From the NCBI GenBank assembly GCA_003171065.1, contig PMXQ01000149.1, positions 57,490-121,489 of the forward strand: a stretch of 64,000 nucleotides of DNA, in the 5' to 3' direction. Within the stretch, counting starts at the first letter, position 1, and the number at the start of each line of letters is the position of its first letter. The stretch is from Chloroflexota bacterium. Its GTDB lineage: Bacteria; Chloroflexota; Limnocylindria; Limnocylindrales; CSP1-4. Below the pieces are notes generated by a model, which saw only the letters and a program-made list of their open reading frames with translations, searched no databases and was not told the origin of the DNA. A program made the position numbers and the translations under genes. This document shows positions 1-64,000 of the stretch, one piece after another.

Positions 1-2
1 TC

Positions 3-1271
3 GTGGGAACGCGCATCGCCCTGACCGCGCCCCTTGCCGACGTCGGTCTCATCGTCGTCGACGAGGAGCACGACGCCGCGTACAAGAGCGACCGCACGCC
101 GCGGTTGCAGGCCCGCGATGCCGCCCTCGCGCTGGCCCGCCTGGCCGGTGCGGCGGTGGTGCTCGGCAGCGCGACCCCGTCGGTGGAGAGCGTCGGCCAC
201 GCCAGAGAGGGTCGCTATCGCCACGCGGTGCTGCCGGAGCGCCCCAGCGGCGCACCGCCCCGTGTCGAGGTCGTGGATCTTCGGGCCGAGCTCGCCGCCG
301 GCAATCGAGGTCTCCTTTCCGGCGCCTTGAGCGCTGCCCTGGCAACCCTGCCGCGGGGCGAGCGAGCCATCCTCGTCATCAATCGCCGCGGCACGGCCTC
401 GGTTGTCGTCTGTCGCGACTGCGGCCACGTCCAGCGCTGCCCCGAGTGTGAGCGAACGCTCGTCTTCCACCAGGCGGGCGTAACGCTGCGCTGCCATCAC
501 TGCGGGACCGCGACGCCGCTGGCCACGCGCTGTCCCGTCTGCCGCTCGCCGCGCATCCGCTACCTCGGCGGCGGAACCCAGAGGGTGGAGGAGGAGGTCA
601 AGGTCGCCTTCCCGCACCTTCGAGTCGGCCGCCTGGACCGCGACGTGGCCGAGCACAAGGGCGCCGTCGAGCGCGTCCTCGACGCCTTCGCCGAAGGTCG
701 CCTCGACGTCCTGGTCGGCACCAGCCTGGTGGCCAAAGGCCTGGACGTCGCCGAGGTGACGCTGGTCGGAGTCGTGTCGGCCGACATCGCTCTCAACCTG
801 CCCGACGAACGAGCCGCCGAGCGGACGTATCAGCTGCTGACCCAGGCCGTCGGTCGCGCCGGGCGCGGCGAGCGACCCGGACGGGCCATCATCCAGACGT
901 ACCTGCCCGACCACGCCGCGATCCAAGCCGTCGCCACTGCGAACGCCGCGAGCTTCTACGACGCCGAGCTCGAAGTGCGTCGCCGGTTCGGTTCGCCGCC
1001 TTTCGGGCGCCTGGTCAAGCTGACCGTCGGACTGCCCGACCAGCTGGCTGCGGAGCAGGAGGCTGCCGCAATGGCCGATCGCCTGCGGGCCGCAGGTTCG
1101 GCGCGCGGTCTCTCCGTCGCGGTTCTGGGACCGGCTCCCGCCTACATCGCCCGCCGCTCCGGCCGCTGGCGCTGGAACGTGGTGCTTCGCGGCGATCGGC
1201 CGCTCGAGCTGCTCAATCCTTTGCCGAGCGCCGCCTGGTCGATCGACGTGGACCCCGACTCGCTGCTGTAG
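3..1271 (+). CDS. priA: Primosomal protein N' (PriA helicase), C-terminal ~420 aa; the gene continues upstream of the window
   Basis: ORF track 3..1271. Helicase C-terminal motifs (VLVGTSLVAKGLD, QAVGRAGRG) and the Cys-rich zinc-binding insert CRDCGHVQRCPECER..CHHCG..CPVCRS typical of PriA. Conserved priA-def-fmt order. Confidence 0.9.
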   Translation: MGTRIALTAPLADVGLIVVDEEHDAAYKSDRTPRLQARDAALALARLAGAAVVLGSATPSVESVGHAREGRYRHAVLPERPSGAPPRVEVVDLRAELAAGNRGLLSGALSAALATLPRGERAILVINRRGTASVVVCRDCGHVQRCPECERTLVFHQAGVTLRCHHCGTATPLATRCPVCRSPRIRYLGGGTQRVEEEVKVAFPHLRVGRLDRDVAEHKGAVERVLDAFAEGRLDVLVGTSLVAKGLDVAEVTLVGVVSADIALNLPDERAAERTYQLLTQAVGRAGRGERPGRAIIQTYLPDHAAIQAVATANAASFYDAELEVRRRFGSPPFGRLVKLTVGLPDQLAAEQEAAAMADRLRAAGSARGLSVAVLGPAPAYIARRSGRWRWNVVLRGDRPLELLNPLPSAAWSIDVDPDSLL

Positions 1272-1655
1272 GCGGTCCGGCAGGCAGGGCGGGAGCGGGA
1301 CTGTTCGGCGGCAATGCACCGGAATCCGCGGCCGGCCGGGGGCCACGACCCTGTACCACTCGTGCTTTCGGACCAGGCTTTGCGCCAGCCGACCGTGGAT
1401 GCCTGTTCCTTTGCCGCCGCGCTGAGTGCTGACGATCAGCATGGCGAACCACGCCAGGAACAGCAGCGTGCAGATCCACGCCAGGGCCGGGATGGTGGAT
1501 GCGATTCCGGCAAAGGCCCATCCGTACAGCGCCAACCACCGGATCGCCCCTTGCATGTGGCTCGGTCAGCCAGTGAGCGGCGGTGCTCGACCGGCGCATC
1601 CGGGCGTCGTTTCGGCCACCCAGAATGGGGCGGATTCCTACGTGACGACGCTGGG

Positions 1656-1661
1656 TATACT
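1656..1661 (+). promoter_or_regulatory. -10 hexamer TATACT 8 nt upstream of the def ATG; leaderless-type promoter
   Basis: gggTATACTctgcggccATG with no room for a ribosome-binding site. Confidence 0.5.
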
Positions 1662-1669
1662 CTGCGGCC

Positions 1670-2191
1670 ATGAGTGTCCGACCCATCGTTCTTCTCGGTG
1701 ACTCCCGCCTGCGAATGAGGGGCGAGCCCGTCGAAAGCTTCGGCAAGTACCTCCATGAGCTGCTCGACGATCTGACCGACTCGATGCGCCATGCTCCCGG
1801 CGTCGGCCTTGCCGCGCCGCAGATCGGTGAGGCCAAGCGCGCCTGCGTGGTCGAGGTAGCCGGCCAGCTGCACGAGCTGGTCAATCCGCGCATCGTTCGG
1901 GCGGACGGCGATAGCCGCGACCTGGAGGGCTGCCTCTCGATCCCGGGTTACGTGGCGTACGTGACGCGGCGCGAGAAGATCTGGGTCGTGGCCCAGAACA
2001 GGCACGGAAAGAAGATCAAAGTCGCCGGAAGCGGTCTCCTCTCGCGCGGCATGCAGCACGAGATCGACCACCTGGACGGCAAGCTCTACATCGACTACCT
2101 CGAGTCGCTCGACGACCTGATTTCGACCGAGCACGGCGACGAAGAGGACGAGGAAGGTCGACCGGCAGCCGCACGCACCGCCGTCGGATGA
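1670..2191 (+). CDS. def: Peptide deformylase with an acidic C-terminal tail
   Basis: Motifs GVGLAAPQIG, EGCLS, HEIDHLDG. ATG at 1670. Followed by fmt with a 4-nt overlap. Confidence 0.9.
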   Translation: MSVRPIVLLGDSRLRMRGEPVESFGKYLHELLDDLTDSMRHAPGVGLAAPQIGEAKRACVVEVAGQLHELVNPRIVRADGDSRDLEGCLSIPGYVAYVTRREKIWVVAQNRHGKKIKVAGSGLLSRGMQHEIDHLDGKLYIDYLESLDDLISTEHGDEEDEEGRPAAARTAVG

Positions 2192-3153
2192 GCGACGGGG
2201 CGGCGGCCGAAACTTCGACCGTCGTTCGCGCTGCCTTCTTCGGCAGCGGTTCGTTCGCCGTCCCGATCCTCGATGCGCTAATCGCCCTGCCGGGCATTCG
2301 CCTCGCGGCCGTCGTTTCGGCGCCCGATCGACCGGTCGGCCGAAAGGCGATCCCGACGCCGACTCCCGTAGCCGCCCGAGCCCGAGAGCTCGGCCTGCCG
2401 CTGCTGCAGCCGATCCGGGTTCGAAAGCCCGAGGCCGTCGAAGCCCTGGCGGCGGTGGCGCCCGACCTGGTCGTCCTGGCCGACTACGGCCAGCTCATAC
2501 CGCGGGTGGTGCTCGATCTTCCGAAGCGCGGCTTTCTGAACCTGCATCCATCGGCGCTGCCGCGGTGGCGCGGGGCGGCGCCGATCCCGGCCACGATTCT
2601 GGCGGGGGACGTTGAGTCTGCGGTCGCGCTGATGGTCGTTACCGAGGAGATGGATGCCGGCCCGATTGTGGCGGTGGAGCCGCTGGAGGTGCGGGTCGAC
2701 GACACCGCCGTGACCCTGGAGGAGCGGGCGTCCGCAGCGGCAGCTCGACTGCTGGTCAGGGCGCTGCCGGAGTGGCTGGCGGGGCGGCTCGTAGCTCGAC
2801 CGCAGCCCGCTGAAGGCGTGACGCTGACGCGGCCACTGCGCCGCGAGGACGGGCTCCTTGATCCGAAGCGCTCGGCCGCGGAGCTCGAGCGGCAGGTCCG
2901 AGCGTATCAGCCCTGGCCTGGGAGCTACATCCAGAGCGTCAAGACCGGGGATGAGCGGCTCATCGTTTGGAAGACTCACGTGGCTGAGAGCGAGCCCGGC
3001 GATGTAGCCGGGTGGTTCGTGTCCGCGGCCGACGGCGGCCTGGCACTGGCGACTTCGGACGGTCGCCTGATCCTAGACGTGCTCCAGCGAGCCGGCGGGC
3101 GTGAGATGTCATCCGCCGATCTGCTTCGCGGCCGCCCGGGCTTGGTCCGCTGA
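2188..3153 (+). CDS. fmt: Methionyl-tRNA formyltransferase
   Basis: N-terminus FFGSGSFAVPILDAL and LNLHPSALPRWRGAAPI are canonical Fmt motifs. ATG overlaps the def stop (ATGA). Confidence 0.9.
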   Translation: MSDGAAAETSTVVRAAFFGSGSFAVPILDALIALPGIRLAAVVSAPDRPVGRKAIPTPTPVAARARELGLPLLQPIRVRKPEAVEALAAVAPDLVVLADYGQLIPRVVLDLPKRGFLNLHPSALPRWRGAAPIPATILAGDVESAVALMVVTEEMDAGPIVAVEPLEVRVDDTAVTLEERASAAAARLLVRALPEWLAGRLVARPQPAEGVTLTRPLRREDGLLDPKRSAAELERQVRAYQPWPGSYIQSVKTGDERLIVWKTHVAESEPGDVAGWFVSAADGGLALATSDGRLILDVLQRAGGREMSSADLLRGRPGLVR

Positions 3154-3209
3154 CCGTCCGGCGGCCCGGCGAGGCGGCGGGGGCCAGTCGGGGCGGCCTG
3201 CCCGCGTGC

Positions 3210-3215
3210 GATAAT
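3210..3215 (+). promoter_or_regulatory. -10 hexamer GATAAT 9 nt upstream of the rlmN GTG
   Basis: gcGATAATcgcggccctGTG. Confidence 0.45.
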
Positions 3216-3224
3216 CGCGGCCCT

Positions 3225-4496
3225 GTGACTGAGCCTTCTGCGGCGGCGCGCGCCCCGCGCCGTTCCAAACCCGCCATCGACCCGCGCCCCGGCCTGAGCG
3301 GCCTGCCTGAGGGCGCGCTGGAGGCGTGGCTCGCGGCTGAGGGGCAGCCCGCGTACCGAGCAAAGCAGATCCGCGACGGCGTCTGGCGCCAAGACATCGT
3401 CGCCGTCGATGAGCTCCGCAATCTCCCGGCTGCCCTCCGACAGAGCCTGGACCGAGACTTCCGCGTCGACACGATCGCCGCCGACGAGGTCACCGTCTCC
3501 GACAAGGGGCTGACCGAGAAGACGCTCCACTTGCTCTCCGATGGCGCGCTGATCGAGTCGGTGCTGATGCACTACCCGGCGCGCGGCCGCGGCGAGGACG
3601 GCCGGCCGGAGCACCGCGAGCGGCATACCCTGTGCATCTCCAGTCAGGCCGGCTGCGCCGTGGGGTGTCCGTTCTGCGCCACCGGTGAGCTTGGCTTCGG
3701 CCGCGATCTGGAGACAGCCGAGATCCTCGATCAGGTTCGTCACGCCGCCCGGCGTCTCGCGCCCCGCGGCGACCACCTGACGAACGTCGTTTTCATGGGA
3801 ATGGGCGAGCCGCTCCTCAATCTCGATCGCGTGCTGGAGGCGGTGGCCGCCCTTTCGGACCCGCAGCGGTTCGGCATGGGCGCTCGCCACGTCGTGGTCT
3901 CGACCTCCGGGGTCGTGCCGGGGATTCGGCTCCTGCCGGAGCTCAACCCGCAGTTCACGCTGGCGATCAGCCTGCACGCCGCCCGAGATCCCCTGCGCGA
4001 TGTCCTCGTCCCGCTGAACCGCCGCTGGCCCGTGGCCGAGGTCGTGGCAGCTGCTCGCGACCTTGCCCGCACAACGGGCCGGCGCGTCAGCTACGAGTAC
4101 GTGATGATTTCGGGCGTGAACGACACCGACGTCGACGCGGATGCACTGGCCGGCCTGTTGCGCGGCGACCTTGCCCACGTCAACCTGATCCCGATGAACC
4201 CCGTCGCCCACACGCCCTGGCAGGCCAGCAGCCCACAGCGGGTCGCGCAATTCGCCGCACGCCTGCAACAGGGCGGCGTCGGCGCCACGGTCCGGCGAAA
4301 CCGCGGCCAGGACGCCGGCGCGGCGTGCGGCCAGCTGGCGGCCGATCGGGCCGGCGAGCCGCCTGCTCCCACGGTGGCCCACCGGCGCGCGGTCATCGTC
4401 CGCCAGAGCGAGGCGGCACTCCGGGGCGACCGCAGCGCCGAGCGCCTCCCGGCGGATCTCGAGGCGGCAGTCGCAGGCTGGGCGGGGAACCGTTGA
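3225..4496 (+). CDS. rlmN: 23S rRNA/tRNA m2A methyltransferase RlmN (radical SAM) with an extended C-terminus
   Basis: Radical-SAM CxxxCxxC (CAVGCPFCATG), MGMGEPLLN and a C-terminal Cys. GTG start at 3225 sits 9 nt after a GATAAT hexamer. Confidence 0.85.
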   Translation: MTEPSAAARAPRRSKPAIDPRPGLSGLPEGALEAWLAAEGQPAYRAKQIRDGVWRQDIVAVDELRNLPAALRQSLDRDFRVDTIAADEVTVSDKGLTEKTLHLLSDGALIESVLMHYPARGRGEDGRPEHRERHTLCISSQAGCAVGCPFCATGELGFGRDLETAEILDQVRHAARRLAPRGDHLTNVVFMGMGEPLLNLDRVLEAVAALSDPQRFGMGARHVVVSTSGVVPGIRLLPELNPQFTLAISLHAARDPLRDVLVPLNRRWPVAEVVAAARDLARTTGRRVSYEYVMISGVNDTDVDADALAGLLRGDLAHVNLIPMNPVAHTPWQASSPQRVAQFAARLQQGGVGATVRRNRGQDAGAACGQLAADRAGEPPAPTVAHRRAVIVRQSEAALRGDRSAERLPADLEAAVAGWAGNR

Positions 4497-5245
4497 TGGC
4501 CCGCCGCCGCACGCTGGTCAGCACGAGCATCCTCGATTGCGACCTCTCTGACCTGGCCCGAGAGTCGCTGCGGGCGTTTGCGGCCGGCTCTGACCGTCTC
4601 CATCTCGACGTCATGGACGGGCACTTCGTCCCGAACATCACCTTCGGCCCGACGGTCATCAAGCGCCTGCGACGCATCGGCAAGCAGCCGTTCGACGCCC
4701 ACCTGATGATCTCCGAGCCGGGCCGCTACGTCGACCAGTTCATCGCTGCCGGCTGCGACTCGATCACGTTCCATGTGGAGGTCGAAGAGCCGATCGAGCC
4801 GACGCTGCTCAAGATTCGAAAGGCCGGCCGGCAGGCGGGCCTGGCACTGAAACCGGCGACGCCGCTGTCGGCCCTGGAGCCGTACCGCGAGCTGCTCGAC
4901 ATCGTCATGGTAATGACCGTCGACCCGGGCTTCGGCGGGCAGTCGTTCATGACGGACGCAGCCACCAAGATCCTGCCCGCGCACCAGATCTTCCGCGACC
5001 GTGCGGCGGAGCTGCCCGGCGGACAGGTCCACGTGGACGGTGGGGTCAATCGCCACTCGGCGGAGTTGTGCGGCGGGCTTGGGGCAGAGGTGCTGGTGGT
5101 CGGCTCCACGCTGTGGGAGAAAGGCGTCGACATCGGTCGGGAGATGCGGTTGATCAGGGCCCTCGCCGACGAGGGTTACGAGAACGGCGTGGGCCGGGGC
5201 GACGCGGATGCCGGGGCCCGAGCTGAGCGAGGAGAGACTGCGTGA
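4496..5245 (+). CDS. rpe: Ribulose-phosphate 3-epimerase
   Basis: LHLDVMDGHFVPNITFGP, MTVDPGFGGQ, HVDGG motifs. ATG overlaps the rlmN stop (TGATG). Confidence 0.85.
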   Translation: MARRRTLVSTSILDCDLSDLARESLRAFAAGSDRLHLDVMDGHFVPNITFGPTVIKRLRRIGKQPFDAHLMISEPGRYVDQFIAAGCDSITFHVEVEEPIEPTLLKIRKAGRQAGLALKPATPLSALEPYRELLDIVMVMTVDPGFGGQSFMTDAATKILPAHQIFRDRAAELPGGQVHVDGGVNRHSAELCGGLGAEVLVVGSTLWEKGVDIGREMRLIRALADEGYENGVGRGDADAGARAERGETA

Positions 5246-6516
5246 GCGAAGAAGCGGCTGCGGGCCGGGAGCTGGCGCCGATGGAGGCGTTGCCGGCGGG
5301 GGCCGTGGGCACGCATGGCGCCTCGGGCGAGGTCGGGTCGGAGGTACCGCATGCCCACCTGGGACGTCGCAACGACCGGCTGCTGCTGGCCGCGGTGGCA
5401 TCCTACGCAGTCCTTCTGTCGATCCTGATGATCGCCCGCGGCATTTCGGTCACGCCCGAGCTGATCGTCGTCGCCTTCGGCCTGGCCGCCCTGCTGCTCG
5501 GCCGTGGGAAGCTATTCGTGCGCGACTGGATCCCGTTCCTGGCGCTGTTCTTCGCCTACGAGCTGATGCGCGGCTACGCCGACAAGTTCGGCCTGCCGAT
5601 CCACGTCACCGACGTGATCTCGATCGAGCGGATCATCGGCCTCGGCGGCTTGCCCACGAGCTATCTTCAGCAGCTGCTCCACTACGGCCCGGCGTCGGCC
5701 CCGGACAACGTGGCGACGATCTCGGTCATCTTCTACTTCCTGCATTTCCCCCTGCCGCTGGCCGTCGGATTCCTGCTCTGGATCCACCAGCGCCGTTTCT
5801 ACTACGACTTCGTGGCCGCATTGATCCTGCTCTCCATGGCGGCATTCGTGACGTTCCTGCTGCTGCCCGTGGCGCCGCCGTGGTGGGCCGCGCAGAACGG
5901 CTACATCACTGGAGTTCTGCACCTGCGCGACACGGGCTTCGACGGATTGGTGAGTCTCTTCGGCTTCGGCAAGAACAACTACCTCTACTCGTATTCGCTC
6001 TATAGCATCAGCTCCAACGACGTGGCCGCATTCCCGTCGCTCCACGCTGCCTATCCGTTCCTGGCGTTCCTCTTCGCCCGGCGCGCCTTCGGCAGGGCAG
6101 GCTGGCTGATGGCGGCCTACACGGCCTGCGTCTGGTTCGCCATCGTCTACCTGGGCGAGCACTGGGTCGTCGACATCATCGGCGGGGTGGTCTACGCGTC
6201 GGTCGCATACCTGGTCATCGTGCACGGGCCGGCCTGGGGGCGGCGATTCCTGAAGCAGGTGGCCGACGAGGAGATCGAAGCGGGCGTGGAGGCGGAGGAC
6301 GCCGGCGACACAGGCGCGCTGCGGAGGATGGGGCGGCGGGTGCGTTGGGCGCTGGTCATCCAGGGGGCGGTGGTGGCCGTGCTGGGTCTGGCCGTCGCCT
6401 TCGGGATCAATACGCAGGGCTGGCTCGGCGGGTCGCAGAGCGGGCTCTATCTGGTGGCGTGGCTGGCGATGCTCGGCGGGTTGTGGCGGGCCGCCGTCGG
6501 CCTGGTCAGCCGCTGA
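5242..6516 (+). CDS. Polytopic membrane protein of the PAP2 superfamily (Aur1/PAP2_3-like phosphatase or phosphotransferase) with an extra C-terminal transmembrane region
   Basis: Multiple hydrophobic helices. PAP2 motifs FPSLHAAY and GEHWVVDIIGG. GTG overlaps the rpe stop (GTGA). Confidence 0.6.
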   Translation: MSEEAAAGRELAPMEALPAGAVGTHGASGEVGSEVPHAHLGRRNDRLLLAAVASYAVLLSILMIARGISVTPELIVVAFGLAALLLGRGKLFVRDWIPFLALFFAYELMRGYADKFGLPIHVTDVISIERIIGLGGLPTSYLQQLLHYGPASAPDNVATISVIFYFLHFPLPLAVGFLLWIHQRRFYYDFVAALILLSMAAFVTFLLLPVAPPWWAAQNGYITGVLHLRDTGFDGLVSLFGFGKNNYLYSYSLYSISSNDVAAFPSLHAAYPFLAFLFARRAFGRAGWLMAAYTACVWFAIVYLGEHWVVDIIGGVVYASVAYLVIVHGPAWGRRFLKQVADEEIEAGVEAEDAGDTGALRRMGRRVRWALVIQGAVVAVLGLAVAFGINTQGWLGGSQSGLYLVAWLAMLGGLWRAAVGLVSR

Positions 6517-6540
6517 GCCGGCCACGCGAGAGGGTCGCAG

Positions 6541-7011
6541 ATGCGTGCGCTGCTGCAGCGGGTATCCCGGGCGGAGGTCCGGATCGACGGTGATTCCGTC
6601 GCCTCCGTCGGGCCGGGGCTGCTGATACTGCTGGGCGTTGGTCCGGCCGACGACGAGTGGGTCGCGTCGGGCCTGGCGGCCAAGGTGGCGGGTCTGCGGA
6701 TCTTCGCCGATGCCGAGGGCCTGACGAACCTGTCCCTCTCCGAGGTCGGCGGCTCGGCGCTGGTGGTCAGCCAGTTCACGCTCTACGCGGACACGCGGCG
6801 CGGCCGCCGGCCGTCGTTCATCGCGGCGGCCGGGCCTATCATCGGCGAACGGATGTACGAGGTCTTCTGCGAGATCCTGGCCAGCACCGGCATCCCCGTG
6901 GCGCAGGGCCGCTTCGGCGCCGACATGGCGGTCGAGCTGGTCAATGACGGGCCATTCACGATCTGGCTCGACTCGGACGAGCTGGGCATTCAGCCGAAGC
7001 CGGGCCCCTAA
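6541..7011 (+). CDS. dtd: D-aminoacyl-tRNA (D-Tyr-tRNA) deacylase
   Basis: MRALLQRVSRAEVRIDG..LLILLGV..SQFTLYAD matches the Dtd family. About 150 aa. Confidence 0.9.
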   Translation: MRALLQRVSRAEVRIDGDSVASVGPGLLILLGVGPADDEWVASGLAAKVAGLRIFADAEGLTNLSLSEVGGSALVVSQFTLYADTRRGRRPSFIAAAGPIIGERMYEVFCEILASTGIPVAQGRFGADMAVELVNDGPFTIWLDSDELGIQPKPGP

Positions 7012-7149
7012 AGCCGGCCTCCGGCCGGCGGTCCGCGCCGAAGGCCGCCGCGCCTCGGCGCCAGGCCCCGGAAGCGCGATCGGCGCCGAGCCTGGGGCTC
7101 GACGCCGAGTGAGTGCGCGTATTGCCGGCCGCAGCGGGCCGGCATGGGC

Positions 7150-7347
7150 TTATCGAACGCCGCGCGACAGAGTGCGCTGGCAGCGAGTGCAGACGAGCGT
7201 CTTCACCGGCTTGCCGTTCTGCTCGATCGTGGTCTGCTGGAGATTCGGGCGAAAGCGCCGGTGGGCCCGGACCCGGTTCATGCCGGACGACTGCGGGTTG
7301 AAGCCGTCCATGGAGACCTTCCCGCAGACGGCGCAGGAGCGAGCCAT
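7150..7347 (-). CDS. rpmB: 50S ribosomal protein L28
   Basis: MARSCAVCGKVSMDGFNPQSSGMNRVRAHRRFRPNLQQ..TLVCTRCQRTL matches L28. The upstream part of the track ORF (7348..7452) is rejected. Start inferred from homology, with GAGAGGA as ribosome-binding site. Confidence 0.85.
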   Translation of the reverse strand: MARSCAVCGKVSMDGFNPQSSGMNRVRAHRRFRPNLQQTTIEQNGKPVKTLVCTRCQRTLSRGVR

Positions 7348-7405
7348 TAGGTCCTCTCGGGTTCGTGGGTCAAGGTGCGACCCCGACTGGGGCCGACCGG
7401 GGCGG

Positions 7406-7411
7406 TATGAT
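7406..7411 (+). promoter_or_regulatory. -10 hexamer TATGAT upstream of the asp23-yloV-recG operon (leadered, ribosome-binding site present)
   Basis: ggcggTATGATagcac, 41 nt before the ATG, with GGGAG ribosome-binding site. Confidence 0.4.
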
Positions 7412-7452
7412 AGCACACCGTTTCCCCCCACCAGGTCGGGAGTCGCACCCAT

Positions 7453-7944
7453 ATGCCCGAGCGTTCGGTGGCCGGCAGATCGATCGTAACGCGGCGTGCC
7501 ATAGTCGATATCGTCCGAACGGCCGTTCAGAGCAGCTATGGCGTGACCGGCTTCAGCGACCCGTCGTTCAGCCGCCGGCTCTCACGCTGGATCGGCCTCG
7601 ATCGACCCGGTATCGAGCTTGGGGCCGGAGACGTTCTGTGCCTCGACCTGTACATCAAGGTGGCTTATGGGATGCCGGTCGCGGAGGTCGCGCGCCAGGT
7701 CGATTCGGCCGTGCGCTACTCGCTCCGCCGTCTGGTCGGGGTGGAAGTCGCCAGGATGACGATCCACGTCGACGGCCTGGGGTACCAGCCCACCGCCGTG
7801 GAGCGGGCCGAGGCGATCGGACGCGAGTCCAGCGAACTGGACGAACCGGTCCGTGTTGCCGCCGAGGAACTGCCCGGCATGGATCAGGCCCACAAGGCTC
7901 CGGCCGAGGGGGAGACGGCTCCGAGACGACGCAGGACCAGATGA
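7453..7944 (+). CDS. Asp23/Gls24 family alkaline-shock protein (YloU-like)
   Basis: IVDIVRTAVQSSYGVTGFSD and glycine-rich Asp23 motifs. Followed by a DAK2 protein, as in B. subtilis yloU-yloV. Confidence 0.8.
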   Translation: MPERSVAGRSIVTRRAIVDIVRTAVQSSYGVTGFSDPSFSRRLSRWIGLDRPGIELGAGDVLCLDLYIKVAYGMPVAEVARQVDSAVRYSLRRLVGVEVARMTIHVDGLGYQPTAVERAEAIGRESSELDEPVRVAAEELPGMDQAHKAPAEGETAPRRRRTR

Positions 7945-7960
7945 CCTATCGAGTTTCCCG

Positions 7961-9778
7961 ATGACGCGGCGCGCCGGTGACGGAGCCGGTCTGCTGGCGG
8001 CCTTCAGGGCTGCTGTCGACAACCTCGCCGACCATGTCGACGAGGTCAACGCCCTGAACGTCTTCCCCGTGCCCGACGGCGACACCGGCAGCAACATGCT
8101 GGCCACGGTCCGCGCCGCCCTGGCGGAGGCGGAGGGAGTGGCCGAACCGTCGGCCGATCGCGTGGCTATGGCAATCAGTTTCGGGGCCCTGATGGGTGCT
8201 CGGGGCAACTCCGGTGTCATCGCCTCGCAGATCTTCCGGGGCATGGCCGAGGGGCTGGGTGGGAAGGAGCGCTTCGACGGCGCGGACCTCGCCCGATCCC
8301 TGACGCAGGGCACGGCCACCGCCTACAAGGCGGTCGTCAAGCCAGTCGAAGGGACGATCCTGACGGTCATCCGCGAGGCGTCTGCGGCCGCCGTGGTCGT
8401 GGCCGAGGAGGGTGGCGATCTCGAATCCGTCCTGATCGCGGCGGTTCGGGGGGCCGAAGAAGCGGTCGCGAAGACGCCCTCGATGCTGCCGATCCTGCGT
8501 GAGGCCGGCGTGGTGGATGCGGGCGGGCAGGGCCTCTTCCGGCTGCTCGAGGGCGCGCTCCAGTACATCGTGGCCCACAACCCGGCCCCGGTTTCGGCGG
8601 CCGAAGGCACGGCGGCGCATCGGCGGATCGCCAGGCCGGCTGCCCTGGCCGACGGGGAGTTCGGCTACGAGACGATGTTTCTGCTCCACACCCGAGACAA
8701 GCCACTGGACCTGGAGCGCCTGCGGGCGGAGTTCGAGCGAGTGGGAGACTCCGTCCTTGTGGCCGGCGACGGTCGCGCGGCGAAGGTGCACGTCCACAAC
8801 GACCGACCGGATCAGGTCATAGCGCTCGGGTTGTCGGTGGGGTCGCTTACGCGCATCACCGTCGAGAATCTCGACTCACAGAGCCAGGAAGTCCGCGACA
8901 AGAGGGAGTCCGAGCTGAGCGTCGGTCAACTGCCGGCAAAGGTCGGGGCCGAGGACGGGCCGGGCTCTCATGGTGCCGGCGGTGCCGGACGCGCGCGCGC
9001 CGGCCATCACGAGGGGCGTCCGCATGTCGACCTCGAGACATACGGCGCCGAGATGGAAGGGGCCGCGGACGGGACGAGCGGGTCCAGTGGGGCGGGCGAC
9101 AGGGCCGTGCCAGAGGAGACGGTCCCGCTGGCCGTCGTGGCGGTCGCCGCCGGCGACGGGCTGGCGCGCATCTTCGACTCGTACGGCGTGGCCGCGGTCG
9201 TGCACGGCGGCCAGACCAACAACCCGTCCACGGGCGAGCTGCTCGACGCGGTCGAGAAGATCGCCGCGGACGAGATCCTCCTGCTGCCGAACAACCCTAA
9301 CGTCGTTCTGGCGGCGCGCCAGGCCTCGGAGATGGCCACGCGCAGGGTGCGCGTCGTTCCCACTCGAAACGCCGCCGAAGGTTTCGCGGCACTTCTCGCC
9401 CTCGATCCGGTTCGCGACGCCACGGCCAATGCCGAGGTCATGACACTGGCGGGCCGGGCGGTCCAAACGCTGCAGGTCACCGAAGCCGTGCGTGACGCCA
9501 TGATCGGCGGACGAAAGGTCAGGATGGGCCAGACGATCGTGCTCGACCCCGACGACGGCCTCCTGGCGGTGAACAGCGATCGAATGAAGGCGGTCCTCGC
9601 CGCTCTGCGAGCCCTCGAGCCCGGCTTCGAGCTGGTGACGATCTACTACGGCGACGGCGCCGACCTCGCAGAGGCCGAGAGCGTGGCCAGCCGGATCGGG
9701 GAGTCGCGTCCCGGCGTGGAGGTGGAGGTGATCCACGGTGGGCAGCCCCACTACCGGTACCTCATCGCAGCCGAGTAG
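7961..9778 (+). CDS. DAK2-domain protein (YloV/FakA-like fatty-acid kinase ATP-binding component) with a Gly/Ala-rich internal insert
   Basis: N-terminal NALNVFPVPDGDTGSNM DAK2 signature and a DegV/FakA-like C-terminal half. ATG at 7961 chosen by homology, inside track ORF 7853..9778. Confidence 0.8.
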   Translation: MTRRAGDGAGLLAAFRAAVDNLADHVDEVNALNVFPVPDGDTGSNMLATVRAALAEAEGVAEPSADRVAMAISFGALMGARGNSGVIASQIFRGMAEGLGGKERFDGADLARSLTQGTATAYKAVVKPVEGTILTVIREASAAAVVVAEEGGDLESVLIAAVRGAEEAVAKTPSMLPILREAGVVDAGGQGLFRLLEGALQYIVAHNPAPVSAAEGTAAHRRIARPAALADGEFGYETMFLLHTRDKPLDLERLRAEFERVGDSVLVAGDGRAAKVHVHNDRPDQVIALGLSVGSLTRITVENLDSQSQEVRDKRESELSVGQLPAKVGAEDGPGSHGAGGAGRARAGHHEGRPHVDLETYGAEMEGAADGTSGSSGAGDRAVPEETVPLAVVAVAAGDGLARIFDSYGVAAVVHGGQTNNPSTGELLDAVEKIAADEILLLPNNPNVVLAARQASEMATRRVRVVPTRNAAEGFAALLALDPVRDATANAEVMTLAGRAVQTLQVTEAVRDAMIGGRKVRMGQTIVLDPDDGLLAVNSDRMKAVLAALRALEPGFELVTIYYGDGADLAEAESVASRIGESRPGVEVEVIHGGQPHYRYLIAAE

Positions 9779-12218
9779 GGCGGTGGCGACGCGGGGGCCG
9801 GGCGGTTCGAAGTCGCTTGGCGGCCCCTCGAAGGTAAGCGTGCCTCGCGGTCCCGTCGGCCCCGCTGCGAAGATTGGGGAGAGCGGTTTCGTCGGTGCGA
9901 CCGTGCTGCGGCGGGTCGGGCCGCGACTCGGCATCTTCACGGTCCGGGACCTGCTCTTCCACCTGCCCCGCCGCTACGACGACCTGCGGGCCCTGAGCAC
10001 CGCGCGGGAGCTGGCATGGGTGGCCGACGGCGAGCCGGCCAGCGCCAGGCTGCAGGTTCGCGGGATCCGCATCGCGCCGACATTCCGCCGGCATGTCGAG
10101 AGGACGACGGTCTATCTGGGCGACGACACGGGCGAGGCCGAGGCCACGTGGTTTGGACGGCGCTTCATCGCCAACCGGCTGCGCGAGGGGCAGTGGATCG
10201 TGATCAGCGGCAAGATCCGCCGCCGCGGCTTCAGGACCAGCTTCGACAACCCCGAGTTCCAGCCCGACGACGGCTCGGCTCTCCTGCACGCCGGCAGAAT
10301 CGTGCCCGTATACAGGCTCACGGCGAGATTGACGGCGGCCACTCTCCGGCGGGCGATCCGGCAGGCTCTCGACGCGGTCGGCGCGACGTATCCGGAGTAT
10401 CTGCCGGCCGAGGCGCTGGCGGCGGCAGGAGCGAGCGGGACCGCCGGCACAGCCGGCGGCGCGGGCACGGCCGGCGGCGCGGGCCAAACGGGTGCGATGC
10501 CGATCCCGGCCGCGCTGGAGAGCGCCCACTATCCGGATGACTTCGAGCGCCGCGATGCCGCGCTGCATCGCCTCGGCTTCGATGAGCTTCTGGCGCTGCA
10601 GATCGGCATGGTCGCGCGCGACCGGCAGCGCCGCGTGGCCGTCGGCGAACCCGTGGCCGTGCCGCCGGCGCGCGTTCGCGAGGCGACCGAGGCCGTTGAG
10701 GCGGCGCTGACCGAGCAGGTCCGCGCTCGCAAAGGTGCCGCCGACCCGGCTCGCATGACCCCGGACCAGGCGGCGGCAGTGGAGGCGATCGTCGCGGACC
10801 TGGGCCAGGCACGGCCGATGATGCGGCTTCTTCAGGGCGACGTCGGATCCGGCAAGACCGCGGTCGCGGCGCTGGCGCTGGCCTTCGTCGCGGACGCGGG
10901 GCGCCAGGGTGCGCTGCTCGCGCCGACGGATCTGCTCGCCCGCCAGCACGCCGTGGCGCTACGCCGGCTCGTCGAGCCGCTCGGCCACGGAGTGACGCTG
11001 CTGACCGGGTCGCTCCCCGCCGGTGAAAGGCGTGAGGCGCTCAAGCTTCTGGCCGCGCCGCCCGCCGGCGAAGGGCTGCTCGGGCTCACGAGCGGCCGGA
11101 TCGTCGTGGGCACGCACGCGCTCGTTCAAGAGGCGGTCCAGTTCGCCGATCTGGCCCTGGCCGTGGTCGACGAGCAGCACCGCTTCGGCGTCGCGCAACG
11201 CGAGGCGCTTGCCACGAAAGGCCGCTCGCCACATGTCCTGCTGATGACCGCTACGCCAATTCCGCGAACCCTGGGCCAGATCGTGCTGGCCGACCTCGAC
11301 GTCTCGGACCTGCGGACCCCGCCGGCCGGTCGCCTGAAGGTGAGGACCGGCATTCGTCATACCGAGGATCTGGCCGGGACGGCGGCGGAGCCCTCCAAAG
11401 GTGCCTACCAGCTCATCGTCCGCGAGGTTCGCGAAGGGCATCGAGCCTTCGTGGTCGTGCCTCTGGTGGAGGAGGACGAGGAATCGGCCGCTCGCTCCGC
11501 CGATGAGGTCGCGGCGGCGCTGCCGGCGCAGCTGGCGGAGGCCGCGGCGCGAATGGGCGAGCCAGACGAGCCGGCGCCCCGAGTCGGTGTCGTGCACGGG
11601 CAGATGAGGGCGGCCGATCGCGACGCGACGATGGATCTCTTCCGTCGCGGCGAGATCGACGTCCTGGTCGGCACCACGGTGCTGGAAGTGGGCGTGGACG
11701 TGCCCGAGGCCACGGTCATGCTCGTCCTCGATGCCGATCGCTTCGGCCTGGCCCAGCTCCACCAGCTGCGGGGTCGCGTCGGGCGTGGTGAGGCACAGTC
11801 CTACTGCATCCTGGTCTCGGACTCGAACGACGAGACGGCGAAGGCGCGCCTCGAGGCGCTGGCAACCACCAACGACGGCTTCGAGCTGGCCGAGCTGGAC
11901 CTGGAGCTCCGGCGCGAGGGCGAACTGCTGGGCCTGCACCAGAGCGGGCTGCCTACGTTGCGAATCGCGTCGCTGCGGAACAAGGAGGACCGCGATCGGG
12001 CGGCCCAGGCGCGAGCAGTGGCGGAGCGGTTGCTCGACGAGCAGGGTGCGCTGCTGCCCGGCCATGACGCGCTCGCGGCAGAGCTGCGGGACGGCTGGCT
12101 GGCCCGGGTGGGCGCGGGCGAGGTGCTGGCGGAGGTCGAGCACGCGGTCGCAGCGGGCGCCGGCGCCGCCGCGACCGCCCACGGCCGCTCTGCGGCGTCC
12201 CCGCAGGCGTCCGAATGA
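9738..12218 (+). CDS. recG: ATP-dependent DNA helicase RecG
   Basis: Helicase motifs GDVGSGKT, DEQHRFGV, MTATPIPRT, QLHQLRGRVGRG. Wedge/OB N-terminal domain. Conserved yloV-recG order. Confidence 0.9.
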   Translation: MGSPTTGTSSQPSRAVATRGPGGSKSLGGPSKVSVPRGPVGPAAKIGESGFVGATVLRRVGPRLGIFTVRDLLFHLPRRYDDLRALSTARELAWVADGEPASARLQVRGIRIAPTFRRHVERTTVYLGDDTGEAEATWFGRRFIANRLREGQWIVISGKIRRRGFRTSFDNPEFQPDDGSALLHAGRIVPVYRLTARLTAATLRRAIRQALDAVGATYPEYLPAEALAAAGASGTAGTAGGAGTAGGAGQTGAMPIPAALESAHYPDDFERRDAALHRLGFDELLALQIGMVARDRQRRVAVGEPVAVPPARVREATEAVEAALTEQVRARKGAADPARMTPDQAAAVEAIVADLGQARPMMRLLQGDVGSGKTAVAALALAFVADAGRQGALLAPTDLLARQHAVALRRLVEPLGHGVTLLTGSLPAGERREALKLLAAPPAGEGLLGLTSGRIVVGTHALVQEAVQFADLALAVVDEQHRFGVAQREALATKGRSPHVLLMTATPIPRTLGQIVLADLDVSDLRTPPAGRLKVRTGIRHTEDLAGTAAEPSKGAYQLIVREVREGHRAFVVVPLVEEDEESAARSADEVAAALPAQLAEAAARMGEPDEPAPRVGVVHGQMRAADRDATMDLFRRGEIDVLVGTTVLEVGVDVPEATVMLVLDADRFGLAQLHQLRGRVGRGEAQSYCILVSDSNDETAKARLEALATTNDGFELAELDLELRREGELLGLHQSGLPTLRIASLRNKEDRDRAAQARAVAERLLDEQGALLPGHDALAAELRDGWLARVGAGEVLAEVEHAVAAGAGAAATAHGRSAASPQASE
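10430..10500 (+). repeat. Short tandem coding repeat (gccggcggcgcgggcacg x2) giving a Gly/Ala/Thr insert inside recG
   Basis: Encodes AGTAGGAGTAGGAGQTGA. Confidence 0.5.
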
Positions 12219-12865
12219 GCGAGGCGGGGCGGGTCATCGCCGGGACGGCCAGAGGCACCCGCCTGATGGCCCCGGGCGAGGGCACCAGGCCCCTCGCCGA
12301 CAGGGTCAAGGAAACGCTGTTCGCGATCCTGGAGCCGGACCTGCCGAACGCACGGGTGCTCGACCTGTTCGCCGGGTCGGGCGCCGGCGGCATCGAGGCT
12401 CTCTCGCGCGGAGCCGCAAGGGCCGTCTTCGTGGAGCGAGACGCGATCGCCGCCCGCGTCATCGGCGAGAACCTGGTGAAGACTCATCTCGCCGACCGCG
12501 GCCACGTCGCCCGCGCCGACGTGCTCACGTATCTGGGGGAACGAGCCGCCACCGATGGCCCATTCGACGTCGTCCTGATCGACCCGCCGTACTCGCAGTT
12601 CACGCTTCTCGAGTCGGCCCTGGCTCGACTGGCCGCGCCGCCGGCTCCGCTTCTCACGGCCACGGCGTGGGTGGTGGCCAAGCACTTCTGGCGAGCCCCT
12701 CCACCATCGGCCGTGGGGCTGCTAGCATCGGCGCGAACCCGACGGTTTGGAGAGACCGCCCTGACGTTCTACCGTCGGACGGACGCCGGGCCGCCGGTCG
12801 CGGAAGAGTCGGCCGCCGTCAGCTCGGATCGACAAGCCGCCGAGGCGGAGGAGGCAGCTAGGTGA
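12215..12865 (+). CDS. rsmD: 16S rRNA m2G966 methyltransferase RsmD (YlbH-like)
   Basis: LDLFAGSGAGGIEALSRGA..DPPY methyltransferase motifs. Overlaps the recG stop. Precedes coaD as in Firmicutes. Confidence 0.8.
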   Translation: MSEAGRVIAGTARGTRLMAPGEGTRPLADRVKETLFAILEPDLPNARVLDLFAGSGAGGIEALSRGAARAVFVERDAIAARVIGENLVKTHLADRGHVARADVLTYLGERAATDGPFDVVLIDPPYSQFTLLESALARLAAPPAPLLTATAWVVAKHFWRAPPPSAVGLLASARTRRFGETALTFYRRTDAGPPVAEESAAVSSDRQAAEAEEAAR

Positions 12866-13365
12866 AGATCGCCGTTTACCCGGGCTCGTTCGACCCGATG
12901 ACGAACGGCCACCTCGATGTCGTCGCCCGTGCGGCCGCCGTCTTCGACCGGGTCGTCTTCGCCGTCCTCGTCAATCCTCGCAAGTCGGAGCCGATCTTCC
13001 CAACTGACGTTCGTCTGGCGGTCATTCGCGAAGCCGTCGACGAGTGCTGCCCGGCCGACGTGGCGGCCCGCATCGACGTCGAGTCCTTCGACGGCCTGAC
13101 CGTCGAGTTCTGCCGCACGTGCGGCGCCAACTTCGTCGTTCGTGGGCTGCGTGCCATCTCCGACTTCGAGTCCGAGCTGCAGATGGCCCACATGAACCGC
13201 AAGCTGGACCCCGAGGTCGACACCGTCTTCTTCATGAGTGCCCTGGAGCACAGCTACCTGAGCTCGAGCCTGGTCAAGGAGATCGCCACTTTCGGCGGCG
13301 ATGTGACGCAAATGGTCCCCGCAGCGGTCGCCAGGCGCCTGGCAGCGCGAATCCCGAGTCTATAA
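12862..13365 (+). CDS. coaD: Phosphopantetheine adenylyltransferase
   Basis: KIAVYPGSFDPMTNGHLDV, RGLRAISDFESE, SSSLVKEIA are canonical CoaD motifs. Confidence 0.9.
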   Translation: MKIAVYPGSFDPMTNGHLDVVARAAAVFDRVVFAVLVNPRKSEPIFPTDVRLAVIREAVDECCPADVAARIDVESFDGLTVEFCRTCGANFVVRGLRAISDFESELQMAHMNRKLDPEVDTVFFMSALEHSYLSSSLVKEIATFGGDVTQMVPAAVARRLAARIPSL

Positions 13366-13397
13366 TCCAGGAAACCGGCAGCCCGAGAGCTTGCCCC

Positions 13398-13404
13398 AGG
13401 AGGG
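13398..13404 (+). promoter_or_regulatory. Strong Shine-Dalgarno AGGAGGG with no canonical start codon at the expected distance (nearest in-frame codon is ATC at 13413)
   Basis: ccccAGGAGGGccagtccgATCgacatcatc. High third-position-GC coding signal begins here. Confidence 0.45.
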
Positions 13405-13490
13405 CCAGTCCGATCGACATCATCCACCTCGTCGAGCGACTCGAGTCGCTGCTGGCGGACGGCCGGAAACTTCCCTTCACCGGCAACGTC

Positions 13491-13949
13491 ATGGTCGATC
13501 AGGCGTACGCGCTGGACCTGATCGACCAACTGCGGATGGCGATCCCCGAAGAGATCAAGACCGCCAAGCGGGTCAACTCAGAGGTGGATCGACTGCTGGA
13601 GCAGGCGCGCGAGGAAGCGGAGCAGATCCTCGCCCGTGCCCAGGAGCAGGCGACGTACCTGATTGAGGAGCGCGAGCTGACGCGTCAGGCCGAGGAGATG
13701 GGCGTGGAGATCGTGCGCCAGGCGCGATCCGAAGCCGATGGCATACTTCGCGGCGCCGACGACTACGCCGCCGACGTGCTGGCCAAGCTCGAAGTCGAAG
13801 TCATGCGGACCCTCAAGAGCATCAGGCTGGGGCTGGATCTACTGGATGAAAGGCGCGCCGTCCCCGCGGTCCCGGACAGCACCGATGGAGAAGGGGCGCT
13901 CGATGAATACGAACAGTCGACAGGCACAGAAGAGCCAATCCGTCGCTGA
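13491..13949 (+). CDS. Coiled-coil protein (ATP synthase b-subunit-like or DivIVA-like helical protein). The start is uncertain and the coding signal continues upstream to about 13413.
   Basis: Frame has high third-position GC from 13413 on. Heptad-rich sequence LLEQAREEAEQILARAQEQATYLIEERELTRQAEEMG. The first canonical ATG is at 13491, but a strong AGGAGGG (13398..13404) lies 8 nt before an in-frame ATC at 13413. Confidence 0.5.
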   Translation: MVDQAYALDLIDQLRMAIPEEIKTAKRVNSEVDRLLEQAREEAEQILARAQEQATYLIEERELTRQAEEMGVEIVRQARSEADGILRGADDYAADVLAKLEVEVMRTLKSIRLGLDLLDERRAVPAVPDSTDGEGALDEYEQSTGTEEPIRR

Positions 13950-14484
13950 GGCGTTGACCTTCAACGTAGCCGGCCTGCTCGGTGAACCGGTTGGCTCGAT
14001 CCGCGATGTCGATGTCAGCTCGCCACCGTTGGACATCGGTGCGGAACTGCGCCAGAACCGCAGGTTGGCCGGGCAGCTGCGTCTCACCCGTACGAACCGA
14101 GGCCTGCTGGTGCACGGTAGGCTCTTCACATCCATCGAGCAGGAGTGCAGTCGCTGCCTCCGCGAGATCGACTACCCGGTTGAACTGGAGATCGAGGAAG
14201 AGGCCCTGCCGACCATCGACCTGGCGAGCGGCCTCGCGCTCGACACCTCGGCCGAGCCGGACGTTCTCCGGCTCACGGACCACCACGAGCTCGAGCTCGC
14301 GCAGGAGGTCCGCGAGGCGATCCTGCTGGCCGAGCCGATCGCGCCCCTGTGCCGGGAGGACTGCCCGGGCCTGTGCGTGGTCTGTGGGCTGGAGCTGAGC
14401 AGTGGTGCGCACGATCACCCCGATCCGGACATAGATCCGCGCCTGGAGGCGCTGCGCCAGTTTCAGTCGCCGGACGAGGGCTGA
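13903..14484 (+). CDS. YceD/DUF177 family protein (the 23S rRNA accumulation factor usually found upstream of rpmF)
   Basis: C-terminal CxxC..CxxC (CREDCPGLCVVCGLEL) and the acidic DUF177 core. ATG at 13903 preceded by GGAGAAGGGG. Confidence 0.75.
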   Translation: MNTNSRQAQKSQSVAEALTFNVAGLLGEPVGSIRDVDVSSPPLDIGAELRQNRRLAGQLRLTRTNRGLLVHGRLFTSIEQECSRCLREIDYPVELEIEEEALPTIDLASGLALDTSAEPDVLRLTDHHELELAQEVREAILLAEPIAPLCREDCPGLCVVCGLELSSGAHDHPDPDIDPRLEALRQFQSPDEG

Positions 14485-14653
14485 CCCGGGGATCTCGTGT
14501 GCCCTTGACGCGGACAACCGGCGGTCCGCCACAGTCGGTCAACCGGTCCCACGTCCGTCTGGAGCCGTCGCTTCGCGCGATCGACCCCGGCAATCCAGCC
14601 GGCATGGCGACGTCCGGATCAAGGACCAGTACAGCTGCTTCCTGCGCCCGGAT

Positions 14654-14675
14654 GCCGACGGCAAGCCGACGGCAA
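14654..14675 (+). repeat. Perfect tandem duplication of the 11-mer gccgacggcaa immediately upstream of the 14677 ATG
   Basis: gccgacggcaa-gccgacggcaa-gATG. Confidence 0.6.
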
Positions 14676-14676
14676 G

Positions 14677-14931
14677 ATGATCGCCATCTACGCCATCTTC
14701 GGCGTCAACGCCAGCGCCGAGCCGGCCGCCAAGTTGGAGTATGTGAATCGGGTCAACGACCAGGTCAAGCTCATTCGGGCCTCGGTCATGGGCGACGGGC
14801 GGTTCTTCCTCGACTACTACATTCCGGTCGATGGAGGCATCACCAAGCGGGCCGTGGTCCTGGCCGCACGGCGCTTCCTCTCCTGCATCGAGGCTGCGAT
14901 TTCGCAGGACACGAGCACCGTCGTGGCCTGA
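14677..14931 (+). CDS. Hypothetical 84-aa protein
   Basis: ATG ORF with high third-position GC in an otherwise unexplained 546-nt gap between yceD and hisS. No recognisable family. Confidence 0.4.
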   Translation: MIAIYAIFGVNASAEPAAKLEYVNRVNDQVKLIRASVMGDGRFFLDYYIPVDGGITKRAVVLAARRFLSCIEAAISQDTSTVVA

Positions 14932-15018
14932 CGGGGGTTCCTGTGGGAGCTCTGGCCGGCGCCCTGGCCCGCCTTCCGTCACGGCGGCATCAGGCGGTTG
15001 GACGCCCCGCGCAGTCGC

Positions 15019-15024
15019 TAGACT
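15019..15024 (+). promoter_or_regulatory. -10 hexamer TAGACT 6 nt upstream of the hisS ATG
   Basis: gcTAGACTtcggccATG. Confidence 0.45.
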
Positions 15025-15030
15025 TCGGCC

Positions 15031-16320
15031 ATGCCGTCATTTCGCGCCCCCAGGGGCACCCGCGACCTGCTCCCCGAAGTCAGCTCGAGCCTGAATCGAC
15101 TGGAGGGGATCGCCCGCTCGCTGGCCGGCCGCTACGGCTATCGGGAGATGGAGATCCCGATGTTCGAGCAGACGGCCGTCTTCGAGCGCGGGATCGGCGA
15201 AGTCACGGATGTCGTCGAGAAGGAGCTGTTCCGGCTGGCGCCTCGAACCGAGGAGGCTGAAGCGTGGGCGCTGAGGCCTGAAGCGACCGCGGGCATCGTC
15301 CGGGCATTCGTGCAGCACGGGATGCAGACATGGCCGCAGCCGGTGAGGCTGACGGTTCTGGGGCCGATGTTCCGGTACGACCGGCCGCAGGCCGGCCGTT
15401 ACCGCCAGTTCTGGCAGTGGGACGCGGAGGCGATCGGCGATCCGGGCCCGGCCGTGGACGCGGAAATGGTCGAGATGGGCTACCGCTTCTACGTGGAGGC
15501 GGGCGTGTCCGACGTGCAGGTGCTGCTGAACTCGATCGGCGACGGGGCTTGCCGGCCGGCCTACCTGGAGCGGCTGACGGCCTACTTCCTCAGTCATGAG
15601 GCGGGCCTCCCCGAACTCGAGCGGCGGCGGCTCGAGATGAACCCGCTTCGCCTGCTGGACTCCAAGGATCCGGCGATGACGGCTCTGGTGACAACCGCGC
15701 CGAGGATCGGCGACTGCCTGTGCGAGGGGTGCGCGGGCCACTTCGCCGCGGTTCGTGCCCATCTGGATGCGATCGGCGTCCCATACCGAGTCGAGCCGGC
15801 GCTCGTGCGCGGCCTGGACTACTACACCCGGACCGCTTTCGAGTACTACCGACGCGGTGCGGAGGGCCAGCAACAAGCGCTCGGCGGCGGCGGTCGATAC
15901 GACGGCCTGGTGGAGCTGCTGGGCGGCCGGCCCATGCCCGGTATCGGCTTTGCCCTGGGCCTGGATCGGGTGCTGCTGGCGCTCGACGAGACCGGAGCCA
16001 CGGCCGAGGGTGTGGCTCCGCCGCCGCTGGCGGTCGTCGTCGGAGCGGATCCGGCCGACACGGTCACGCGTCTGCGGGTGGCGAGCCTGCTCCGCGCCGA
16101 GGGGCTGTCCGTTCGGGCCGAGCTCGCGCAGCGCAAGCTGGGGCGGCAGCTCGAGACGGCGTCGCGCGACCACGCTCATTTTGCCGTGATCATCGGCGAC
16201 GAGCTGAACGAGGGGCACGTCCAGCTCAAGGACCTCGAAGCGGGCACGCAGCGGCTGGTGCCCCTTGCGGAGCTCGCGCGTGAGCTGGCCCGGGCCGCGA
16301 AGAGCCATCACCACGGGTAG
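15031..16320 (+). CDS. hisS: Histidyl-tRNA synthetase
   Basis: PRGTRDLLP, class II motifs, anticodon-binding C-terminal domain, 429 aa. ATG sits 6 nt after a TAGACT hexamer. Confidence 0.9.
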   Translation: MPSFRAPRGTRDLLPEVSSSLNRLEGIARSLAGRYGYREMEIPMFEQTAVFERGIGEVTDVVEKELFRLAPRTEEAEAWALRPEATAGIVRAFVQHGMQTWPQPVRLTVLGPMFRYDRPQAGRYRQFWQWDAEAIGDPGPAVDAEMVEMGYRFYVEAGVSDVQVLLNSIGDGACRPAYLERLTAYFLSHEAGLPELERRRLEMNPLRLLDSKDPAMTALVTTAPRIGDCLCEGCAGHFAAVRAHLDAIGVPYRVEPALVRGLDYYTRTAFEYYRRGAEGQQQALGGGGRYDGLVELLGGRPMPGIGFALGLDRVLLALDETGATAEGVAPPPLAVVVGADPADTVTRLRVASLLRAEGLSVRAELAQRKLGRQLETASRDHAHFAVIIGDELNEGHVQLKDLEAGTQRLVPLAELARELARAAKSHHHG

Positions 16321-16406
16321 CGGTCCGGAGTCGCCGCGGGGCGGAGATTCTTCGGGTGGCGGGAACGAATCGCTCCGTCGCGCCGGTCATAGGTGGTGAC
16401 AGGCCA

Positions 16407-16952
16407 ATGGAGGGATCGGTGGAGCGGGAGCTGGTGCTCGCGGCCCGACTGGGCGACGAGGTCGCCTTTGCCCGGCTGATCGAAGCGGAGGCTCCACGGG
16501 TCTACCGCGCCGTTCTGGCGGTCGTCGGCTCGCCCGAGGATGCCCAGGAGGTGATGCAGGATGCGTCGATACGAGCCTGGCGCCGGCTTCGGGAGCTGCG
16601 GGAGGCCGATAGCTGGCCGGCCTGGTTCCGTCGCATCGCTGTCCGGCAGGCATTCGATCGCGCGGGACGACAAAGCCGCATCCGGCTGCATGAGGTCAGC
16701 CTCGACGCTGCCGAAGGGGACGCCGGGCATGACCCGAGCTCAGGCTGGGCGGACCGGGCGAGCGTGATGTCGGCGCTGCAGCTTCTGGCAAGAGAAGACC
16801 GGGCGCTGCTGGGCCTGCGGTTCGGCGCCGATCTGGCGGTGCCGGATATCGCCTCGGCTCTGGAGATTCCTCTGGGCACGGCGAAGTCGAGGCTTCACCG
16901 GGCGCTCGGCCGTCTGGCGGCGGCCATGGGAGATGACGATGTCCGGCGATGA
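16407..16952 (+). CDS. ECF (group IV) RNA polymerase sigma factor
   Basis: Region 2 (LVLAARLGDEVAFARLIEAEAPRVYR..PEDAQEVMQDASIRAWR) and region 4 helix-turn-helix (DIASALEIPLGTAKSRLHRA). Start ATG at 16407 inside track ORF 16356..16952. Confidence 0.85.
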   Translation: MEGSVERELVLAARLGDEVAFARLIEAEAPRVYRAVLAVVGSPEDAQEVMQDASIRAWRRLRELREADSWPAWFRRIAVRQAFDRAGRQSRIRLHEVSLDAAEGDAGHDPSSGWADRASVMSALQLLAREDRALLGLRFGADLAVPDIASALEIPLGTAKSRLHRALGRLAAAMGDDDVRR

Positions 16953-18177
16953 ACCGATCCTGACGGCCGGCGAGGAGCGTGCGGCCGCGGCGCTGAAGCT
17001 GGCGCTGCAAGACGTGAGCGAGCAATGGCCGCTGCGTGCGGACGTGGCCGCGTGGGTGGCGAGCGTGCCGAAGCGGCAGTCGCTCGGGCACCGGCTGCCG
17101 GTCGGCATGGCCGCCGCTCTTGCCATGATAATCGTGGGTGCCGTGGCGTTCGCCGCGTGGCCGAAAGCGGTGCCTGGAGGTGGAGGAGCCTCGCCCTCCG
17201 CCGTGCCGTCGATCCCGGGCACCCCGGGCCATTTCGACAACGGCTCCTTCTCGTTCGACTATCCCGCAAGCTGGCGAACGCTCTCCGACGAGTACTACGA
17301 GGGCATGGTGAACCAGGTGTTCGCGGTGCTCGGGACCGGTGACTGGAAGACCGGCTGCTACTTCACGTCCAACGGCGGCGGCTGTACCGGCGACACGGTG
17401 GACGTCTCGGGCGGCCGGGTCGTCGTCAAAGTCTACGAACGGGGCGGCGGGCCCGTCAGCACGTGCGGGACAAGCCCGGCCAATGCCACGCTCGGGCCTA
17501 ATGCGGTCTCGAAATCGACTGACGGCTCGGCAACGACCTGGGAGATCCGGATGCCGGGTGGCGACTTCGGATGGACTAACAACGTCTTCGTGGAGGCCTG
17601 GGCAGGCGGCCCGCAGCAGATGGCCCAGGCCGAAGCTCTGGTCGCCAGCTTCCGGTGGGCAGACGGCGTGTCGAATCCAGACAACTGCTTCCAGAACGAG
17701 ACGCCCTCGCCCGGCATGGCGCACTACGACGCGGACGGCACCTCATTCGACTACCCGGCCGGCTGGTCCATCCTCTCGGGCTACGAGCACTGGGGCCTGC
17801 ACGGGCCGACGATCCACTTCGCGGTGGGGACGGGCACCGTGGATTCGGGGTGCACCGTGAGCGCTAATCAAGGGGTTTCGTGCGGCGCTCCAAGCCTCAG
17901 CGCCACCGGGGACCAGGTGGTTGTCTTCTGGTACGGCGGCGCGTCGCTGTTCTCCAACGTCGCGTCGATGTTCCCCAGCCTCCCCACCGGAAGCCTGCCA
18001 CCTGGCGAGACACGAGTCACTGTTGCGGGCGCGCCGGCAATCGCAAGCCACGGCGACGGTTGGGCAAAGTGGCAGCTGAGCCCGGCGGAATACATCGAGG
18101 CGAACTGGGGACCCGACGCCACGGACGCCGAGGCCCAGGTCGACGCCCTCATCGGGAGTCTCTCGCTCGGTCAATAA
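16933..18177 (+). CDS. Putative anti-sigma factor: short cytoplasmic N-terminus, one transmembrane helix, and an extracytoplasmic domain made of two tandem ~110-aa repeats
   Basis: Overlaps the sigma gene by 20 nt. Transmembrane helix AALAMIIVGAVAFAAW. Internal duplication (GHFDNGSFSFDYPASW.. versus AHYDADGTSFDYPAGW..). Confidence 0.6.
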   Translation: MTMSGDEPILTAGEERAAAALKLALQDVSEQWPLRADVAAWVASVPKRQSLGHRLPVGMAAALAMIIVGAVAFAAWPKAVPGGGGASPSAVPSIPGTPGHFDNGSFSFDYPASWRTLSDEYYEGMVNQVFAVLGTGDWKTGCYFTSNGGGCTGDTVDVSGGRVVVKVYERGGGPVSTCGTSPANATLGPNAVSKSTDGSATTWEIRMPGGDFGWTNNVFVEAWAGGPQQMAQAEALVASFRWADGVSNPDNCFQNETPSPGMAHYDADGTSFDYPAGWSILSGYEHWGLHGPTIHFAVGTGTVDSGCTVSANQGVSCGAPSLSATGDQVVVFWYGGASLFSNVASMFPSLPTGSLPPGETRVTVAGAPAIASHGDGWAKWQLSPAEYIEANWGPDATDAEAQVDALIGSLSLGQ

Positions 18178-18212
18178 GCGCGTGTCGGCGAGCCAGAGCG
18201 GCGCACGTCCGC

Positions 18213-18218
18213 TAGCAT
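18213..18218 (+). promoter_or_regulatory. -10 hexamer TAGCAT 7 nt upstream of the aspS ATG
   Basis: gcTAGCATtcgcggcATG. Confidence 0.45.
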
Positions 18219-18225
18219 TCGCGGC

Positions 18226-20124
<1,899 letters not shown>

Positions 20125-20148
20125 GACACGACATTTGGGCACGGCCGC

Positions 20149-21165
20149 GTGGCCGGAAACGGAGGGCGGGGTTTGGAATCGGGAACGGATCAGAGATACG
20201 TACGCTGCCGGCGTTGCCACGACGTCTTCGAGGCGGGCCTTTCGAATTGCCCGCGGTGCGGGGCTGCCTACGTTCCATCCGGCGATCCGTCGGAGCCTCA
20301 GGGCGGTTCATACGTTGAGAAGTACGTGGGCACGGAGTTCTCGGAGCCGCCGGATTTGCCGCCGTCGGTCCCGACAGCCAATCGGTCGGGGCTGGGCTTC
20401 CTGCTCGCGATTGGGGTCGCCCTGGTTGTCACGGCGCTGGCTATGGGCGGATTGGTCGCGATGGGTGCCTTCGACACGCCGGCTGCAACCCCGCGCCATG
20501 ACATCGTCGTCGCCAGGTCGCCGACCCCGACCCCTGCGCCCACGCTGCCCCCAATCGTGAGCAAGACGCTCGAGCAGCTCGCCGATCCCAACCTGAACAT
20601 GCATGTCTCCATCCGGACGACCGTCTCGGTGAACGCTCGGGTGACCGGTCGCTCCGTATCTATCACCATGAACATGGATGTCGATTGCGCCGACGGGAAT
20701 GAGTCGGGCACGGACACGACCGGCGGAGTCACCTATGAGTGGCGGCTGGTCGATGGCACGTACTACCAGAGGCGGCTGCCGACCGGGACGTGGAAAGCCC
20801 AGAGCTCGGTTTCCCCGTTCGTGGTTCTGAGTCCGCTGTTCTCGCTCACCGACCCTCGAATGCTCCAATACGATGGCCCCGACCAGGTGAACGGGGTTCA
20901 GGCCGACAAGCTGGAGAGCACACCCTGGTGGACTCCGGACTCCGGCAAGTTGAGCGGCCTGGACGTTGCCACGCTGGCTATCAGCCCCCAGCACACACAG
21001 CTCATGCTCTGGGTCGCCAGCGACGGCTCGCCGATCTACGCGACCTTCAGGGCCTGGACCGATGCCAGTGACGGCACGGGCACGAACCTGCTCAACATCT
21101 CGACGACGTACACGTTCACGAACGTCGGTGAGGTGTTGCCGATCCCCTCACCGACGATCAAGTAG
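20149..21165 (+). CDS. Membrane-anchored protein: N-terminal zinc ribbon, one transmembrane helix, Pro/Thr linker, extracytoplasmic beta-rich (LolA/LppX-like) domain
   Basis: Zinc ribbon CRRCHDV..CPRCG. Transmembrane helix LGFLLAIGVALVVTALAMGGLV. PTPTPAPTLPP linker. Exact start uncertain. Confidence 0.5.
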   Translation: MAGNGGRGLESGTDQRYVRCRRCHDVFEAGLSNCPRCGAAYVPSGDPSEPQGGSYVEKYVGTEFSEPPDLPPSVPTANRSGLGFLLAIGVALVVTALAMGGLVAMGAFDTPAATPRHDIVVARSPTPTPAPTLPPIVSKTLEQLADPNLNMHVSIRTTVSVNARVTGRSVSITMNMDVDCADGNESGTDTTGGVTYEWRLVDGTYYQRRLPTGTWKAQSSVSPFVVLSPLFSLTDPRMLQYDGPDQVNGVQADKLESTPWWTPDSGKLSGLDVATLAISPQHTQLMLWVASDGSPIYATFRAWTDASDGTGTNLLNISTTYTFTNVGEVLPIPSPTIK

Positions 21166-21207
21166 CGCGGGCGTAATCTGTCGGCCGACGTCCTCGGCCG
21201 ACACGAG

Positions 21208-21864
21208 CTACCGCGGTGGTTCTGCAGCCTGCGCCGCCAGCGCGGAGTTCCAATCCGGGGGTGGACCGCCGGCCGGCTCGGGCGGGCCCTGGTAACGGGG
21301 CAGATCACCGCGAGACGTCGATATGTCGTGGACGATCCCCGGGTCGCCCAGCTCGATCTGACGGATGGCAACGCCCGCGGCCGCGAGCGATTGAACCGCC
21401 TCTTCGCCGTGCTGCCCGGACAGGGCGGCCAAACGGTCGACCAGGGCCACGGGGATAAGTATCGGGAAACCGGGCTGCCCGCCGTAAGCCGCACGAACGA
21501 TCGCATTAGGAGTGGCTCCGTGCGCCTCGACGAGTGAGGTGACGGTCTCCGGATCGACCCACACGAACCTGAACGGCCACAGCAGCGCGGCCGAGGTCTC
21601 GGCCACCGTCGCGACCGCAGTGCGCATTCCGTGCGCAAACCAGGCGATGCCGCGCGGCTCGTCCGGCTCGGGGCTGGTCAGGGTCACGTCGAGATCGGCG
21701 ACCGCCCGACGCAGGTCTTCGGAAACCTCGGGGGCGACGATCACTGTGGGCAGGGCGCCCCCGGCCCACGCGATCTGGGCGAGGCGTCGAAGAGCGGGTT
21801 CTCCGTCGGCCGGGGCGAGCGCGACCGGCGGCTCCGGGACGATGACGACGGCGGCAACGGTCAT
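21208..21864 (-). CDS. MobA/MocA-like nucleotidyltransferase-fold protein with a degenerate nucleotide-binding loop
   Basis: Minus-strand ORF with high third-position GC. WPFRFVWVDPE and GFPILIP resemble the MobA core, but the N-terminal LAGGxSxRMG loop is replaced by VPEPPVALAPADG. Confidence 0.45.
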   Translation of the reverse strand: MTVAAVVIVPEPPVALAPADGEPALRRLAQIAWAGGALPTVIVAPEVSEDLRRAVADLDVTLTSPEPDEPRGIAWFAHGMRTAVATVAETSAALLWPFRFVWVDPETVTSLVEAHGATPNAIVRAAYGGQPGFPILIPVALVDRLAALSGQHGEEAVQSLAAAGVAIRQIELGDPGIVHDISTSRGDLPRYQGPPEPAGGPPPDWNSALAAQAAEPPR

Positions 21865-21964
21865 GGGCTATCTCCTGGGGCCGAGTGTAGCGCCTGGCGG
21901 GCGAGGGGCAAATCGAGGCCCGAGGCGGCTGATCACCTGGGACTGTGCGACAATTCCAACGCCC

Positions 21965-23893
21965 ATGAGTGACTCACCCAGTTCCGCCACGCCCGCGAGC
22001 TCCGGCTCGGCCACGCGCGCCGATGTCCGAAATCTGGCCATCGTCGCCCACGTCGACCACGGCAAGACCACCCTCGTCGACGCCATGCTTCGGCAGGCCG
22101 GCGCCTTCCGCGCCAACCAGATCGTGATGGAGCGGGTCATGGACTCCAACGACCTGGAGCGCGAAAAGGGGATCACCATTCTCGCCAAGCAGACTGCGGT
22201 CGACTACGACGGGATTCGCCTGAACATCGTCGACACGCCCGGCCATGCCGACTTCGGCGGAGAGGTCGAGCGCAGCCTGAACATGGTCGATTCCGTCCTG
22301 CTGCTGGTGGATGCCGCCGAGGGGCCCCTGCCGCAGACGCGCTACGTCCTCCAGAAGGCGATGTCGCACGACCTGCCGGTGGTCGTGGCGATCAACAAGA
22401 TCGACCGCTCGGACGCGCGCTCGGCGGAAGTGCTCGATGCGGTCTACGAGCTATTCATGGATCTCGGCGCTGATGCCACTCAGATCGATTTCCCGGTCGT
22501 CTACACGAACGCCAAGACGGGCACGGCGACGCTCCGTGTCGACGAACCCGGGACGGATCTGCGGCCACTCTTCGAGCTCCTGATCCAGCACACGCCGGCG
22601 CCGCGGTACGTCCCGGATCATCCGCTGCAGCTACTCGTGACGAATCTCTCGGCGAACGACTACGTGGGCCGGATGGCGATCGGGCGAATCTGGAACGGCA
22701 CGATCAAGATGGGCCAAAAGATCGTCATCGTTCGGGACGAGGCCGAGGACACGGCCGGCACGGTCGAGCCCGGCCGGACGGTCACGCTGACCGGGACGGT
22801 CACGAGCCTGACCACGGCTCACGGGATCGAGCGTGTCGACATCGCAGAGGCCAGCGCCGGCGACATCGTGGCGGTTGCCGGGATCCCGGACGTCACCATC
22901 GGCGACACGATCACCGATCCGGGCGATCCGCGGCCGATGCCGCGGCTGGACATGGACGCACCGACGCTCCACATGACGTTTGGGGCGAACACCTCGTCCC
23001 TCTCCGGCCGCGAAGGACGCTACGTCACCAGTCGCCACATCCGCCAGCGCCTCGAGCGCGAGGTTCTCGGCAACGTCTCGATCGAGTTCTCGCCGACGGA
23101 ATCCGCCGACACGTACGAGGTTCGCGGCCGCGGCGAGTTGCAGCTGGCCATCCTGATCGAGCAGATGCGCCGGGAGGGCTACGAGCTGCAGGTCAGCCGG
23201 CCCGAGGTCATCCTGCGCGAGATCGGCGGCGAGACCCAGGAGCCCTACGAGCGCATCACCGTCGACATCCCGCCCGACTTCATCGGGCCGGTTCAGGCGG
23301 CCCTGGCCGATCGCAAGGCGCGTCTCGAGCAGATGAGCACCGACGCCGACGGGCGCGTCCGGATGGAGTACGTCATTCCGGTTCGCGGGTTGATCGGATT
23401 TCGCGGCCAGCTGCTCACGGAGACCAGGGGCACGGCCCTGATGCACCAGATCGGGGAGGGTTACGGTCCCTGGGCCGGCGAGGTGACACACCGAACGACG
23501 GGCGTGATCGTGGCCGACCGGCCCGGAGTCTCGAACGCCTACGCCCTCTTCAACATTCAGGAGCGCTCCGAGCTGTTCGTCGGTGTTGGCGCGGACGTCT
23601 ACGAGGGGATGATCATCGGGGAGAACTCCCGTCCCGACGACATGGACGTCAACGCGACCAAAGAGAAGAAACTGACCAACATGCGGACCCACGCCCACGA
23701 CGAGGCGCTCCGCCTTACGCCGCCGCGGGAGCTGACCCTGGAGTCGGCCATCGAGTTCATCGGAGTCGACGAGCTGGTCGAGGTCACGCCCAAATCGATC
23801 CGGTTGCGCAAGCGGGTCCTCTCTCAGCATGACCGGCGACGCATCGCCGGACGCGAATACGACCGCGCGCTGGCGGAGCGCGAGGCTCGGTAG
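21965..23893 (+). CDS. typA: Translational GTPase TypA/BipA
   Basis: [41 protein letters not shown]. Start ATG at 21965; the 5' extension of track ORF 21512..23893 is rejected. Confidence 0.9.
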
Positions 23894-24032
23894 GCGCGTT
23901 CTGGAGCCGCCGCGTGTGGCAGAGCCGCGTGTAGCAAAGCTTGCCGGGCCGGAACATGATCTTCGCGCTCAAGGGCCGAAGTCGTGTGGGAGCCTCGATC
24001 CACGGGCCGCGGCAACAGGCCGGGAGGGTGGG

Positions 24033-24323
24033 ATGAGGGACCTGGCGGAACGGGCAGTCCAGGTGACGGCAGCGGCCGTGGGCGGCTATCTGCTCGTCTT
24101 TCTGCTGGCTGTATCGGCGGTCGTGCTGGCGTCGACGGTTGCGCTCGTCACGGGCGTGTCCTCGTTGAGCGTTGGCATCGGGCCGATCCCGCTGATGTCG
24201 TTCTGGCAGACGTCTGGAAGTTACGGATTCCAGTCTGAGTGGGGTGTTGGAGCCCTGGCAGGCTTGGGTGGCCTGGTCGGGGCCGGCATCGGGATCCGCC
24301 GGCAACTGGTCTTGTCGGCCTGA
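24033..24323 (+). CDS. Small membrane protein (two transmembrane helices and a Gly-rich segment), hypothetical
   Basis: ATG at 24033 preceded by GGGAGGGTGGG. Hydrophobic YLLVFLLAVSAVVLASTVALV and GVGALAGLGGLVGAGIG. Confidence 0.4.
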   Translation: MRDLAERAVQVTAAAVGGYLLVFLLAVSAVVLASTVALVTGVSSLSVGIGPIPLMSFWQTSGSYGFQSEWGVGALAGLGGLVGAGIGIRRQLVLSA

Positions 24324-24375
24324 CGAATGACGCCGGCCTGCGCCTTGTGCGGAGGGTAGCGGCCGCGCCTGAGCG

Positions 24376-24381
24376 TACAAT
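24376..24381 (+). promoter_or_regulatory. -10 hexamer TACAAT 7 nt upstream of the iscS ATG
   Basis: gcgTACAATctggacgATG. Confidence 0.5.
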
Positions 24382-24388
24382 CTGGACG

Positions 24389-25609
24389 ATGCCGATCTAC
24401 CTCGACCACGCTGCCACGACACCGCTGCGGCGCGAGGCGCTCGAGGCCATGCTGCCCTACCTGACGGAGCATTTCGGCAACGCCTCGTCGCCACATGCGT
24501 ATGGAAGGGTGGCGCGTGCCGGGCTCGACGAAGCCCGCGAGCGTGTGGCACTGGCGATCGGCGCCCAGGCGCGTGAGATCGTCTTCACCTCGGGCGGGAG
24601 CGAGGCTAACAACCTGGCCGTGAAGGGCGCGGCCTGGGCGGGCAAGGCGCGCGGCCACCGAATAGTGACGACGGCCGTGGAGCACCACTCCGTCGGCCAC
24701 ACCATGCGCTACCTGGAAAAGTTCGGCTTCGAGATCGTGGAGGTGCCCGTCGACCGCTACGGGCGAGTCGACCCCAGGGAAATCGAGGCTGCCATCACTC
24801 CCCGGACGATCCTGGTAAGCGTCATGCTCGCCAACAACGAGGTGGGCACGATCCAGCCGATCGAGGAGATCGCGGCCTGCGTGCGCCGCCACAAAGGCGT
24901 GCTGCTCCACACGGACGCGGTCCAGGCCGCCGCTCATCTCGCGATCGACGTGGCGGCGCTGGATGTCGACCTGCTCTCTCTGGCGGCGCACAAGTTCGGG
25001 GGGCCCAAGGGCGTCGGCGCGCTGTACGTCCGCCACGGCACGAACATCCTGGCCCAGCAGCAGGGCGGGGCCCAGGAACGCTATCGCCGCGCCGGGACCG
25101 AGGACGTTGCAGGAGCCGTCGGGATGGCCGTCGCGCTCGAGCTGGCCACCGCGGAGCGTCCGGTCACGGGGCCGCAGATAGGCGTGCTGCGTGACGCCCT
25201 GGCGGGCCGGCTGATCGGCATTGAAGGCGTACTGGAGACGGGCCACCCGGCCGAACGGTTGACCAACAGCCTGTCAGTCGTCGTCGGCGGGCTCGATGGG
25301 GCGTCGCTGGTGATGGCGCTCGATCTGGCGGGGCTGGCCTGTTCGACCGGCTCCGCGTGCGTAACCGGCTCAACCGAAGTCAGCCACGTTCTGACGGCCA
25401 TGGGTTATCCCGAGGACGAGGCGAAGGGCGCGCTCCGGCTCTCGCTCGGGCGGACGACGACGGTGGCCGAGATCGAGGAGGCCGGACGTCTGATCGCTCA
25501 GGCGATCGAGACCCAGCGCGAAGCTGCTGGAAGGTTGGCGGCGGCCAGCCACCGGGCCGCACCGGGCCAGGCGGCCGGAGCCGCTGCGGCGGAGGCAACG
25601 GCCGGGTGA
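24389..25609 (+). CDS. iscS: Cysteine desulfurase (IscS/NifS/YrvO class V aminotransferase), sulfur donor for MnmA
   Basis: [12 protein letters not shown].., PLP-lysine motif AHKFGGPKG, active-site CSTGSAC. ATG sits 7 nt after TACAAT. Coupled to mnmA. Confidence 0.85.
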
Positions 25610-26712
25610 GTCGCGTCCTCATCGCGATGTCCGGCGGCGTGGACTCGTCAGTGGCGGCGGCGCTGGTGCGCTCCGCGGGCGACGAGGCCGTCGGCGTGTG
25701 GATGCGACTTCACGACGTCGCGGACACGTACTCCGAGTTCAAGAAGAGCTGCTGCTCGCTCGATGCCGCCGAAGACGCGCGCCGTGTTGCGTACCAGCTC
25801 GAGATTCCCTTCTACGTGATGAACCTGGAGTCGGAATTCAACGAGGGCGTGCTGCAGCCGTTCCTTCGAGCCTACCTGGAGGGCCGCACGCCAAGCCCCT
25901 GCGTGGACTGCAACAATGTCGTCAAGTTCGGGGCGCTGCTGAGTCGCGCCCGCTTCATGTACGAGTGCGATGCGGTGGCTACCGGCCACTATGCGCGCGT
26001 CGCCGCCCCGGAGGGGCCGGGAGAGGGATTCGGGCTGCTGCGGGGCCGCGACACCAACAAGGACCAGAGTTACTTTCTCTACGGCCTTGGCCAGGAGGAG
26101 CTGGCGCACACACGTTTCCCGCTCGGTGAGATGACCAAGCCGGAGGTCCGGGAGCTGGCGCGCTCGCTGGGGCTGGCCACGGCCGAGAAGCCCGACAGTC
26201 AGGAGATCTGCTTCGCGTCGCGCGGCGATTATCGAGACGTCCTGCGCGAGCGAGCTGGCTGGAAGGCCGAGCCCGGGCCGGTCATCGACGTCGACGGCCG
26301 CCAGGTGGGCGAGCATCTCGGGGTCGCCTCGTACACCATCGGCCAGCGCCGGGGCATCGGCGTGGCGCTTGGCGAACCGCGCTACGTGTGGAAGATCGAC
26401 GCGGGGGCGAACATCGTTCGCCTGGGCCGCCGGGCGGATCTCGGCACCAACCGGTTCGAGGTCGAGGAGATGCGCTTTGTGGCCGGCAAGCCGCCCGCCG
26501 GGGCCGGCCCCTTCCGAGCCGAGGTCCAGATCCGCCACCGAGGCCGCGTGGCTGGGGCGACCGTGGCGCCCACAGGGGGGAGTCGCTGGGCGGTGGAGAC
26601 CGACGATCCGATCTGGGCGGCCGCACCGGGCCAGGCCGCGGTGTTCTATCGCGGAGAGTCCGTCCTGGGCGGGGGCCGGATAGCTCGGGCCGAGGATCCG
26701 TCCGGTGGGTGA
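25606..26712 (+). CDS. mnmA: tRNA-specific 2-thiouridylase MnmA
   Basis: PP-loop [15 protein letters not shown], Cys motifs, [11 protein letters not shown] overlaps the iscS stop (GTGA). Confidence 0.9.
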
Positions 26713-26788
26713 CCGCCGGCGCCCTCGAACGGGCTCCTATACTCAGGCCGACGTCGCCGCAAGCGACCCCCAGCCGATGAGGAGTTGA

Positions 26789-27076
26789 GTGGCTCTCAGT
26801 CCTGCGCCTGTGCTGGCCGTCCTGGTCGGACTGTTCCACGCCGCGTTGTTCGTGTTCTTGCGCGGGCGTGCGGGCGGCCGGATCGTCCTGGTGGCATGCG
26901 CCGCGATCCTGGGGGCGTGGGCGGGGGATGCCGTGGGCGGCCGGCTCGGCGGCGATCCGCTTCGCGTCGGCGACTTCCACGTGGTCTCCGCCTCCGTCGT
27001 GGCCTGGATCGGCATCGCGTTCGTGTCTGTGATCGCGATTCTCGGCCCGGCGACTGCCCCGGAGGAGCAGGAATGA
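26789..27076 (+). CDS. Small hydrophobic protein (3 predicted transmembrane helices), hypothetical
   Basis: GTG ORF, 95 aa, entirely hydrophobic helices. Sits in the mnmA-alaS spacer. Confidence 0.35.
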   Translation: MALSPAPVLAVLVGLFHAALFVFLRGRAGGRIVLVACAAILGAWAGDAVGGRLGGDPLRVGDFHVVSASVVAWIGIAFVSVIAILGPATAPEEQE

Positions 27077-27234
27077 TCAGATCGCTGGCCTGGCTCCTGG
27101 TCCGCCGCCGCGCTGGCTCGGGGCCGAGCGATCCGCGACTCGTGGCGTTCGCTCGTGGTCTGGCCCTGGGAGCCCTTGTCGGCGCCGCGATCGCCGGTTC
27201 GACCGTGTGGAATCGCCGTAGCACGCGGGTCTAG
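27073..27234 (+). CDS. Very small membrane protein (53 aa), hypothetical
   Basis: ATG overlaps the preceding stop (ATGA). One transmembrane segment LALGALVGAAIAG. Low confidence. Confidence 0.25.
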   Translation: MIRSLAWLLVRRRAGSGPSDPRLVAFARGLALGALVGAAIAGSTVWNRRSTRV

Positions 27235-27354
27235 GCTGGGCCGCACGTCAGGCGCCGTCGCTCACTCGGTCCGACGCCGAAGACCGAGCGCACCGGTGGC
27301 GCTCCGAGACCGGTCTGCGCCGGGGCTGCCTCCGGTTTGGTACCGTTAGCGGCG

Positions 27355-30087
27355 ATGCCTGACCCGCCCATTCCCTACCTCAGCGGGGCGGAGATTCGCC
27401 GCCGATACGTCGAGTTCTTCGCCGCGCGGGGCCACACCGTGGTGCCGAGCGCGTCGCTCGTGCCCGCGGGCGACCAGACGCTGCTCTTCACCAACTCCGG
27501 GATGGTCCAGTTCAAGGACGTGTTGACCGGGCGAGAGAAGCGCAGCTACGTCCGTGCCACGGACTACCAGCGCGTGCTGCGGGTCGCGGGCAAGCACAAC
27601 GACTTCGAGGAAGTCGGCCGCACGACGCGCCATAACACGTTCTTCGAAATGCTCGGCAACTGGAGCTTCGGCGATTACTTCAAGCGCGAGGCGATCCATT
27701 GGGCGTGGGAGTTCCTCACCGAGGATCTTGGCATCCCGAGTGAGAGACTGGCAGCCACTACCTACAAGGACGACGAGGTTGCCCGGTCGATATGGCGCGA
27801 TGAGATCGGCCTGCCGCCCGAGCGGATGGCCGTCTGGGGCGATGTCGACGCCGGCGACGACAACAACTTCTGGCGAATGGCAGAAACCGGCCCGTGCGGG
27901 CCGTGCAGCGAGATCCACTTCGACCGCGGTGCTCACCTGTCCGAGGGACCCGAGTGCATCCCGGACCACTCTGAGCATTGCCCGCGCTGGCTCGAGGTCT
28001 GGAACCTCGTGTTCATGGAGTTCGACCAGCGTCCAAGCGGGCGCGTGCCGCTCCCGTTTCACAGCATCGACACCGGGATGAGCCTGGAGCGCCTGGCGAG
28101 CGTCGTCCAACAGGTCTCGAGCAACTTCGACACGGATCTCTTCACGCCCATCCATGCCGCCATGCGCGACTTGCTGGGCCACGACCCGGAAGCGTTCGAG
28201 GCGGAGCGGTTCAGCTACCAGGTGATCGCCGATCACTCCCGGGCCGTGACGTTCCTCGTCGCCGACGGCGTTGCACCCGCCAACGATGGCCGTGGCTACG
28301 TCCTGCGCCGCATCATCCGTCGCGCTGTGCGACACGGGCGCCTGCTCGGTCGCCGCGAACCGTTCATGGACGTAACCGCGGGCGTCGTGATCGACGTGAT
28401 GGCGGGCGCATACCCGTATCTCATCGACCAGCGCGCCAGAATCCTGAAGGTGATCCATCAGGAGGAAGCCCAGTTCGCTCGGACCCTGGAGACGGGTACG
28501 AGCCATCTGGAGGCCGCCCTGGCACCCCTGACGAAGGCCGAACGAACGATCGGCCGGCGGCTGGAATCGCTGCCGGAGGATGCCCCCGTTCTGTCAGGGG
28601 CGGTCGCGTTCAGGCTCCACGACACATACGGGTTCCCAGTCGATCTCACCGTCGACATGGCCGCCGAGTATGGCGTCCGCGTCGATCGCGGAGGCTTCGC
28701 GGCCGCGATGGCCGAGCAGAAGGAGCGTAGTCGCAAGGGCACCAGGGCCGAGTTGGCGCGCCAAGCCGAGCTGGGGGATCTCTACCAGGCGATCCTGCGA
28801 CGGACCGGCGAAACGCGCTTCCTTGGCTACGATGGCACGGAGGCCGAGGGGCGGGTCGTGGCGATCCTGCGTGACGGAATCGAGTTTCAGGAGCTGACCG
28901 GCCACGGCGAGGCCGAGGTTGTCCTCGACGCCACTTCCTTCTACGCGGAGGGCGGCGGCCAGGTCGGCGACCGAGGCGAGCTCCTCGAGGCCGGCGGCGG
29001 CAGTGCGCTCTTCACGGTCGAGGACACTCAGAAGCCGATCACCGGACTCTTCGTGCATCGGGGCAAGCTGCACGGACGGCTACGGGTCGGGGAGACGGTC
29101 ACTGCCCGGGTGGACGCCGACCGACGGGCCCGCACGATGCGCAACCATACGGCCACGCACCTGCTGCACCGGGCCCTGCGCAACGTCGTCGGCCCGGAGG
29201 CGCACCAGGCCGGCTCGCTCGTGGCGCCCGACTACCTGCGCTTCGACTACCCGATGGACCGGCCGCTGACAGCTGCCGAGAAGCGCGCGATAGAGGACGA
29301 AGTCCGGCGGATCGTGCGCGAGAACCGCAGCGTGACGACCGTGGTTCAGCCGATGGCCGCCGCGATCGCAGCCGGCGCGGACGCTCTCTTCGACGAGAAA
29401 TACGGCGAGCGCGTCCGGACCGTCCGGGTCGAGGGCTACTCGCTGGAGCTGTGCGGCGGCACGCACTGCTCGGCCTCCGGCCAGATCGGCGGCTTCGTGA
29501 TCACCGCCGACCGGAGCATCGGAGCGGGCACGCGCCGCATCGAGGCGATGACGGGCGACGGCGCCGACGCCCTCCTGCGTGAGCGCACGGAACTGCTGGA
29601 GCGGATCGCGGAGACCGTCGGGGCCACGTCCGTGGATGCGGCGCCCGACCGCGTCGCCGCAATGCAGGATGAGCTGCGCGAGGTTCGCCGCCGGCTCAGG
29701 ACAGGCGGAGGCGGCCTCCCCAATGCCGCCGAGCTGGTCGCCCGGGCCGAGGAAGTGGCACCCGGAGTCAAGCTGGTCGCCCATTCTGGAGCCTTTGATT
29801 CGGCCGAGCAGTGGAAGGGCTTCGTCAAGGAAGTCCGGGCCGCGATGGGTTCGGGCGTGATCGCCGTCGCCTTTGACGCCGACGCCCCGCAGATCTTCGT
29901 GACAGTCAGCCCGGACCTGGTCACGGGTGGCGTCTCGGCCGGCGAGCTCGTGAAGGTGGCGATGAAGCCGATGCAAGGCCGCGGCGGCGGCCGCCCGGAA
30001 ATGGCCCAGGGGATGGGAACGCGCCGCGAAGGTATCGTTGCCGCCCTGACGGCGATCGCGGATACACTAAGAACGGCACGCAAGTAG
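27355..30087 (+). CDS. alaS: Alanyl-tRNA synthetase
   Basis: N-terminal LLFTNSGMVQFKD, editing-domain HTATHLLH, C-terminal DHHA1 domain. About 910 aa. ATG at 27355. Confidence 0.9.
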   Translation: MPDPPIPYLSGAEIRRRYVEFFAARGHTVVPSASLVPAGDQTLLFTNSGMVQFKDVLTGREKRSYVRATDYQRVLRVAGKHNDFEEVGRTTRHNTFFEMLGNWSFGDYFKREAIHWAWEFLTEDLGIPSERLAATTYKDDEVARSIWRDEIGLPPERMAVWGDVDAGDDNNFWRMAETGPCGPCSEIHFDRGAHLSEGPECIPDHSEHCPRWLEVWNLVFMEFDQRPSGRVPLPFHSIDTGMSLERLASVVQQVSSNFDTDLFTPIHAAMRDLLGHDPEAFEAERFSYQVIADHSRAVTFLVADGVAPANDGRGYVLRRIIRRAVRHGRLLGRREPFMDVTAGVVIDVMAGAYPYLIDQRARILKVIHQEEAQFARTLETGTSHLEAALAPLTKAERTIGRRLESLPEDAPVLSGAVAFRLHDTYGFPVDLTVDMAAEYGVRVDRGGFAAAMAEQKERSRKGTRAELARQAELGDLYQAILRRTGETRFLGYDGTEAEGRVVAILRDGIEFQELTGHGEAEVVLDATSFYAEGGGQVGDRGELLEAGGGSALFTVEDTQKPITGLFVHRGKLHGRLRVGETVTARVDADRRARTMRNHTATHLLHRALRNVVGPEAHQAGSLVAPDYLRFDYPMDRPLTAAEKRAIEDEVRRIVRENRSVTTVVQPMAAAIAAGADALFDEKYGERVRTVRVEGYSLELCGGTHCSASGQIGGFVITADRSIGAGTRRIEAMTGDGADALLRERTELLERIAETVGATSVDAAPDRVAAMQDELREVRRRLRTGGGGLPNAAELVARAEEVAPGVKLVAHSGAFDSAEQWKGFVKEVRAAMGSGVIAVAFDADAPQIFVTVSPDLVTGGVSAGELVKVAMKPMQGRGGGRPEMAQGMGTRREGIVAALTAIADTLRTARK

Positions 30088-30108
30088 AGATCAGCTAGGG
30101 GAGCGGCC

Positions 30109-31371
30109 GTGGCGTTCTGGCGCAGAATCTGGGGCCGCGACGAGGTGGCGGCGCTGGCTGCCTGCACGGCGCTGGACGTCGGCACCGAGTTCGCAAAGGC
30201 GCTCGTCTTCGACATCGACGAAGCTGGGCTGGGCACCGTGCGGGGCGTCGGCCGCAAGCGCCAGGGTCTTGCTCACATGCAGTCGGGCACGGTGACCGAC
30301 ATCAACGCGGTCGTTGACAACTGCTCCGTCGCGCTCCAGGAAGCGGAAGAGATGGCCGGCTTCCGGCCCACGCAGTGCGTCATCGGAATTGCCGGGGAGC
30401 TGGTCAAGGGCTTCACCATGACGCGATCCCATGAGCGCAAGCGCCCCGCCGCGCCGATAACGGATATGGAGCTGCAGAAGCTGATCGACGGCGTCCAGCA
30501 CGACGCCCTGCGTGAGGCCGAGCGGGCGATCACCTGGGAGACGGGTCTACCGCAGGTGGACGTGCGGCTGGTTCACGCCGCGGTGACCGGCGCCCAGATC
30601 GATGGCTATCCGGTCACCAACCCGGTCGGCTTCAAGGGCCGCAACGTCAAGATCAGCATCTTCAACGCCTTCGCGCCCCTCGTGCACCTCGGTGCGCTGC
30701 AGAGCGTCGCCGAGCAACTCGACCTGGAGCTGCTGGAGGTCGTGGCCGAGCCGTACGCCGTGGCCCGGGTCCTGGCCAGCGAGCAGGTGCAGCAGTCCGG
30801 GGCGCTTTTCATCGATATCGGCGGCGGCACGACGGACGTTGCCCTCGTCCGTCACGGCGGCATCGAGGGGACGCGTATGTTCGCCCTGGGCGGCCGGGCC
30901 TTCACGAAATCGATCGCGGACCACCTGGATCTGCCCTTTCCGCGTGCAGAAGAGGTCAAGGTCGACTACGCGAAAGGCAGGCCGGTGGAGCACGCTGCCG
31001 AGGTGGCCCAGGTGGTGGCCGACGACGTGGCGATCTGGTCGGCCGGCGTGGAGCTGGTCCTCGAAGAGCTGGCCGAGGGCGACCTGCTGCCGAGCCGGGT
31101 TTACATGTGCGGCGGCGGCTCGCACCTGCCGGAGATCGCTACGGTGTTGCGCAGCGAGGAGTTCTGGAAGCGCCTGCCGTTCAGCCGGCCGCCTGAGATC
31201 TTCGTGATGGCCCCGGGCCAGGTCGAGCGGATAAAGGACGCGACGCATCTTCTGGTCGACCAGCAGGACGTCACCCCCCTCGGTCTCGCCTACCAGGCGA
31301 TCGAACTGCAGACCAACGAGGATCCGCTGGATGTCGCTCTGCGGCGGGTCCTCCGAGCGATGAAGATGTAG
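30109..31371 (+). CDS. FtsA-like actin-fold ATPase (FtsA/PilM family, SHS2 insert, C-terminal amphipathic helix)
   Basis: LDVGTEFAKALVFD, IDGYPVTNPVGFKGRNVKISIFNAFAP, FIDIGGGTTDVALV, VYMCGGGSHLPEI and C-terminal LRRVLRAMKM match FtsA architecture. Not in a cell-division gene-cluster context. Confidence 0.8.
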   Translation: MAFWRRIWGRDEVAALAACTALDVGTEFAKALVFDIDEAGLGTVRGVGRKRQGLAHMQSGTVTDINAVVDNCSVALQEAEEMAGFRPTQCVIGIAGELVKGFTMTRSHERKRPAAPITDMELQKLIDGVQHDALREAERAITWETGLPQVDVRLVHAAVTGAQIDGYPVTNPVGFKGRNVKISIFNAFAPLVHLGALQSVAEQLDLELLEVVAEPYAVARVLASEQVQQSGALFIDIGGGTTDVALVRHGGIEGTRMFALGGRAFTKSIADHLDLPFPRAEEVKVDYAKGRPVEHAAEVAQVVADDVAIWSAGVELVLEELAEGDLLPSRVYMCGGGSHLPEIATVLRSEEFWKRLPFSRPPEIFVMAPGQVERIKDATHLLVDQQDVTPLGLAYQAIELQTNEDPLDVALRRVLRAMKM

Positions 31372-31375
31372 CGCC

Positions 31376-33283
31376 ATGGCGATCTATTACATCGATGTCG
31401 ACGACGAGATCACATCCGCGGCTGCACGAATCCGCGATGCCAGCGAAACGCGCATCGCCCTGGTCATTCAGGGTGGATCACGCCTGGCGACGTCGCGGAT
31501 CAACTTCCGGCTCCTGGCCCGCGAGGCGCGCCATCGCGGACGGCGCCTGGCGATCATCGCCGCCGACGCCACGGTTCGGTCGCTGGCTCAGACGGCCGAC
31601 TTGCCCGTATTCGCCAGCGTTGCCGAGTACCAGAGAGCGGAAGCCGCGCGACCGCCGGGCAGTCAGCCAGGTGGCGCCAACGAGGTAGGGGACACTCTCG
31701 ACGAGCTGGCGGCCACGGTCGGCACCGGAGACTCCGGTCGGGCGGCGAGGCTTGCCGGTGGCGGCGGCCCCAATCGGACGGGCGGCGTTGGGCAGGTTGC
31801 GCCGCACGCGAGACGCCGGTTCGGTCTCGGCGCCTGGCGTTGGGTCGCCCTGGCGCTCGTCGCGGTCCTCCTGGTGGGGGGCCTCGGCGCGTTCCTTCTG
31901 CTGCCGAGCGCGACCGTCGTATTGACGTTGAAGGAGGAGGCAGTCGGCCCACTGAACCTGGCTGTCAAGGTGGATCCCGGTATCAGCGCTCCCAACGACG
32001 TAACCCTCACGGTTCCGGGCGTTGCCGCGGAGTTCGCTCTGCAGGCGAGTGGGACATTCGACGCCACGGGCCAGAACGTGGTCGACACGGCGGCCACGGG
32101 CACCGTCACGTTCACAAGCGCCAACACGGGTGAGGCAGTGAGCATTCCGGCGGGTACTCAGGTCGAAACCGCGGGTGGAGTGGCGTTCGCGACAACTGCC
32201 GCGGTGACTGTCCCCAAGGCCACGCTGATCGGTCTTACGGTCACGCCTTCAACGGCCGACGTGGCCGTCACGGCCGTCAAGAAAGGACCCACCGGGAATG
32301 TCGCCGTCAAAGCGATCGTCAACGTACCGGCCTGGCTGGCGACAGCTCTGGTCGTACAGGATCAGGTGACCAACAAGAAGGCCACTTCGGGCGGCACTCA
32401 CACCGTGACGCCGTTCGTCCAGCAGTCCGACGTCGACGCCGCAGAAGCCAGCCTGGCGGCACAGCTCGCCTCGGCCGCACAGGCCAAGATGGCCGATCCG
32501 TCGTCGGTGGCGGCCGGCATGGAGTTGTTTCCGGCGACGGGCCGCTTGGACGACCCGAGCTTTGCCCCCGACCCGGCCACGCTCCTGAACCAGGGGCTGT
32601 CGAGCTTCGGTCTCGCCGCCACCGCGACGGAGACCGTCACGGCGGCTAATCTCACCAGCGTGCGCAGCCTCGCCCAGCGCGAGATCGTAGCCAGGGTTCA
32701 GGCCGGCCACGCGCTCGTCGATGGCTCGATCGTGATCACGTTTGGGTCGCCGGCGGCTGACGGATCCGTGGTTTCGGTCCCGGTGGTCGCCAGCGCGCTG
32801 CAGACGCCGACGGTGGACGTGAACCAGTTGCGCGCCGCGATCAAGGGCAAGTCCGCGACGCAGGCCAGGGCCTATCTGTCCCAGTACGGCGCCGCGAAGG
32901 TTTCCGTCTGGCCGTTCTGGGTGTCGACGATTTCCGGGTTCGATTTCCGGATCGACGTGAGCCTGATGGCGCCGCCCGCGCCGCCCGCCGTCGCCTCCGT
33001 GACGCCTGCGCCGGTTCCTTTGCCTACGCCAGAGGAGACTTCCACGCCGACCGGGGTCGCGACGCCGACCGAGATCGCGACGCCGACCGAGATCGCGACG
33101 CCGACCGGCGAACCGACGCTCCTACCGTCCGGCGCGCCGTCTCCGAGCCCGACTCCGACGTCGGTGGCATCCGCCTCGACCGGCGAGCCGACGCCCTCCC
33201 CGTCCGGGGCGCCATCGCCGAGCCCGACTCCGACGTCGGTCGCAACCGATTCGGCCGGCGCGAGCCAGACGGTCACGCCGTGA
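31376..33283 (+). CDS. Large bitopic membrane/surface protein: ~95-aa cytoplasmic N-domain, Gly/Pro-rich linker, one transmembrane helix, ~350-aa Thr/Val/Ala-rich beta domain, C-terminal Pro/Thr/Ser tandem repeats
   Basis: Transmembrane helix WRWVALALVAVLLVGGLGAFLLL. Repeats TPTEIATPTEIATPTGEPT, SGAPSPSPTPTSVA x2. Starts 5 nt after the FtsA-like gene. Confidence 0.6.
   Translation: MAIYYIDVDDEITSAAARIRDASETRIALVIQGGSRLATSRINFRLLAREARHRGRRLAIIAADATVRSLAQTADLPVFASVAEYQRAEAARPPGSQPGGANEVGDTLDELAATVGTGDSGRAARLAGGGGPNRTGGVGQVAPHARRRFGLGAWRWVALALVAVLLVGGLGAFLLLPSATVVLTLKEEAVGPLNLAVKVDPGISAPNDVTLTVPGVAAEFALQASGTFDATGQNVVDTAATGTVTFTSANTGEAVSIPAGTQVETAGGVAFATTAAVTVPKATLIGLTVTPSTADVAVTAVKKGPTGNVAVKAIVNVPAWLATALVVQDQVTNKKATSGGTHTVTPFVQQSDVDAAEASLAAQLASAAQAKMADPSSVAAGMELFPATGRLDDPSFAPDPATLLNQGLSSFGLAATATETVTAANLTSVRSLAQREIVARVQAGHALVDGSIVITFGSPAADGSVVSVPVVASALQTPTVDVNQLRAAIKGKSATQARAYLSQYGAAKVSVWPFWVSTISGFDFRIDVSLMAPPAPPAVASVTPAPVPLPTPEETSTPTGVATPTEIATPTEIATPTGEPTLLPSGAPSPSPTPTSVASASTGEPTPSPSGAPSPSPTPTSVATDSAGASQTVTP
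33044..33250 (+). repeat. In-frame tandem coding repeats (18-nt unit gcgacgccgaccgagatc x2-3; ~60-nt unit x2) encoding a Pro/Thr/Ser-rich C-terminal linker
   Basis: Direct DNA repeats visible at 33061-33110 and 33121-33240. Protein repeats TPTEIATPTEIATPTGEPT and SGAPSPSPTPTSVA. Confidence 0.7.
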
Positions 33284-33822
33284 GCGTCAACGACGACGGC
33301 CGTGGCGAGGCTCCGAGGCTGCGGCGGGTCCTTGGCATTGACCTGGGTGAGCGCCGCATCGGCGTGGCCCTGGGCGAGGTGGAAACGCACTCGGCGCTGC
33401 CGCTGGCCACGCTCAGCCGGGCTCGAACCGTCGACGAGGATGCTCGCGTGGTGGCGCGCCTCGCGGCTGAGCAGCGGGCGGACGGCCTGGTCGTCGGGCT
33501 GCCCCTCAACGCTGACGGGAGCGAGGGGCCGCAGGCTGCCACGACTCGCGAGTGGGCTGTCGCAGTGGCGGTCGCGACCGGTTTGCCGTTACGATTCCGC
33601 GACGAGCGCCTTACGAGCGTGCGCGCGGAACAACGGATCGGCGGCCCGGCGAGGGGGAGATCGGGTGGCCCGCCCAGCGCGACGCGGCGGGACGCACACC
33701 GGGCGCGCATCGATCGTGAGGCGGCGGCGCTGATACTGCAGGACGACCTTGACGCCACAGCCGGACCCACGGACGAGTCTGCGTCCGGTCGGGGCCAACC
33801 CGCGGAGCGAGGAACCGAATGA
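33280..33822 (+). CDS. ruvX: Holliday-junction resolvase-like RuvX/YqgF
   Basis: LGIDLGERRIGVALGE..VVGLPLNADG match YqgF. Conserved alaS..ruvX-mltG neighbourhood. Confidence 0.85.
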   Translation: MSVNDDGRGEAPRLRRVLGIDLGERRIGVALGEVETHSALPLATLSRARTVDEDARVVARLAAEQRADGLVVGLPLNADGSEGPQAATTREWAVAVAVATGLPLRFRDERLTSVRAEQRIGGPARGRSGGPPSATRRDAHRARIDREAAALILQDDLDATAGPTDESASGRGQPAERGTE

Positions 33823-35255
33823 GTATGCGCAGCGACCAGGATCCGCAGAGGCAGGGTCGCCGCGGCGTCCGGGGCGGATCGTCCGCCACGCCGCGCCCAT
33901 TCGTGGACACAGGCTGGGACGGCTACGACCCGGCCGGGGCCGACGCGGTGGGCGCTGGTTCCAAGGGGGGCTCGGCCACGGACGACCGCCGTGACTACAA
34001 GTCGAGCAAGTCGGGCGGCGTGGGCACGGTCCTGCGCTTCGCCGTGTTCACTCTTGTGCTGGCCAGCCTCGTCCTCGGCGGGCTCTACTTCTTGGCGCGC
34101 CCGGCCGTCTTCCACGCCATCGCCGACTGGGGTGCGGAGAATCCGACCGCCTTGAGTGTTCCCCTGGTGGCCGACATCGTCCGCAGCGATCTAGGCACCA
34201 GTCTAACCGAGCCGGTGGACCCGGAGGACTTCCGCCAGATCGCCTTTCAGGTCCAGTACGGCGACACGACGGCCGACATCGGGGATGCGCTCGTCAAGGC
34301 GGGCGTCATCGCCGACGCGCGGGCCTTCGTGTTCGAGGCCATCGAGCGAGGCGAGACGTCCAACTTCATCGCCGGGCGCCACGTCGTCACCAGGGCCATG
34401 ACCGTTGATGGGATCATCGATGCCCTGACTTCGCCGATCGTGGCCGCGCCCACGGTCCGCCTGACCTTCCGAGAGGGGCTGCGCATCGAGCAGATGGTGG
34501 CCGAGCTGGAGTACCTGGAGGCCAATCCTGTCGATCCCGCCGTCAAGCTCACGTTCGACGTCGCCGATTACTACCAGCTGGCGACTGATCCCCCGGCGTC
34601 CCTACTGGCCCAGTACAGCTGGCTCAAGTTGCCGGCGGGCGCATCCCTCGAAGGCTTTCTGTTCCCGGCCACGTACACCGTCGACCCGAACATCACACCC
34701 CTCGAGCTCATCGAGCAGCAGCTCGACGCCTTCGTCGCTCAGGCGCCGCCCGCATTGTTCAAGCTGACTCCGGACCAGATCTACCAGACCGTGCAGATCG
34801 CTTCGCTCGTCGAGCCCGAGGCGGTGCTGGACTCGGACCGGGCCCTGGTGGCAGGGGTCTACATCAACCGGCTCGATCCCAAGAAGTGGCCGACCGGCCT
34901 CCTCGAGTCGAACCCCACGGTCGACTACGCGAACGACACGGTGTGGCTGCAGTCAAATCCAATAGCGAGCTGGGTGGGCTACACGTTCTGGGTCCCCGTC
35001 GGCGGAACCACGCCGCTGGCGCAGATCGTGTTCCCGGACAACATCGCTCCGTACAACACGTACCACCATGCCGGCCTGCCCCCGACCCCGATCGACTCGC
35101 CCGGACTGGCTTCGCTGGTGGCGGCGGTCGACCCCGACACCGCCGATGGCTACTACTTCTTCCTGGCCAAGAACGACGGCAGCAACGGGCTGGCATTCGC
35201 CCACACGAACGCCGAGCAGATCGCCAACGAGAAGAAGTACGGCTACATCAAGTAG
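33819..35255 (+). CDS. mltG: Endolytic murein transglycosylase MltG (YceG family)
   Basis: N-terminal transmembrane helix and a YceG domain with a catalytic-Glu region. Overlaps the ruvX stop. Confidence 0.85.
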   Translation: MSMRSDQDPQRQGRRGVRGGSSATPRPFVDTGWDGYDPAGADAVGAGSKGGSATDDRRDYKSSKSGGVGTVLRFAVFTLVLASLVLGGLYFLARPAVFHAIADWGAENPTALSVPLVADIVRSDLGTSLTEPVDPEDFRQIAFQVQYGDTTADIGDALVKAGVIADARAFVFEAIERGETSNFIAGRHVVTRAMTVDGIIDALTSPIVAAPTVRLTFREGLRIEQMVAELEYLEANPVDPAVKLTFDVADYYQLATDPPASLLAQYSWLKLPAGASLEGFLFPATYTVDPNITPLELIEQQLDAFVAQAPPALFKLTPDQIYQTVQIASLVEPEAVLDSDRALVAGVYINRLDPKKWPTGLLESNPTVDYANDTVWLQSNPIASWVGYTFWVPVGGTTPLAQIVFPDNIAPYNTYHHAGLPPTPIDSPGLASLVAAVDPDTADGYYFFLAKNDGSNGLAFAHTNAEQIANEKKYGYIK

Positions 35256-35281
35256 GGCGACCGACCGCCACGCCGGACGCG

Positions 35282-35287
35282 TAACAT
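35282..35287 (+). promoter_or_regulatory. -10 hexamer TAACAT 7 nt upstream of the M24 peptidase GTG
   Basis: gTAACATtgcccagGTG. Confidence 0.4.
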
Positions 35288-35294
35288 TGCCCAG

Positions 35295-36524
35295 GTGAGC
35301 GCAGTCGTGCGGCGTCTGCCGCATCCGGCCGACTTCTCAGCGCCCCCGGCGGCGGGCGATCTGAACCGCTGGGCCGAGGCCGACAGGTCGGCGCGCCCGG
35401 CTCGCCTGGGCAGACTGCGCGCGCGTTTCGCGGGTGAGGGGATCGACGCCTACTTCGGCAGTCGGCCCGAGCACATGCGCTATCTGACCGGGTTCATCCT
35501 CGAGGACGGCGAGGACCGGGTGGCCGGGAACTCCGGCCGCTTCATCGTTTCGGGCGACGAGGTCGTGGTCCTGTCCGATACGCGCTACCGCCTGCAGGCG
35601 GTAGCGCAGGCGCCTGAGGCCCGGATCGAGGCGACGACGTACGATCTCGGGGCGACCTGGCCGGCCCTGGTGAAGAGCGTCGGCGCTAGGCGAGTCGCGG
35701 TGGAAAGCGGCTACGTCAGCCATCAGCTGTGGATGGAGCTACAGAAGGCCGCTCCCGAAGTCGAGCTGGTGCCCGTCAGCGGCTGGGTCGAGGCCGACCG
35801 GGCGACCAAGGAGCCGGCCGAGATCGAGCGCATCCGGGTGGCCTGCGCGGTCGCCGATCGCGCCCTCGCGTCGATCGTGCGGCGGATCAAGCCCGGGGTT
35901 TCGGAGCGGGAGCTGGCCCTCGCCCTGGAATGGGAGATGCGTACCTGCGGCGCGGAAGCGCTGGCGTTCGGCATCGCCTGCCTGGCCGGGCCGAATGCCG
36001 CCCTGCCTCATGGCTCGCCCTCGGAGCAGGAGGTGTGCGCGGGCCAGGTGCTCCTCTTCGACTTCGGTGCCATGGTGGCCGGCTACCGCAGTGACATGAC
36101 GCGGACGCTCTTCGTGGGCGAGCCGGCAGCACGCGACCTGGCGGTCTACGAGATCGTGGCGGCGGCGCAGAACGCATCCATCGAGCTGCTTGGCGCATCG
36201 GCACGCGGCGAGCGTGCGGCGGCGAACGGCCGCGAAGGTGACGCGGCGGCGCGCCAGGTAATCGAGGCCGCGGGGCACGGGGCGCATTTCGGACACGCCA
36301 CAGGTCACGGCATCGGCCTGGCCACGCACGAGCTGCCGTCCTTGAGTCGCATGGCCACCGAGGATCCGCTGCCCAGCCCGACGGTGTTCAGCGTCGAGCC
36401 CGGGGTCTACCTCGACAACGAGACGGGCGTCCGGATCGAGGATCTGGTCCTCTACGACACCACGTCCCGCCGGCTGGAGCAGCTGACGTGCTTCCCGCGA
36501 GAGGTGGTCGTCGTCGGCGTCTGA
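35295..36524 (+). CDS. Xaa-Pro aminopeptidase/dipeptidase (M24B, YqhT/PepP-like)
   Basis: Creatinase N-domain plus M24 metal ligands (HGIGLATHE, D/E residues). Precedes efp as in B. subtilis yqhT-efp. GTG sits 7 nt after TAACAT. Confidence 0.85.
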   Translation: MSAVVRRLPHPADFSAPPAAGDLNRWAEADRSARPARLGRLRARFAGEGIDAYFGSRPEHMRYLTGFILEDGEDRVAGNSGRFIVSGDEVVVLSDTRYRLQAVAQAPEARIEATTYDLGATWPALVKSVGARRVAVESGYVSHQLWMELQKAAPEVELVPVSGWVEADRATKEPAEIERIRVACAVADRALASIVRRIKPGVSERELALALEWEMRTCGAEALAFGIACLAGPNAALPHGSPSEQEVCAGQVLLFDFGAMVAGYRSDMTRTLFVGEPAARDLAVYEIVAAAQNASIELLGASARGERAAANGREGDAAARQVIEAAGHGAHFGHATGHGIGLATHELPSLSRMATEDPLPSPTVFSVEPGVYLDNETGVRIEDLVLYDTTSRRLEQLTCFPREVVVVGV

Positions 36525-36685
36525 GGCCCGGATCAGCCGGCCGGGCCGCGCTTGACGATTCGATCCAGGTACCGGCTGCCGGACCGACCGTTTCGGGCTC
36601 GCGCTCCGGTACAATCTCGGGGCACTACATCGATCGACCAAGCTGGCCTCCGGTCGGCCCGCCACCCAAGGAGCCCTCCTCGACC

Positions 36686-37243
36686 ATGATTTCGACAAGC
36701 GACCTGCACAAGGGTGTGACCATCGAGCTCGATGGCGACCTGTGGCAGATCCTGGACTATCACCACCTCAAGATCGGGCGTGGCTCGGCGCAAGTCCGCA
36801 TCAAGCTCCGCAACATCAAGCGCGGCCAGACGATCGAGCGGTCCTTCCAGGCCGGCGACAGATGGCCGCGTGTCCAGCTCGATCACCGCCAGATCCAGTT
36901 CCTCTATCAGGACGGCACCGACTATCACTTTATGGAGACGGAGAGCTACGAGCAGTTCCATCTGAGCGCGGACCAGCTCGACGACACCGTCAACTACCTC
37001 AAGGAATCCATGCTCCTCGACCGGACCAGCTACGAGGGTGAGACGATCGGCGTCGAGCTTCCGGTCACCGTCGATCTCAAAGTCGTCGAAACCGAGCCCG
37101 GGTTTGCAGGTGACACTCAGACGGGCGCGCGCAAGGCGGCCAGGCTCGAGACGGGCCTGTCGATCCAGGTCCCGATATTCGTGAACGAGGGCGACACGGT
37201 TAGGGTCGACACTCGAACAGGCGAGTACCAGACCCGTCTGTAG
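36686..37243 (+). CDS. efp: Elongation factor P
   Basis: MISTSDLHKGVTIELDGDLWQILDYHHLKIGRGSAQVRIKLRN. 185 aa. Confidence 0.9.
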   Translation: MISTSDLHKGVTIELDGDLWQILDYHHLKIGRGSAQVRIKLRNIKRGQTIERSFQAGDRWPRVQLDHRQIQFLYQDGTDYHFMETESYEQFHLSADQLDDTVNYLKESMLLDRTSYEGETIGVELPVTVDLKVVETEPGFAGDTQTGARKAARLETGLSIQVPIFVNEGDTVRVDTRTGEYQTRL

Positions 37244-37305
37244 CGGGTCGGTCGCCCGGCGACCGGCCGGGTAGCCAGCCGCCGGTTCAGTCAGGAGGAT
37301 CTGCC

Positions 37306-38883
37306 GTGAGCCGCAGCGGGCCTCCGCAGAGCGAGCCCCTCTGGGGCGACTTCCCTGTGGACGGGTCCGCGGCTACCTCCGATGGATCGAGGCCGCCCGA
37401 CTGGGCGCTGCCATCGTGGGATTCGATCCCCGCAGACGAGACGGAACCGGCACCACCCTCGCCCGCGCCCGCGCAGGCGCCCGCGCGCGCGGAGCGAGCC
37501 GGGTCCGATGCGGCGCAACAGCCGCGCCCCGAGCCGGCAGGGGGCTTCGCGCTGCGAATCCTCCAGGTCAGCGAGGTTACGCGTGCCGTACGAGACGCAG
37601 TTCGCGCCGAGGACGGGCTGCGCGACGTCTGGGTCGAGGGCGAAGTTGGGCGAGTCACCGTCTCTTCGGCGGGTCACGCCTACTTCACCCTGAAGGACGA
37701 ACGGAGTCAGCTCGCCTGCGTCTTCTTCCGCGACGACCGGCTGAGTTCGCTATTCGAGCCGCGGACGGGGCTGCGAATCGTCGTTCACGGTCGCATCGAC
37801 GTGTTCGAGTTGCAAGGCGTGTACCAGCTGTACGTGGCCGCGCTCCAGCCTGCCGGGTTCGGCGACCTGGCTCTGAGATTCGAGGCGCTCAAGGCGAGGC
37901 TCGCGGCCGAAGGCCTGTTCGACACGGCTCGCAAGCGGCCGCTTCCCATCAGGCCGGCTGTGATCGGCGTGGCCACGAGCGCGACCGGCGCCGTCTGGCA
38001 CGATATCTGCCACGTCGTCGCGCGACGCTGGCCGCTGGCCCGGCTGCTCCTATCACCGTGTCAGGTCCAGGGTGAAGGGGCTGCCGCCAGCGTCGTGGAA
38101 GCGCTGGAACGGCTGGCCCGCTGGGACGCACAGTGTCGCGCGGAAGGTCGGCCGGAGGACGCCCCCGATGTGGTCATTCTGGCCCGCGGCGGCGGCTCGC
38201 TGGAGGATCTGTGGTCGTTCAACGATGAACGCGTCGTACGTGCCGTCGGGGCGCATCCGGTTCCCGTCGTGTCTGGCGTGGGCCACGAGGTGGACGTGAC
38301 GCTGGCCGATTTCGCGGCCGATGTCCGCGCCCCGACGCCATCCGCCGCCGCCGAGCTGGTCGTGCCCGACAGGGCGGAGATGGTGGCAGTCCTGCGTGAG
38401 CTGGCTCGGCGTGCCGGCGTCTGCACGGCCCGCGTCCTCGCGGGCGGACGGGCCGAGGTCGCTGCGGAAGGCCGAGGCCTTGAGCGGCTTCGCCCGTCGG
38501 CCCAGCTGGCGCAGGCCCGCGAGCGCGCCGGCTATCTACTGGATCGGGCAACCCGAGCCTTGCGCGGCGAGATCGGCCGGCGGGCCGATGCGGAGCAGCG
38601 CCTTGCCGCGCGGCTGGGCCCGGTGTTGGCGGTGCAGCTGGCTGCGCGCCGGGCCGGCCTCGAACGAAGCTCGGCGGCGCTGGCCGCCCTCGGTCCGCAG
38701 GCAACGCTGGACCGCGGGTATGCGATCGTGAGGCGCCGCTCGGACGGGGCGATCGTCCGCGGGTCCGACCAGGCGCCGGCGGGCGAGCGGCTCGCATTGC
38801 GCGTCGCCAGGGGCGAGATCGCTGCGAGGGTCGAAAGCGATGCCGGGGCGGCCGGCCGACCGTCGAAACGTGGCGCCGCCTGA
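37306..38883 (+). CDS. xseA: Exodeoxyribonuclease VII large subunit with an N-terminal low-complexity extension
   Basis: OB-fold plus ExoVII catalytic core (VIGVATSATGAVWHD, LARGGGSLEDLW). GTG preceded by AGGAGGA. Confidence 0.85.
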   Translation: MSRSGPPQSEPLWGDFPVDGSAATSDGSRPPDWALPSWDSIPADETEPAPPSPAPAQAPARAERAGSDAAQQPRPEPAGGFALRILQVSEVTRAVRDAVRAEDGLRDVWVEGEVGRVTVSSAGHAYFTLKDERSQLACVFFRDDRLSSLFEPRTGLRIVVHGRIDVFELQGVYQLYVAALQPAGFGDLALRFEALKARLAAEGLFDTARKRPLPIRPAVIGVATSATGAVWHDICHVVARRWPLARLLLSPCQVQGEGAAASVVEALERLARWDAQCRAEGRPEDAPDVVILARGGGSLEDLWSFNDERVVRAVGAHPVPVVSGVGHEVDVTLADFAADVRAPTPSAAAELVVPDRAEMVAVLRELARRAGVCTARVLAGGRAEVAAEGRGLERLRPSAQLAQARERAGYLLDRATRALRGEIGRRADAEQRLAARLGPVLAVQLAARRAGLERSSAALAALGPQATLDRGYAIVRRRSDGAIVRGSDQAPAGERLALRVARGEIAARVESDAGAAGRPSKRGAA

Positions 38884-39050
38884 TGCACGAGCTGCCGTTC
38901 GTCGTGCTGTTGCTGGGGGGCGCCGTTCTGGCATTCGTGTTTGCGATCCGGGTTGGTATCCTGGTGGGGCGTCGTCTGGACCGAGCTCTGGAGGCTCGCG
39001 CCGCGGCCGAAGAGCCCGGGCAAACCGAGGAGGCAAGCGCCGATGAGTGA
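38883..39050 (+). CDS. 55-aa single-transmembrane ORF between xseA and xseB (not on the ORF track)
   Basis: ATG overlaps the xseA stop (TGATG). Sequence MHELPFVVLLLGGAVLAFVFAIRVGILVGRRLDRALEARAAAEEPGQTEEASADE. Its stop overlaps the xseB ATG (ATGAGTGA). Third-position GC about 75%. Confidence 0.45.
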   Translation: MHELPFVVLLLGGAVLAFVFAIRVGILVGRRLDRALEARAAAEEPGQTEEASADE

Positions 39051-39315
39051 GCAGGTGGTGGCCCTCCAGGGCGTCGATGTCGATTCGCTGACGTTTGACG
39101 AAGCTCTGGTCGAGCTGCAGCGGACCGTGGCGGAGCTGGAGCAGGGCGGCCTGGCTCTCGAGCGTTCGATCGAGCTGTACGAGCGCGGCGTCGCCCTTCA
39201 CGAACGCTGCGCCGGGCTTCTCGGTCAGGCGGAGCTCCGAGTTCAGCGTCTGTTGGAGCGCGCTGCGGGTCAGCTCGCCGTCGTCGAGGCCAGGTCCGAG
39301 GAACAGGCGGACTAG
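39043..39315 (+). CDS. xseB: Exodeoxyribonuclease VII small subunit
   Basis: FDEALVELQRTVAELEQGGLALERSIELYERGVAL is the canonical XseB helix. Confidence 0.85.
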   Translation: MSEQVVALQGVDVDSLTFDEALVELQRTVAELEQGGLALERSIELYERGVALHERCAGLLGQAELRVQRLLERAAGQLAVVEARSEEQAD

Positions 39316-39342
39316 CTGTAGACTGCCCTGCAGACGATTTGA

Positions 39343-41556
39343 GTGGCGCTCGACCGACCGGCGAGAACGCCTCCGCAGCAAGGGCGAAAAGGGGGTTCGT
39401 CCGGGAGTGATGACTTGGCAATCCTGCCCACTCTGCAGGGCCCGAGCGACTTGCGGGGCCTCAGCTACGAGGAGCTGAACGGCCTTGCCGCCGAAATCCG
39501 CGAGTACATAATCGCCACGGTCTCCAAGACTGGCGGTCATCTGGGCTCCTCGCTGGGCGTGGTCGAGGTGGCAATCGCGCTGCATCGTGTGCTCGAGTCG
39601 CCGCGCGACAAGATCGTTTGGGATACCGGGCATCAGGCCTATGCGCACAAGCTGCTGACGGGGCGCTATGCCAGGTTCGGCACGTTGCGGCAGCTGGGCG
39701 GAATCGGCGGGTTCCCGCGACGCGCGGAGTCGGACCACGACGTCTTCGACGGCGGGCACGCCGGCACCGGGCTCTCCATCGCCCAGGGTCTTGCCACTGC
39801 CCGCGACCTGCGCCATTCCATGGAGCAGATCGCCGTCGTCGTCGGCGACGCCGCGCTGATCAGCGGGCTCTCGCTCGAGGCTCTCAACGACATCGGCCAC
39901 CGCCAGACTCAGATGCTCATCGTCCTGAATGACAACGCCATGTCGATCAGCCCGACCGTGGGCGCCTTCAGTCAGTACTTCTCCACGCTCAAGCTGTCCA
40001 GCGCCTGGCAGCAGAGCAAGACCGCCTACGACCGAATCGTCGAGTCGCTGCCGGTCGTCGGCCGGCCGGCCCTGAGCCTGTCGCGCCGAATTCGGCGCAT
40101 GGTGGTCAACTTCGCCCAGCCCGGCCAGCTTTTCGAGGATCTCGGGATCACGTACCTGGGGGTCATTCCAGGTCACAACATCCGCGGCCTGGAGCACATC
40201 TTCCGGGCCGCGCTGGAGGTTCCGGGCCCGGTAATCGTCCACGTCAGGACGCGCAAGGGCCGCGGCTATCGCCCGGCGGAGCGCGACCAGATCGGTTTCC
40301 ACGGCGCAGCGCTGCCGCCGATGCCCGAGCTTGCCGACGGCCGCCCGGCCGAAACCCACGCCGGCACCGGCCATCAGCCGATGACAGGAGCGGCCCTGTC
40401 CAGGAAAGACAGCGGCATGCCCGCACCTGGAAAGCCCGATGAAGCCCCGGTCGAGCCGGCGGGCGACGGAAGCTCCGTGCCCGGAGGGGCCGACATGGGG
40501 ACGCCGTCTGCGGCGGCGAGGCTGGCGGCGGCGACGAAGCCACCCAACTACACGTACCACTTCTCCACGGAACTCATCGAGCTGGCGCGGACGGATCGCC
40601 GGATCGTGGCGGTCACGGCCGGGATGCCCACCGGGACGGGCCTTAGCTCGTTCCAGGCGGAGTTCCCGGATCGCTTCATCGACGTTGGGATTGCCGAGCA
40701 GCATGCCGTGGCGCTGTCCGCGGGCATGGCTCTCGCAGGCGAGCGCCCGGTTGTGGCGCTGTACTCCACGTTCCTGCAGCGCGCCTTCGACCAGGAGGTC
40801 CACGATGTCTGTCAGAACGATCTGCCGGTGGTGATCGCCGTCGATCGGGCCGGCCTGGTCGGCGAGGACGGGACGAGCCACCAGGGTATGTTCACGTTGC
40901 CGACCCAGCGCCAGCTGCCGCACATGATCATCGCCAGCCCCAAGGACGAGCAGGAGCTCCGCTCGCTCGTACGGACCGCCTTCGCTCAGGATCATCCGTT
41001 CTCGCTGCATTACCCGCGCGACCCCGGCTTCGGCGTCCCCGAGAGGACCCCGCAGGTTCTCTCGATCGGCGTGGCCGAGGTTCTCCGTGAGGGCACGCGG
41101 ATCTTGATAGTCGGTTTCGGGCCCATCGTGGAGCGCGGTCGCGAGGCGGCCGACATGCTCGAGAAGGACGGCTGGTCGGTGGGGGTCATCAACGCTCGCT
41201 TCGCCAAGCCGCTCGATCGCCAGCTGATCCTGGATCAGGCGCGTGGCAAGAAGCTACTGGTGACCCTCGAGGAGAGCGTTGTGACCGGCGGATTCGGCGC
41301 GGGGGTCCTGGAACTGGTCGAGGAGGCGCGGGTTGCCGACCCGGCCTATCGCGACGTGACGGTTCGCATCGTCGGCATCCCCGCCGACAGGTTCGTGGAT
41401 CATGGGTCCGTGGACGATCTTCGCCGCCTGCTGCGCCTCGATGCGGCCGGCATCGCAGGGCAGATTCGCGAGACCCTGGCAAGAATGCGTGTTACGCCGG
41501 TGGTCCGGGAGGCCGAAATCGCGGCAACAGGGCGCCCCGACACGCCCTCGGCCTGA
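39343..41556 (+). CDS. dxs: 1-deoxy-D-xylulose-5-phosphate synthase with an ~90-aa low-complexity inter-domain insertion
   Basis: TPP-binding GGHLGSSLGVVE, DGG..GLSIAQG, transketolase C-terminus. 737 aa against the usual ~630. Start GTG 39343 (alternative TTG at ~39415). Confidence 0.85.
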   Translation: MALDRPARTPPQQGRKGGSSGSDDLAILPTLQGPSDLRGLSYEELNGLAAEIREYIIATVSKTGGHLGSSLGVVEVAIALHRVLESPRDKIVWDTGHQAYAHKLLTGRYARFGTLRQLGGIGGFPRRAESDHDVFDGGHAGTGLSIAQGLATARDLRHSMEQIAVVVGDAALISGLSLEALNDIGHRQTQMLIVLNDNAMSISPTVGAFSQYFSTLKLSSAWQQSKTAYDRIVESLPVVGRPALSLSRRIRRMVVNFAQPGQLFEDLGITYLGVIPGHNIRGLEHIFRAALEVPGPVIVHVRTRKGRGYRPAERDQIGFHGAALPPMPELADGRPAETHAGTGHQPMTGAALSRKDSGMPAPGKPDEAPVEPAGDGSSVPGGADMGTPSAAARLAAATKPPNYTYHFSTELIELARTDRRIVAVTAGMPTGTGLSSFQAEFPDRFIDVGIAEQHAVALSAGMALAGERPVVALYSTFLQRAFDQEVHDVCQNDLPVVIAVDRAGLVGEDGTSHQGMFTLPTQRQLPHMIIASPKDEQELRSLVRTAFAQDHPFSLHYPRDPGFGVPERTPQVLSIGVAEVLREGTRILIVGFGPIVERGREAADMLEKDGWSVGVINARFAKPLDRQLILDQARGKKLLVTLEESVVTGGFGAGVLELVEEARVADPAYRDVTVRIVGIPADRFVDHGSVDDLRRLLRLDAAGIAGQIRETLARMRVTPVVREAEIAATGRPDTPSA

Positions 41557-41659
41557 TTTCGCTCGCATGCCAGGCGGGTCAGTCCCAGCTCAGCCCGGCG
41601 AATGGCGGCCCGCGCGCGAGAGCAGCACGAGATGATCCGGGTGTGACAGGATTGAGGGC

Positions 41660-42502
41660 ATGAGCCCCGCCGCCCGCCCCGCTAGACAGCGGCTCGACCA
41701 GCTATTGGTCGAGCGTGGCCTTGCCGAATCCAGGACGCGAGCCCAGGCGCTGATTCTGGGCGGCCACGTGCGGGTCGGGGAGGGCGAAGCATCCCGAACG
41801 GATCGCAAGTCCGGTGATCTGGTGGAAACGACGATCGCTCTCGAAGTGGAGGCGCCGCCGCCGTTCGTTTCGCGTGGCGGCATCAAGCTGCGCGCCGCCT
41901 TCGACGCGTTCGGAGTGGAGCCGGTCGGGCTCGTCTGCCTGGACGTGGGGTCGTCAACGGGCGGCTTCACGGACCTGCTCCTGCAGCGGGACGCGAGCCG
42001 CGTCTATGCGGTGGACGTGGGCCGGGGCCAGCTGGCGGAGACCCTCCGGCACGACCCGCGCGTCGTCTCGATGGAGCGGACGAACGCCCGTGCCCTGGGG
42101 CCCGGGATATTGCCGACGGCGGTGGACCTGGCCGTGGTCGATGTTTCGTTCATCTCGCTGGATCGAATTCTCGGTCCGGTGGCCACTTGCTTCGGGCCGC
42201 TCGGCGGCCTCATCGTGGCGCTGGTGAAGCCTCAGTTCGAGGCCGGGCGCAAGCAGGTAAGGGACGGAGTCGTGCGCGACCCGCAGGTGCACCGCCAGAC
42301 GCTCGAGACGGTGGGCCGCCACGCGCTGGCTATCGGCCTGCGGCTGCGCAATGCCGTGGCCTCGCCGATCACCGGACCGGCCGGCAACCGCGAGTTCTTC
42401 GTGGAGCTGGAGGTGCCGGCGGGCTACATGCCGGTCGAGGCCGGACCGGCCGAGCTGCCGCCGGAGTGGTCGCTCAGGTTCGGAGAGCTGGCCGGAGCAT
42501 GA
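41660..42502 (+). CDS. tlyA: TlyA family rRNA 2'-O-methyltransferase (S4 domain plus FtsJ-like)
   Basis: S4 RNA-binding N-terminus (RLDQLLVERGLAESRTRAQALI) and FtsJ motif CLDVGSSTGGFTD. Confidence 0.85.
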   Translation: MSPAARPARQRLDQLLVERGLAESRTRAQALILGGHVRVGEGEASRTDRKSGDLVETTIALEVEAPPPFVSRGGIKLRAAFDAFGVEPVGLVCLDVGSSTGGFTDLLLQRDASRVYAVDVGRGQLAETLRHDPRVVSMERTNARALGPGILPTAVDLAVVDVSFISLDRILGPVATCFGPLGGLIVALVKPQFEAGRKQVRDGVVRDPQVHRQTLETVGRHALAIGLRLRNAVASPITGPAGNREFFVELEVPAGYMPVEAGPAELPPEWSLRFGELAGA

Positions 42503-43344
42503 CGCTCGATCGCATCGGCTTTGCGTACAACCCCACCAAAGAGGCGGCGCTGGATCTGCGTGAGCGTGCCGAGGGCTGGTGCGAGGTGCGGGGCATCGCC
42601 CACTGGGCGGCGCCGGCGGGTGAGACCAAGGCTGTCGTTCGTGAGCTTCCGGATACGGGCGCGCTGGTGGTCCTGGGCGGCGACGGGACTTTCCTGCGCG
42701 CGGCCCGGGCCGTCTCAGAAGTGGACGTGCCACTGCTTGGCGTGAACCTGGGCAAGATCGGCTTCCTGTCGAAGGTCGAGACCGGCGGGATGGAGGCTGT
42801 GCTCGGGCAGCTGGCGGCGGGCGATTTCGAGCTGGAGGCGCGCATGGCGCTTCACGCGGAGATCCATCCGGCGGGCCGGCCGGAGGCGGGCGAGACCTTC
42901 TTCGCCCTCAACGACATTGCGGTGGCGCGCGGTTCACTGGCGCGCGTGTGCCGCATCGAGGTGGAGATCGGGCCGTCGCATCTGGCCACCTTCACGGCCG
43001 ACGGACTGGTCGTCTCGAGCCCCACGGGCTCGACCGGCTACTCGTTCTCGGCGGGCGGCCCGATCGTCGATCCGACCAGCCGCAATCTGATCGTGACCCC
43101 GATTGCGGGCTATCTCTCTGCGATCCGATCCGTGGTGGTGAGCCCGAGGCACACGGTCCGCATCCGCATCCTCGACGCGTATGACGTGCTCATGAGCGTC
43201 GATGGACGCGAGGACCGGCGACTGTCGGTCGGCGACGTCGTTTGCGTGTCCGAGATGTCGCGGCCGGTTCGCTTCATCGAGCCGCGTGGCGCCATTCCGT
43301 TCTGGGAGCTGCTTCGCCAGAAGTCGGAGCTGCTGCCGTCATGA
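42499..43344 (+). CDS. nadK: NAD kinase
   Basis: GGDGT motif (VVLGGDGTFLRA), NDIAV, TGSTGYSFSAGGPIV. ATG overlaps the tlyA stop. Confidence 0.9.
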   Translation: MTLDRIGFAYNPTKEAALDLRERAEGWCEVRGIAHWAAPAGETKAVVRELPDTGALVVLGGDGTFLRAARAVSEVDVPLLGVNLGKIGFLSKVETGGMEAVLGQLAAGDFELEARMALHAEIHPAGRPEAGETFFALNDIAVARGSLARVCRIEVEIGPSHLATFTADGLVVSSPTGSTGYSFSAGGPIVDPTSRNLIVTPIAGYLSAIRSVVVSPRHTVRIRILDAYDVLMSVDGREDRRLSVGDVVCVSEMSRPVRFIEPRGAIPFWELLRQKSELLPS

Positions 43345-45170
43345 CCGAGTCTGCGGAGGCGCAGATCGTAGTCGAAACCGCACGTCGTCGGGCGGATGAG
43401 GACGCGGCAGGCGCGGATGCCAGCGTGGACGCCGCCGCAGTTCCGAGTCCCGAGGTGAGCGCGGCCCGACCCATGGCCGCCGGCCGGCTGGCGGAGCTTG
43501 CGGTCCACGACCTGGCCCTGATCGAGAAGCTGCGGATCTCTTTTGAGCCGGGGCTCAATGTATTGACGGGAGAGACGGGCGCCGGGAAGAGCCTGCTCAT
43601 CGATGCCCTGGGGCTGGCTGTCGGGGCGCGCGCCGACACTTCGATGGTGCGCCACGGATGCGAGTCGGCACGCGTGGAGGCGCTCTTCGACCGTGCTCCG
43701 GAGCCTCTGATCTGCGTGCGCGAGGTGTCTGCTGCGGGGCGATCAACCGCCCGGATAGACGATGAATCGGTCACCGCAGCCCGCCTGGCGGGCGTGGCGG
43801 GGCGTCTCGTGGAGATACACGGGCAGCACGACCAGCAGCGGCTCCTCGACGAACGGTGGCAACGTGAGCTGCTCGACGCGTTCGGGGGCCTGGAGGCGGA
43901 GCGGGCGGCCACGACAGCAGCTGTCGAGGCCTGGCGGGTGAACCAGGCCGCCCTGGCCGAGCTTGCGCTGGATCCCCGGGAACTGGCCCGCCGCCTGGAG
44001 TTGCAGGAGCACCAGGTCGCGGAGATCGCGGGCGCGAAGGTGCGAGTCGGGGAGGGGGCGGAGATCCGGGGCCGTCTCTCGTCGGCGCAGCACGCCGAGT
44101 CGATCGCCCGCGGCAGCGCCGAGATCCACGACCTGCTGGCGGGGGAGGGGACCGGCGCTCGGGAAACCACGGCCGAGGCGGCGCGTCGCGCCCGCGACCT
44201 GGCGAAGCTCGACGAACGCTACGAGCTACTTGCCGAGCGCCTCACCGGCCTGGCCGCGGAGCTGGACGACTCAGGCGCGGAGGCGGCCACTCTCGCTGAT
44301 AGCGTCGAGCACGACCCGGCGGCGCTGTCCCGGCTGGAGGAGCGGCTCTCGCTCATCTACTCCCTGGAGCGCAAGTACGGCGAGGACGAGGCGGCCGTCA
44401 TCGCCTACGGCGAGCGAGCGGCGGCCGAGGCCGAACGGCTGCGGACGCTGGAGGTTTCTCGGGAGAGGCGTCAGGCGGAGGCCGCCCGCTTGCTCGAGGC
44501 AGTCGCCACCACTTCGTCGGCCCTGTCACGCGGCCGGCAGACGGCGGCCCAGCTGCTCGCGAAGGCAGTCGAAGAAGCCCTCGGCGGGTTGGGATTCCGC
44601 CAGACTAGCTTCCAGGTGGCCGTGACGCGTCGCGCGCCCGGTCCTGCCGAGCCCGCAGTCGAGGTCGATGGCGAGCGCGTCGCGTTCGACGGCTCGGGTG
44701 TCGACTCGGTCGTCTTCCTGATCGCGCCCAACCCCGGCGAGCCGGCCCGGCCTCTGGCCCGCATCGCCAGCGGCGGCGAGCTCTCGCGCGTCGCCCTGGC
44801 CATCAAGCAGATCCTGGCCGAGGCCGATCACACCCCGACGCTCGTTTTCGACGAGATCGATTCCGGCATCGGCGGACGCGGCGCCGAGCCCGTGGGCCGC
44901 AGCCTGTGGGAGCTGGCGCGTTCGCATCAGGTTCTGTGCGTGACCCATCTCGGCCAGATCGCCGCGTACGCCGACGCCCAGTTCCGGATCGAGAAGCACC
45001 AGCGCGACGGTCGGACCGTGACCGAGGTTCACCGCCTCGGCGTCGACGAGCGGGTCGAGGAGCTGACCCAGATGCTCGCCGGCGCCGAGGGCGGGGCCGG
45101 CGCGCGCGCGAGCGCCGAGGAGCTCCTGGGCAGGGCGGACGCGTGGCGCCGCTCGGCCAGGGTGGAATGA
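43341..45170 (+). CDS. recN: DNA repair protein RecN with an N-terminal extension
   Basis: Walker A GLNVLTGETGAGKS, long coiled coil, C-terminal SMC-like signature. ATG 43341 overlaps the nadK stop; an alternative internal start at ~43476 is possible. Confidence 0.85.
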   Translation: MTESAEAQIVVETARRRADEDAAGADASVDAAAVPSPEVSAARPMAAGRLAELAVHDLALIEKLRISFEPGLNVLTGETGAGKSLLIDALGLAVGARADTSMVRHGCESARVEALFDRAPEPLICVREVSAAGRSTARIDDESVTAARLAGVAGRLVEIHGQHDQQRLLDERWQRELLDAFGGLEAERAATTAAVEAWRVNQAALAELALDPRELARRLELQEHQVAEIAGAKVRVGEGAEIRGRLSSAQHAESIARGSAEIHDLLAGEGTGARETTAEAARRARDLAKLDERYELLAERLTGLAAELDDSGAEAATLADSVEHDPAALSRLEERLSLIYSLERKYGEDEAAVIAYGERAAAEAERLRTLEVSRERRQAEAARLLEAVATTSSALSRGRQTAAQLLAKAVEEALGGLGFRQTSFQVAVTRRAPGPAEPAVEVDGERVAFDGSGVDSVVFLIAPNPGEPARPLARIASGGELSRVALAIKQILAEADHTPTLVFDEIDSGIGGRGAEPVGRSLWELARSHQVLCVTHLGQIAAYADAQFRIEKHQRDGRTVTEVHRLGVDERVEELTQMLAGAEGGAGARASAEELLGRADAWRRSARVE

Positions 45171-45171
45171 G

Positions 45172-46152
45172 ATGGCCGGCGCCGCAGCGGGCCGGACGGA
45201 GGGCGGCGAGGCGCGCCAGACGGCGGGCCAGACGGATCGGCTGCAGGCAGCGATAGAGGAGTACCTGGTCCATCTCCGAGTCGAGCGCGGGCTGTCAGCC
45301 GCGACGCTCCGGGCCTATCGCGCCGATCTGCTGGATTTCGCCGCCAGTCGTGGGGCCGCTGCCGAGTGGGATGCCTCAGCCGGCGTGGCGGTTCGGTATC
45401 TTGGGATGCTGGCCTCGCCGGGCCGTGGTCGCCGGACGCCGCTGCGGCCCACCACTCTCCGCCGGAAAGCGGCGTCTCTGCGTGGGTTCTACCGCTTCTG
45501 CTTCGCGGAAGGGCTGATCGCCACAGACCTGGCCGCGCGGTTCGAGCTGCCGCGACAGCCCCGGCTTCTGCCCGAGGTGCTGACCGTGGAAGAGGTGGAC
45601 GGTCTGCTGGCGATCCGAGCCGGCGATTCGCCCGCCAGCATGCGCGACCGCGCCCTGCTCGAGCTGCTATATGCCAGCGGCCTGCGCATCTCCGAGGCTG
45701 TCGGACTCGATCGGGACGACCTTTCTCTCGAAGATGGACTGGTCCGGGTCGTCGGGAAAGGCGATCGGGAACGACAGGTACCGGTCGGAGAGGTTGCCCT
45801 CGGTTGGCTGCTCCGGTACATCAGCGAGATCAGGCCGGCGTGGCTCGCTCTGGCTACGCCGCCTCTGCCACACGGTGGGCCCTTGTTCCTGTCCGTGCGC
45901 GGCGGGCGGCTCGACCGCCGGAGGGCCTGGGAGATGCTCGTCGCGGCCGCCCGTTCGGCCGGCCTTCAGAATGGAGTCAGCCCGCATACACTACGGCATT
46001 CGTTCGCGACTCACCTATTGGAGGGAGGCGCCGATCTGCGTATCGTTCAGGAGCTGCTCGGGCATGCGAACATCAGCACGACACAGCTGTACACGCATCT
46101 GACCGGCGAACGGATCAAGGACGTCTACGCCCGCGCCCACCCACGGGCCTGA
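45172..46152 (+). CDS. xerD: Tyrosine site-specific recombinase XerD/XerC (chromosome dimer resolution)
   Basis: RHSFATHLLEGGADLRIVQELLGHANISTTQLYTHL with catalytic R..HxxR..Y. Starts 2 nt after recN, a housekeeping context. Confidence 0.8.
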   Translation: MAGAAAGRTEGGEARQTAGQTDRLQAAIEEYLVHLRVERGLSAATLRAYRADLLDFAASRGAAAEWDASAGVAVRYLGMLASPGRGRRTPLRPTTLRRKAASLRGFYRFCFAEGLIATDLAARFELPRQPRLLPEVLTVEEVDGLLAIRAGDSPASMRDRALLELLYASGLRISEAVGLDRDDLSLEDGLVRVVGKGDRERQVPVGEVALGWLLRYISEIRPAWLALATPPLPHGGPLFLSVRGGRLDRRRAWEMLVAAARSAGLQNGVSPHTLRHSFATHLLEGGADLRIVQELLGHANISTTQLYTHLTGERIKDVYARAHPRA

Positions 46153-46196
46153 GAGCGAAATCGCCCGACGGTGGACGGGCACAGAAGGAGACGAGG

Positions 46197-46886
46197 ATGA
46201 GCTACGCGGAAACGTTGATGGCAAAGGACGAGCAGATCCTCTACCGAGGCAGGCAGCACTGGCTGGCGCCCCTTTCCGACTCGTTGCGGCCTATCGTGCT
46301 CGTACTCTTGGGGCTGGTGATCTTCTTCCTGGCCACACTCTGGAAGGCCAGCGGCACCGTCTGGCAGATCATGGCTGGCCTGAGCGCCCTGCTCTTCATC
46401 ATTGGCATCATCTGGATCGCCATCGTGTACCTCACCTGGCGCGCCGAGGAGTACCTCGTCACCGGTCGCCGGGTGCTCAAGGTCCAAGGCCTGCTGGACA
46501 AGAAGAGCGGCGATGCCTCGCTCGACAAGATCAACGACGCGGTCCTCAAGCAGGGCTTGCTCGCCAGAATGCTCCGCTACGGCGACCTGGAGATTTTGAC
46601 CGGCAACGACGATGCGATCGACCTCTACCACATGCTCTCCCACGTGGTCGACTTCAAGAAGGCGATGCTGAACGCCAAGAACGATCTCGAGGATGGTTAT
46701 CGTGGGTCGGCAAGCAGCCCAAGCCCGGCTGCTGCCGCGCCGAGCGTCCCCGTTGCGACGGGCAAGTCTTCGAGTTCGGACGATGTGGCCGCCACGCTCG
46801 CCAAGCTGGCCGACCTGCGTGACAAGGGCGCGATCACTCCTGCGGACTACGAGGCCAAGAAGGCCGAGCTGCTCGGCCGCCTGTAG
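46197..46886 (+). CDS. Membrane protein with a bacterial PH domain (bPH_2/YdbT-like, two transmembrane helices) fused to a C-terminal SHOCT domain
   Basis: Two transmembrane helices, a PH-like core (VTGRRVLKVQGLLDKKSGDASLDKINDA), Ser/Pro linker and the SHOCT motif LAKLADLRDKGAITPADYEAKKAELLGRL. ATG preceded by AAGGAGACGAGG. The upstream part of track ORF 45366.. is rejected. Confidence 0.75.
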   Translation: MSYAETLMAKDEQILYRGRQHWLAPLSDSLRPIVLVLLGLVIFFLATLWKASGTVWQIMAGLSALLFIIGIIWIAIVYLTWRAEEYLVTGRRVLKVQGLLDKKSGDASLDKINDAVLKQGLLARMLRYGDLEILTGNDDAIDLYHMLSHVVDFKKAMLNAKNDLEDGYRGSASSPSPAAAAPSVPVATGKSSSSDDVAATLAKLADLRDKGAITPADYEAKKAELLGRL

Positions 46887-46964
46887 CTCGAGACGTTTCA
46901 TCGCGGGGAGCGACGGGCGGCACGGTAGGATACCTCCGCCCGTCCCGCAGCCGAGAGGTAGAGC

Positions 46965-47636
46965 GTGCAATCGATTGACGTCGCCCGAACGATCATCTGG
47001 ATCGCGCTTTTCTTCCTGGTAGCCGGGCCGGTTCACGAATGCGCCCATGCTTATGCGGCGCTGCGACTGGGCGACGGCACCGCCAAGCTCTTCGGCCGCG
47101 TCTCCCTCGATCCGGTCGTCCATTTCGATCCGGTGGGCGGGATGTTGTTGGTCTTCACGGCGTTGCTGGGCCTCGCCTACGGGGGCGGGCTGGCCTTCGG
47201 CTGGGCCAAGCCCACGCCGGTCAACCCGTACAACCTTCGGGGCCGCTACGCGGACGCCAGGGTGGCTGCGGCGGGTCCGCTGTCGAATCTGGCGATGGCG
47301 GCGGCATTTGCCGTGGGAGCCCGAATCCTGTGGTCCGACGGCTACTACCCGGGCAACGACTCGGCAATGGACATGCTGGAACTCGTGTTCGTCACCGGCG
47401 TCTCGCTCAACGTAGTCCTGATGCTCTTCAACCTGGTGCCGGTGGCACCCCTCGATGGCTCGCACGTCCTGATCGATCTGCTCGATCCGGCGACCGGACG
47501 GCAGGTCCAGCAGTTCATGAACCAGTACGGCCTGATGCTCCTGATCGTGGTCGTGCTGCTCGCGGGTCAGATCATCGGGCCATTCGTCGGCTCCCTGGTC
47601 AATCTCCTCATCGGATTCCAGTACTACATCGTCTAG
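46965..47636 (+). CDS. Site-2 protease family zinc metalloprotease (peptidase M50B, small membrane-embedded form)
   Basis: HExxH (VHECAHAYAA) in a transmembrane helix and NLxPxxPLDG (NLVPVAPLDGSH). Confidence 0.75.
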   Translation: MQSIDVARTIIWIALFFLVAGPVHECAHAYAALRLGDGTAKLFGRVSLDPVVHFDPVGGMLLVFTALLGLAYGGGLAFGWAKPTPVNPYNLRGRYADARVAAAGPLSNLAMAAAFAVGARILWSDGYYPGNDSAMDMLELVFVTGVSLNVVLMLFNLVPVAPLDGSHVLIDLLDPATGRQVQQFMNQYGLMLLIVVVLLAGQIIGPFVGSLVNLLIGFQYYIV

Positions 47637-47637
47637 C

Positions 47638-48129
47638 GTGCGCAGCTGGTGGGCGGCGAAGATCAAGCGGACCTTGTCGTACGCTCGCGCGCGGTTGGCG
47701 CCGTCGGAGCGCGACGAGCTGACGACCTGGCTGACTCCCGCGCAGATGTCCCTCTTTGATCGGATGCAAGTCGCGGATCGGCGCCACAGCCTGGACGTGG
47801 CCACCGCGCTGCGGAAGGGAGGGGCATCGGATCCCGACCTCCTCGTGGCGGCTCTGCTGCACGACTGCGGCAAGGGACCGCACGTCCGCCTCGTGCATCG
47901 CGTGGCCTGGTCGCTTGGACAACGCTACGGGGAATGGATCTGGCGAGCGTCGAGCCACATGCCGACATTCCGAGACGGGTTGGACCGGCTCCGCGCTCAT
48001 GCCGAGCGCTCGGCCGAGCTCGCCGCGGCGGCGGGCTGCAGCCCGCGCACGGTGGAGTTGATCCGCCTGCAGGAGAATCCGGTCGATGAAGCGGGCAGGC
48101 TCCTGCACGCGGTCGACGAGGCGAATTGA
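47638..48129 (+). CDS. HD-domain phosphohydrolase-like protein
   Basis: H..HD motif (RRHSLDV...LLHDCGK). Overlaps the M50 stop. Confidence 0.6.
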   Translation: MRSWWAAKIKRTLSYARARLAPSERDELTTWLTPAQMSLFDRMQVADRRHSLDVATALRKGGASDPDLLVAALLHDCGKGPHVRLVHRVAWSLGQRYGEWIWRASSHMPTFRDGLDRLRAHAERSAELAAAAGCSPRTVELIRLQENPVDEAGRLLHAVDEAN

Positions 48130-49034
48130 TGACGTCCGCTGAGACGAGGTCTCCAGGGCGGGTCTCGCGCGCCGACGCTGCGCGGGCCGCGGCGCTGGCC
48201 CGGCTCGGCTCGGCGCCCGAGGTGATCTTGAACGAGGGGCGGCTCGACCGGGCCACGCACGTTCGGATGGGAGAGTTCGACGGACCTCTGGCGCTCCTGC
48301 TGGCCCTGATCGAGGCCCGTCAGCTGGACGTGCTGACAGTGCCGCTGGGGGGCCTGGCGGAGGCCTATCTCGACGCCCTGGCCACGCTCGAAGGAGACCG
48401 GCTGGGGAGCGTCTCCGCGTTCGTGGCTGTTGCCGCGCAGCTGATCCTGATCAAGAGCCGGGCAATCCTGCCTCGGCCGCCGAAGGTTGCGGCGGTGCCG
48501 CTCGACGAAGAGCCCGATCCCGAGGCTGAGCTGCGGGCGCGGCTCATCGAATATCGCCGGTTCCGCGACGCGGGTGCCGCGCTGGGCGAGCGGCTCGGCG
48601 TCCACCGCCTCTTCCGCCGCGACGCGGAGGTTGCCGCCCTCGCCGGCAGGACCGGCGCACGCCCGCCGGAGAGGCCAGCACTGCCGCCGTCGGTCCTGCC
48701 CGGGGCGCTCGGCAGGCTGGCTGAGATCGTTCCGCCTGCGCAGCCCGCCACCGAGACCGTCGCCAGGGTCGTCACTCTGGCGGAGCGGGCGGCGGTGATT
48801 CGCGCGGCGCTCTCGCAGGCGGATCATGTCGTGCTGCAGGAGCTGCTCAGTGGCGTGCGGGACCGGGTCGTGGTCGCCGTCACCTTCCTGGCGCTGCTGG
48901 AGCTCTTCAAGCGCCGCGAGATCACGCTCGAGCAGGCGGAGCCGTGGGGACCGATCGTAGCGCGACGCGTAACCGCCACCGGGTCGTTCGACATCGAAGC
49001 CGAGATCGACGAGAGTCTGAGTTCGTTCACATGA
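48126..49034 (+). CDS. scpA: Segregation and condensation protein A
   Basis: ScpA kleisin N-terminus (FDGPLALLLALIEARQLDVLTVPLGGLAEAYL) and C-terminal winged helix. Confidence 0.85.
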   Translation: MMTSAETRSPGRVSRADAARAAALARLGSAPEVILNEGRLDRATHVRMGEFDGPLALLLALIEARQLDVLTVPLGGLAEAYLDALATLEGDRLGSVSAFVAVAAQLILIKSRAILPRPPKVAAVPLDEEPDPEAELRARLIEYRRFRDAGAALGERLGVHRLFRRDAEVAALAGRTGARPPERPALPPSVLPGALGRLAEIVPPAQPATETVARVVTLAERAAVIRAALSQADHVVLQELLSGVRDRVVVAVTFLALLELFKRREITLEQAEPWGPIVARRVTATGSFDIEAEIDESLSSFT

Positions 49035-49756
49035 GTTCGGAGGAAGAGGCCGGTTTGGAGATCGAGACCCAGGCTCGCGGAATCGTGAAGGGCGAAAAGG
49101 CGGACGAGACGGCGGATTCGGCCGGTGGGTCCGGGTTGCTTGCCGGGCCCGGCGATTTGACGGAGGCGCAGCTCGAGGCGCTGCTCTTCGTGGCCGAGAA
49201 GCCGCTTGCCCGCGCCGAGATTGCCCTCCTTGCCGGGGTGGACCGCCAGACGGTGGACGCCCGGATCGGCGACCTGGCGGTCAGCCTGGGCGAGCGTGGC
49301 ATCCGGCTCGTGGAGGCGGGCGAGAGAGTGGAGCTTGCCACGGCGCCGGAGGCCGGTGCGCTGATCGCCCGCTACGTCGGTGCGGACGCGCCGCGGCTCT
49401 CTTCGCCCTCGCTGGAGACACTGGCCATCGTCGCCTATCGTCAGCCCTGCACGCGCGCCACCATCGAGCGGATTCGAGGCGTCGACTCGGAGTACACGAT
49501 CCGGACGCTGCTCCACCGCCGCCTGCTCGCGGAGCTCGGCCGCTCGGCGGCCCCGGGCCGCCCGATCCTGTACGGGACCGGCTTCGACTTCCTGGAGCGG
49601 TTCGGCATGACGAGCCTCGACGAGCTGCCGCCGCTGGATGCGCCGATTGCCGAGCGGCTATTCGCGCCCGGCGACGAGGAAGAAGCCTCGGGCGGCACGG
49701 CGGCCGGGACGGGGTCGGTCGACGCCGCGGCCGACTCCGAGAGCGGAGTCGGCTGA
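49031..49756 (+). CDS. scpB: Segregation and condensation protein B
   Basis: LEALLFVAEKPL, SLETLAIVAYRQPCTRATIERIRGVDS are ScpB winged-helix repeats. ATG overlaps the scpA stop. Confidence 0.85.
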   Translation: MSSEEEAGLEIETQARGIVKGEKADETADSAGGSGLLAGPGDLTEAQLEALLFVAEKPLARAEIALLAGVDRQTVDARIGDLAVSLGERGIRLVEAGERVELATAPEAGALIARYVGADAPRLSSPSLETLAIVAYRQPCTRATIERIRGVDSEYTIRTLLHRRLLAELGRSAAPGRPILYGTGFDFLERFGMTSLDELPPLDAPIAERLFAPGDEEEASGGTAAGTGSVDAAADSESGVG

Positions 49757-49757
49757 A

Positions 49758-50609
49758 GTGACTCGCGAGCGGCTGCAGAAGGTGATCGCCTCTGCGGGCA
49801 TCGCCTCACGACGCTCGGGCGAGGATCTGATCCGGGCCGGGCGAGTCACGGTGGACGGGCGGGCGGCAGTCCTGGGTGAGCAGGTCGATCCCGACATGCA
49901 GCGTGTGCTGGTAGACGGGAAACTGCTCCCGGCGATCGAGCGCCAGCGTTCGTACTGGATGCTCAACAAGCCTGCCGGAGTTGTCTCGACCGTCCGGGAC
50001 CGCCACGCCGAACGAACGGTGATAGAGCTGCTGCCACCGAATGCCCGCCGGGAGGCGCGCCTCTATCCGGTCGGCCGCCTGGACGAAGATTCGGAGGGGC
50101 TGCTGCTCTTCACCAACGACGGTGCCTGGGCTAACCTGCTGCTGCACCCCCGCTACGGCGTAGAGCGCGAGTACATGGTCGGCCTGGACCGATCGGTCAC
50201 CAGGCAGCAGAAGCTGGCGCTGCGCACCGGCATCGAGCTCGAGGAGGGTCTGGCCCGAGTCGACATGCTGGAGGACGCCACTCCCGCCCAGGTTCGAAAG
50301 CTGCTCGATCTGCTGGCGCCGCCCCACGCGGAGCTGCGCTGGTATCGCGTCGTGCTGGCCCAGGGCTGGAAACGGCAGATACGCCGGATGTTCGACGCCG
50401 TCGGCCAGCCGGTGCGGCGGCTGGTTCGGGTGCGAGTCGGCTCGCAGAAGCTGGCGGACATACACGCCGGTGAGGCTCGACCGCTCGCCCACCACGAAGT
50501 CACGCAGCTCGCGTCGTGCGCCCGGAGGCCGACGACAACGCGACCGGCCAGGCCCGCCGCGCCGGTTGCGCAGCCGGGCGCCCCGGCGGGTCGCGACTCG
50601 CCCGAATAG
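49758..50609 (+). CDS. rluB: 23S rRNA pseudouridine synthase, RsuA/RluB family
   Basis: S4 domain RLQKVIASAGIASRRSGEDLIRAGRVTVDG and catalytic VGRLDEDSEGLLLFTNDG. Confidence 0.85.
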   Translation: MTRERLQKVIASAGIASRRSGEDLIRAGRVTVDGRAAVLGEQVDPDMQRVLVDGKLLPAIERQRSYWMLNKPAGVVSTVRDRHAERTVIELLPPNARREARLYPVGRLDEDSEGLLLFTNDGAWANLLLHPRYGVEREYMVGLDRSVTRQQKLALRTGIELEEGLARVDMLEDATPAQVRKLLDLLAPPHAELRWYRVVLAQGWKRQIRRMFDAVGQPVRRLVRVRVGSQKLADIHAGEARPLAHHEVTQLASCARRPTTTRPARPAAPVAQPGAPAGRDSPE

Positions 50610-50638
50610 TCCGGGCTCCGGGACGGTATCCTCGGGCC

Positions 50639-51370
50639 ATGAGCACCGACCAGCGCTCCGACCGGACCGTCGCCGGGCACCGCCTCGTGGTGGCCGTCGA
50701 CGGCCCGAGCTCGAGCGGCAAGAGCACCGTCGGCGCCGAGGCCGCCCGCCGACTCGGCTACCGCTTCTGCGACACCGGCCTGCTGTACCGCGCCGTGGCC
50801 TGGCTGGCCGTCGAGCGCGGCATCTCGCCCGATCAGACGGCGGCGCTGGTGCCGCTGGCGGGAGAGGTGGAGCTCGTCGCCGACAGGCGCGGCCGGCTGC
50901 GCCACGTGGAGGCCGCAGGTCGGGACGTGACCGCGGAGGTTCGCGGGCCCGCGGTGGATCGCGCCGTCTCGGATTACTCCAAGGTGCCGGAGCTGCGGGC
51001 GGCCCTTGTGCCCCGCCAGAGAGCGCTCGCCGGCGATGGCGGGATAATCATGGCCGGCCGGGACATCGGAACCGTCATCCTGCCCAAGGCCGACGTGAAG
51101 ATCTACCTCTACGCCTCGCCGGAGGAACGGGCTCGCCGGCGAGCCGCTCAGCGCAAGGTCGCCGGGAACGAAACAGCGGCCAGCGGGATTCTGGAGGATA
51201 TGCGCCGTCGCGACACCATCGACTCCGAGCGGGAGACTGCGCCGCTGCGCACCGCCGAGGACGCGATCGTGGTCAAGACGGACGGCAACACGTTCACGCA
51301 GACCGTCGCGACCGTGGTTCGGACGATCAGGCAAGCCGAAGCGATCCGAGGAGGGGATCGTGGCCGGTAG
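50639..51370 (+). CDS. cmk: Cytidylate kinase
   Basis: VVAVDGPSSSGKSTVGAEAARRLGYRFCDTGLLYRAV is the canonical Cmk N-terminus. Confidence 0.9.
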   Translation: MSTDQRSDRTVAGHRLVVAVDGPSSSGKSTVGAEAARRLGYRFCDTGLLYRAVAWLAVERGISPDQTAALVPLAGEVELVADRRGRLRHVEAAGRDVTAEVRGPAVDRAVSDYSKVPELRAALVPRQRALAGDGGIIMAGRDIGTVILPKADVKIYLYASPEERARRRAAQRKVAGNETAASGILEDMRRRDTIDSERETAPLRTAEDAIVVKTDGNTFTQTVATVVRTIRQAEAIRGGDRGR

Positions 51371-52070
51371 GAGGCTGCCGTTCTTCCCGCGGTTCTCCGG
51401 CGCCGTCCTTCGACTCGCCGCAGCGTGCCTCACGCGCGTCGGACGTGAGGGCTTCGAGAACATGCCAGCGTCGGGACCGCTCCTGGTCATCTGCAACCAC
51501 GCCTCCAACGCGGACGGGATCCTGTTGATGGCCTACGTCGTGCCCGCGATGAAGCGGCCGATGGCATGGCTCGGCAAGGAAGAGGCCTTGCGGTGGCCGC
51601 TCTTCGGCTGGGCGATGAGACACAACGGGATCTTCGGAGTCCGCCGCGGCGCAGGGGATCTTGAGGCGTTCAAGCTGGCCAAGCGCGTACTGGACGAAGG
51701 CCGCGTGCTGGCCATCTTCCCGGAAGGCACTCGCTCGCCGACGGGCGCCCTCCAGGAGGCCAAGGAAGGCGCCACGGTGCTGGCCGTGCGGAGCGCGGCG
51801 CCGATTCTGCCGATCGCCATCGTCGGATCACAGCGCTTCTGGCCGAGGGGCAAGTTCCTGCCGCGCCCGGGGCGGCGGATGACGGTCAGGGTGGGGGAGA
51901 CCTTTACGCTGCCGATGCCGAAGGGGGCCGACCGCCGCGAGTCGCTGCGCGCCGCCACAGCGGAGATGATGCGCCACGTCGCGGAGCTGCTTCCCGAAGA
52001 GCAGCGCGGGGTCTATGCCGGGACGGTTGGTGTGGCTGAGCAGGCGCTCCCCACTACGGCAGCGCAGTGA
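51360..52070 (+). CDS. plsC: 1-acyl-sn-glycerol-3-phosphate acyltransferase
   Basis: Acyltransferase motifs NHASNAD and FPEGTRS. Confidence 0.8.
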   Translation: MAGRRLPFFPRFSGAVLRLAAACLTRVGREGFENMPASGPLLVICNHASNADGILLMAYVVPAMKRPMAWLGKEEALRWPLFGWAMRHNGIFGVRRGAGDLEAFKLAKRVLDEGRVLAIFPEGTRSPTGALQEAKEGATVLAVRSAAPILPIAIVGSQRFWPRGKFLPRPGRRMTVRVGETFTLPMPKGADRRESLRAATAEMMRHVAELLPEEQRGVYAGTVGVAEQALPTTAAQ

Positions 52071-53547
52071 TCAGCCAGGAAGTTCCGGTTTGCGAGCCGC
52101 CCGCCGCGCCGACGGCGATCAGGCCGCCTGGGACCATGTAGTCGTCAATGGTCGAAGGGATGGCGGCCGTCGCGCCCGAGAATGGGAGCTGCTGCCAATC
52201 GAGGCCGTCGAGGGATGTCCAGATTGCGAGCTGGAAGGCGGCATCCTGGCCAACGGCGATCAGGCGCGCCCCGTCGCCCTCGATCGTATACGCCGGCAAG
52301 GTGGGAACCCCAGGCGACACTGCCGGCGCTCCGAAGTAGGCGATATCGGGCGCGAGAGCGATCGGCTTCCAGGTGCGGCCATCGGTCGAGGTCCAGGCAG
52401 TCGAGCCTGATTTGCCGCCCGAAGCCGAACCAACCGCGACCATGCCCTGAGCGCCGACAGCGATTGCTCCGAGGTCCGAACCCACGCCGCCGGTGCGCTG
52501 AACTGAAGCTCGCGTCCATGTCTGGCCATCGGTCGACCACCACGCGGCCGCGACGCCCGTCGAAGGAAGCGAGACGCAGCAAACTGGCGCCTGGCCACCG
52601 ACGGCCCCGCCGGCCACGTAGCCCCAGCTGGTCGCCGAGACGCTGGAGAAGTGCGCGTCCTTGAACCCGGCCGCCGGCAGCGTGAGGCGCTGCCATGCGG
52701 CGCCGGTGGCGGATACCCAGATGGCGGTCTTGTTCCAGCCGGTGTCGCCGACGGCCACGAGACCCTGTGAGCCGGCGGTGACGCCCTCGATCGTCGCGCC
52801 CTTGAACGTCGAGATGTCGGCGACTTGCGTCCAGCTGACCCCGTCGGGCGAGGTCCAGAGCATGACCGGCCTCGGTTCGCACGTGGTCCCACCCTCGCCC
52901 GAGCCGCTGCAGACCGGCTCGCCGGCCCAGCCCCAGGCCAGCAGGCCGGAGGCCGTGTGCACCAGGCCATTGATCTGCGAGTCCGGAAACGCCGTGGTGT
53001 CGATGTTCAGACGAGTCCAAGTCGTCGCGTCCGAGGAACTCCAGAAGCCTGGCTGCTGGTTCGGGTTGTCTCTCTGGACCTGCGCGGCGGCGATGTATCC
53101 GCCGTTCCAGGTCACGATGTCGTCGATCGCTTGGGCGCCCGGGAAGGCGGAGGGGGCCGACCAGCGCAGCCCGTGCCAGTCGCCGGTAATCGGGGACGTG
53201 GCCGACGGGGCCGTGACCGGCGTGGCCGACGGGGTCGGCGTCGCGGCCGACCCGGAAGGGGCCGGGCCGGTCGGCGTGGCCGACGGGCTAGCGCTCGACG
53301 CAGGACCGAGGTTGGAGCCGCGCAGCCCCAACGCGGCCACGATGATGGCGCCGACCACGACGACGGCCGCCACGGCACGCAGCGAGGCCATCCACCCCGA
53401 GACGTGCGGAGAGCGTACGAGATTACGGCGTGTCGGCATCGCGTCCGGCACCGCGGCGATGCGCCGGCGAAGCTCGTCGCGCACGGGCCCTGGATCGTCC
53501 TTCTGCAGCGCGGTCCGCACCTCGCCTTCGAGTCGCTCGTCGTTCAT
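52054..53547 (-). CDS. Putative anti-sigma factor: cytoplasmic N-terminus, one transmembrane helix, Ala/Pro/Ser/Thr linker, large extracytoplasmic BNR/Asp-box repeat (beta-propeller-like) domain
   Basis: Co-directional with the ECF sigma gene and start overlaps its stop. Transmembrane helix AVAAVVVVGAIIVAAL. Repeated S-x-D-G-x-x-W motifs (SPDGVSWTQ, STDGQTWTR, STDGRTWKP, SLDGLDWQQ). Confidence 0.65.
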   Translation of the reverse strand: MNDERLEGEVRTALQKDDPGPVRDELRRRIAAVPDAMPTRRNLVRSPHVSGWMASLRAVAAVVVVGAIIVAALGLRGSNLGPASSASPSATPTGPAPSGSAATPTPSATPVTAPSATSPITGDWHGLRWSAPSAFPGAQAIDDIVTWNGGYIAAAQVQRDNPNQQPGFWSSSDATTWTRLNIDTTAFPDSQINGLVHTASGLLAWGWAGEPVCSGSGEGGTTCEPRPVMLWTSPDGVSWTQVADISTFKGATIEGVTAGSQGLVAVGDTGWNKTAIWVSATGAAWQRLTLPAAGFKDAHFSSVSATSWGYVAGGAVGGQAPVCCVSLPSTGVAAAWWSTDGQTWTRASVQRTGGVGSDLGAIAVGAQGMVAVGSASGGKSGSTAWTSTDGRTWKPIALAPDIAYFGAPAVSPGVPTLPAYTIEGDGARLIAVGQDAAFQLAIWTSLDGLDWQQLPFSGATAAIPSTIDDYMVPGGLIAVGAAGGSQTGTSWLITALP

Positions 53548-54116
53548 CGGAGACCTCCCGGCGTGCGCTCGGCGGCTTCGAGAGCCGCTCGCATCTGGCG
53601 CAGCGCGTAATGGAGACGCGACTTCACTGTGCCCTCTCGGGCGCCCGTCCGCGCTGCAATCTCGCCAGGCGTCAGTTCGGCGATGTAGCGCAGCACGACG
53701 GCGATGCGATGGTCGGCGTCGAGTGTCGCCAGGGCACGATGGAGGACGTCGCGGTCGCCGAGGCGGGCGAGTGAATCAGGACCGGGCGCCTCGGGCGGGT
53801 CGGCCAGGACCAGCGGGCGGATCGAGCGCCCGCGCATTCGGGCGCGGCAGCCGTTCACGAGGATCCGGTCGAACCAGGCGTCCATCCGTTCCTGGTCGCG
53901 CAGTTCCTTCCAGTGGAGCCAGGCTTGTACCGCCGCGTCGTGCACGGCGTCCTCGGCCTCGGATGGGTCCCGGAGAATGAGGCCTGCGAGGCGGTATGCG
54001 CGTTCGAGCCGGCCTTGCGTGAACTGCTCGAACGCTGCCAGGCGCTCGGCCTCCGGCCCCTCCGACGTACGAGCCCCCACGTGGATCGCTCCCTCCAGGT
54101 GCTGGATGGCCATCAT
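53544..54116 (-). CDS. ECF (group IV) RNA polymerase sigma factor
   Basis: Region 2 (AEDAVHDAAVQAWLHWKELRD) and region 4 (LTPGEIAARTGAREGTVKSRLHYALRQ). Confidence 0.85.
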   Translation of the reverse strand: MMAIQHLEGAIHVGARTSEGPEAERLAAFEQFTQGRLERAYRLAGLILRDPSEAEDAVHDAAVQAWLHWKELRDQERMDAWFDRILVNGCRARMRGRSIRPLVLADPPEAPGPDSLARLGDRDVLHRALATLDADHRIAVVLRYIAELTPGEIAARTGAREGTVKSRLHYALRQMRAALEAAERTPGGLR

Positions 54117-54256
54117 GCTCTACAGATGCGGGCGCTGCTGGTCCCGTTCAATCTTCGTCCGCTGCGGTGTGGCTGGCGCGGACGGCCGCGTCTTCGCGAT
54201 CGCGGTTCTGAGGGCGAGACGACCGGGCCCGATCGGGCATGGCTCCCTTCAAGTGC

Positions 54257-54262
54257 GATACT
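54257..54262 (+). promoter_or_regulatory. -10 hexamer GATACT 8 nt upstream of the ispH ATG
   Basis: gcGATACTtaaccgacATG, in the divergent intergenic region shared with the minus-strand ECF sigma gene. Confidence 0.45.
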
Positions 54263-54270
54263 TAACCGAC

Positions 54271-55236
54271 ATGGGTAACGTTCGAGAAGTCCGCATAGCC
54301 AGGCGCACGGGGTTCTGCTACGGCGTGCGCGAGGCGATCGACAAGGCCAAGGAAGCGGCTGCGGCCGGCAAGGTGACGCACACGCTCGGCCAGGTCGTCC
54401 ACAACGAGGGCGTCATCGCCGCGCTCCAGGCCCAGGGGATCGAGACGGTCGACTCGCTGGACCAGGTCACCGGGGGCGCCGCAGTCGTCATTCGAGCCCA
54501 CGGCGTCCGGCCGGACGTGCTTCGGAGTGCTGAGGAGCGCGGCCTGGACGTAATCGACGGCACCTGCACCTGGGTGATCCAGGAGCAGCGCGAGATCACC
54601 AAGCTCGTCGAGGAGGGGTACGCGATCGTCCTGCTCGGCACGCCGCGCCACCCCGAGGTCGTCGGCCTGCTCGGCTTCGCGCCGGACGCGATCGTGGTGG
54701 ACGAAGAAGAGGACTGGGAGCAGATCCCGCGTCGGAAGAAGATGGCATTGCTCAGCCAGAGCACGCAGCCGCCCTGGAAGTTCGAGAAGCTGGCCGCCTT
54801 CATGGTTGGCCGCTGCCACGAGCTCAAGATCGCCAACACCGTCTGCCCGGTCACGATCCACCGCCAGCAGGACACCATCGAGGCCGCCCGAGGGGTCGAT
54901 CTGATGCTGGTGGTCGGCGGTCGATCGAGCGCGAACACCAAGGAGCTGACCCGGCTGTGCGGGATCGTCGGGACGCGGGCGATCCAGATCGAGTCGGAGC
55001 GGGACCTCCAGGACGAGGCCATCTTCGGCGACGCGCAGGTCGTCGGCGTAACCGGGGGCACGTCGACGCCGATCGAGGATCTGCGCTGCGTGGCGGAGCG
55101 AGTTCTGTGCCTGGCGGGCACGCCGGAGACGGCGGCGCACGCCGAGGAACTGGCCGGGGCCGCCCTGGCTGCCGCCGCCACTCCGGCCGGCCGGACCACG
55201 TCGCTGTTGGACCCGCAACTCGCCGTCGCGCGCTGA
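54271..55236 (+). CDS. ispH: 4-hydroxy-3-methylbut-2-enyl diphosphate reductase (IspH/LytB)
   Basis: GFCYGVREAIDKA, conserved Cys (TCTWV, CPVT), SANTKEL. ATG at 54271 sits 8 nt after GATACT. The 5' part of track ORF 53704.. is rejected. Confidence 0.9.
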   Translation: MGNVREVRIARRTGFCYGVREAIDKAKEAAAAGKVTHTLGQVVHNEGVIAALQAQGIETVDSLDQVTGGAAVVIRAHGVRPDVLRSAEERGLDVIDGTCTWVIQEQREITKLVEEGYAIVLLGTPRHPEVVGLLGFAPDAIVVDEEEDWEQIPRRKKMALLSQSTQPPWKFEKLAAFMVGRCHELKIANTVCPVTIHRQQDTIEAARGVDLMLVVGGRSSANTKELTRLCGIVGTRAIQIESERDLQDEAIFGDAQVVGVTGGTSTPIEDLRCVAERVLCLAGTPETAAHAEELAGAALAAAATPAGRTTSLLDPQLAVAR

Positions 55237-55296
55237 CCGAAGGCCTCCTCGCCGGGGTCGGTCGCGCTGGGCGCACCGCGGCCCCATAATCCACGC

Positions 55297-56934
55297 GTGA
55301 CCCCACTTCCCATCGTCGCCGTCGTCGGACGCCCGAACGTCGGCAAGAGCACCCTGTTCAATCGCATCGTCGGCCACCGCGCGGCAATCGTGGAGGACCG
55401 CGCCCGAACCACCCGCGATCGCATCTACGGCGAGGCGGAGTGGAACGGTCGCCGCTTCATCGCGGTCGACACGGGCGGCCTGGAGATCAAGCCAGGCGAC
55501 CCGATCGAGGAGAAGGTCCAAGAGCAGGCTCGCATCGCGATCGCGGAGGCGGACGCCATCGTCCTGGTGGTCGACTCGATCTCGGGTCTGACGCCGGCCG
55601 ACATCGAGGCGGCCGATCTGCTGCGGACGGCCAAGGCGCCTGTGCTGGTTGCGGCGAACAAGGCCGACAACGACAGGCGCGAGCTCGAGGCGGCCGAGTT
55701 CTACTCCCTGGGCTGGGAGGAGACCCATCCGATCAGCGCGGCTCACGGCCGGGGAGTGGCCGATCTGCTCGACGCGATCGTGTGGGCGCTCCCGCCCGAG
55801 AGCCCCGAGGAGATCGAGCGCAAGCGCCGCGAGGCCGAAGCCGACGACTGGGCCCGCGAGATGGCCGAGGGCAGGCTGGCACGGGTCCGCGACGGCGACG
55901 CCGAGGCCATCGAGATCGACGGCGACCAGGCGGGCGAGGACGGCCAGCCAAGTTTCGGCGACGAGGACGCGAAGGTCTCGATCGCCCTGGTGGGGCGGCC
56001 GAACGTCGGCAAGTCGAGCCTGTTCAACGCGCTGCTGGGCGAGGATCGGGCGATCGTCAGCGACATACCCGGCACGACGCGCGACGCGATAGACACGCAC
56101 CTGCAATGGGGCCGCAGCGACATCGTCCTGATCGACACGGCCGGCATGCGCCGCCACGGCAAAGTGGCCAGCGGCCCCGACGCGGAGCGCTATTCGACCC
56201 TGCGAGCGATCAAGGCCGTGGATCGGGCGGACGTCGCCATCCTGATCATCGACGCCTTCCAGGGGCTTACCGCCCAGGACGCCCACGTCGCCGGCTTCGT
56301 TGTGGAGGATGGGCGAGGCCTCGTCCTCGCCCTCAACAAGTGGGATCTGCTGGCCGAGAAGACGGACCGCTCGTTCGACGAGTTCGCGACGGCCTTGCGG
56401 GCCGAGGTGCCGTTTCTCGATTTCGCGCCGATCGTCTCGATCAGCGCCAAGACCGGCCAGCGCGTCGGCAAGGTGCTGGAGCTCGCGCTAGACGTCTGGG
56501 GCGAGCGGCGCAAGCGCGTCTCCACTCCGGAGCTGAACCGGGTCCTCCGGGCGGCCTCCTTGCGTCAGGCGCCTCCGGCCGGCAAGCTCGGCCCGCCCAA
56601 GATCTTTTACGCGACCCAGGTGGCCGTGGCCCCGCCAACGTTCGTGTTCTTCGCCCGTCACGCGGACCAGGTGCATTTCAGCTACAAGCGCTTCCTGGAG
56701 AATCAGCTTCGGGCCGAATTCGGCTTCGACGGGACTCCCATCCGGCTCATCTTCCGCGAGCGGGCGAGCGATCGAGCAGGTCGGGAGAGAGGCGCCGAGA
56801 GGGGCAGACGCGTGGTCGGGCCACGGACCGGCAGGCCGCCGTCGGGGACGCGCTCGGTGTCTAGCGCGAAGCCTGGTCACGGAGTCACGGGCAGCGTGAG
56901 GCGCTCGCCGGGTCAGCGCGGCCGCCTCGGGTGA
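55297..56934 (+). CDS. der: Ribosome-assembly GTPase Der/EngA (two GTPase domains plus KH) with an Arg/Gly-rich C-terminal tail
   Basis: Two G domains ([26 protein letters not shown]; DTGG, DTAG; NKAD, NKWD) and a KH-like C-domain. Confidence 0.9.
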
Positions 56935-57004
56935 GGGCGGGCTGGCCGGCGTCCTGCCGGGCCTCCGAACTCGGCGTCCGGGCTGAGCCCCTTCCCGCGT
57001 CTGC

Positions 57005-57010
57005 TATGCT
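57005..57010 (+). promoter_or_regulatory. -10 hexamer TATGCT 10 nt upstream of mature tRNA-Pro
   Basis: ctgcTATGCTgtcggccgatCGGGG, with CTGAGC as a -35-like element 16 nt upstream. Confidence 0.4.
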
Positions 57011-57020
57011 GTCGGCCGAT

Positions 57021-57097
57021 CGGGGCGTGGCGCAGCCTGGTAGCGCACCTGAATGGGGTTCAGGAGGCCGAGCGTTCGAATCGCTCCGCCCCGACCA
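57021..57097 (+). tRNA. tRNA-Pro, anticodon GGG, CCA encoded
   Basis: Manual fold: 7-bp acceptor stem CGGGGCG/CGCCCCG, D-arm GCGC-AGCCTGGTA-GCGC, anticodon stem CCTGA/TCAGG with loop AUGGGGU, T-arm GAGCG-TTCGAAT-CGCTC, discriminator A, CCA. Coordinates anchored to the overlapping track ORF 56931..57146. Confidence 0.85.
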
Positions 57098-57114
57098 TCT
57101 TGCGAGCGTGAAAT

Positions 57115-57149
57115 GGCCCTCGGAGACCAGTCCGAGGGCCTTCTGATTC
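57115..57149. terminator. Bidirectional stem-loop terminator between tRNA-Pro (plus) and the flavodoxin-like gene (minus)
   Basis: GGCCCTCGG-agaccagt-CCGAGGGCC (9-bp GC stem) followed by TTCTGATTC. Confidence 0.55.
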
Positions 57150-57230
57150 GGGCGCTGTCCCTTGGCCATCCGTTCCCGCTCCGCGGAGACACGACGGGAG
57201 GCGGGCCGGCCATGACTGCCGACGGGTTCG

Positions 57231-57728
57231 TCACACGTGCGCGTGCGCCAGCTCGGCGCCCCAACGGCGCGCTCGCTCGAGCTCTCCGTCACGAAGCGGC
57301 CCCCACTTGCCCTTCACGACGAAACGCTGGCCCTTCATAAGCGGGCGGTAGCCCGCCTGCTCCAGACCCCGGGCGATCGCCGAGGTCGCCCCGCCTGGGG
57401 ACCATCGCAGGCCTGTCTCGAACGCGGCACAGGCGCCGTGTCCTGGCGGGAGCGCTTCGAGCCACGAGCGCATCGATGGGTGGGACAGGTCTGGCGGTCT
57501 CGGCGCGCCGGCCGGGTTCGACGCGATGCTGTCACGCATGCCGTCGCTCGGGAGCTGGAATCCCAGTACGGGAGCGCCGGCGACGATAAGGTCCACATCG
57601 GCCATCGCCGGCCCCGTGGCCTCCGCGGTGGACAGTGCCCGGACCTCGGGCCCCAGGCCTTCAGCCACGGCGCGGGCAACGGCCGCGGTGTTGCCCCAGA
57701 GGGACTCATAGACCACGACCGCTTTCAT
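57231..57728 (-). CDS. Flavodoxin-like fold protein
   Basis: MKAVVVYESLWGNTAAVARAVAEGLG...DLIVAGAPV is a flavodoxin-type FMN-binding N-terminus. GGAGGTG ribosome-binding site. The upstream part of the track ORF is rejected. Confidence 0.65.
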   Translation of the reverse strand: MKAVVVYESLWGNTAAVARAVAEGLGPEVRALSTAEATGPAMADVDLIVAGAPVLGFQLPSDGMRDSIASNPAGAPRPPDLSHPSMRSWLEALPPGHGACAAFETGLRWSPGGATSAIARGLEQAGYRPLMKGQRFVVKGKWGPLRDGELERARRWGAELAHAHV

Positions 57729-57977
57729 CGGCACCTCCAACTGCTCGGCATCCGAGCCACACGCCTGGCTCCCGCGGGCCGAACATGCCACACGGAGGGT
57801 ACTCGCGGTAGGGCTGGAAGGCCCGCCTGCCCGGGCGCGGCAAGATCCGGCACGGCCGATCGAGTAGGGCGCGACAATCGGCTGCCGGAAGCCGCCTGAA
57901 GTGCCATTGGCTCTGGGGGCCAGAGGGTCCACCATTCAGATAAGCCAATTTCGGCAGTGCATTCATTGAGGTTTCAC

Positions 57978-58121
57978 ATGTTCCTTAGCAAGACTGAAGG
58001 CCAGGGCCTCGCAGAGTACGCCCTGATCCTCGCGCTCATCGCCATCCTGGCAATCACCGCCCTCATCTTCCTCAGTGGCAACATCAACACGATCCTGAGC
58101 ACAATCGGCCACGCTCTGTAG
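57978..58121 (+). CDS. flp: Flp/Fap-family type IVb prepilin (47 aa; not on the ORF track because it is under 60 aa)
   Basis: MFLSKTEGQG/LAEYALILALIAILAITALIFLSG shows the G-x4-EY prepilin cleavage motif plus a hydrophobic helix. GAGG ribosome-binding site 7 nt upstream. Strong stem-loop terminator immediately downstream. Confidence 0.7.
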   Translation: MFLSKTEGQGLAEYALILALIAILAITALIFLSGNINTILSTIGHAL

Positions 58122-58140
58122 CCGCAGCGCAAACGAGTGG

Positions 58141-58177
58141 AACCGGGTCGCGGACGACGCGACCCGGTTCTTGTTTG
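58141..58177 (+). terminator. Rho-independent terminator after the flp pilin gene
   Basis: AACCGGGTCGCG-gacga-CGCGACCCGGTT (12-bp perfect stem) followed by CTTGTTTGTGG. Confidence 0.65.
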
Positions 58178-58391
58178 TGGGCGCTCGTAGGTTCCGCGAT
58201 CCGAGGCACGTAACCGGTCGATCCGGGCCAATCGGGCATCCCAGGGTAAACTCGATCTCGGATGACCGGCCGAACCGGCCGGCCGAACCAACCCTGGACG
58301 AGTGACGATCGTGGATGACTTGACCCGGCGCGGCGCGAAACGCAGGCCCGAAGCGGGGCTGCTGGACGAGCAGCAGCGATCCGGCGTGGGC

Positions 58392-59855
58392 GATATGGCG
58401 CCGGAGGATTTTCGGGCAGCCGCGCACGCGGCCGTCGACATCATGGCCGACTACCTGGTGGGGGTGGGGGACCGGGACGTCATGCCGGCCGTCGAGCCCG
58501 GTTCCCTGCGGCCGCTCTTCCCGGCCGCGCCACCGGAGTCGCCCGAGCCGATCGAGACCATCCTGGCGGACTACCAGCGCCTCATCGAGCCCAACGTCAC
58601 GCACTGGCAGCACCCGCGCTTCCTGGCCTACTTCAGCAGCGCCGCGTCCGGGCCGGGAATCATCGGCGAGATGCTGACGGCGGTTCTCAACTCGAACGTC
58701 ATGTTGTGGCGCACGAGTCCAGTCGGGACCGAGCTGGAAGAAGTCGTGGTCGACTGGTTCCGCCAGGCCCTCGGGCTGCCGGCGACGTTCGACGGCTTGC
58801 TGACCGACACCGCCTCCACGTCGTCCCTCCTGGCCTTGGCCGCGGCCCGTCAGGCCGCCGGGATGGACGCCGCCACGAAGGGCCTGCCCGGCCGCTCGGA
58901 CGTTCCGAAGCTGCGCGTGTACGCCTCGGCAGAGGCTCATTCGTCGATCGAGAAGGCCGCCATGACGCTGGGGCTCGGGCAGGCCGGGCTGACGAAGATC
59001 CCGACGAACGATCGCTTCGAGCTGCGGCTGGACGCCTTGGAGGAGGCGATCGCAGCCGATAGGAAGGTCGGCGTTCGGCCGATCGCCCTGGTCGGGACGA
59101 TCGGCACCACTTCGACCACTTCCATCGATCCGATCCCGGGCATGGCGGAGATCGCCGCTCGCGAAGGCATCTGGCTGCACGTCGATGCGGCTCACGCCGG
59201 CGCGGTGGCGCTGATCCCGGAACGCCGCGTCCAGTTCGCCGGCTGGGAGCGCGCGGATTCGGTGGTCACGAACCCGCACAAGTGGTTCTTCTCGCCCGTG
59301 GACGCGTCGGTTCTGCTGACGACGCGAATGCCGGTTCTGCGCGACGCCTTCAGCCTCGTGCCGGAGTACCTGCGCACCCTGGATCGCGAAGGTCCGATCC
59401 GCGACTACAACGAGTACACGCCAACCCTGGGCCGGCGCTTCCGGGCGCTGAAGCTGTGGATGCTGCTCCGCTACTTCGGCATCGAAGGTCTGCGCCGAAG
59501 GATCTCCTACCACCTGGAGCTGGGCGAGCGGTTCACCAGCTGGATCGACAAGGCGCCCGCCTTCGAACGCCTGGCGCCGGTGCCGTTCTCCACGATCTGC
59601 TTTCGCTATCGGCCCGCCGCACTGATCGGCCGAGAGGACGAGCCTCGGATCGCGGCGGAGCTGGACCGGGTGAACATGGCCCTCATGGACGCGATCAACC
59701 GGACCGGCCAGGTCTTCCTGTCGCACACCCGGCTGCGGGGTCGCTTTGCGATTCGAGTGGCGCTGGCCAATCTTCGGATGGGAGATGCGGACCTCGACAT
59801 GGTCTGGGAGATCATCCGGCGTGAAGCAGCAGCGCTGACCGTATCGGCGGGTTGA
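58392..59855 (+). CDS. Pyridoxal-phosphate-dependent group II decarboxylase (aromatic-L-amino-acid/tyrosine decarboxylase-like)
   Basis: N-terminal M..EDFR...VD, THWQHPRFLAYFSSA, PLP-lysine region NPHKWFFSPVDAS. Start ATG 58392 by homology (track ORF begins with GTG 58302). Confidence 0.85.
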   Translation, partial: DMAPEDFRAAAHAAVDIMADYLVGVGDRDVMPAVEPGSLRPLFPAAPPESPEPIETILADYQRLIEPNVTHWQHPRFLAYFSSAASGPGIIGEMLTAVLNSNVMLWRTSPVGTELEEVVVDWFRQALGLPATFDGLLTDTASTSSLLALAAARQAAGMDAATKGLPGRSDVPKLRVYASAEAHSSIEKAAMTLGLGQAGLTKIPTNDRFELRLDALEEAIAADRKVGVRPIALVGTIGTTSTTSIDPIPGMAEIAAREGIWLHVDAAHAGAVALIPERRVQFAGWERADSVVTNPHKWFFSPVDASVLLTTRMPVLRDAFSLVPEYLRTLDREGPIRDYNEYTPTLGRRFRALKLWMLLRYFGIEGLRRRISYHLELGERFTSWIDKAPAFERLAPVPFSTICFRYRPAALIGREDEPRIAAELDRVNMALMDAINRTGQVFLSHTRLRGRFAIRVALANLRMGDADLDMVWEIIRREAAALTVSAG

Positions 59856-59898
59856 GGCGGGCCAGGGCGCTGCCGCCCCGGAGCGGTACGATTGACGA

Positions 59899-60612
59899 GT
59901 GAATCTCCCATTTGCCCAAGTGCTGGGCACCGTCCTCGTAGTGGTTGCCACGCCATGTGTCGCCGTGGCCGTGGCCGTGCTCCTCTTCCTCAACCCCATC
60001 TGGGTGGGTTTCGATCAGGGTCGAAGCGACGTGGTCCAACTGACCGGCTACACGCCCACGCAGGTCAGCCAGGTTACGGGCAGCATCCTCTCGGATCTCG
60101 TCTTCGGGCCGCCGAACTTCGATGTCACGGTCAACGGGGCACCGGTCCTGGATGTCCACGAACGCAGCCACATGGCGGACGTTCGCGGCGTGCTCATGAG
60201 CCTGGGGCTGGTGGCCCTCATGGCCGCCCTGATCCTGGTGGCAGTGGGACTGGCGAGTCGGGGCAGGTGGTGGTTCTGGTGGGCCGTCCAGGCGGGCGGG
60301 AAGGTGCTCCTGGGCGGCGTTGTGGTGGTCGGCCTGGCCTTCGCGTTGTTCTTCGACCAGGCTTTCGAACTCTTCCATGAGGTCTTCTTCGCGCCCGGTA
60401 CGTATATGTTCGACGTCCGGACGGAGAAGCTCGTCCAGCTGTTTCCGGATCAATTCTGGTCCGAGACCAGCGTTGCCATTGCGGCGGCGGTGCTGGTGCT
60501 GGGGCTGATCGTCGTCTTTGCGGCGGGCCGCATCGCCGGGCGTGCGGCGTCCGCCGACCCGACGTCAGGAGCCGCGTCGCCAGCCTTGACACCGCCGGGC
60601 GGGCCGCAGTGA
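59899..60612 (+). CDS. Integral membrane protein (TIGR01906/DUF1461-like), hypothetical
   Basis: Four or more transmembrane helices with an extracytoplasmic loop. Overlaps the start of the downstream M50 protease gene. Confidence 0.55.
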   Translation: MNLPFAQVLGTVLVVVATPCVAVAVAVLLFLNPIWVGFDQGRSDVVQLTGYTPTQVSQVTGSILSDLVFGPPNFDVTVNGAPVLDVHERSHMADVRGVLMSLGLVALMAALILVAVGLASRGRWWFWWAVQAGGKVLLGGVVVVGLAFALFFDQAFELFHEVFFAPGTYMFDVRTEKLVQLFPDQFWSETSVAIAAAVLVLGLIVVFAAGRIAGRAASADPTSGAASPALTPPGGPQ

Positions 60613-61901
60613 ACTCCGGGGTGCCGTTGGGCCGCGTCTTTGGGACCGAGATCCGAGCCCATTGGACGTGGATATTCCTTCTCGCGTTCATCACCGTGGT
60701 CCTCGGGGAGGGACTGGCGGCTCAGGCGAACACGAATGTCGATTCCGCCTGGGCGTGGGGCTCGGCGATCGTGACGGCTCTGCTGGTCTTCGCGTCGGTG
60801 ACCGTCCACGAGCTCGCCCACGTCGTCATCGCGCGGCGCAATGGCATAGGCGCCAACGTGGTTGTGATCCAGCTGCTGGGCGGCACGTACTTGATGGAAG
60901 CCCGGCCCGACAATTGGGGCCAGGAGCTCAGGGCTGCCCTGGCCGGGCCGTTCGTCAGCGTGGTTCTCGTCCTGGCGTTCGGCACCATTGCCGCGGTATC
61001 GGAGGTCGGCTGGGGCAGCTCGGGCAACGTACCGGACAGCGTCGCGGCCGTGAGCTTCGTGTCCGAGATTCTGGCGCTGTTCAACCTCTTCCTGGCGGCG
61101 ACCAACCTGATCCCCGGTTATCCCATGGACGGGGCTCGGATCGTCCACGCAGTCGCGTGGGCAAGATCCGGGCGCGACGAAGTCGCGACCATGGTCGCCA
61201 GCCGAGTCGGCCGTATGGTCGGCATCGGAGTCATGACTCTGGGGGTCGGCGCGATCATCTTCGTGGATCTCTGGCCCGGGCTGGCGCTGCTGGTCGCTGG
61301 CTGGCTGCTCGTGGGTTCGAGCCGACTCCTCGATCGCAGGCTCTTCCTGCAGGGCCTTATTGCCGGTGCGCATGTCTCGGACGCGGCCGACTCGGACACG
61401 GCCCGGATCCCGCCCCAGCTGACCCTCGACGTGTTCGCCGGCGAGTATCTGGGCGAGAGGCTCGGCGGAGCCGCGCTGGTGGAGCGCGGCGAGGAGCTGC
61501 TGGGGTTGATAGGAACGGCACAGATACGGCGGATACCGCGCCGCAACTGGCCGGCGATGCGGACCGAGCAGGCCATGGTCCCGCTGGGGAGCGTGCCCTG
61601 GGCCCGCGGCGATTCTGACTTGTGGCCGGCGCTGGAGGTCCTCGAGCGCTCCGGCCTGGATGGCCTGCTGATCGGGACCGGGGAGCACGTCTCGGCTTTG
61701 CTGACACGTCGGTCGATCTCGGTCCTCATCCACGAGCGAGCCACGCAGCAGGCACTTGCGTCGCGGGCGCTGCTGCAGGTTGCCAGATTCCCTGGGCGTC
61801 GACCACCACCTGCACCACCGGCACCACCGGCAGTGCCAGGTCCTCCAGCGGGGTCTGAGGACACCGCGGACCCCTCCTCGGACGAATCCGGCGATCGATG
61901 A
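60609..61901 (+). CDS. Site-2 protease family zinc metalloprotease (M50B) with a CBS-domain pair and a Pro/Ala-rich C-terminus
   Basis: HELAHVVIARRNG (HExxH), NLIPGYPMDGARI, followed by CBS-like repeats. Confidence 0.8.
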   Translation: MNSGVPLGRVFGTEIRAHWTWIFLLAFITVVLGEGLAAQANTNVDSAWAWGSAIVTALLVFASVTVHELAHVVIARRNGIGANVVVIQLLGGTYLMEARPDNWGQELRAALAGPFVSVVLVLAFGTIAAVSEVGWGSSGNVPDSVAAVSFVSEILALFNLFLAATNLIPGYPMDGARIVHAVAWARSGRDEVATMVASRVGRMVGIGVMTLGVGAIIFVDLWPGLALLVAGWLLVGSSRLLDRRLFLQGLIAGAHVSDAADSDTARIPPQLTLDVFAGEYLGERLGGAALVERGEELLGLIGTAQIRRIPRRNWPAMRTEQAMVPLGSVPWARGDSDLWPALEVLERSGLDGLLIGTGEHVSALLTRRSISVLIHERATQQALASRALLQVARFPGRRPPPAPPAPPAVPGPPAGSEDTADPSSDESGDR

Positions 61902-62020
61902 GTGTGGAGAGGTGAGGCCTGATGAGTTCCGACGGCAAGCCGGGTGAGAGCGCCTTCGAAGACGGTTCACGCGCCGAGCGGCGGCGGGGCGGGCATGTGG
62001 ATCGGGTGGGCAGGCCTCGC

Positions 62021-62566
62021 ATGGCAGATGTGACCGAACAGCCGGTGATTGCCCGGCGCGCTGTCGCGGAGGCCGAGGTCGCCGTGTCGCAGGAGACGCT
62101 CAGCGCCATCGTCGACGGCACGAACCCCAAGGGCGACGTCCTGAGCGTTGCCGAGCTGGCCGGCGTCATGGCCGGCAAGCGCGCCAGCGACCTGATCCCA
62201 CTCTGTCACCCCGTGGCCTTGACCGATCTCCTCGTTCGCGCCGTCCCGGACCGGGCCGCCGGCCTGATCCGCATCCGCGTGGAGACGGCGGCGATTGGCC
62301 CGGGCGGCGTCGAGATGGAAGCCCTCACGGCCGCGGCGGTGGCGGCTCTCACGGTCTACGACATGGTCCGGGACGTGGACCCCTCGGCCGCCGTGCGCGG
62401 CATCAAGCTGCTCTCGCGCTCGGGCGCTGAGAGCGATGCCTGGCAACGGGCCCCGGAGACGGGTCAGGGTGCCAGGGTTCCGCGGGGCGCCAGGGTCGCC
62501 GGTCGGATATCGAGCCCACCGCGCGGGTCAGGTGGCCGCATTCCACCGCGCCGGTTCGGCTCGTAG
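62021..62566 (+). CDS. moaC: Cyclic pyranopterin monophosphate synthase MoaC with a C-terminal extension
   Basis: MADVT..KGDVLSVAELAGVMAGKRASDLIPLCHPVAL is the canonical MoaC core. Start chosen at ATG 62021 inside track ORF 61922.. Confidence 0.8.
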   Translation: MADVTEQPVIARRAVAEAEVAVSQETLSAIVDGTNPKGDVLSVAELAGVMAGKRASDLIPLCHPVALTDLLVRAVPDRAAGLIRIRVETAAIGPGGVEMEALTAAAVAALTVYDMVRDVDPSAAVRGIKLLSRSGAESDAWQRAPETGQGARVPRGARVAGRISSPPRGSGGRIPPRRFGS

Positions 62567-62723
62567 AACTCGGCTCCGGGGACGCCACGTACCAGGTCCG
62601 GCGCGCCTCGGGAGATAGGCAGGGTAGTACGTTTGGAGCGGGCTGCGGGTTCATCTTGGGGGCGGGTCGTAGCCGGGATCGGTCGCTACATTTAGCGGCG
62701 CGCTCTCACGGAAGGACCACGCC

Positions 62724-63263
62724 GTGCCCGAAGCCAGGGTCGTTCTACCACTCGCGATCTTCTTCGTCATGGGCGCCGCCGTCCTGTGGCTGCTCTGGCG
62801 AGTGGTAGTTGCGGGTGGCCGGGCGAGGCGCGAGACGGCATCGGGCGTTGCGGCGGCTGAGATGGCCCGCCGTTCCGAGACCCTGTTGGGCGAGCTGCTC
62901 GTCGTAGTGGATGAGATGCGGCGGCGCAAGGTCGCGCCCGAGGACGTCGAGCCGAAAATGGCCGCGGCGCAGGATGCACTGCAGCGCTACATCGAGGATG
63001 CTATGGCGCTCAGTCGAAGCGGACCGTGGGCGACCACGGCCGCCGCGCTGGCAGCCGACATGGAGCGCGCCCAGCGGGCGATCGATCTGGTCGCACATGG
63101 GGGAGAACTGCTGGCGGACGTGTCCGGCGTTGGTTGGGGCGAAGGGGAGACTTCCGTGAAACGGGGCTACCTCAATCTGGTCCATGCGCGCGAGGCGATC
63201 CGAGAGCGGCGCGAGACGATAGTGCAGGTCTCTCAGGCGAGCCGCTCAAGCTGGGGCGGCTGA
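62724..63263 (+). CDS. Hypothetical membrane-anchored helical protein
   Basis: N-terminal transmembrane helix VVLPLAIFFVMGAAVLWLLW, then a helical, charged region. GGAAGGA ribosome-binding site. Confidence 0.4.
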   Translation: MPEARVVLPLAIFFVMGAAVLWLLWRVVVAGGRARRETASGVAAAEMARRSETLLGELLVVVDEMRRRKVAPEDVEPKMAAAQDALQRYIEDAMALSRSGPWATTAAALAADMERAQRAIDLVAHGGELLADVSGVGWGEGETSVKRGYLNLVHAREAIRERRETIVQVSQASRSSWGG

Positions 63264-63377
63264 ACGAGCCAGCCGCGCAGCGCCGGCGGGGGCGTCGCGG
63301 GGGGATCCGGGATCGTCGACCGGCGGTGATATCCTCCACCGCAGGCCACGGGCATAGTGGCGGAGGAGACGGAGCCG

Positions 63378-63851
63378 ATGCGCTGTCCGCGATGCGGCGA
63401 ACGCGAAACCCGGGTCATTGACTCGCGCGACCTGGACGAGGTCAGTATCAGGCGTCGCCGCGAATGCTCGGCCTGCGCCGGCCGATTCACCACGACTGAG
63501 CGGATCGAAGCGCCGCGGCTGGTCATCGTCAAGCGCGACGGTTCCCGCGAGGAATTCGATCGCGAGAAGCTGGCTTCGGGGCTCCGCAAGGCCCTGACGC
63601 GCCGGCCCGTCGCGGAGGACGCCGTGGACCGCGCCGCGGACCAGATCGAGTCCGAGCTGCGCGCCTCGGGTTCCTCGGAGATCGAATCATCGGATGTCGG
63701 CCGGCTGGCCATGGAGAAGCTGCGGGCCATCGACCAGATCGCCTACATCCGATTCGCCAGCGTCTACCAGAGCTTCGAAGACCTGGAAGCCTTGAAGCGC
63801 GAGGTCGACAACCTCTACGCTCAGCGCGAAAGCGGGGCCACAGTCAAGTGA
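63378..63851 (+). CDS. nrdR: Transcriptional repressor NrdR
   Basis: MRCPRCGERETRVIDSRD...RRRECSACAGRFTTTER zinc ribbon plus ATP-cone. Confidence 0.9.
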   Translation: MRCPRCGERETRVIDSRDLDEVSIRRRRECSACAGRFTTTERIEAPRLVIVKRDGSREEFDREKLASGLRKALTRRPVAEDAVDRAADQIESELRASGSSEIESSDVGRLAMEKLRAIDQIAYIRFASVYQSFEDLEALKREVDNLYAQRESGATVK

Positions 63852-64000
63852 GCGTGCTCTCCGACCGCGACATCGCCGCAGCCCTGGAGGCTGGCCGAAT
63901 CAAGATCGAGCCCTACGATCGGGCGGATCTGCAGCCGTCTTCGGTGGACCTGCACCTGGACTGCAGTTTCCGGGTCTTCCGCAACAATCGCTATCCGTAC
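63848..64000 (+). CDS. dcd: dCTP deaminase, N-terminal part (gene continues past the window)
   Basis: VSVLSDRDIAAALEAGRIKIEPYDRADLQPSSVDLHLD matches the Dcd N-terminus. GTG overlaps the nrdR stop (GTGA). Confidence 0.75.
   Translation, partial: MSVLSDRDIAAALEAGRIKIEPYDRADLQPSSVDLHLDCSFRVFRNNRYPY

Follow-up and report, generated by a model that had tools for sequence, protein, structure and literature searches.

An FtsA-like ATPase and a bitopic partner form a fixed gene pair in Limnocylindria and probably connect an intracellular filament with the envelope

Introduction

The locus described here raises the question of why an FtsA-like ATPase and a surface-exposed membrane protein are encoded next to each other between alaS and ruvX, outside any division gene cluster, and what the two proteins might do together. 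Actin-like ATPases paired with bitopic adaptors (FtsA-FtsN, MreB-RodZ, and PilM-PilN) couple cytoplasmic filaments to envelope synthesis, and the envelope and division biology of the Chloroflexota is poorly known. The pair is undescribed: a literature search found no papers on it, and there is no phenotype on record because the organisms that carry it are uncultured.

Results and Discussion

A coupled gene pair in a housekeeping neighborhood

We analyzed a single 64 kb stretch of Chloroflexota DNA (the window), in which the pair and its immediate neighbors are arranged as follows.

27355..30087, + strand: alaS (alanyl-tRNA synthetase), a 910-aa call with tRNA-synt_2c, tRNA_SAD, and DHHA1 domains on the identical source contig
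30097..30103, + strand: Shine-Dalgarno-like AGGGGAG, 5 nt 5' of the GTG of the FtsA-like gene, read directly from the sequence
30109..31371, + strand: FtsA-like actin-fold ATPase gene (gene 1), GTG start, 420 aa
31376..33283, + strand: partner gene (gene 2), ATG start, 635 aa, bitopic protein
33280..33822, + strand: ruvX (YqgF), with a start that overlaps the partner stop
33819..35255, + strand: mltG (YceG family endolytic transglycosylase), with a 4-nt overlap with ruvX

Both open reading frames proposed in the initial annotation exist with the architecture given there, and both have a coding-type GC3 (0.88 for gene 1 and 0.82 for gene 2). AGGGGAG stands between the alaS stop (30085-30087) and the GTG of gene 1, 4 nt lie between the gene 1 stop and the gene 2 ATG, and the partner stop overlaps the ruvX GTG in the sequence GTGA (33280-33283). 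The genes show operon-like coupling, since the gaps are short, stops and starts lie near or overlap each other through ruvX and mltG, and the + strand has no terminator-like site in 26.5-37.5 kb. The first gene of the transcription unit shared with the FtsA-like gene is probably alaS.

Matches were found in at least 492 species representatives, and 80 loci were fetched. The gene order alaS-ftsA-like-partner-ruvX-mltG was present in all 80 of these GTDB loci and in three more distant metagenome members, and all informative taxon labels of the carriers were Chloroflexota/Limnocylindrales. The neighbors were housekeeping genes in every locus examined. In most of 77 species the two genes are 2-25 nt apart, and their place between alaS and ruvX is constant, which bears out the proposal of a lineage-specific pair that is tightly coupled. 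The earlier wording that they were "inserted" between alaS and ruvX holds against other phyla only; within the lineage the arrangement is ancient and fixed, with no recent insertion. The neighbors alaS, ruvX, and mltG belong to an ancestral gene order of the Terrabacteria, so the proximity of mltG may say nothing about function.

Median identities across the neighborhood were 78.6% for the FtsA-like protein, 75% for EF-P, and 68% for AlaS, and the FtsA-like gene was the best conserved of the neighborhood in 48 of 68 loci. Stronger conservation than that of EF-P argues that the ATPase is essential. Over its full length the partner shows the lowest identity of the neighborhood (39%), and its parts have median identities of 62% (cytoplasmic domain), 14% (linker), 39% (ectodomain), and 11% (tail). 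A conserved cytoplasmic head followed by a drifting linker, ectodomain, and tail is what direct contact between that head and the ATPase would predict.

An FtsA-family ATPase outside the division cluster

Judged by its sequence, gene 1 is an FtsA-family actin-fold ATPase that falls under the NCBI equivalog cut-off for FtsA. It scored 53 bits against Pfam FtsA (PF14450; cut-off 31.8) and 106.7 bits against TIGR01174 ftsA (E 1.3e-30; equivalog cut-off 175.85), the latter match covering only model positions 3-256 of 371. MreB models scored much more weakly than FtsA models. In a search of the family profile against the PDB, the best solved relative was FtsA 7q6f (residues 20-291; E 3.4e-17), and the nearest solved structures were FtsA filaments, among them 7q6i (FtsA with an FtsN peptide), and the complex of PilM with PilN (2ych); the fold matches are only indicative because the AF2 model of the ATPase is poor (pLDDT 49.8). 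JGI annotates the protein as FtsA, and NCBI as "FtsA domain-containing." Among the 77 species loci for which length was measured, about 70 encode a protein of 420 (+/-1) aa, and the others are frameshifted or miscalled. The actin-fold nucleotide-binding motifs DVGT, DIGGGTTD, and CGGGS are all present and invariant in 29 orthologues, and a candidate membrane-targeting sequence closes the protein.

30175..30186, + strand: phosphate-1 motif D23-V-G-T26; D23, G25, and T26 invariant in 29 diverse orthologues
30814..30837, + strand: phosphate-2 motif DIGGGTTD, residues 236-243, from a motif scan; invariant in the family
31108..31122, + strand: adenosine-binding motif C-G-G-G-S, residues 334-338; C334 and G335-G337 invariant in 29 orthologues
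31324..31368, + strand: C-terminal amphipathic helix PLDVALRRVLRAMKM, candidate membrane-targeting sequence by hydrophobic moment and family conservation

The helical hydrophobic moment of the protein peaks (0.82) over its last 11 residues, ALRRVLRAMKM, a stretch conserved in the family, and the low-confidence model predicts a helix at 406-419. A putative SHS2 insert (subdomain 1C, which in FtsA stands where MreB and actin have 1B) is suggested by the alignment to FtsA 7q6f, unbroken over residues 20-291 and thus across the 1C region; Pfam SHS2_FTSA gave no match at E<=1, and confidence in the AF2 model is low. The stretch that aligns with FtsA subdomain 1C is strongly conserved (0.87-0.97), and the expected 2B region is the least conserved part of the protein (0.68-0.72). 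Subdomain 2B is where FtsA binds FtsZ.

Gene 1 also lies outside the dcw cluster, in agreement with the initial annotation. Its constant neighbors are alaS and ruvX, a motif scan found no FtsZ signature in the window, and searches of the window, of 84 related loci (each scanned for ftsZ to +/-10 kb), and of the 33 kb downstream on the source contig turned up neither ftsQ nor ftsZ. Proximity of ftsZ in relatives, which the initial annotation named as part of what would refute it, is itself refuted by these loci.

A membrane-spanning partner with a baseplate-type outer domain

The AF2 model of the partner has a mean pLDDT of 80 and, together with the sequence, divides the protein into the following parts.

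31376..31660, + strand: cytoplasmic N-domain, residues 1-95, with a STAS/SpoIIAA-like alpha/beta fold (pLDDT ~84)
31661..31834, + strand: disordered Gly/Pro/Ala/Arg-rich cytoplasmic linker, residues 96-153, of variable length (pLDDT <50 over 96-151)
31835..31903, + strand: single transmembrane helix, residues 154-176; the model places the helix at 154-175, WRWVALALVAVLLVGGLGAFLLL
31904..32968, + strand: extracytoplasmic beta-rich domain, residues 177-531 (pLDDT mostly >90)
32087-32398, + strand: baseplate-J/gp47 wedge-type beta-barrel core of the ectodomain, residues 238-341 (PF04865)
32969..33280, + strand: Pro/Thr/Ser/Ala-rich tail, residues 532-635, with tandem repeats (18 nt x3.6, 75 nt x2.1)

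The N-domain matches the STAS fold in its predicted structure and carries the conserved motifs YLDVDDEIT and GSRxATSRINFRLL. At the sequence level, Pfam (E<=1) and a PDB profile search gave no STAS match, and hhalign to a provisional SpoIIAA sequence was non-significant (E 0.42). A basic HARRR ahead of the transmembrane helix suggests an N-in topology.

The beta domain, described earlier as Thr/Val/Ala-rich, is not without a family: residues 238-341 match Baseplate_J (PF04865; 32.4 bits against a gathering cut-off of 21.1). The same Pfam domain is precomputed on nearly all partner homologues, phrog_6 matched with E 2.5e-10, and the ectodomain has a baseplate wedge-protein fold, with only ~105-155 of its 355 residues matching baseplate proteins. 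The tail comprises 104 residues, 75% of them P/T/A/S, and the idea that it forms an S-layer or mucin-like stalk is still conjecture. Partner length ranges from 527 to 635 aa in relatives, with one clade at ~505 aa. The POTRA domain and C-terminal beta-domain of FtsQ/DivIB were not recognized in the partner, which disposes of the earlier proposal of a divergent FtsQ-like protein, and a domain search found no matches to PilN or RodZ.

A proposed filament-adaptor complex

We propose that the two proteins are halves of one membrane-spanning filament-adaptor complex acting in envelope growth and/or division, and we give this reading a probability of roughly 0.55. An envelope or division accessory system, as first suggested, is also the best reading of the data collected here. 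The FtsA-like ATPase would bind ATP, be held at the cytoplasmic face of the membrane by its C-terminal amphipathic helix, and, by analogy with FtsA, PilM, and MreB, probably make short filaments. The small, folded STAS-like domain of the partner would engage the ATPase. After one membrane crossing, the partner would present its baseplate-wedge-like beta-domain on the outer surface of the membrane, where it would probably self-associate (wedge-like oligomerization is an extrapolation from the ~105-155 matching residues), and its Pro/Thr-rich tail would extend into the wall. The module, which would be co-transcribed with the peptidoglycan strand-terminating enzyme MltG, may thus link an internal actin-like scaffold to the cell envelope in Limnocylindria, much as FtsA-FtsN, PilM-PilN, and MreB-RodZ do elsewhere. 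What the data show are the identities of the domains, the topology, the operon-like coupling, the fixation across the lineage, and the pattern of conservation; contact between the two proteins, polymerization, and the cellular process are inferred from these.

Comparison with known systems shows likenesses in layout and differences in parts. The pair shares with FtsA-FtsN (Vibrio maritimus FtsA-FtsN(1-29), PDB 7q6i) an FtsA-type actin-fold ATPase (best PDB match 7q6f/7q6i), a C-terminal amphipathic helix on that ATPase, and a bitopic, N-in partner whose cytoplasmic end would contact it. It differs in the sub-equivalog score of gene 1 and its distance from ftsZ/ftsQ, in having a folded cytoplasmic domain of 95 residues where FtsN has a short peptide, and in having a baseplate-J-like outer part where FtsN has a SPOR domain. 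RodZ, which couples to the actin-like filament protein MreB, offers the same partner layout of a small folded head, a disordered basic linker, one transmembrane helix, and, beyond the membrane, a beta-domain accompanied by Pro/Thr-rich low-complexity sequence; however, the ATPase here is FtsA-type and not MreB-type, the head is STAS-like instead of helix-turn-helix, and no RodZ homology was detected. The ectodomain core passes the gathering score of Baseplate_J, the family of phage and contractile-injection wedge proteins (P2 gpJ, Mu gp47, T4 gp6, and Afp11/Pvc11), but the partner is anchored in the membrane and has a cytoplasmic domain. GlxA of Streptomyces lividans, a membrane-anchored cuproenzyme (PDB 4unm), is set apart by its catalytic galactose-oxidase-like propeller, which is missing from the partner, and by a Pfam GlxA score under the cut-off.

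Alternative explanations

Gene 1 could instead be the lineage's sole division FtsA, an FtsZ tether that has moved away from ftsZ, with the partner as an unrelated co-transcribed neighbor; if the genome lacks a canonical ftsA next to ftsZ, gene 1 may be nothing other than the FtsA used in division. FtsA is indeed its best match in both sequence and fold, the 420-aa length and C-terminal amphipathic helix are as in FtsA, and the JGI label agrees. A supplementary marker-gene table also lists FtsZ (TIGR00065) as "yes" in one of its two marker-use columns (PMC10608941), and if that column is read as the Chloroflexota marker set, some FtsZ tether is probably needed. Against this stand the missed equivalog cut-off with its partial model coverage, the domain-level NCBI name, the absence of ftsZ within 10 kb in all 80+ loci, the adjoining ftsA and ftsZ that other Chloroflexota keep (PMC10608941), and the low conservation of the very region expected to bind FtsZ. 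A chance neighbor would also fail to explain why the pairing never varies, why the gaps are short, and why the partner is conserved selectively in its head, and we consider this explanation unlikely, if worth keeping in view. We find it improbable that the pair serves as an assembly platform of the PilM-PilN kind, for a surface filament or a machine for secretion or DNA uptake, and has no part in wall growth or division. PilM belongs to the same FtsA-like actin-fold branch, its structures are among the top fold matches of gene 1, and the type IV pilus alignment complex (PDB 2ych) has the same layout of an ATPase gene followed by a bitopic one. Yet the PilM models all scored under their cut-offs and more weakly than FtsA (PF11104, 21.3 bits against 27, E 1.5e-4; TIGR01175, 33.2 against 133, E 2.7e-8; the PilM-like Amuc_1101 model, E 4.7e-7), the partner is unrelated to PilN, and no locus has pilN/O/P/Q, a secretion or pilus ATPase, a secretin, or a prepilin peptidase adjoining the pair. 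Conservation above that of EF-P would be unusual for pilus accessory proteins. A Flp/Fap pilin-like gene lies ~27 kb downstream of the pair, which would suit such a platform.

The partner might also be chiefly a signaling protein, its STAS-like head switched (e.g. by Ser/Thr phosphorylation at the invariant T39/S40) to regulate the ATPase according to envelope cues sensed by the ectodomain. The non-significant hhalign alignment places T39/S40 on S58/S59 of SpoIIAA, its phosphorylation site, and both invariant motifs fall in loops that, going by the fold, would match the STAS interaction face. This is offset by the blank sequence-level searches, by the provisional SpoIIAA sequence behind the alignment, and by the lack of partner-switching kinase or phosphatase genes in the operon and near the pair. 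We doubt that signaling is the main role, though it is compatible with a filament-adaptor complex and does not exclude one. Finally, the Pfam, PHROG, and fold matches to baseplate wedges could mark the partner as left over from a prophage or from a contractile injection system, or as part of a defense island, to which we give next to no credence. tblastn against 50,697 phage genomes and IMG/VR returned no match, PADLOC was blank, and no sheath, tube, spike, gp25-type, or other phage or injection-system genes lie near the pair, whose composition equals that of the rest of the window. Its position is fixed across hundreds of species in a housekeeping context, and the partner has a transmembrane helix and a cytoplasmic domain. 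A remnant is effectively refuted by the context, the phage-database blanks, and the fixed position; the pair is neither mobile nor phage-derived in the recent past.

Implications for Limnocylindria

A bolder form of the filament-adaptor proposal, which we offer tentatively and would not yet bet on, is that part of the Limnocylindria division or elongation machinery consists of a hyper-conserved FtsA paralogue and a transmembrane adaptor with an exapted phage wedge domain. The wedge domain would self-assemble outside the membrane, the STAS-like head would dock on the filament and perhaps switch it, and the whole would be a new actin-based, membrane-spanning morphogenetic complex replacing the roles of FtsN/FtsQLB or RodZ.

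The labels "FtsA" (JGI) and "baseplate J/gp47 family protein" (NCBI) are misleading in these genomes, and the second could set off false prophage calls. If the filament-adaptor reading is true, the pair would clearly illustrate how a phage baseplate-wedge domain can serve a core cellular function instead of a tail or injection system. It would also add one more ATPase-adaptor pair, made from different parts and specific to Limnocylindria, a widespread uncultured soil and freshwater class of Chloroflexota.

Results and Discussion

A Gene Pair Within a Conserved Housekeeping Operon

The ORF call confirmed two genes on the + strand between alaS and ruvX, as proposed in the initial annotation:

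30085-30087, + strand: stop codon of alaS, then AGGGGAG, with 5 nt between it and the gene 1 GTG
30109-31371, + strand: gene 1, GTG start, 420 aa, FtsA-like ATPase
31376-33283, + strand: gene 2, ATG start, 635 aa, bitopic partner

Third-position GC is of the coding type in both (0.88 and 0.82, respectively), and the window stays near 69% GC along its whole length, without a shift in composition where the pair lies. The gene 1 stop and the gene 2 ATG are separated by 4 nt, the gene 2 stop and the ruvX GTG overlap as GTGA, and ruvX and mltG overlap by 4 nt. No terminator-like or promoter-like sites were found on the + strand from 26.5 to 37.5 kb of the window, and Rfam and tRNA scans returned no matches in the region of the pair. 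Judged by their sequence, the junctions from alaS through mltG look like those of a single operon.

A 111-kb ENA contig contains the window, whose 64 kb are housekeeping genes in series, almost all on the + strand:

First block: priA, def, fmt, rpe, dtd, fakA, recG, rsmD, coaD, yceD, hisS, aspS, typA
Middle block: iscS, mnmA, alaS, the pair, ruvX, mltG, pepP, efp, xseA, xseB
Last block: dxs, tlyA, recN, scpA, scpB, rluB, cmk, plsC, ispH, der

In Firmicutes, ruvX and mltG come after alaS in a conserved gene order. Because the window resembles this order, the premise that alaS normally precedes ruvX-mltG is sound. The resemblance extends over positions 1-64000 (priA-def-fmt, hisS-aspS, iscS-mnmA, alaS-ruvX-mltG, efp, xseAB-dxs-tlyA-recN, scpAB-rluB-cmk, and der), a depth of synteny unusual for a Chloroflexota genome.

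Several other features of the window were recorded. Two small conserved ORFs without Pfam matches lie between mnmA and alaS (26789-27076, 95 aa, hydrophobic; ~27073-27234, 53 aa), and both are annotated there too in relatives whose partner protein is 51% identical. xseA (37306-38883) is called as 525 aa, and in a relative as 407 aa; Pro/Ala/Ser-rich, low-complexity sequence accounts for the ~120 additional residues at the N terminus. The ORFs flanking aspS (16933-18177, 414 aa; 20149-21165, 338 aa, or 279 aa as called) have no significant Pfam family, with a sub-threshold PsbP_2 hint for the 414-aa ORF only. GC is lowest at 46000-48000 (0.646), and a short minus-strand ORF there (46241-46549), with recN on one side and an M50 peptidase-like gene on the other, has atypical codon-position GC (GC1 0.39). 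Downstream of the pair are a tRNA-Pro(GGG) (57021-57097) and a 47-aa Flp/Fap pilin-like gene with a weak Pfam match (~57980-58120; 7370-7513 in the related locus L088), the latter hinting that Tad-type pili of this organism may be encoded elsewhere.

Gene 1 Encodes an FtsA-Family ATPase

Gene 1 matched FtsA in Pfam (PF14450, 53 bits), with weaker matches to MreB, EutA, and PilM. Its match to the NCBIfam ftsA model TIGR01174 (E = 1.3e-30) scored 106.7 bits vs. a cut-off of 175.85 and covered only model positions 3-256 of 371; accordingly, NCBI names it only “FtsA domain-containing protein.” JGI labels it FtsA. The closest solved structures are the FtsA filaments 7q6f, 7q6g, and 7q6d, followed by EutJ, PilM, and MreB, and the family profile matched solved FtsA over residues 20-291 (E = 3.4e-17). 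The nucleotide-binding motifs DVGT, DIGGGTTD, and CGGGS were invariant across 29 diverse orthologues. Together, these results uphold the earlier identification of an FtsA-family ATPase with a GGGTTD loop.

Within the protein, the helical hydrophobic moment peaks at 0.82 over the final 11 residues (ALRRVLRAMKM), in agreement with the amphipathic C-terminal helix noted initially, and this segment fits a candidate FtsA/MinD-type membrane-targeting helix. The AF2 model of gene 1 was poor (pLDDT 49.8) because its input was limited to close homologues (28 sequences, ≥84% identity); Foldseek on this low-confidence model ranked FtsA above EutJ, PilM, and MreB, which agrees with the sequence data and adds little. 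Residues 1-10 (30109-30138) carry a motif conserved across the family, M-x-F-[W/L]-R-R-x-W-x-R, which is helical in the same model. This aromatic/basic motif could be a second membrane- or partner-binding element, one lacking in canonical FtsA.

Gene 2 Encodes a Bitopic Protein With a Baseplate-Like Ectodomain

The AF2 model of gene 2, built on 46 homologues, was good for the folded parts and bore out the predicted layout:

Residues 1-95: N-domain, pLDDT ~84
Residues 96-151: disordered stretch
Residues 154-175: sole TM helix, preceded by HARRR
Residues 177-531: ectodomain, pLDDT mostly >90

The HARRR ahead of the TM helix suggests an N-in topology. Within the ectodomain, residues 238-341 matched Baseplate_J (PF04865, 32.4 bits vs. 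a cut-off of 21.1), and the ectodomain also matched phrog_6, “baseplate wedge subunit” (2.5e-10). Its model superposes on wedge proteins, with only 115-155 residues in common with any of them. The tail proved as repetitive as described (104 residues, 75% P/T/A/S, made of 18-nt and 75-nt tandem repeats). Sequence-level membership of the N-domain in the STAS family was negative by Pfam, PDB profile, and hhalign against SpoIIAA. A divergent FtsQ-like partner had also been suggested; Pfam and fold searches gave no similarity to FtsQ/DivIB, POTRA, PilN, or RodZ, and we rejected FtsQ/DivIB, PilN, and RodZ as identities for the partner.

The Pair Is Fixed in a Chloroflexota Lineage

The closest homologues come from MAGs labeled Candidatus Limnocylindrales or Chloroflexota. 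A representative library contained partner relatives in 259 clusters (50% identity) at E ≤ 1e-30 and 4567 at E ≤ 1e-3, and at least 492 loci with a gene for such a relative turned up when one genome was scanned for each GTDB species. All 80 of the loci kept from these share the order (iscS-mnmA-)alaS-ftsA-like-partner-ruvX-mltG(-pepP-efp-xseA) as far as their contigs reach, as do three representatives that are among the most distant (35-36% identity). When one of these three seeded a further search, the labels were once more exclusively Chloroflexota, and a clade of ~505 aa came up as well. The conserved alaS-ruvX synteny supports the earlier suggestion that the pair is lineage-specific. In 77 species loci, the ATPase was 420 (±1) aa in ~70, the rest being frameshifted or miscalled, and the gap to the partner gene was 2-25 nt in most.

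A few loci labeled Eisenbacteria, Sulfotelmatobacter, Patescibacteria, or Dormiibacterota (L052, L064, L067, and L046) carry the same operon in the same identity range; these labels are probably binning or labeling errors and not true occurrences. We also rejected L079 (49% identity) as a divergent outlier. This long-read assembly (CAWGBA010000005.1, 5600-14800) has several frameshifts across alaS, the FtsA-like gene, and mltG, and these make its tblastn identity look like that of a divergent lineage. Broken ORFs also occur in other “MFD” long-read loci (L018, L019, and L071).

The Two Cytoplasmic Components Are Selectively Conserved

Median identity of relatives' proteins to the window proteins, over GTDB loci
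ATPase: 78.6%
EF-P: 75.1%
IscS: 68.4%
AlaS: 68.3%
MnmA: 66.9%
PepP: 63.7%
XseA: 62.9%
RuvX: 56.1%
MltG: 43.1%
Partner: 39.3%

The ATPase was the top-ranked conserved gene in 48 of 68 loci. Along the ATPase, conservation is among the highest (0.87-0.97) over the part that aligns with subdomain 1C of FtsA. Median identity within the partner was 62% for the N-domain, 14% for the linker, 35% for the TM helix, 39% for the ectodomain (47% in its baseplate core), and 11% for the tail. Since exactly the two cytoplasmic components are selectively conserved and their pairing is invariant, these patterns point to direct contact between ATPase and partner.

The pair consists of an actin ATPase of the FtsA/PilM branch and, translationally coupled to it, an N-in bitopic protein whose cytoplasmic head is small and folded. 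FtsA-FtsN, PilM-PilN, and especially MreB-RodZ have the same layout, and in these systems the actin-like protein is contacted by its bitopic partner through a head or a peptide. We favor, at slightly better than even odds (about 0.55), a membrane-spanning filament-adaptor complex, probably involved in envelope growth or division.

Alternative Explanations

Gene 1 could instead be a relocated canonical FtsA beside an unrelated gene 2. Its FtsA matches are in keeping with this. Conservation in the ATPase is lowest (0.68-0.72), however, over the presumed 2B region, which is the FtsZ-binding site in FtsA, and the partner accompanies the ATPase in all the loci kept. The FtsZ signature GGGTG[ST]G was absent in any plausible frame from the window, from 84 related loci, and from a further 33 kb along the source contig (to position 97060); gene 1 has no ftsZ alongside, as initially observed, and the converse idea of ftsZ lying nearby in relatives is refuted for these loci. 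In other Chloroflexota, ftsA adjoins ftsZ (PMC10608941). A supplementary marker-gene table has two marker-use columns and flags FtsZ (TIGR00065) “yes” in one, a column that we read as the Chloroflexota marker set (PMC10608941); therefore, Limnocylindria very probably carry ftsZ elsewhere in the genome. We consider simple relocation unlikely.

A platform of the PilM-PilN kind, serving a surface organelle, would share the layout of the pair, and PilM is among the structural neighbors of gene 1; given a partner that does not resemble PilN, we hold it to be quite improbable. Equally doubtful as the principal function is a STAS-switch signaling role, which is suggested by the STAS-like head, is set against the negative sequence-level comparisons, and would be compatible with the filament-adaptor complex. 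The baseplate matches might recall a phage or injection-system remnant. A tblastn search of 50,697 phage genomes gave no match to the ectodomain, no relative came from IMG/VR, and PADLOC had no match for the partner; we rejected a prophage or defense origin, and such a remnant is extremely unlikely.

Proposed Role of the Pair

In the library searched, we found no paper pairing FtsA with baseplate J or describing this pair. The components are from known superfamilies and the coupling logic is already known; there is no earlier description of their combination, of the STAS-like head, or of a baseplate-wedge domain put to cellular use in a core operon. In the filament-adaptor complex that we favor, a cytoplasmic FtsA-like scaffold, presumably polymerizing, would be linked through the membrane to an extracytoplasmic baseplate-wedge-like domain that may oligomerize, and the PT-rich tail would span the wall. 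Domains, topology, coupling, fixation, and the pattern of conservation are established by the present analysis, and interaction, polymerization, ectodomain oligomerization, and the cellular process are inferred from them. The predicted co-transcription with mltG fits an envelope role, though it may be inherited synteny, and the complex would probably act in the growth or division of the cell envelope.

Follow-up and report, generated by a model that had tools for sequence, protein, structure and literature searches.

A probable second gene for the major Flp pilin, located outside the Tad locus, in an uncultured Limnocylindria bacterium

Among the housekeeping genes of a 64-kb stretch of Limnocylindria DNA (hereafter the window, meaning the whole stretch that was analysed), the 47-codon gene flp47 encodes a protein whose predicted mature part is exactly the 39 amino acids of the mature pilin encoded by flp46, a gene of the Tad locus found on other contigs of the same population. 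Collectively, the observations presented here show that flp47 is a real gene for a Flp-type pilin of an uncultured bacterium of the phylum Chloroflexota, for which the elements fen_, palsa_ and WOOD18 in sample and MAG names point to a peat and soil habitat, and allow us to propose with good confidence that it serves this organism as a second, functional gene encoding its major Flp (type IVc/Tad) pilin. The names that homologues carry at NCBI assign the lineage to Candidatus Limnocylindrales/Limnocylindria. The first-pass annotation of the window had weighed whether the pilin is an orphan or forms the major subunit of a Tad pilus whose genes lie elsewhere; the full Tad operon and the identical mature pilin support the latter.

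The flp47 gene, its product and its surroundings

The gene extends on the plus strand from an ATG at 57978 to a TAG at 58119-58121 and its translation is MFLSKTEGQGLAEYALILALIAILAITALIFLSGNINTILSTIGHAL (Table 1). A 54-aa version starting at GTG 57957 is present in the mechanical ORF list; the 47-aa form is preferred because its start is preceded by a ribosome-binding site and is the one used by public gene callers. This site, GAGG, had been pointed out in the first-pass annotation and lies 6 nt ahead of the ATG; the longer motif TTGAGG is kept ahead of the orphan flp gene of L122 and copy B of L034, two related contigs discussed below. The same annotation placed the cleanest intrinsic terminator of the window directly downstream of the gene, and this also proved correct: a GC-rich 14-bp hairpin (58139-58171) followed by a T-run has a folding energy of -43.1 kcal/mol (z = -6.55 against shuffled sequences) and ranks first among the terminator-like hairpins in a scan of the whole 64-kb window. 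What does not hold is the description of the gene as unannotated, given that gene callers report the exact product on 16 public contigs (L006, discussed below, included) and that one public source names it 'pilus assembly protein Flp/PilA'.

Table 1. Features of the flp47 locus, in window coordinates
Feature	Position	Strand	Basis or remark
tRNA-Pro(GGG), landmark of the conserved site	57021..57097	+	ARAGORN; Rfam tRNA 60.3 bits
Strain-variable cassette between tRNA-Pro and flp47	57144..57879		Non-homologous in L122 and L034; context, outside the pilin gene
Flavodoxin-like gene, 165 aa	57231-57728	-	Weak flavodoxin matches, Pfam and NCBIfam
Conserved upstream region, presumed promoter and 5' UTR	57880..57977	+	L122 homology resumes at 57880; unrelated to flp46 upstream region
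Ribosome-binding site GAGG	57968..57971	+	6 nt ahead of flp47 ATG, read from sequence
flp47, Flp/Tad prepilin gene, 47 codons	57978..58121	+	ORF and translation; stop included in span
Leader codons 1-8 (MFLSKTEG), orphan-copy-specific	57978..58001	+	Processing motif G-x4-EY; alignment with the mature PilA chain of 8u1k
130-bp block common to flp47 and flp46, 95.4% identical	57999..58128	+	blastn, window against L114
Predicted mature pilin codons, 39 aa, QGLAEY...GHAL	58002..58118	+	Protein equals mature part of Tad-locus flp46
61-nt exact match to Tad-locus copy, probable gene-conversion tract	58065..58125	+	Longest exact match; end portion of the shared block
Intrinsic terminator, 14-bp stem, 5-nt loop, TGTTTGTG tail	58139..58181	+	Orphan-locus-specific

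A scan for sigma-70 consensus promoters between 57000 and 59000 yielded no site. A riboswitch or structured leader upstream of flp47 was considered and rejected: the Rfam search of this region returned no family (the tRNA being the sole Rfam match) and the 5' region folds no better than shuffled sequences (z = -0.33, not significant), one apparent compensatory change in a small hairpin being too little for any claim. On the minus strand, a 678-codon ORF (57963-59999) runs antisense to flp47 and the decarboxylase gene that follows it; judging by its codon-position GC, which is not gene-like, this ORF is spurious, as is usual for a genome with 69% GC.

The search with the Pfam profile Flp_Fap (PF04964), named in the first-pass annotation as a check, did produce a match, with E=5.4e-6, covering residues 13-47 of the flp47 product and profile positions 12-46 of 46, although the score of 26.5 bits is under the curated gathering cutoff of 32.2 bits. 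This shortfall need not argue against membership of the family because the product of the cpaB-adjacent flp46 scores 25.4 bits, likewise under the cutoff; it can be read as a property of the short pilins of this clade. A search of the NCBIfam models with the same protein gave no match. The product carries the Flp processing motif G|XXXXEY, as defined in PMC10934763, after a short charged leader and ahead of a hydrophobic helix, and residues G8, Q9, G10, L11, E13 and Y14 are invariant in 14 of the 14 sequences of the clade. When the single protein was compared with all PDB sequences, only 8u1k (E=0.0056) and 8u2b (E=0.042) were retrieved, and a profile of the 14 clade sequences likewise retrieved only 8u1k PilA (E=4.2e-6) and 8u2b (E=2.9e-5), with an alignment that runs along the whole length of mature PilA of 8u1k. 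The entry 8u1k is PilA of Caulobacter crescentus, the major Tad/Flp pilin, and 8u2b is a 'Flp family type IVb pilin'.

Since E13-Y14 of the flp47 product align with E5-Y6 of the mature 8u1k chain, cleavage of the prepilin is predicted to occur after G8 (MFLSKTEG|QGLAEY), with Q9 as the mature N-terminus. The first-pass annotation had thus recognised a G-x4-EY prepilin site that is indeed present, but had set the cut after G10, whereas both the motif rule and the 8u1k alignment give G8. The AlphaFold2 single-sequence model of the product consists of one helix (residues 5-46, pLDDT 89), as expected for Tad pilins, which have no globular domain and consist, when mature, of a single hydrophobic helix (PMC11067988).

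Approximately 50 ORFs of the window, picked by codon-position GC, were scanned with Pfam, and the gene table of a 100%-identical contig was used in addition. The window is a run of housekeeping genes that includes priA, def, recG, hisS, aspS, bipA, alaS, mltG and efp as well as xseAB, dxs, recN, xerC/D, scpAB, cmk, ispH and der; after der, the order is tRNA-Pro, flavodoxin-like ORF, flp47, PLP-dependent decarboxylase, Lit, M50 peptidase, moaC and nrdR. The pilin gene is therefore one gene away from tRNA-Pro, as had been stated, the 165-aa flavodoxin-like ORF being the sole gene in between. The absence of Tad machinery in the vicinity, asserted in the first-pass annotation for a shorter span, extends to the entire window: no T2SSE, T2SSF, RcpC, TadE or Peptidase_A24 match was found across the 58 kb upstream and 6 kb downstream of flp47, and a six-frame scan of the window for G-x4-E-[YF] followed by a hydrophobic run detected no Flp- or TadE-like N-terminus besides flp47. 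Two overlapping genes between alaS and mltG (30088-31371 and 31364-33283) encode an actin-fold ATPase (FtsA 6e-14, MreB 3e-10 and, under the cutoff, PilM_2 1.5e-4) and a 639-aa protein with a Baseplate_J-like stretch (7.7e-8). An exact public look-up of the decarboxylase next to flp47 returned no record.

The orphan site and the Tad locus in related genomes

The site occupied by flp47 could be traced on three further contigs, namely L123 (from ERZ19970325), in which the orphan is a one-residue leader variant of flp47; L122 (ERZ25039519 contig_48882), in which the orphan locus is ~93% identical to the window; and L034, a GTDB representative with a decarboxylase 89% identical and DNA ~78% identical to the window. 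All three share the order tRNA-Pro, variable spacer, flp gene with a MFLxKTxG leader and the same terminator hairpin, followed by the decarboxylase, Lit, M50 and moaC genes, and in all three the flp ORF, the ribosome-binding site and the terminator are undamaged and keep their syntenic place, with tRNA-Pro on one side and the PLP decarboxylase gene on the other, the hairpin recurring after the L122 orphan and after both of the copies present in L034. Because both L122, at ~93% identity, and the more distant species represented by L034 have it at the same site, the orphan copy is old and maintained. The mature parts of flp47 and the L122 orphan differ by 9 nucleotide changes and 2 amino acid changes, a mostly synonymous pattern that is indicative of purifying selection.

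Several features of this site differ between the relatives. In L034 (JADGQJ010000024.1, MAG Chersky.2_5), there are two tandem orphan flp genes (1645-1788 and 1952-2095), each with the same terminator hairpin and with mature pilins that differ at 13 residues. The stretch between tRNA-Pro and flp varies (57144-57879 in the window, 4448-5902 in L122 and 106-1527 in L034): the L122 spacer contains a 338-aa ORF without a family match, and the L034 spacer contains a 1.4-kb insert flanked by a 46-nt direct repeat of the 3' part of the tRNA (29-105 and 1482-1527). Such a repeat is the hallmark of an element that has inserted at a tRNA gene; no 46-nt tRNA-type direct repeat was found in the window. 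In L122, der, the PLP decarboxylase gene and Lit are fragmented, with 37 gap openings in 6 kb relative to the window, a pattern that suggests indel errors introduced by long-read assembly and not genuine pseudogenes.

The Tad locus of the population resides on other contigs (L114-L125) and comprises a two-component system, a flp-like gene, flp46, cpaB, REC-cpaE, cpaF, tadB and tadC, its copies being 99-100% identical to one another. The first-pass annotation had recommended a search for tad and cpa loci in the rest of the genome, and a complete flp46-cpaB-cpaE-cpaF-tadB-tadC operon exists in the population. The flp46 protein starts MLLRSKGQGLAEY..., and the gene is located ~210 bp upstream of cpaB-REC::cpaE-cpaF-tadB-tadC on 13-14 contigs; in those related metagenome loci that extend that far, homologues 77-83% identical to flp47 are found at the same distance, ~210 bp, upstream of cpaB. 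The two genes differ in everything that surrounds the mature part. The leader is MLLRSKG in flp46 and MFLSKTEG in flp47, in line with a general distinction between orphan leaders (MFL[SRP]KT[EHQ]G) and cpaB-linked leaders (MLL[RK]SKG); the upstream region, the context of the ribosome-binding site, the leader codons and the terminator hairpin are unrelated; and a HisKA_3/LuxR two-component system precedes flp46, while the neighbours of flp47 are housekeeping genes.

The layout of the Tad locus is fixed (L114 6038-16093; L032; L033; 40 GTDB loci) and reads HisKA_3 kinase, LuxR-type response regulator, HisKA_3 kinase, flp genes, CpaB, CpaE with an N-terminal receiver domain, CpaF, TadB, TadC and DUF192; the genes that adjoin its far end are DUF192, HPF and PMT_2, and the PLP decarboxylase gene is not among them. 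No match to Peptidase_A24, secretin or TadE/Tad_N was detected within 10 kb of the locus, and because no Peptidase_A24 gene is found in this range the gene for the prepilin peptidase would lie at another site. The Tad locus contains a further Flp-like ORF (…QAGQGLVEYGLILILAVIVCVASLLFFGDELSSLLSLIASAV), ~220 bp ahead of flp46 on its upstream side (L114 9259-9429; the same in L115-L120 and L124); it has the G-x4-EY motif, is not matched by Pfam Flp_Fap and is conserved across the clade. This ORF, the start codon of which is ambiguous, could encode a second or minor pilin.

Contigs from ENA ERZ19980084 and JGI 3300038461 match the window at 100% identity over 16 kb, and identity reaches 99.99-100% for contigs from ERZ19982528, JGI 3300033821 and JGI 3300037086; from each of the last three samples the Tad locus was assembled as well. 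In ERZ19970325, the Tad locus is accompanied by the orphan locus in the form of the leader variant L123, and in SRR23247748 both sequences are on the single contig L006. The Tad locus is also present in the NCBI MAG GCA_003142735.1; a scan of JGI metagenomes with the CpaB of L006 yielded no identical protein, the relatives retrieved reaching 89% at most. A related assembly, ERZ25039519, which is mirrored at NCBI and presumably represents a MAG, holds both loci, the orphan on L122 and the Tad locus on L032 (97.6% identical to L114). The metagenome co-occurrence and this one related assembly together constitute strong circumstantial evidence that flp47 and the Tad machine belong to the same genome. 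The divergence of the two ERZ25039519 loci is unequal (about 6% mismatches at the orphan locus versus about 2% at the Tad locus), which is a caveat on the same-organism reading.

We surveyed the best 80 Flp loci among GTDB species representatives, nearly all of them Chloroflexota MAGs; among the matches listed, the closest to the flp47 pilin has 81% identity. In 40 of these best 80 loci, cpaE, cpaF, tadB and tadC adjoin the flp homologue; in 15, no such Tad gene is present within at least 8 kb on either side; and the remaining 25 are on contigs too short to classify. Unlinked flp genes thus account for 15 of the 55 classifiable loci, contrary to the rarity that the first-pass annotation implied, and some genomes contain both a linked and an unlinked flp gene (e.g., L041 and L045 in CAWCQK01). 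Unlinked flp genes are common in the clade, and the arrangement of flp47 is ordinary and already known from other bacteria. The literature search brought up no work on pili of Limnocylindria or on Flp pilins of Chloroflexi.

The shared block, contig L006 and rival explanations

The DNA block common to flp47 and flp46 starts at the codon for the cleavage-site glycine and ends 7 nt after the stop codon. All five differences between the two genes are in the first 66 of 127 positions (chance probability about 0.04). Counting from the Gly codon to the stop, positions 9, 12 and 15 are C, C and A in the window and L122 orphans and T, T and G in nearly all cpaB-linked copies, and thus are synonymous lineage-specific markers in flp47; position 30 is less clean in that it separates the window and L122 orphans from flp46 but most other cpaB-linked copies have the orphan state. 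Orphan A of L034 shows the orphan state at all four positions and orphan B deviates only in having T at position 9. A further seven positions, 67, 75, 78, 82, 84, 105 and 117, are those at which the window orphan agrees with the Tad copy of its own population, Ile and Asn states included, whereas the L122 orphan and most other copies differ. A mosaic of this kind is what recent gene conversion from flp46 to flp47, with a tract of at least 61 nt, would leave, and the pattern points to such an event, with the numbers being small. The genes flp47 and flp46 appear to be kept alike by gene conversion.

One public contig joins the two loci. L006 (logan:SRR23247748_34853) is a 2.4-kb contig from the Logan short-read assembly collection that is 100% identical to window positions 57272-58125 and then continues into cpaB and REC-cpaE, so that the flavodoxin-like gene and flp47 are connected to the cpaB gene of the Tad locus. 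The junction is inside the 61-nt exact repeat, and after the last mismatch in the shared block L006 matches the L114 Tad locus exactly. The exact CpaB of L006 is present on 13 contigs, 12 of which have it preceded by flp46, the flp-like ORF and the HisKA_3/LuxR/HisKA_3 set and followed by REC-cpaE, cpaF, tadB, tadC and DUF192; conversely, cpaB is downstream of flp46 on all 14 contigs with flp46. The reciprocal recombinant, with the 5' end of flp46 joined to the PLP decarboxylase gene, was found on 0 of the 14 flp46 contigs, and L006 is the only discordant contig among the 16 with flp47 (L006 included) and the 14 with flp46. Logan assemblies use 31-mers, which are shorter than the repeat, and L006 is most likely an assembly chimera across these 61 nt.

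Two other readings of L006 were weighed. Should the contig be real, which we regard as very improbable, homologous recombination over the 61-nt identity would occasionally swap what lies downstream of the pilin promoters, by chromosomal inversion or translocation, and would put the whole tad operon under the orphan promoter in a subpopulation, with gene conversion as a by-product; if true, this would amount to a recombination-based switch of pilus expression. Alternatively, L006 might represent the intact state of a locus in which a Tad operon once followed flp47 and was deleted or is strain-variable, so that flp47 would be a stump. The exact identity of L006 to the window up to 58125, followed by cpaB and REC-cpaE, is what this scenario would predict, but the junction falls exactly within the repeat and the sequence beyond it is identical to the separate Tad locus, and the two-component system, not the flank seen in the window, is upstream on 12 of the 13 exact-CpaB contigs and 14 of the 14 flp46 contigs. 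Furthermore, the far end of the Tad locus does not join the PLP decarboxylase gene, the orphan arrangement with its own terminator is kept in L122 and L034, and the contig itself is short and built from short reads with 31-mers, which do not span the repeat. On the strength of the repeat junction and of the flp46-cpaB contigs, this reading was rejected as very improbable.

The view of flp47 as a functional gene also has to be set against the possibility that it is a silent or decaying duplicate, unexpressed or unassembled, that persists only because it is repaired time and again by gene conversion from flp46. The lack of a promoter consensus in the sigma-70 scan and the recently converted appearance of the 3' part of the gene are compatible with this, but the gene has its own ribosome-binding site, start, leader with the cleavage Gly and terminator, all outside the shared block and all kept across lineages with a divergence of 7-22% in the DNA around the site; in addition, L034 retains two intact tandem copies and the changes in the mature part are mostly synonymous, so we consider a silent duplicate unlikely. 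Least credible of all is that the peptide is no pilin but a small hydrophobic membrane peptide of a different sort that only looks like Flp, such as a type I toxin or a fragment resembling a signal peptide. Short hydrophobic helices do match weakly with ease, and both the sub-cutoff Pfam score and a weak Class_IIIsignal match to the flp47 product could be explained in this way; however, the mature sequence is identical to that encoded directly upstream of cpaB, the six residues of the processing region are invariant in the 14 clade sequences, and the PDB matches are to Tad pilins only.

Proposed role and comparison with known systems

Under the preferred reading, that is, a functional second gene for the major pilin, flp47 would be transcribed alone, with initiation in the 98-bp conserved region ahead of it and termination at the strong hairpin of its own. 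The 47-aa prepilin would enter the membrane, where, as the G-x4-EY motif suggests, a TadV/CpaA-type A24 peptidase encoded elsewhere would remove the 8-residue leader after Gly8, and the resulting 39-residue single-helix pilin would be polymerised by CpaF-TadB-TadC together with CpaB and CpaE. This assembly machine is encoded in the flp46-headed operon that is present in the population and, we infer, in the exact genome from which the window derives. Because both genes give the same mature protein, flp47 can only add to the supply of pilin or place it under different regulation, and its role would be that of an extra or differently regulated source.

Limnocylindria are an abundant but uncultured lineage of soil and peat, and their Tad system appears to be dispersed, the peptidase gene and a spare gene for the pilin being located at other sites than the operon. 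Small pilin genes get lost through length filters, and a pilin without machinery nearby need not be mysterious. Two genes that encode an identical mature pilin behind separate promoters would make a simple, testable case of a dosage or regulatory back-up whose uniformity is maintained by gene conversion. A practical warning can be drawn as well, since the 61-nt exact repeat has probably already yielded a misleading contig in a public collection.

Transfer between dispersed pilin genes is familiar from the type IVa pili of Neisseria, in which silent promoterless pilS cassettes diversify the expressed gene pilE. The present case is similar in that the transfer between dispersed copies would be non-reciprocal, but differs in that flp47 and flp46 both look complete and that the transfer would make the copies alike, not different. 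With PilA of Caulobacter crescentus (8u1k), flp47 shares the short prepilin, the G-x4-EY motif and the single-helix mature subunit; the mature pilin is 39 residues long compared with 45 in Caulobacter PilA, and the flp47 leader has only 8 residues. Unlike the Caulobacter gene, flp47 is located outside the pilus operon, its host belongs to the Chloroflexota, and there is no secretin gene in the 10 kb around the Tad locus.

Close parallels come from alphaproteobacteria, where smc02446 of S. meliloti is an orphan flp gene outside the tad/cpa/ctp cluster and where ctpA and pilA of A. fabrum C58 have been reported to be functionally interchangeable (PMC10934763). Like smc02446 and the A. fabrum pair, flp47 combines a position outside the cluster with paralogy to the cluster pilin. 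The alphaproteobacterial paralogues, however, are ~60% identical to the cluster pilin, whereas the mature proteins of flp47 and flp46 are 100% identical, and flp47, in a different phylum, is further distinguished by a 130-bp block of DNA shared with its paralogue and by the signs of gene conversion within it.
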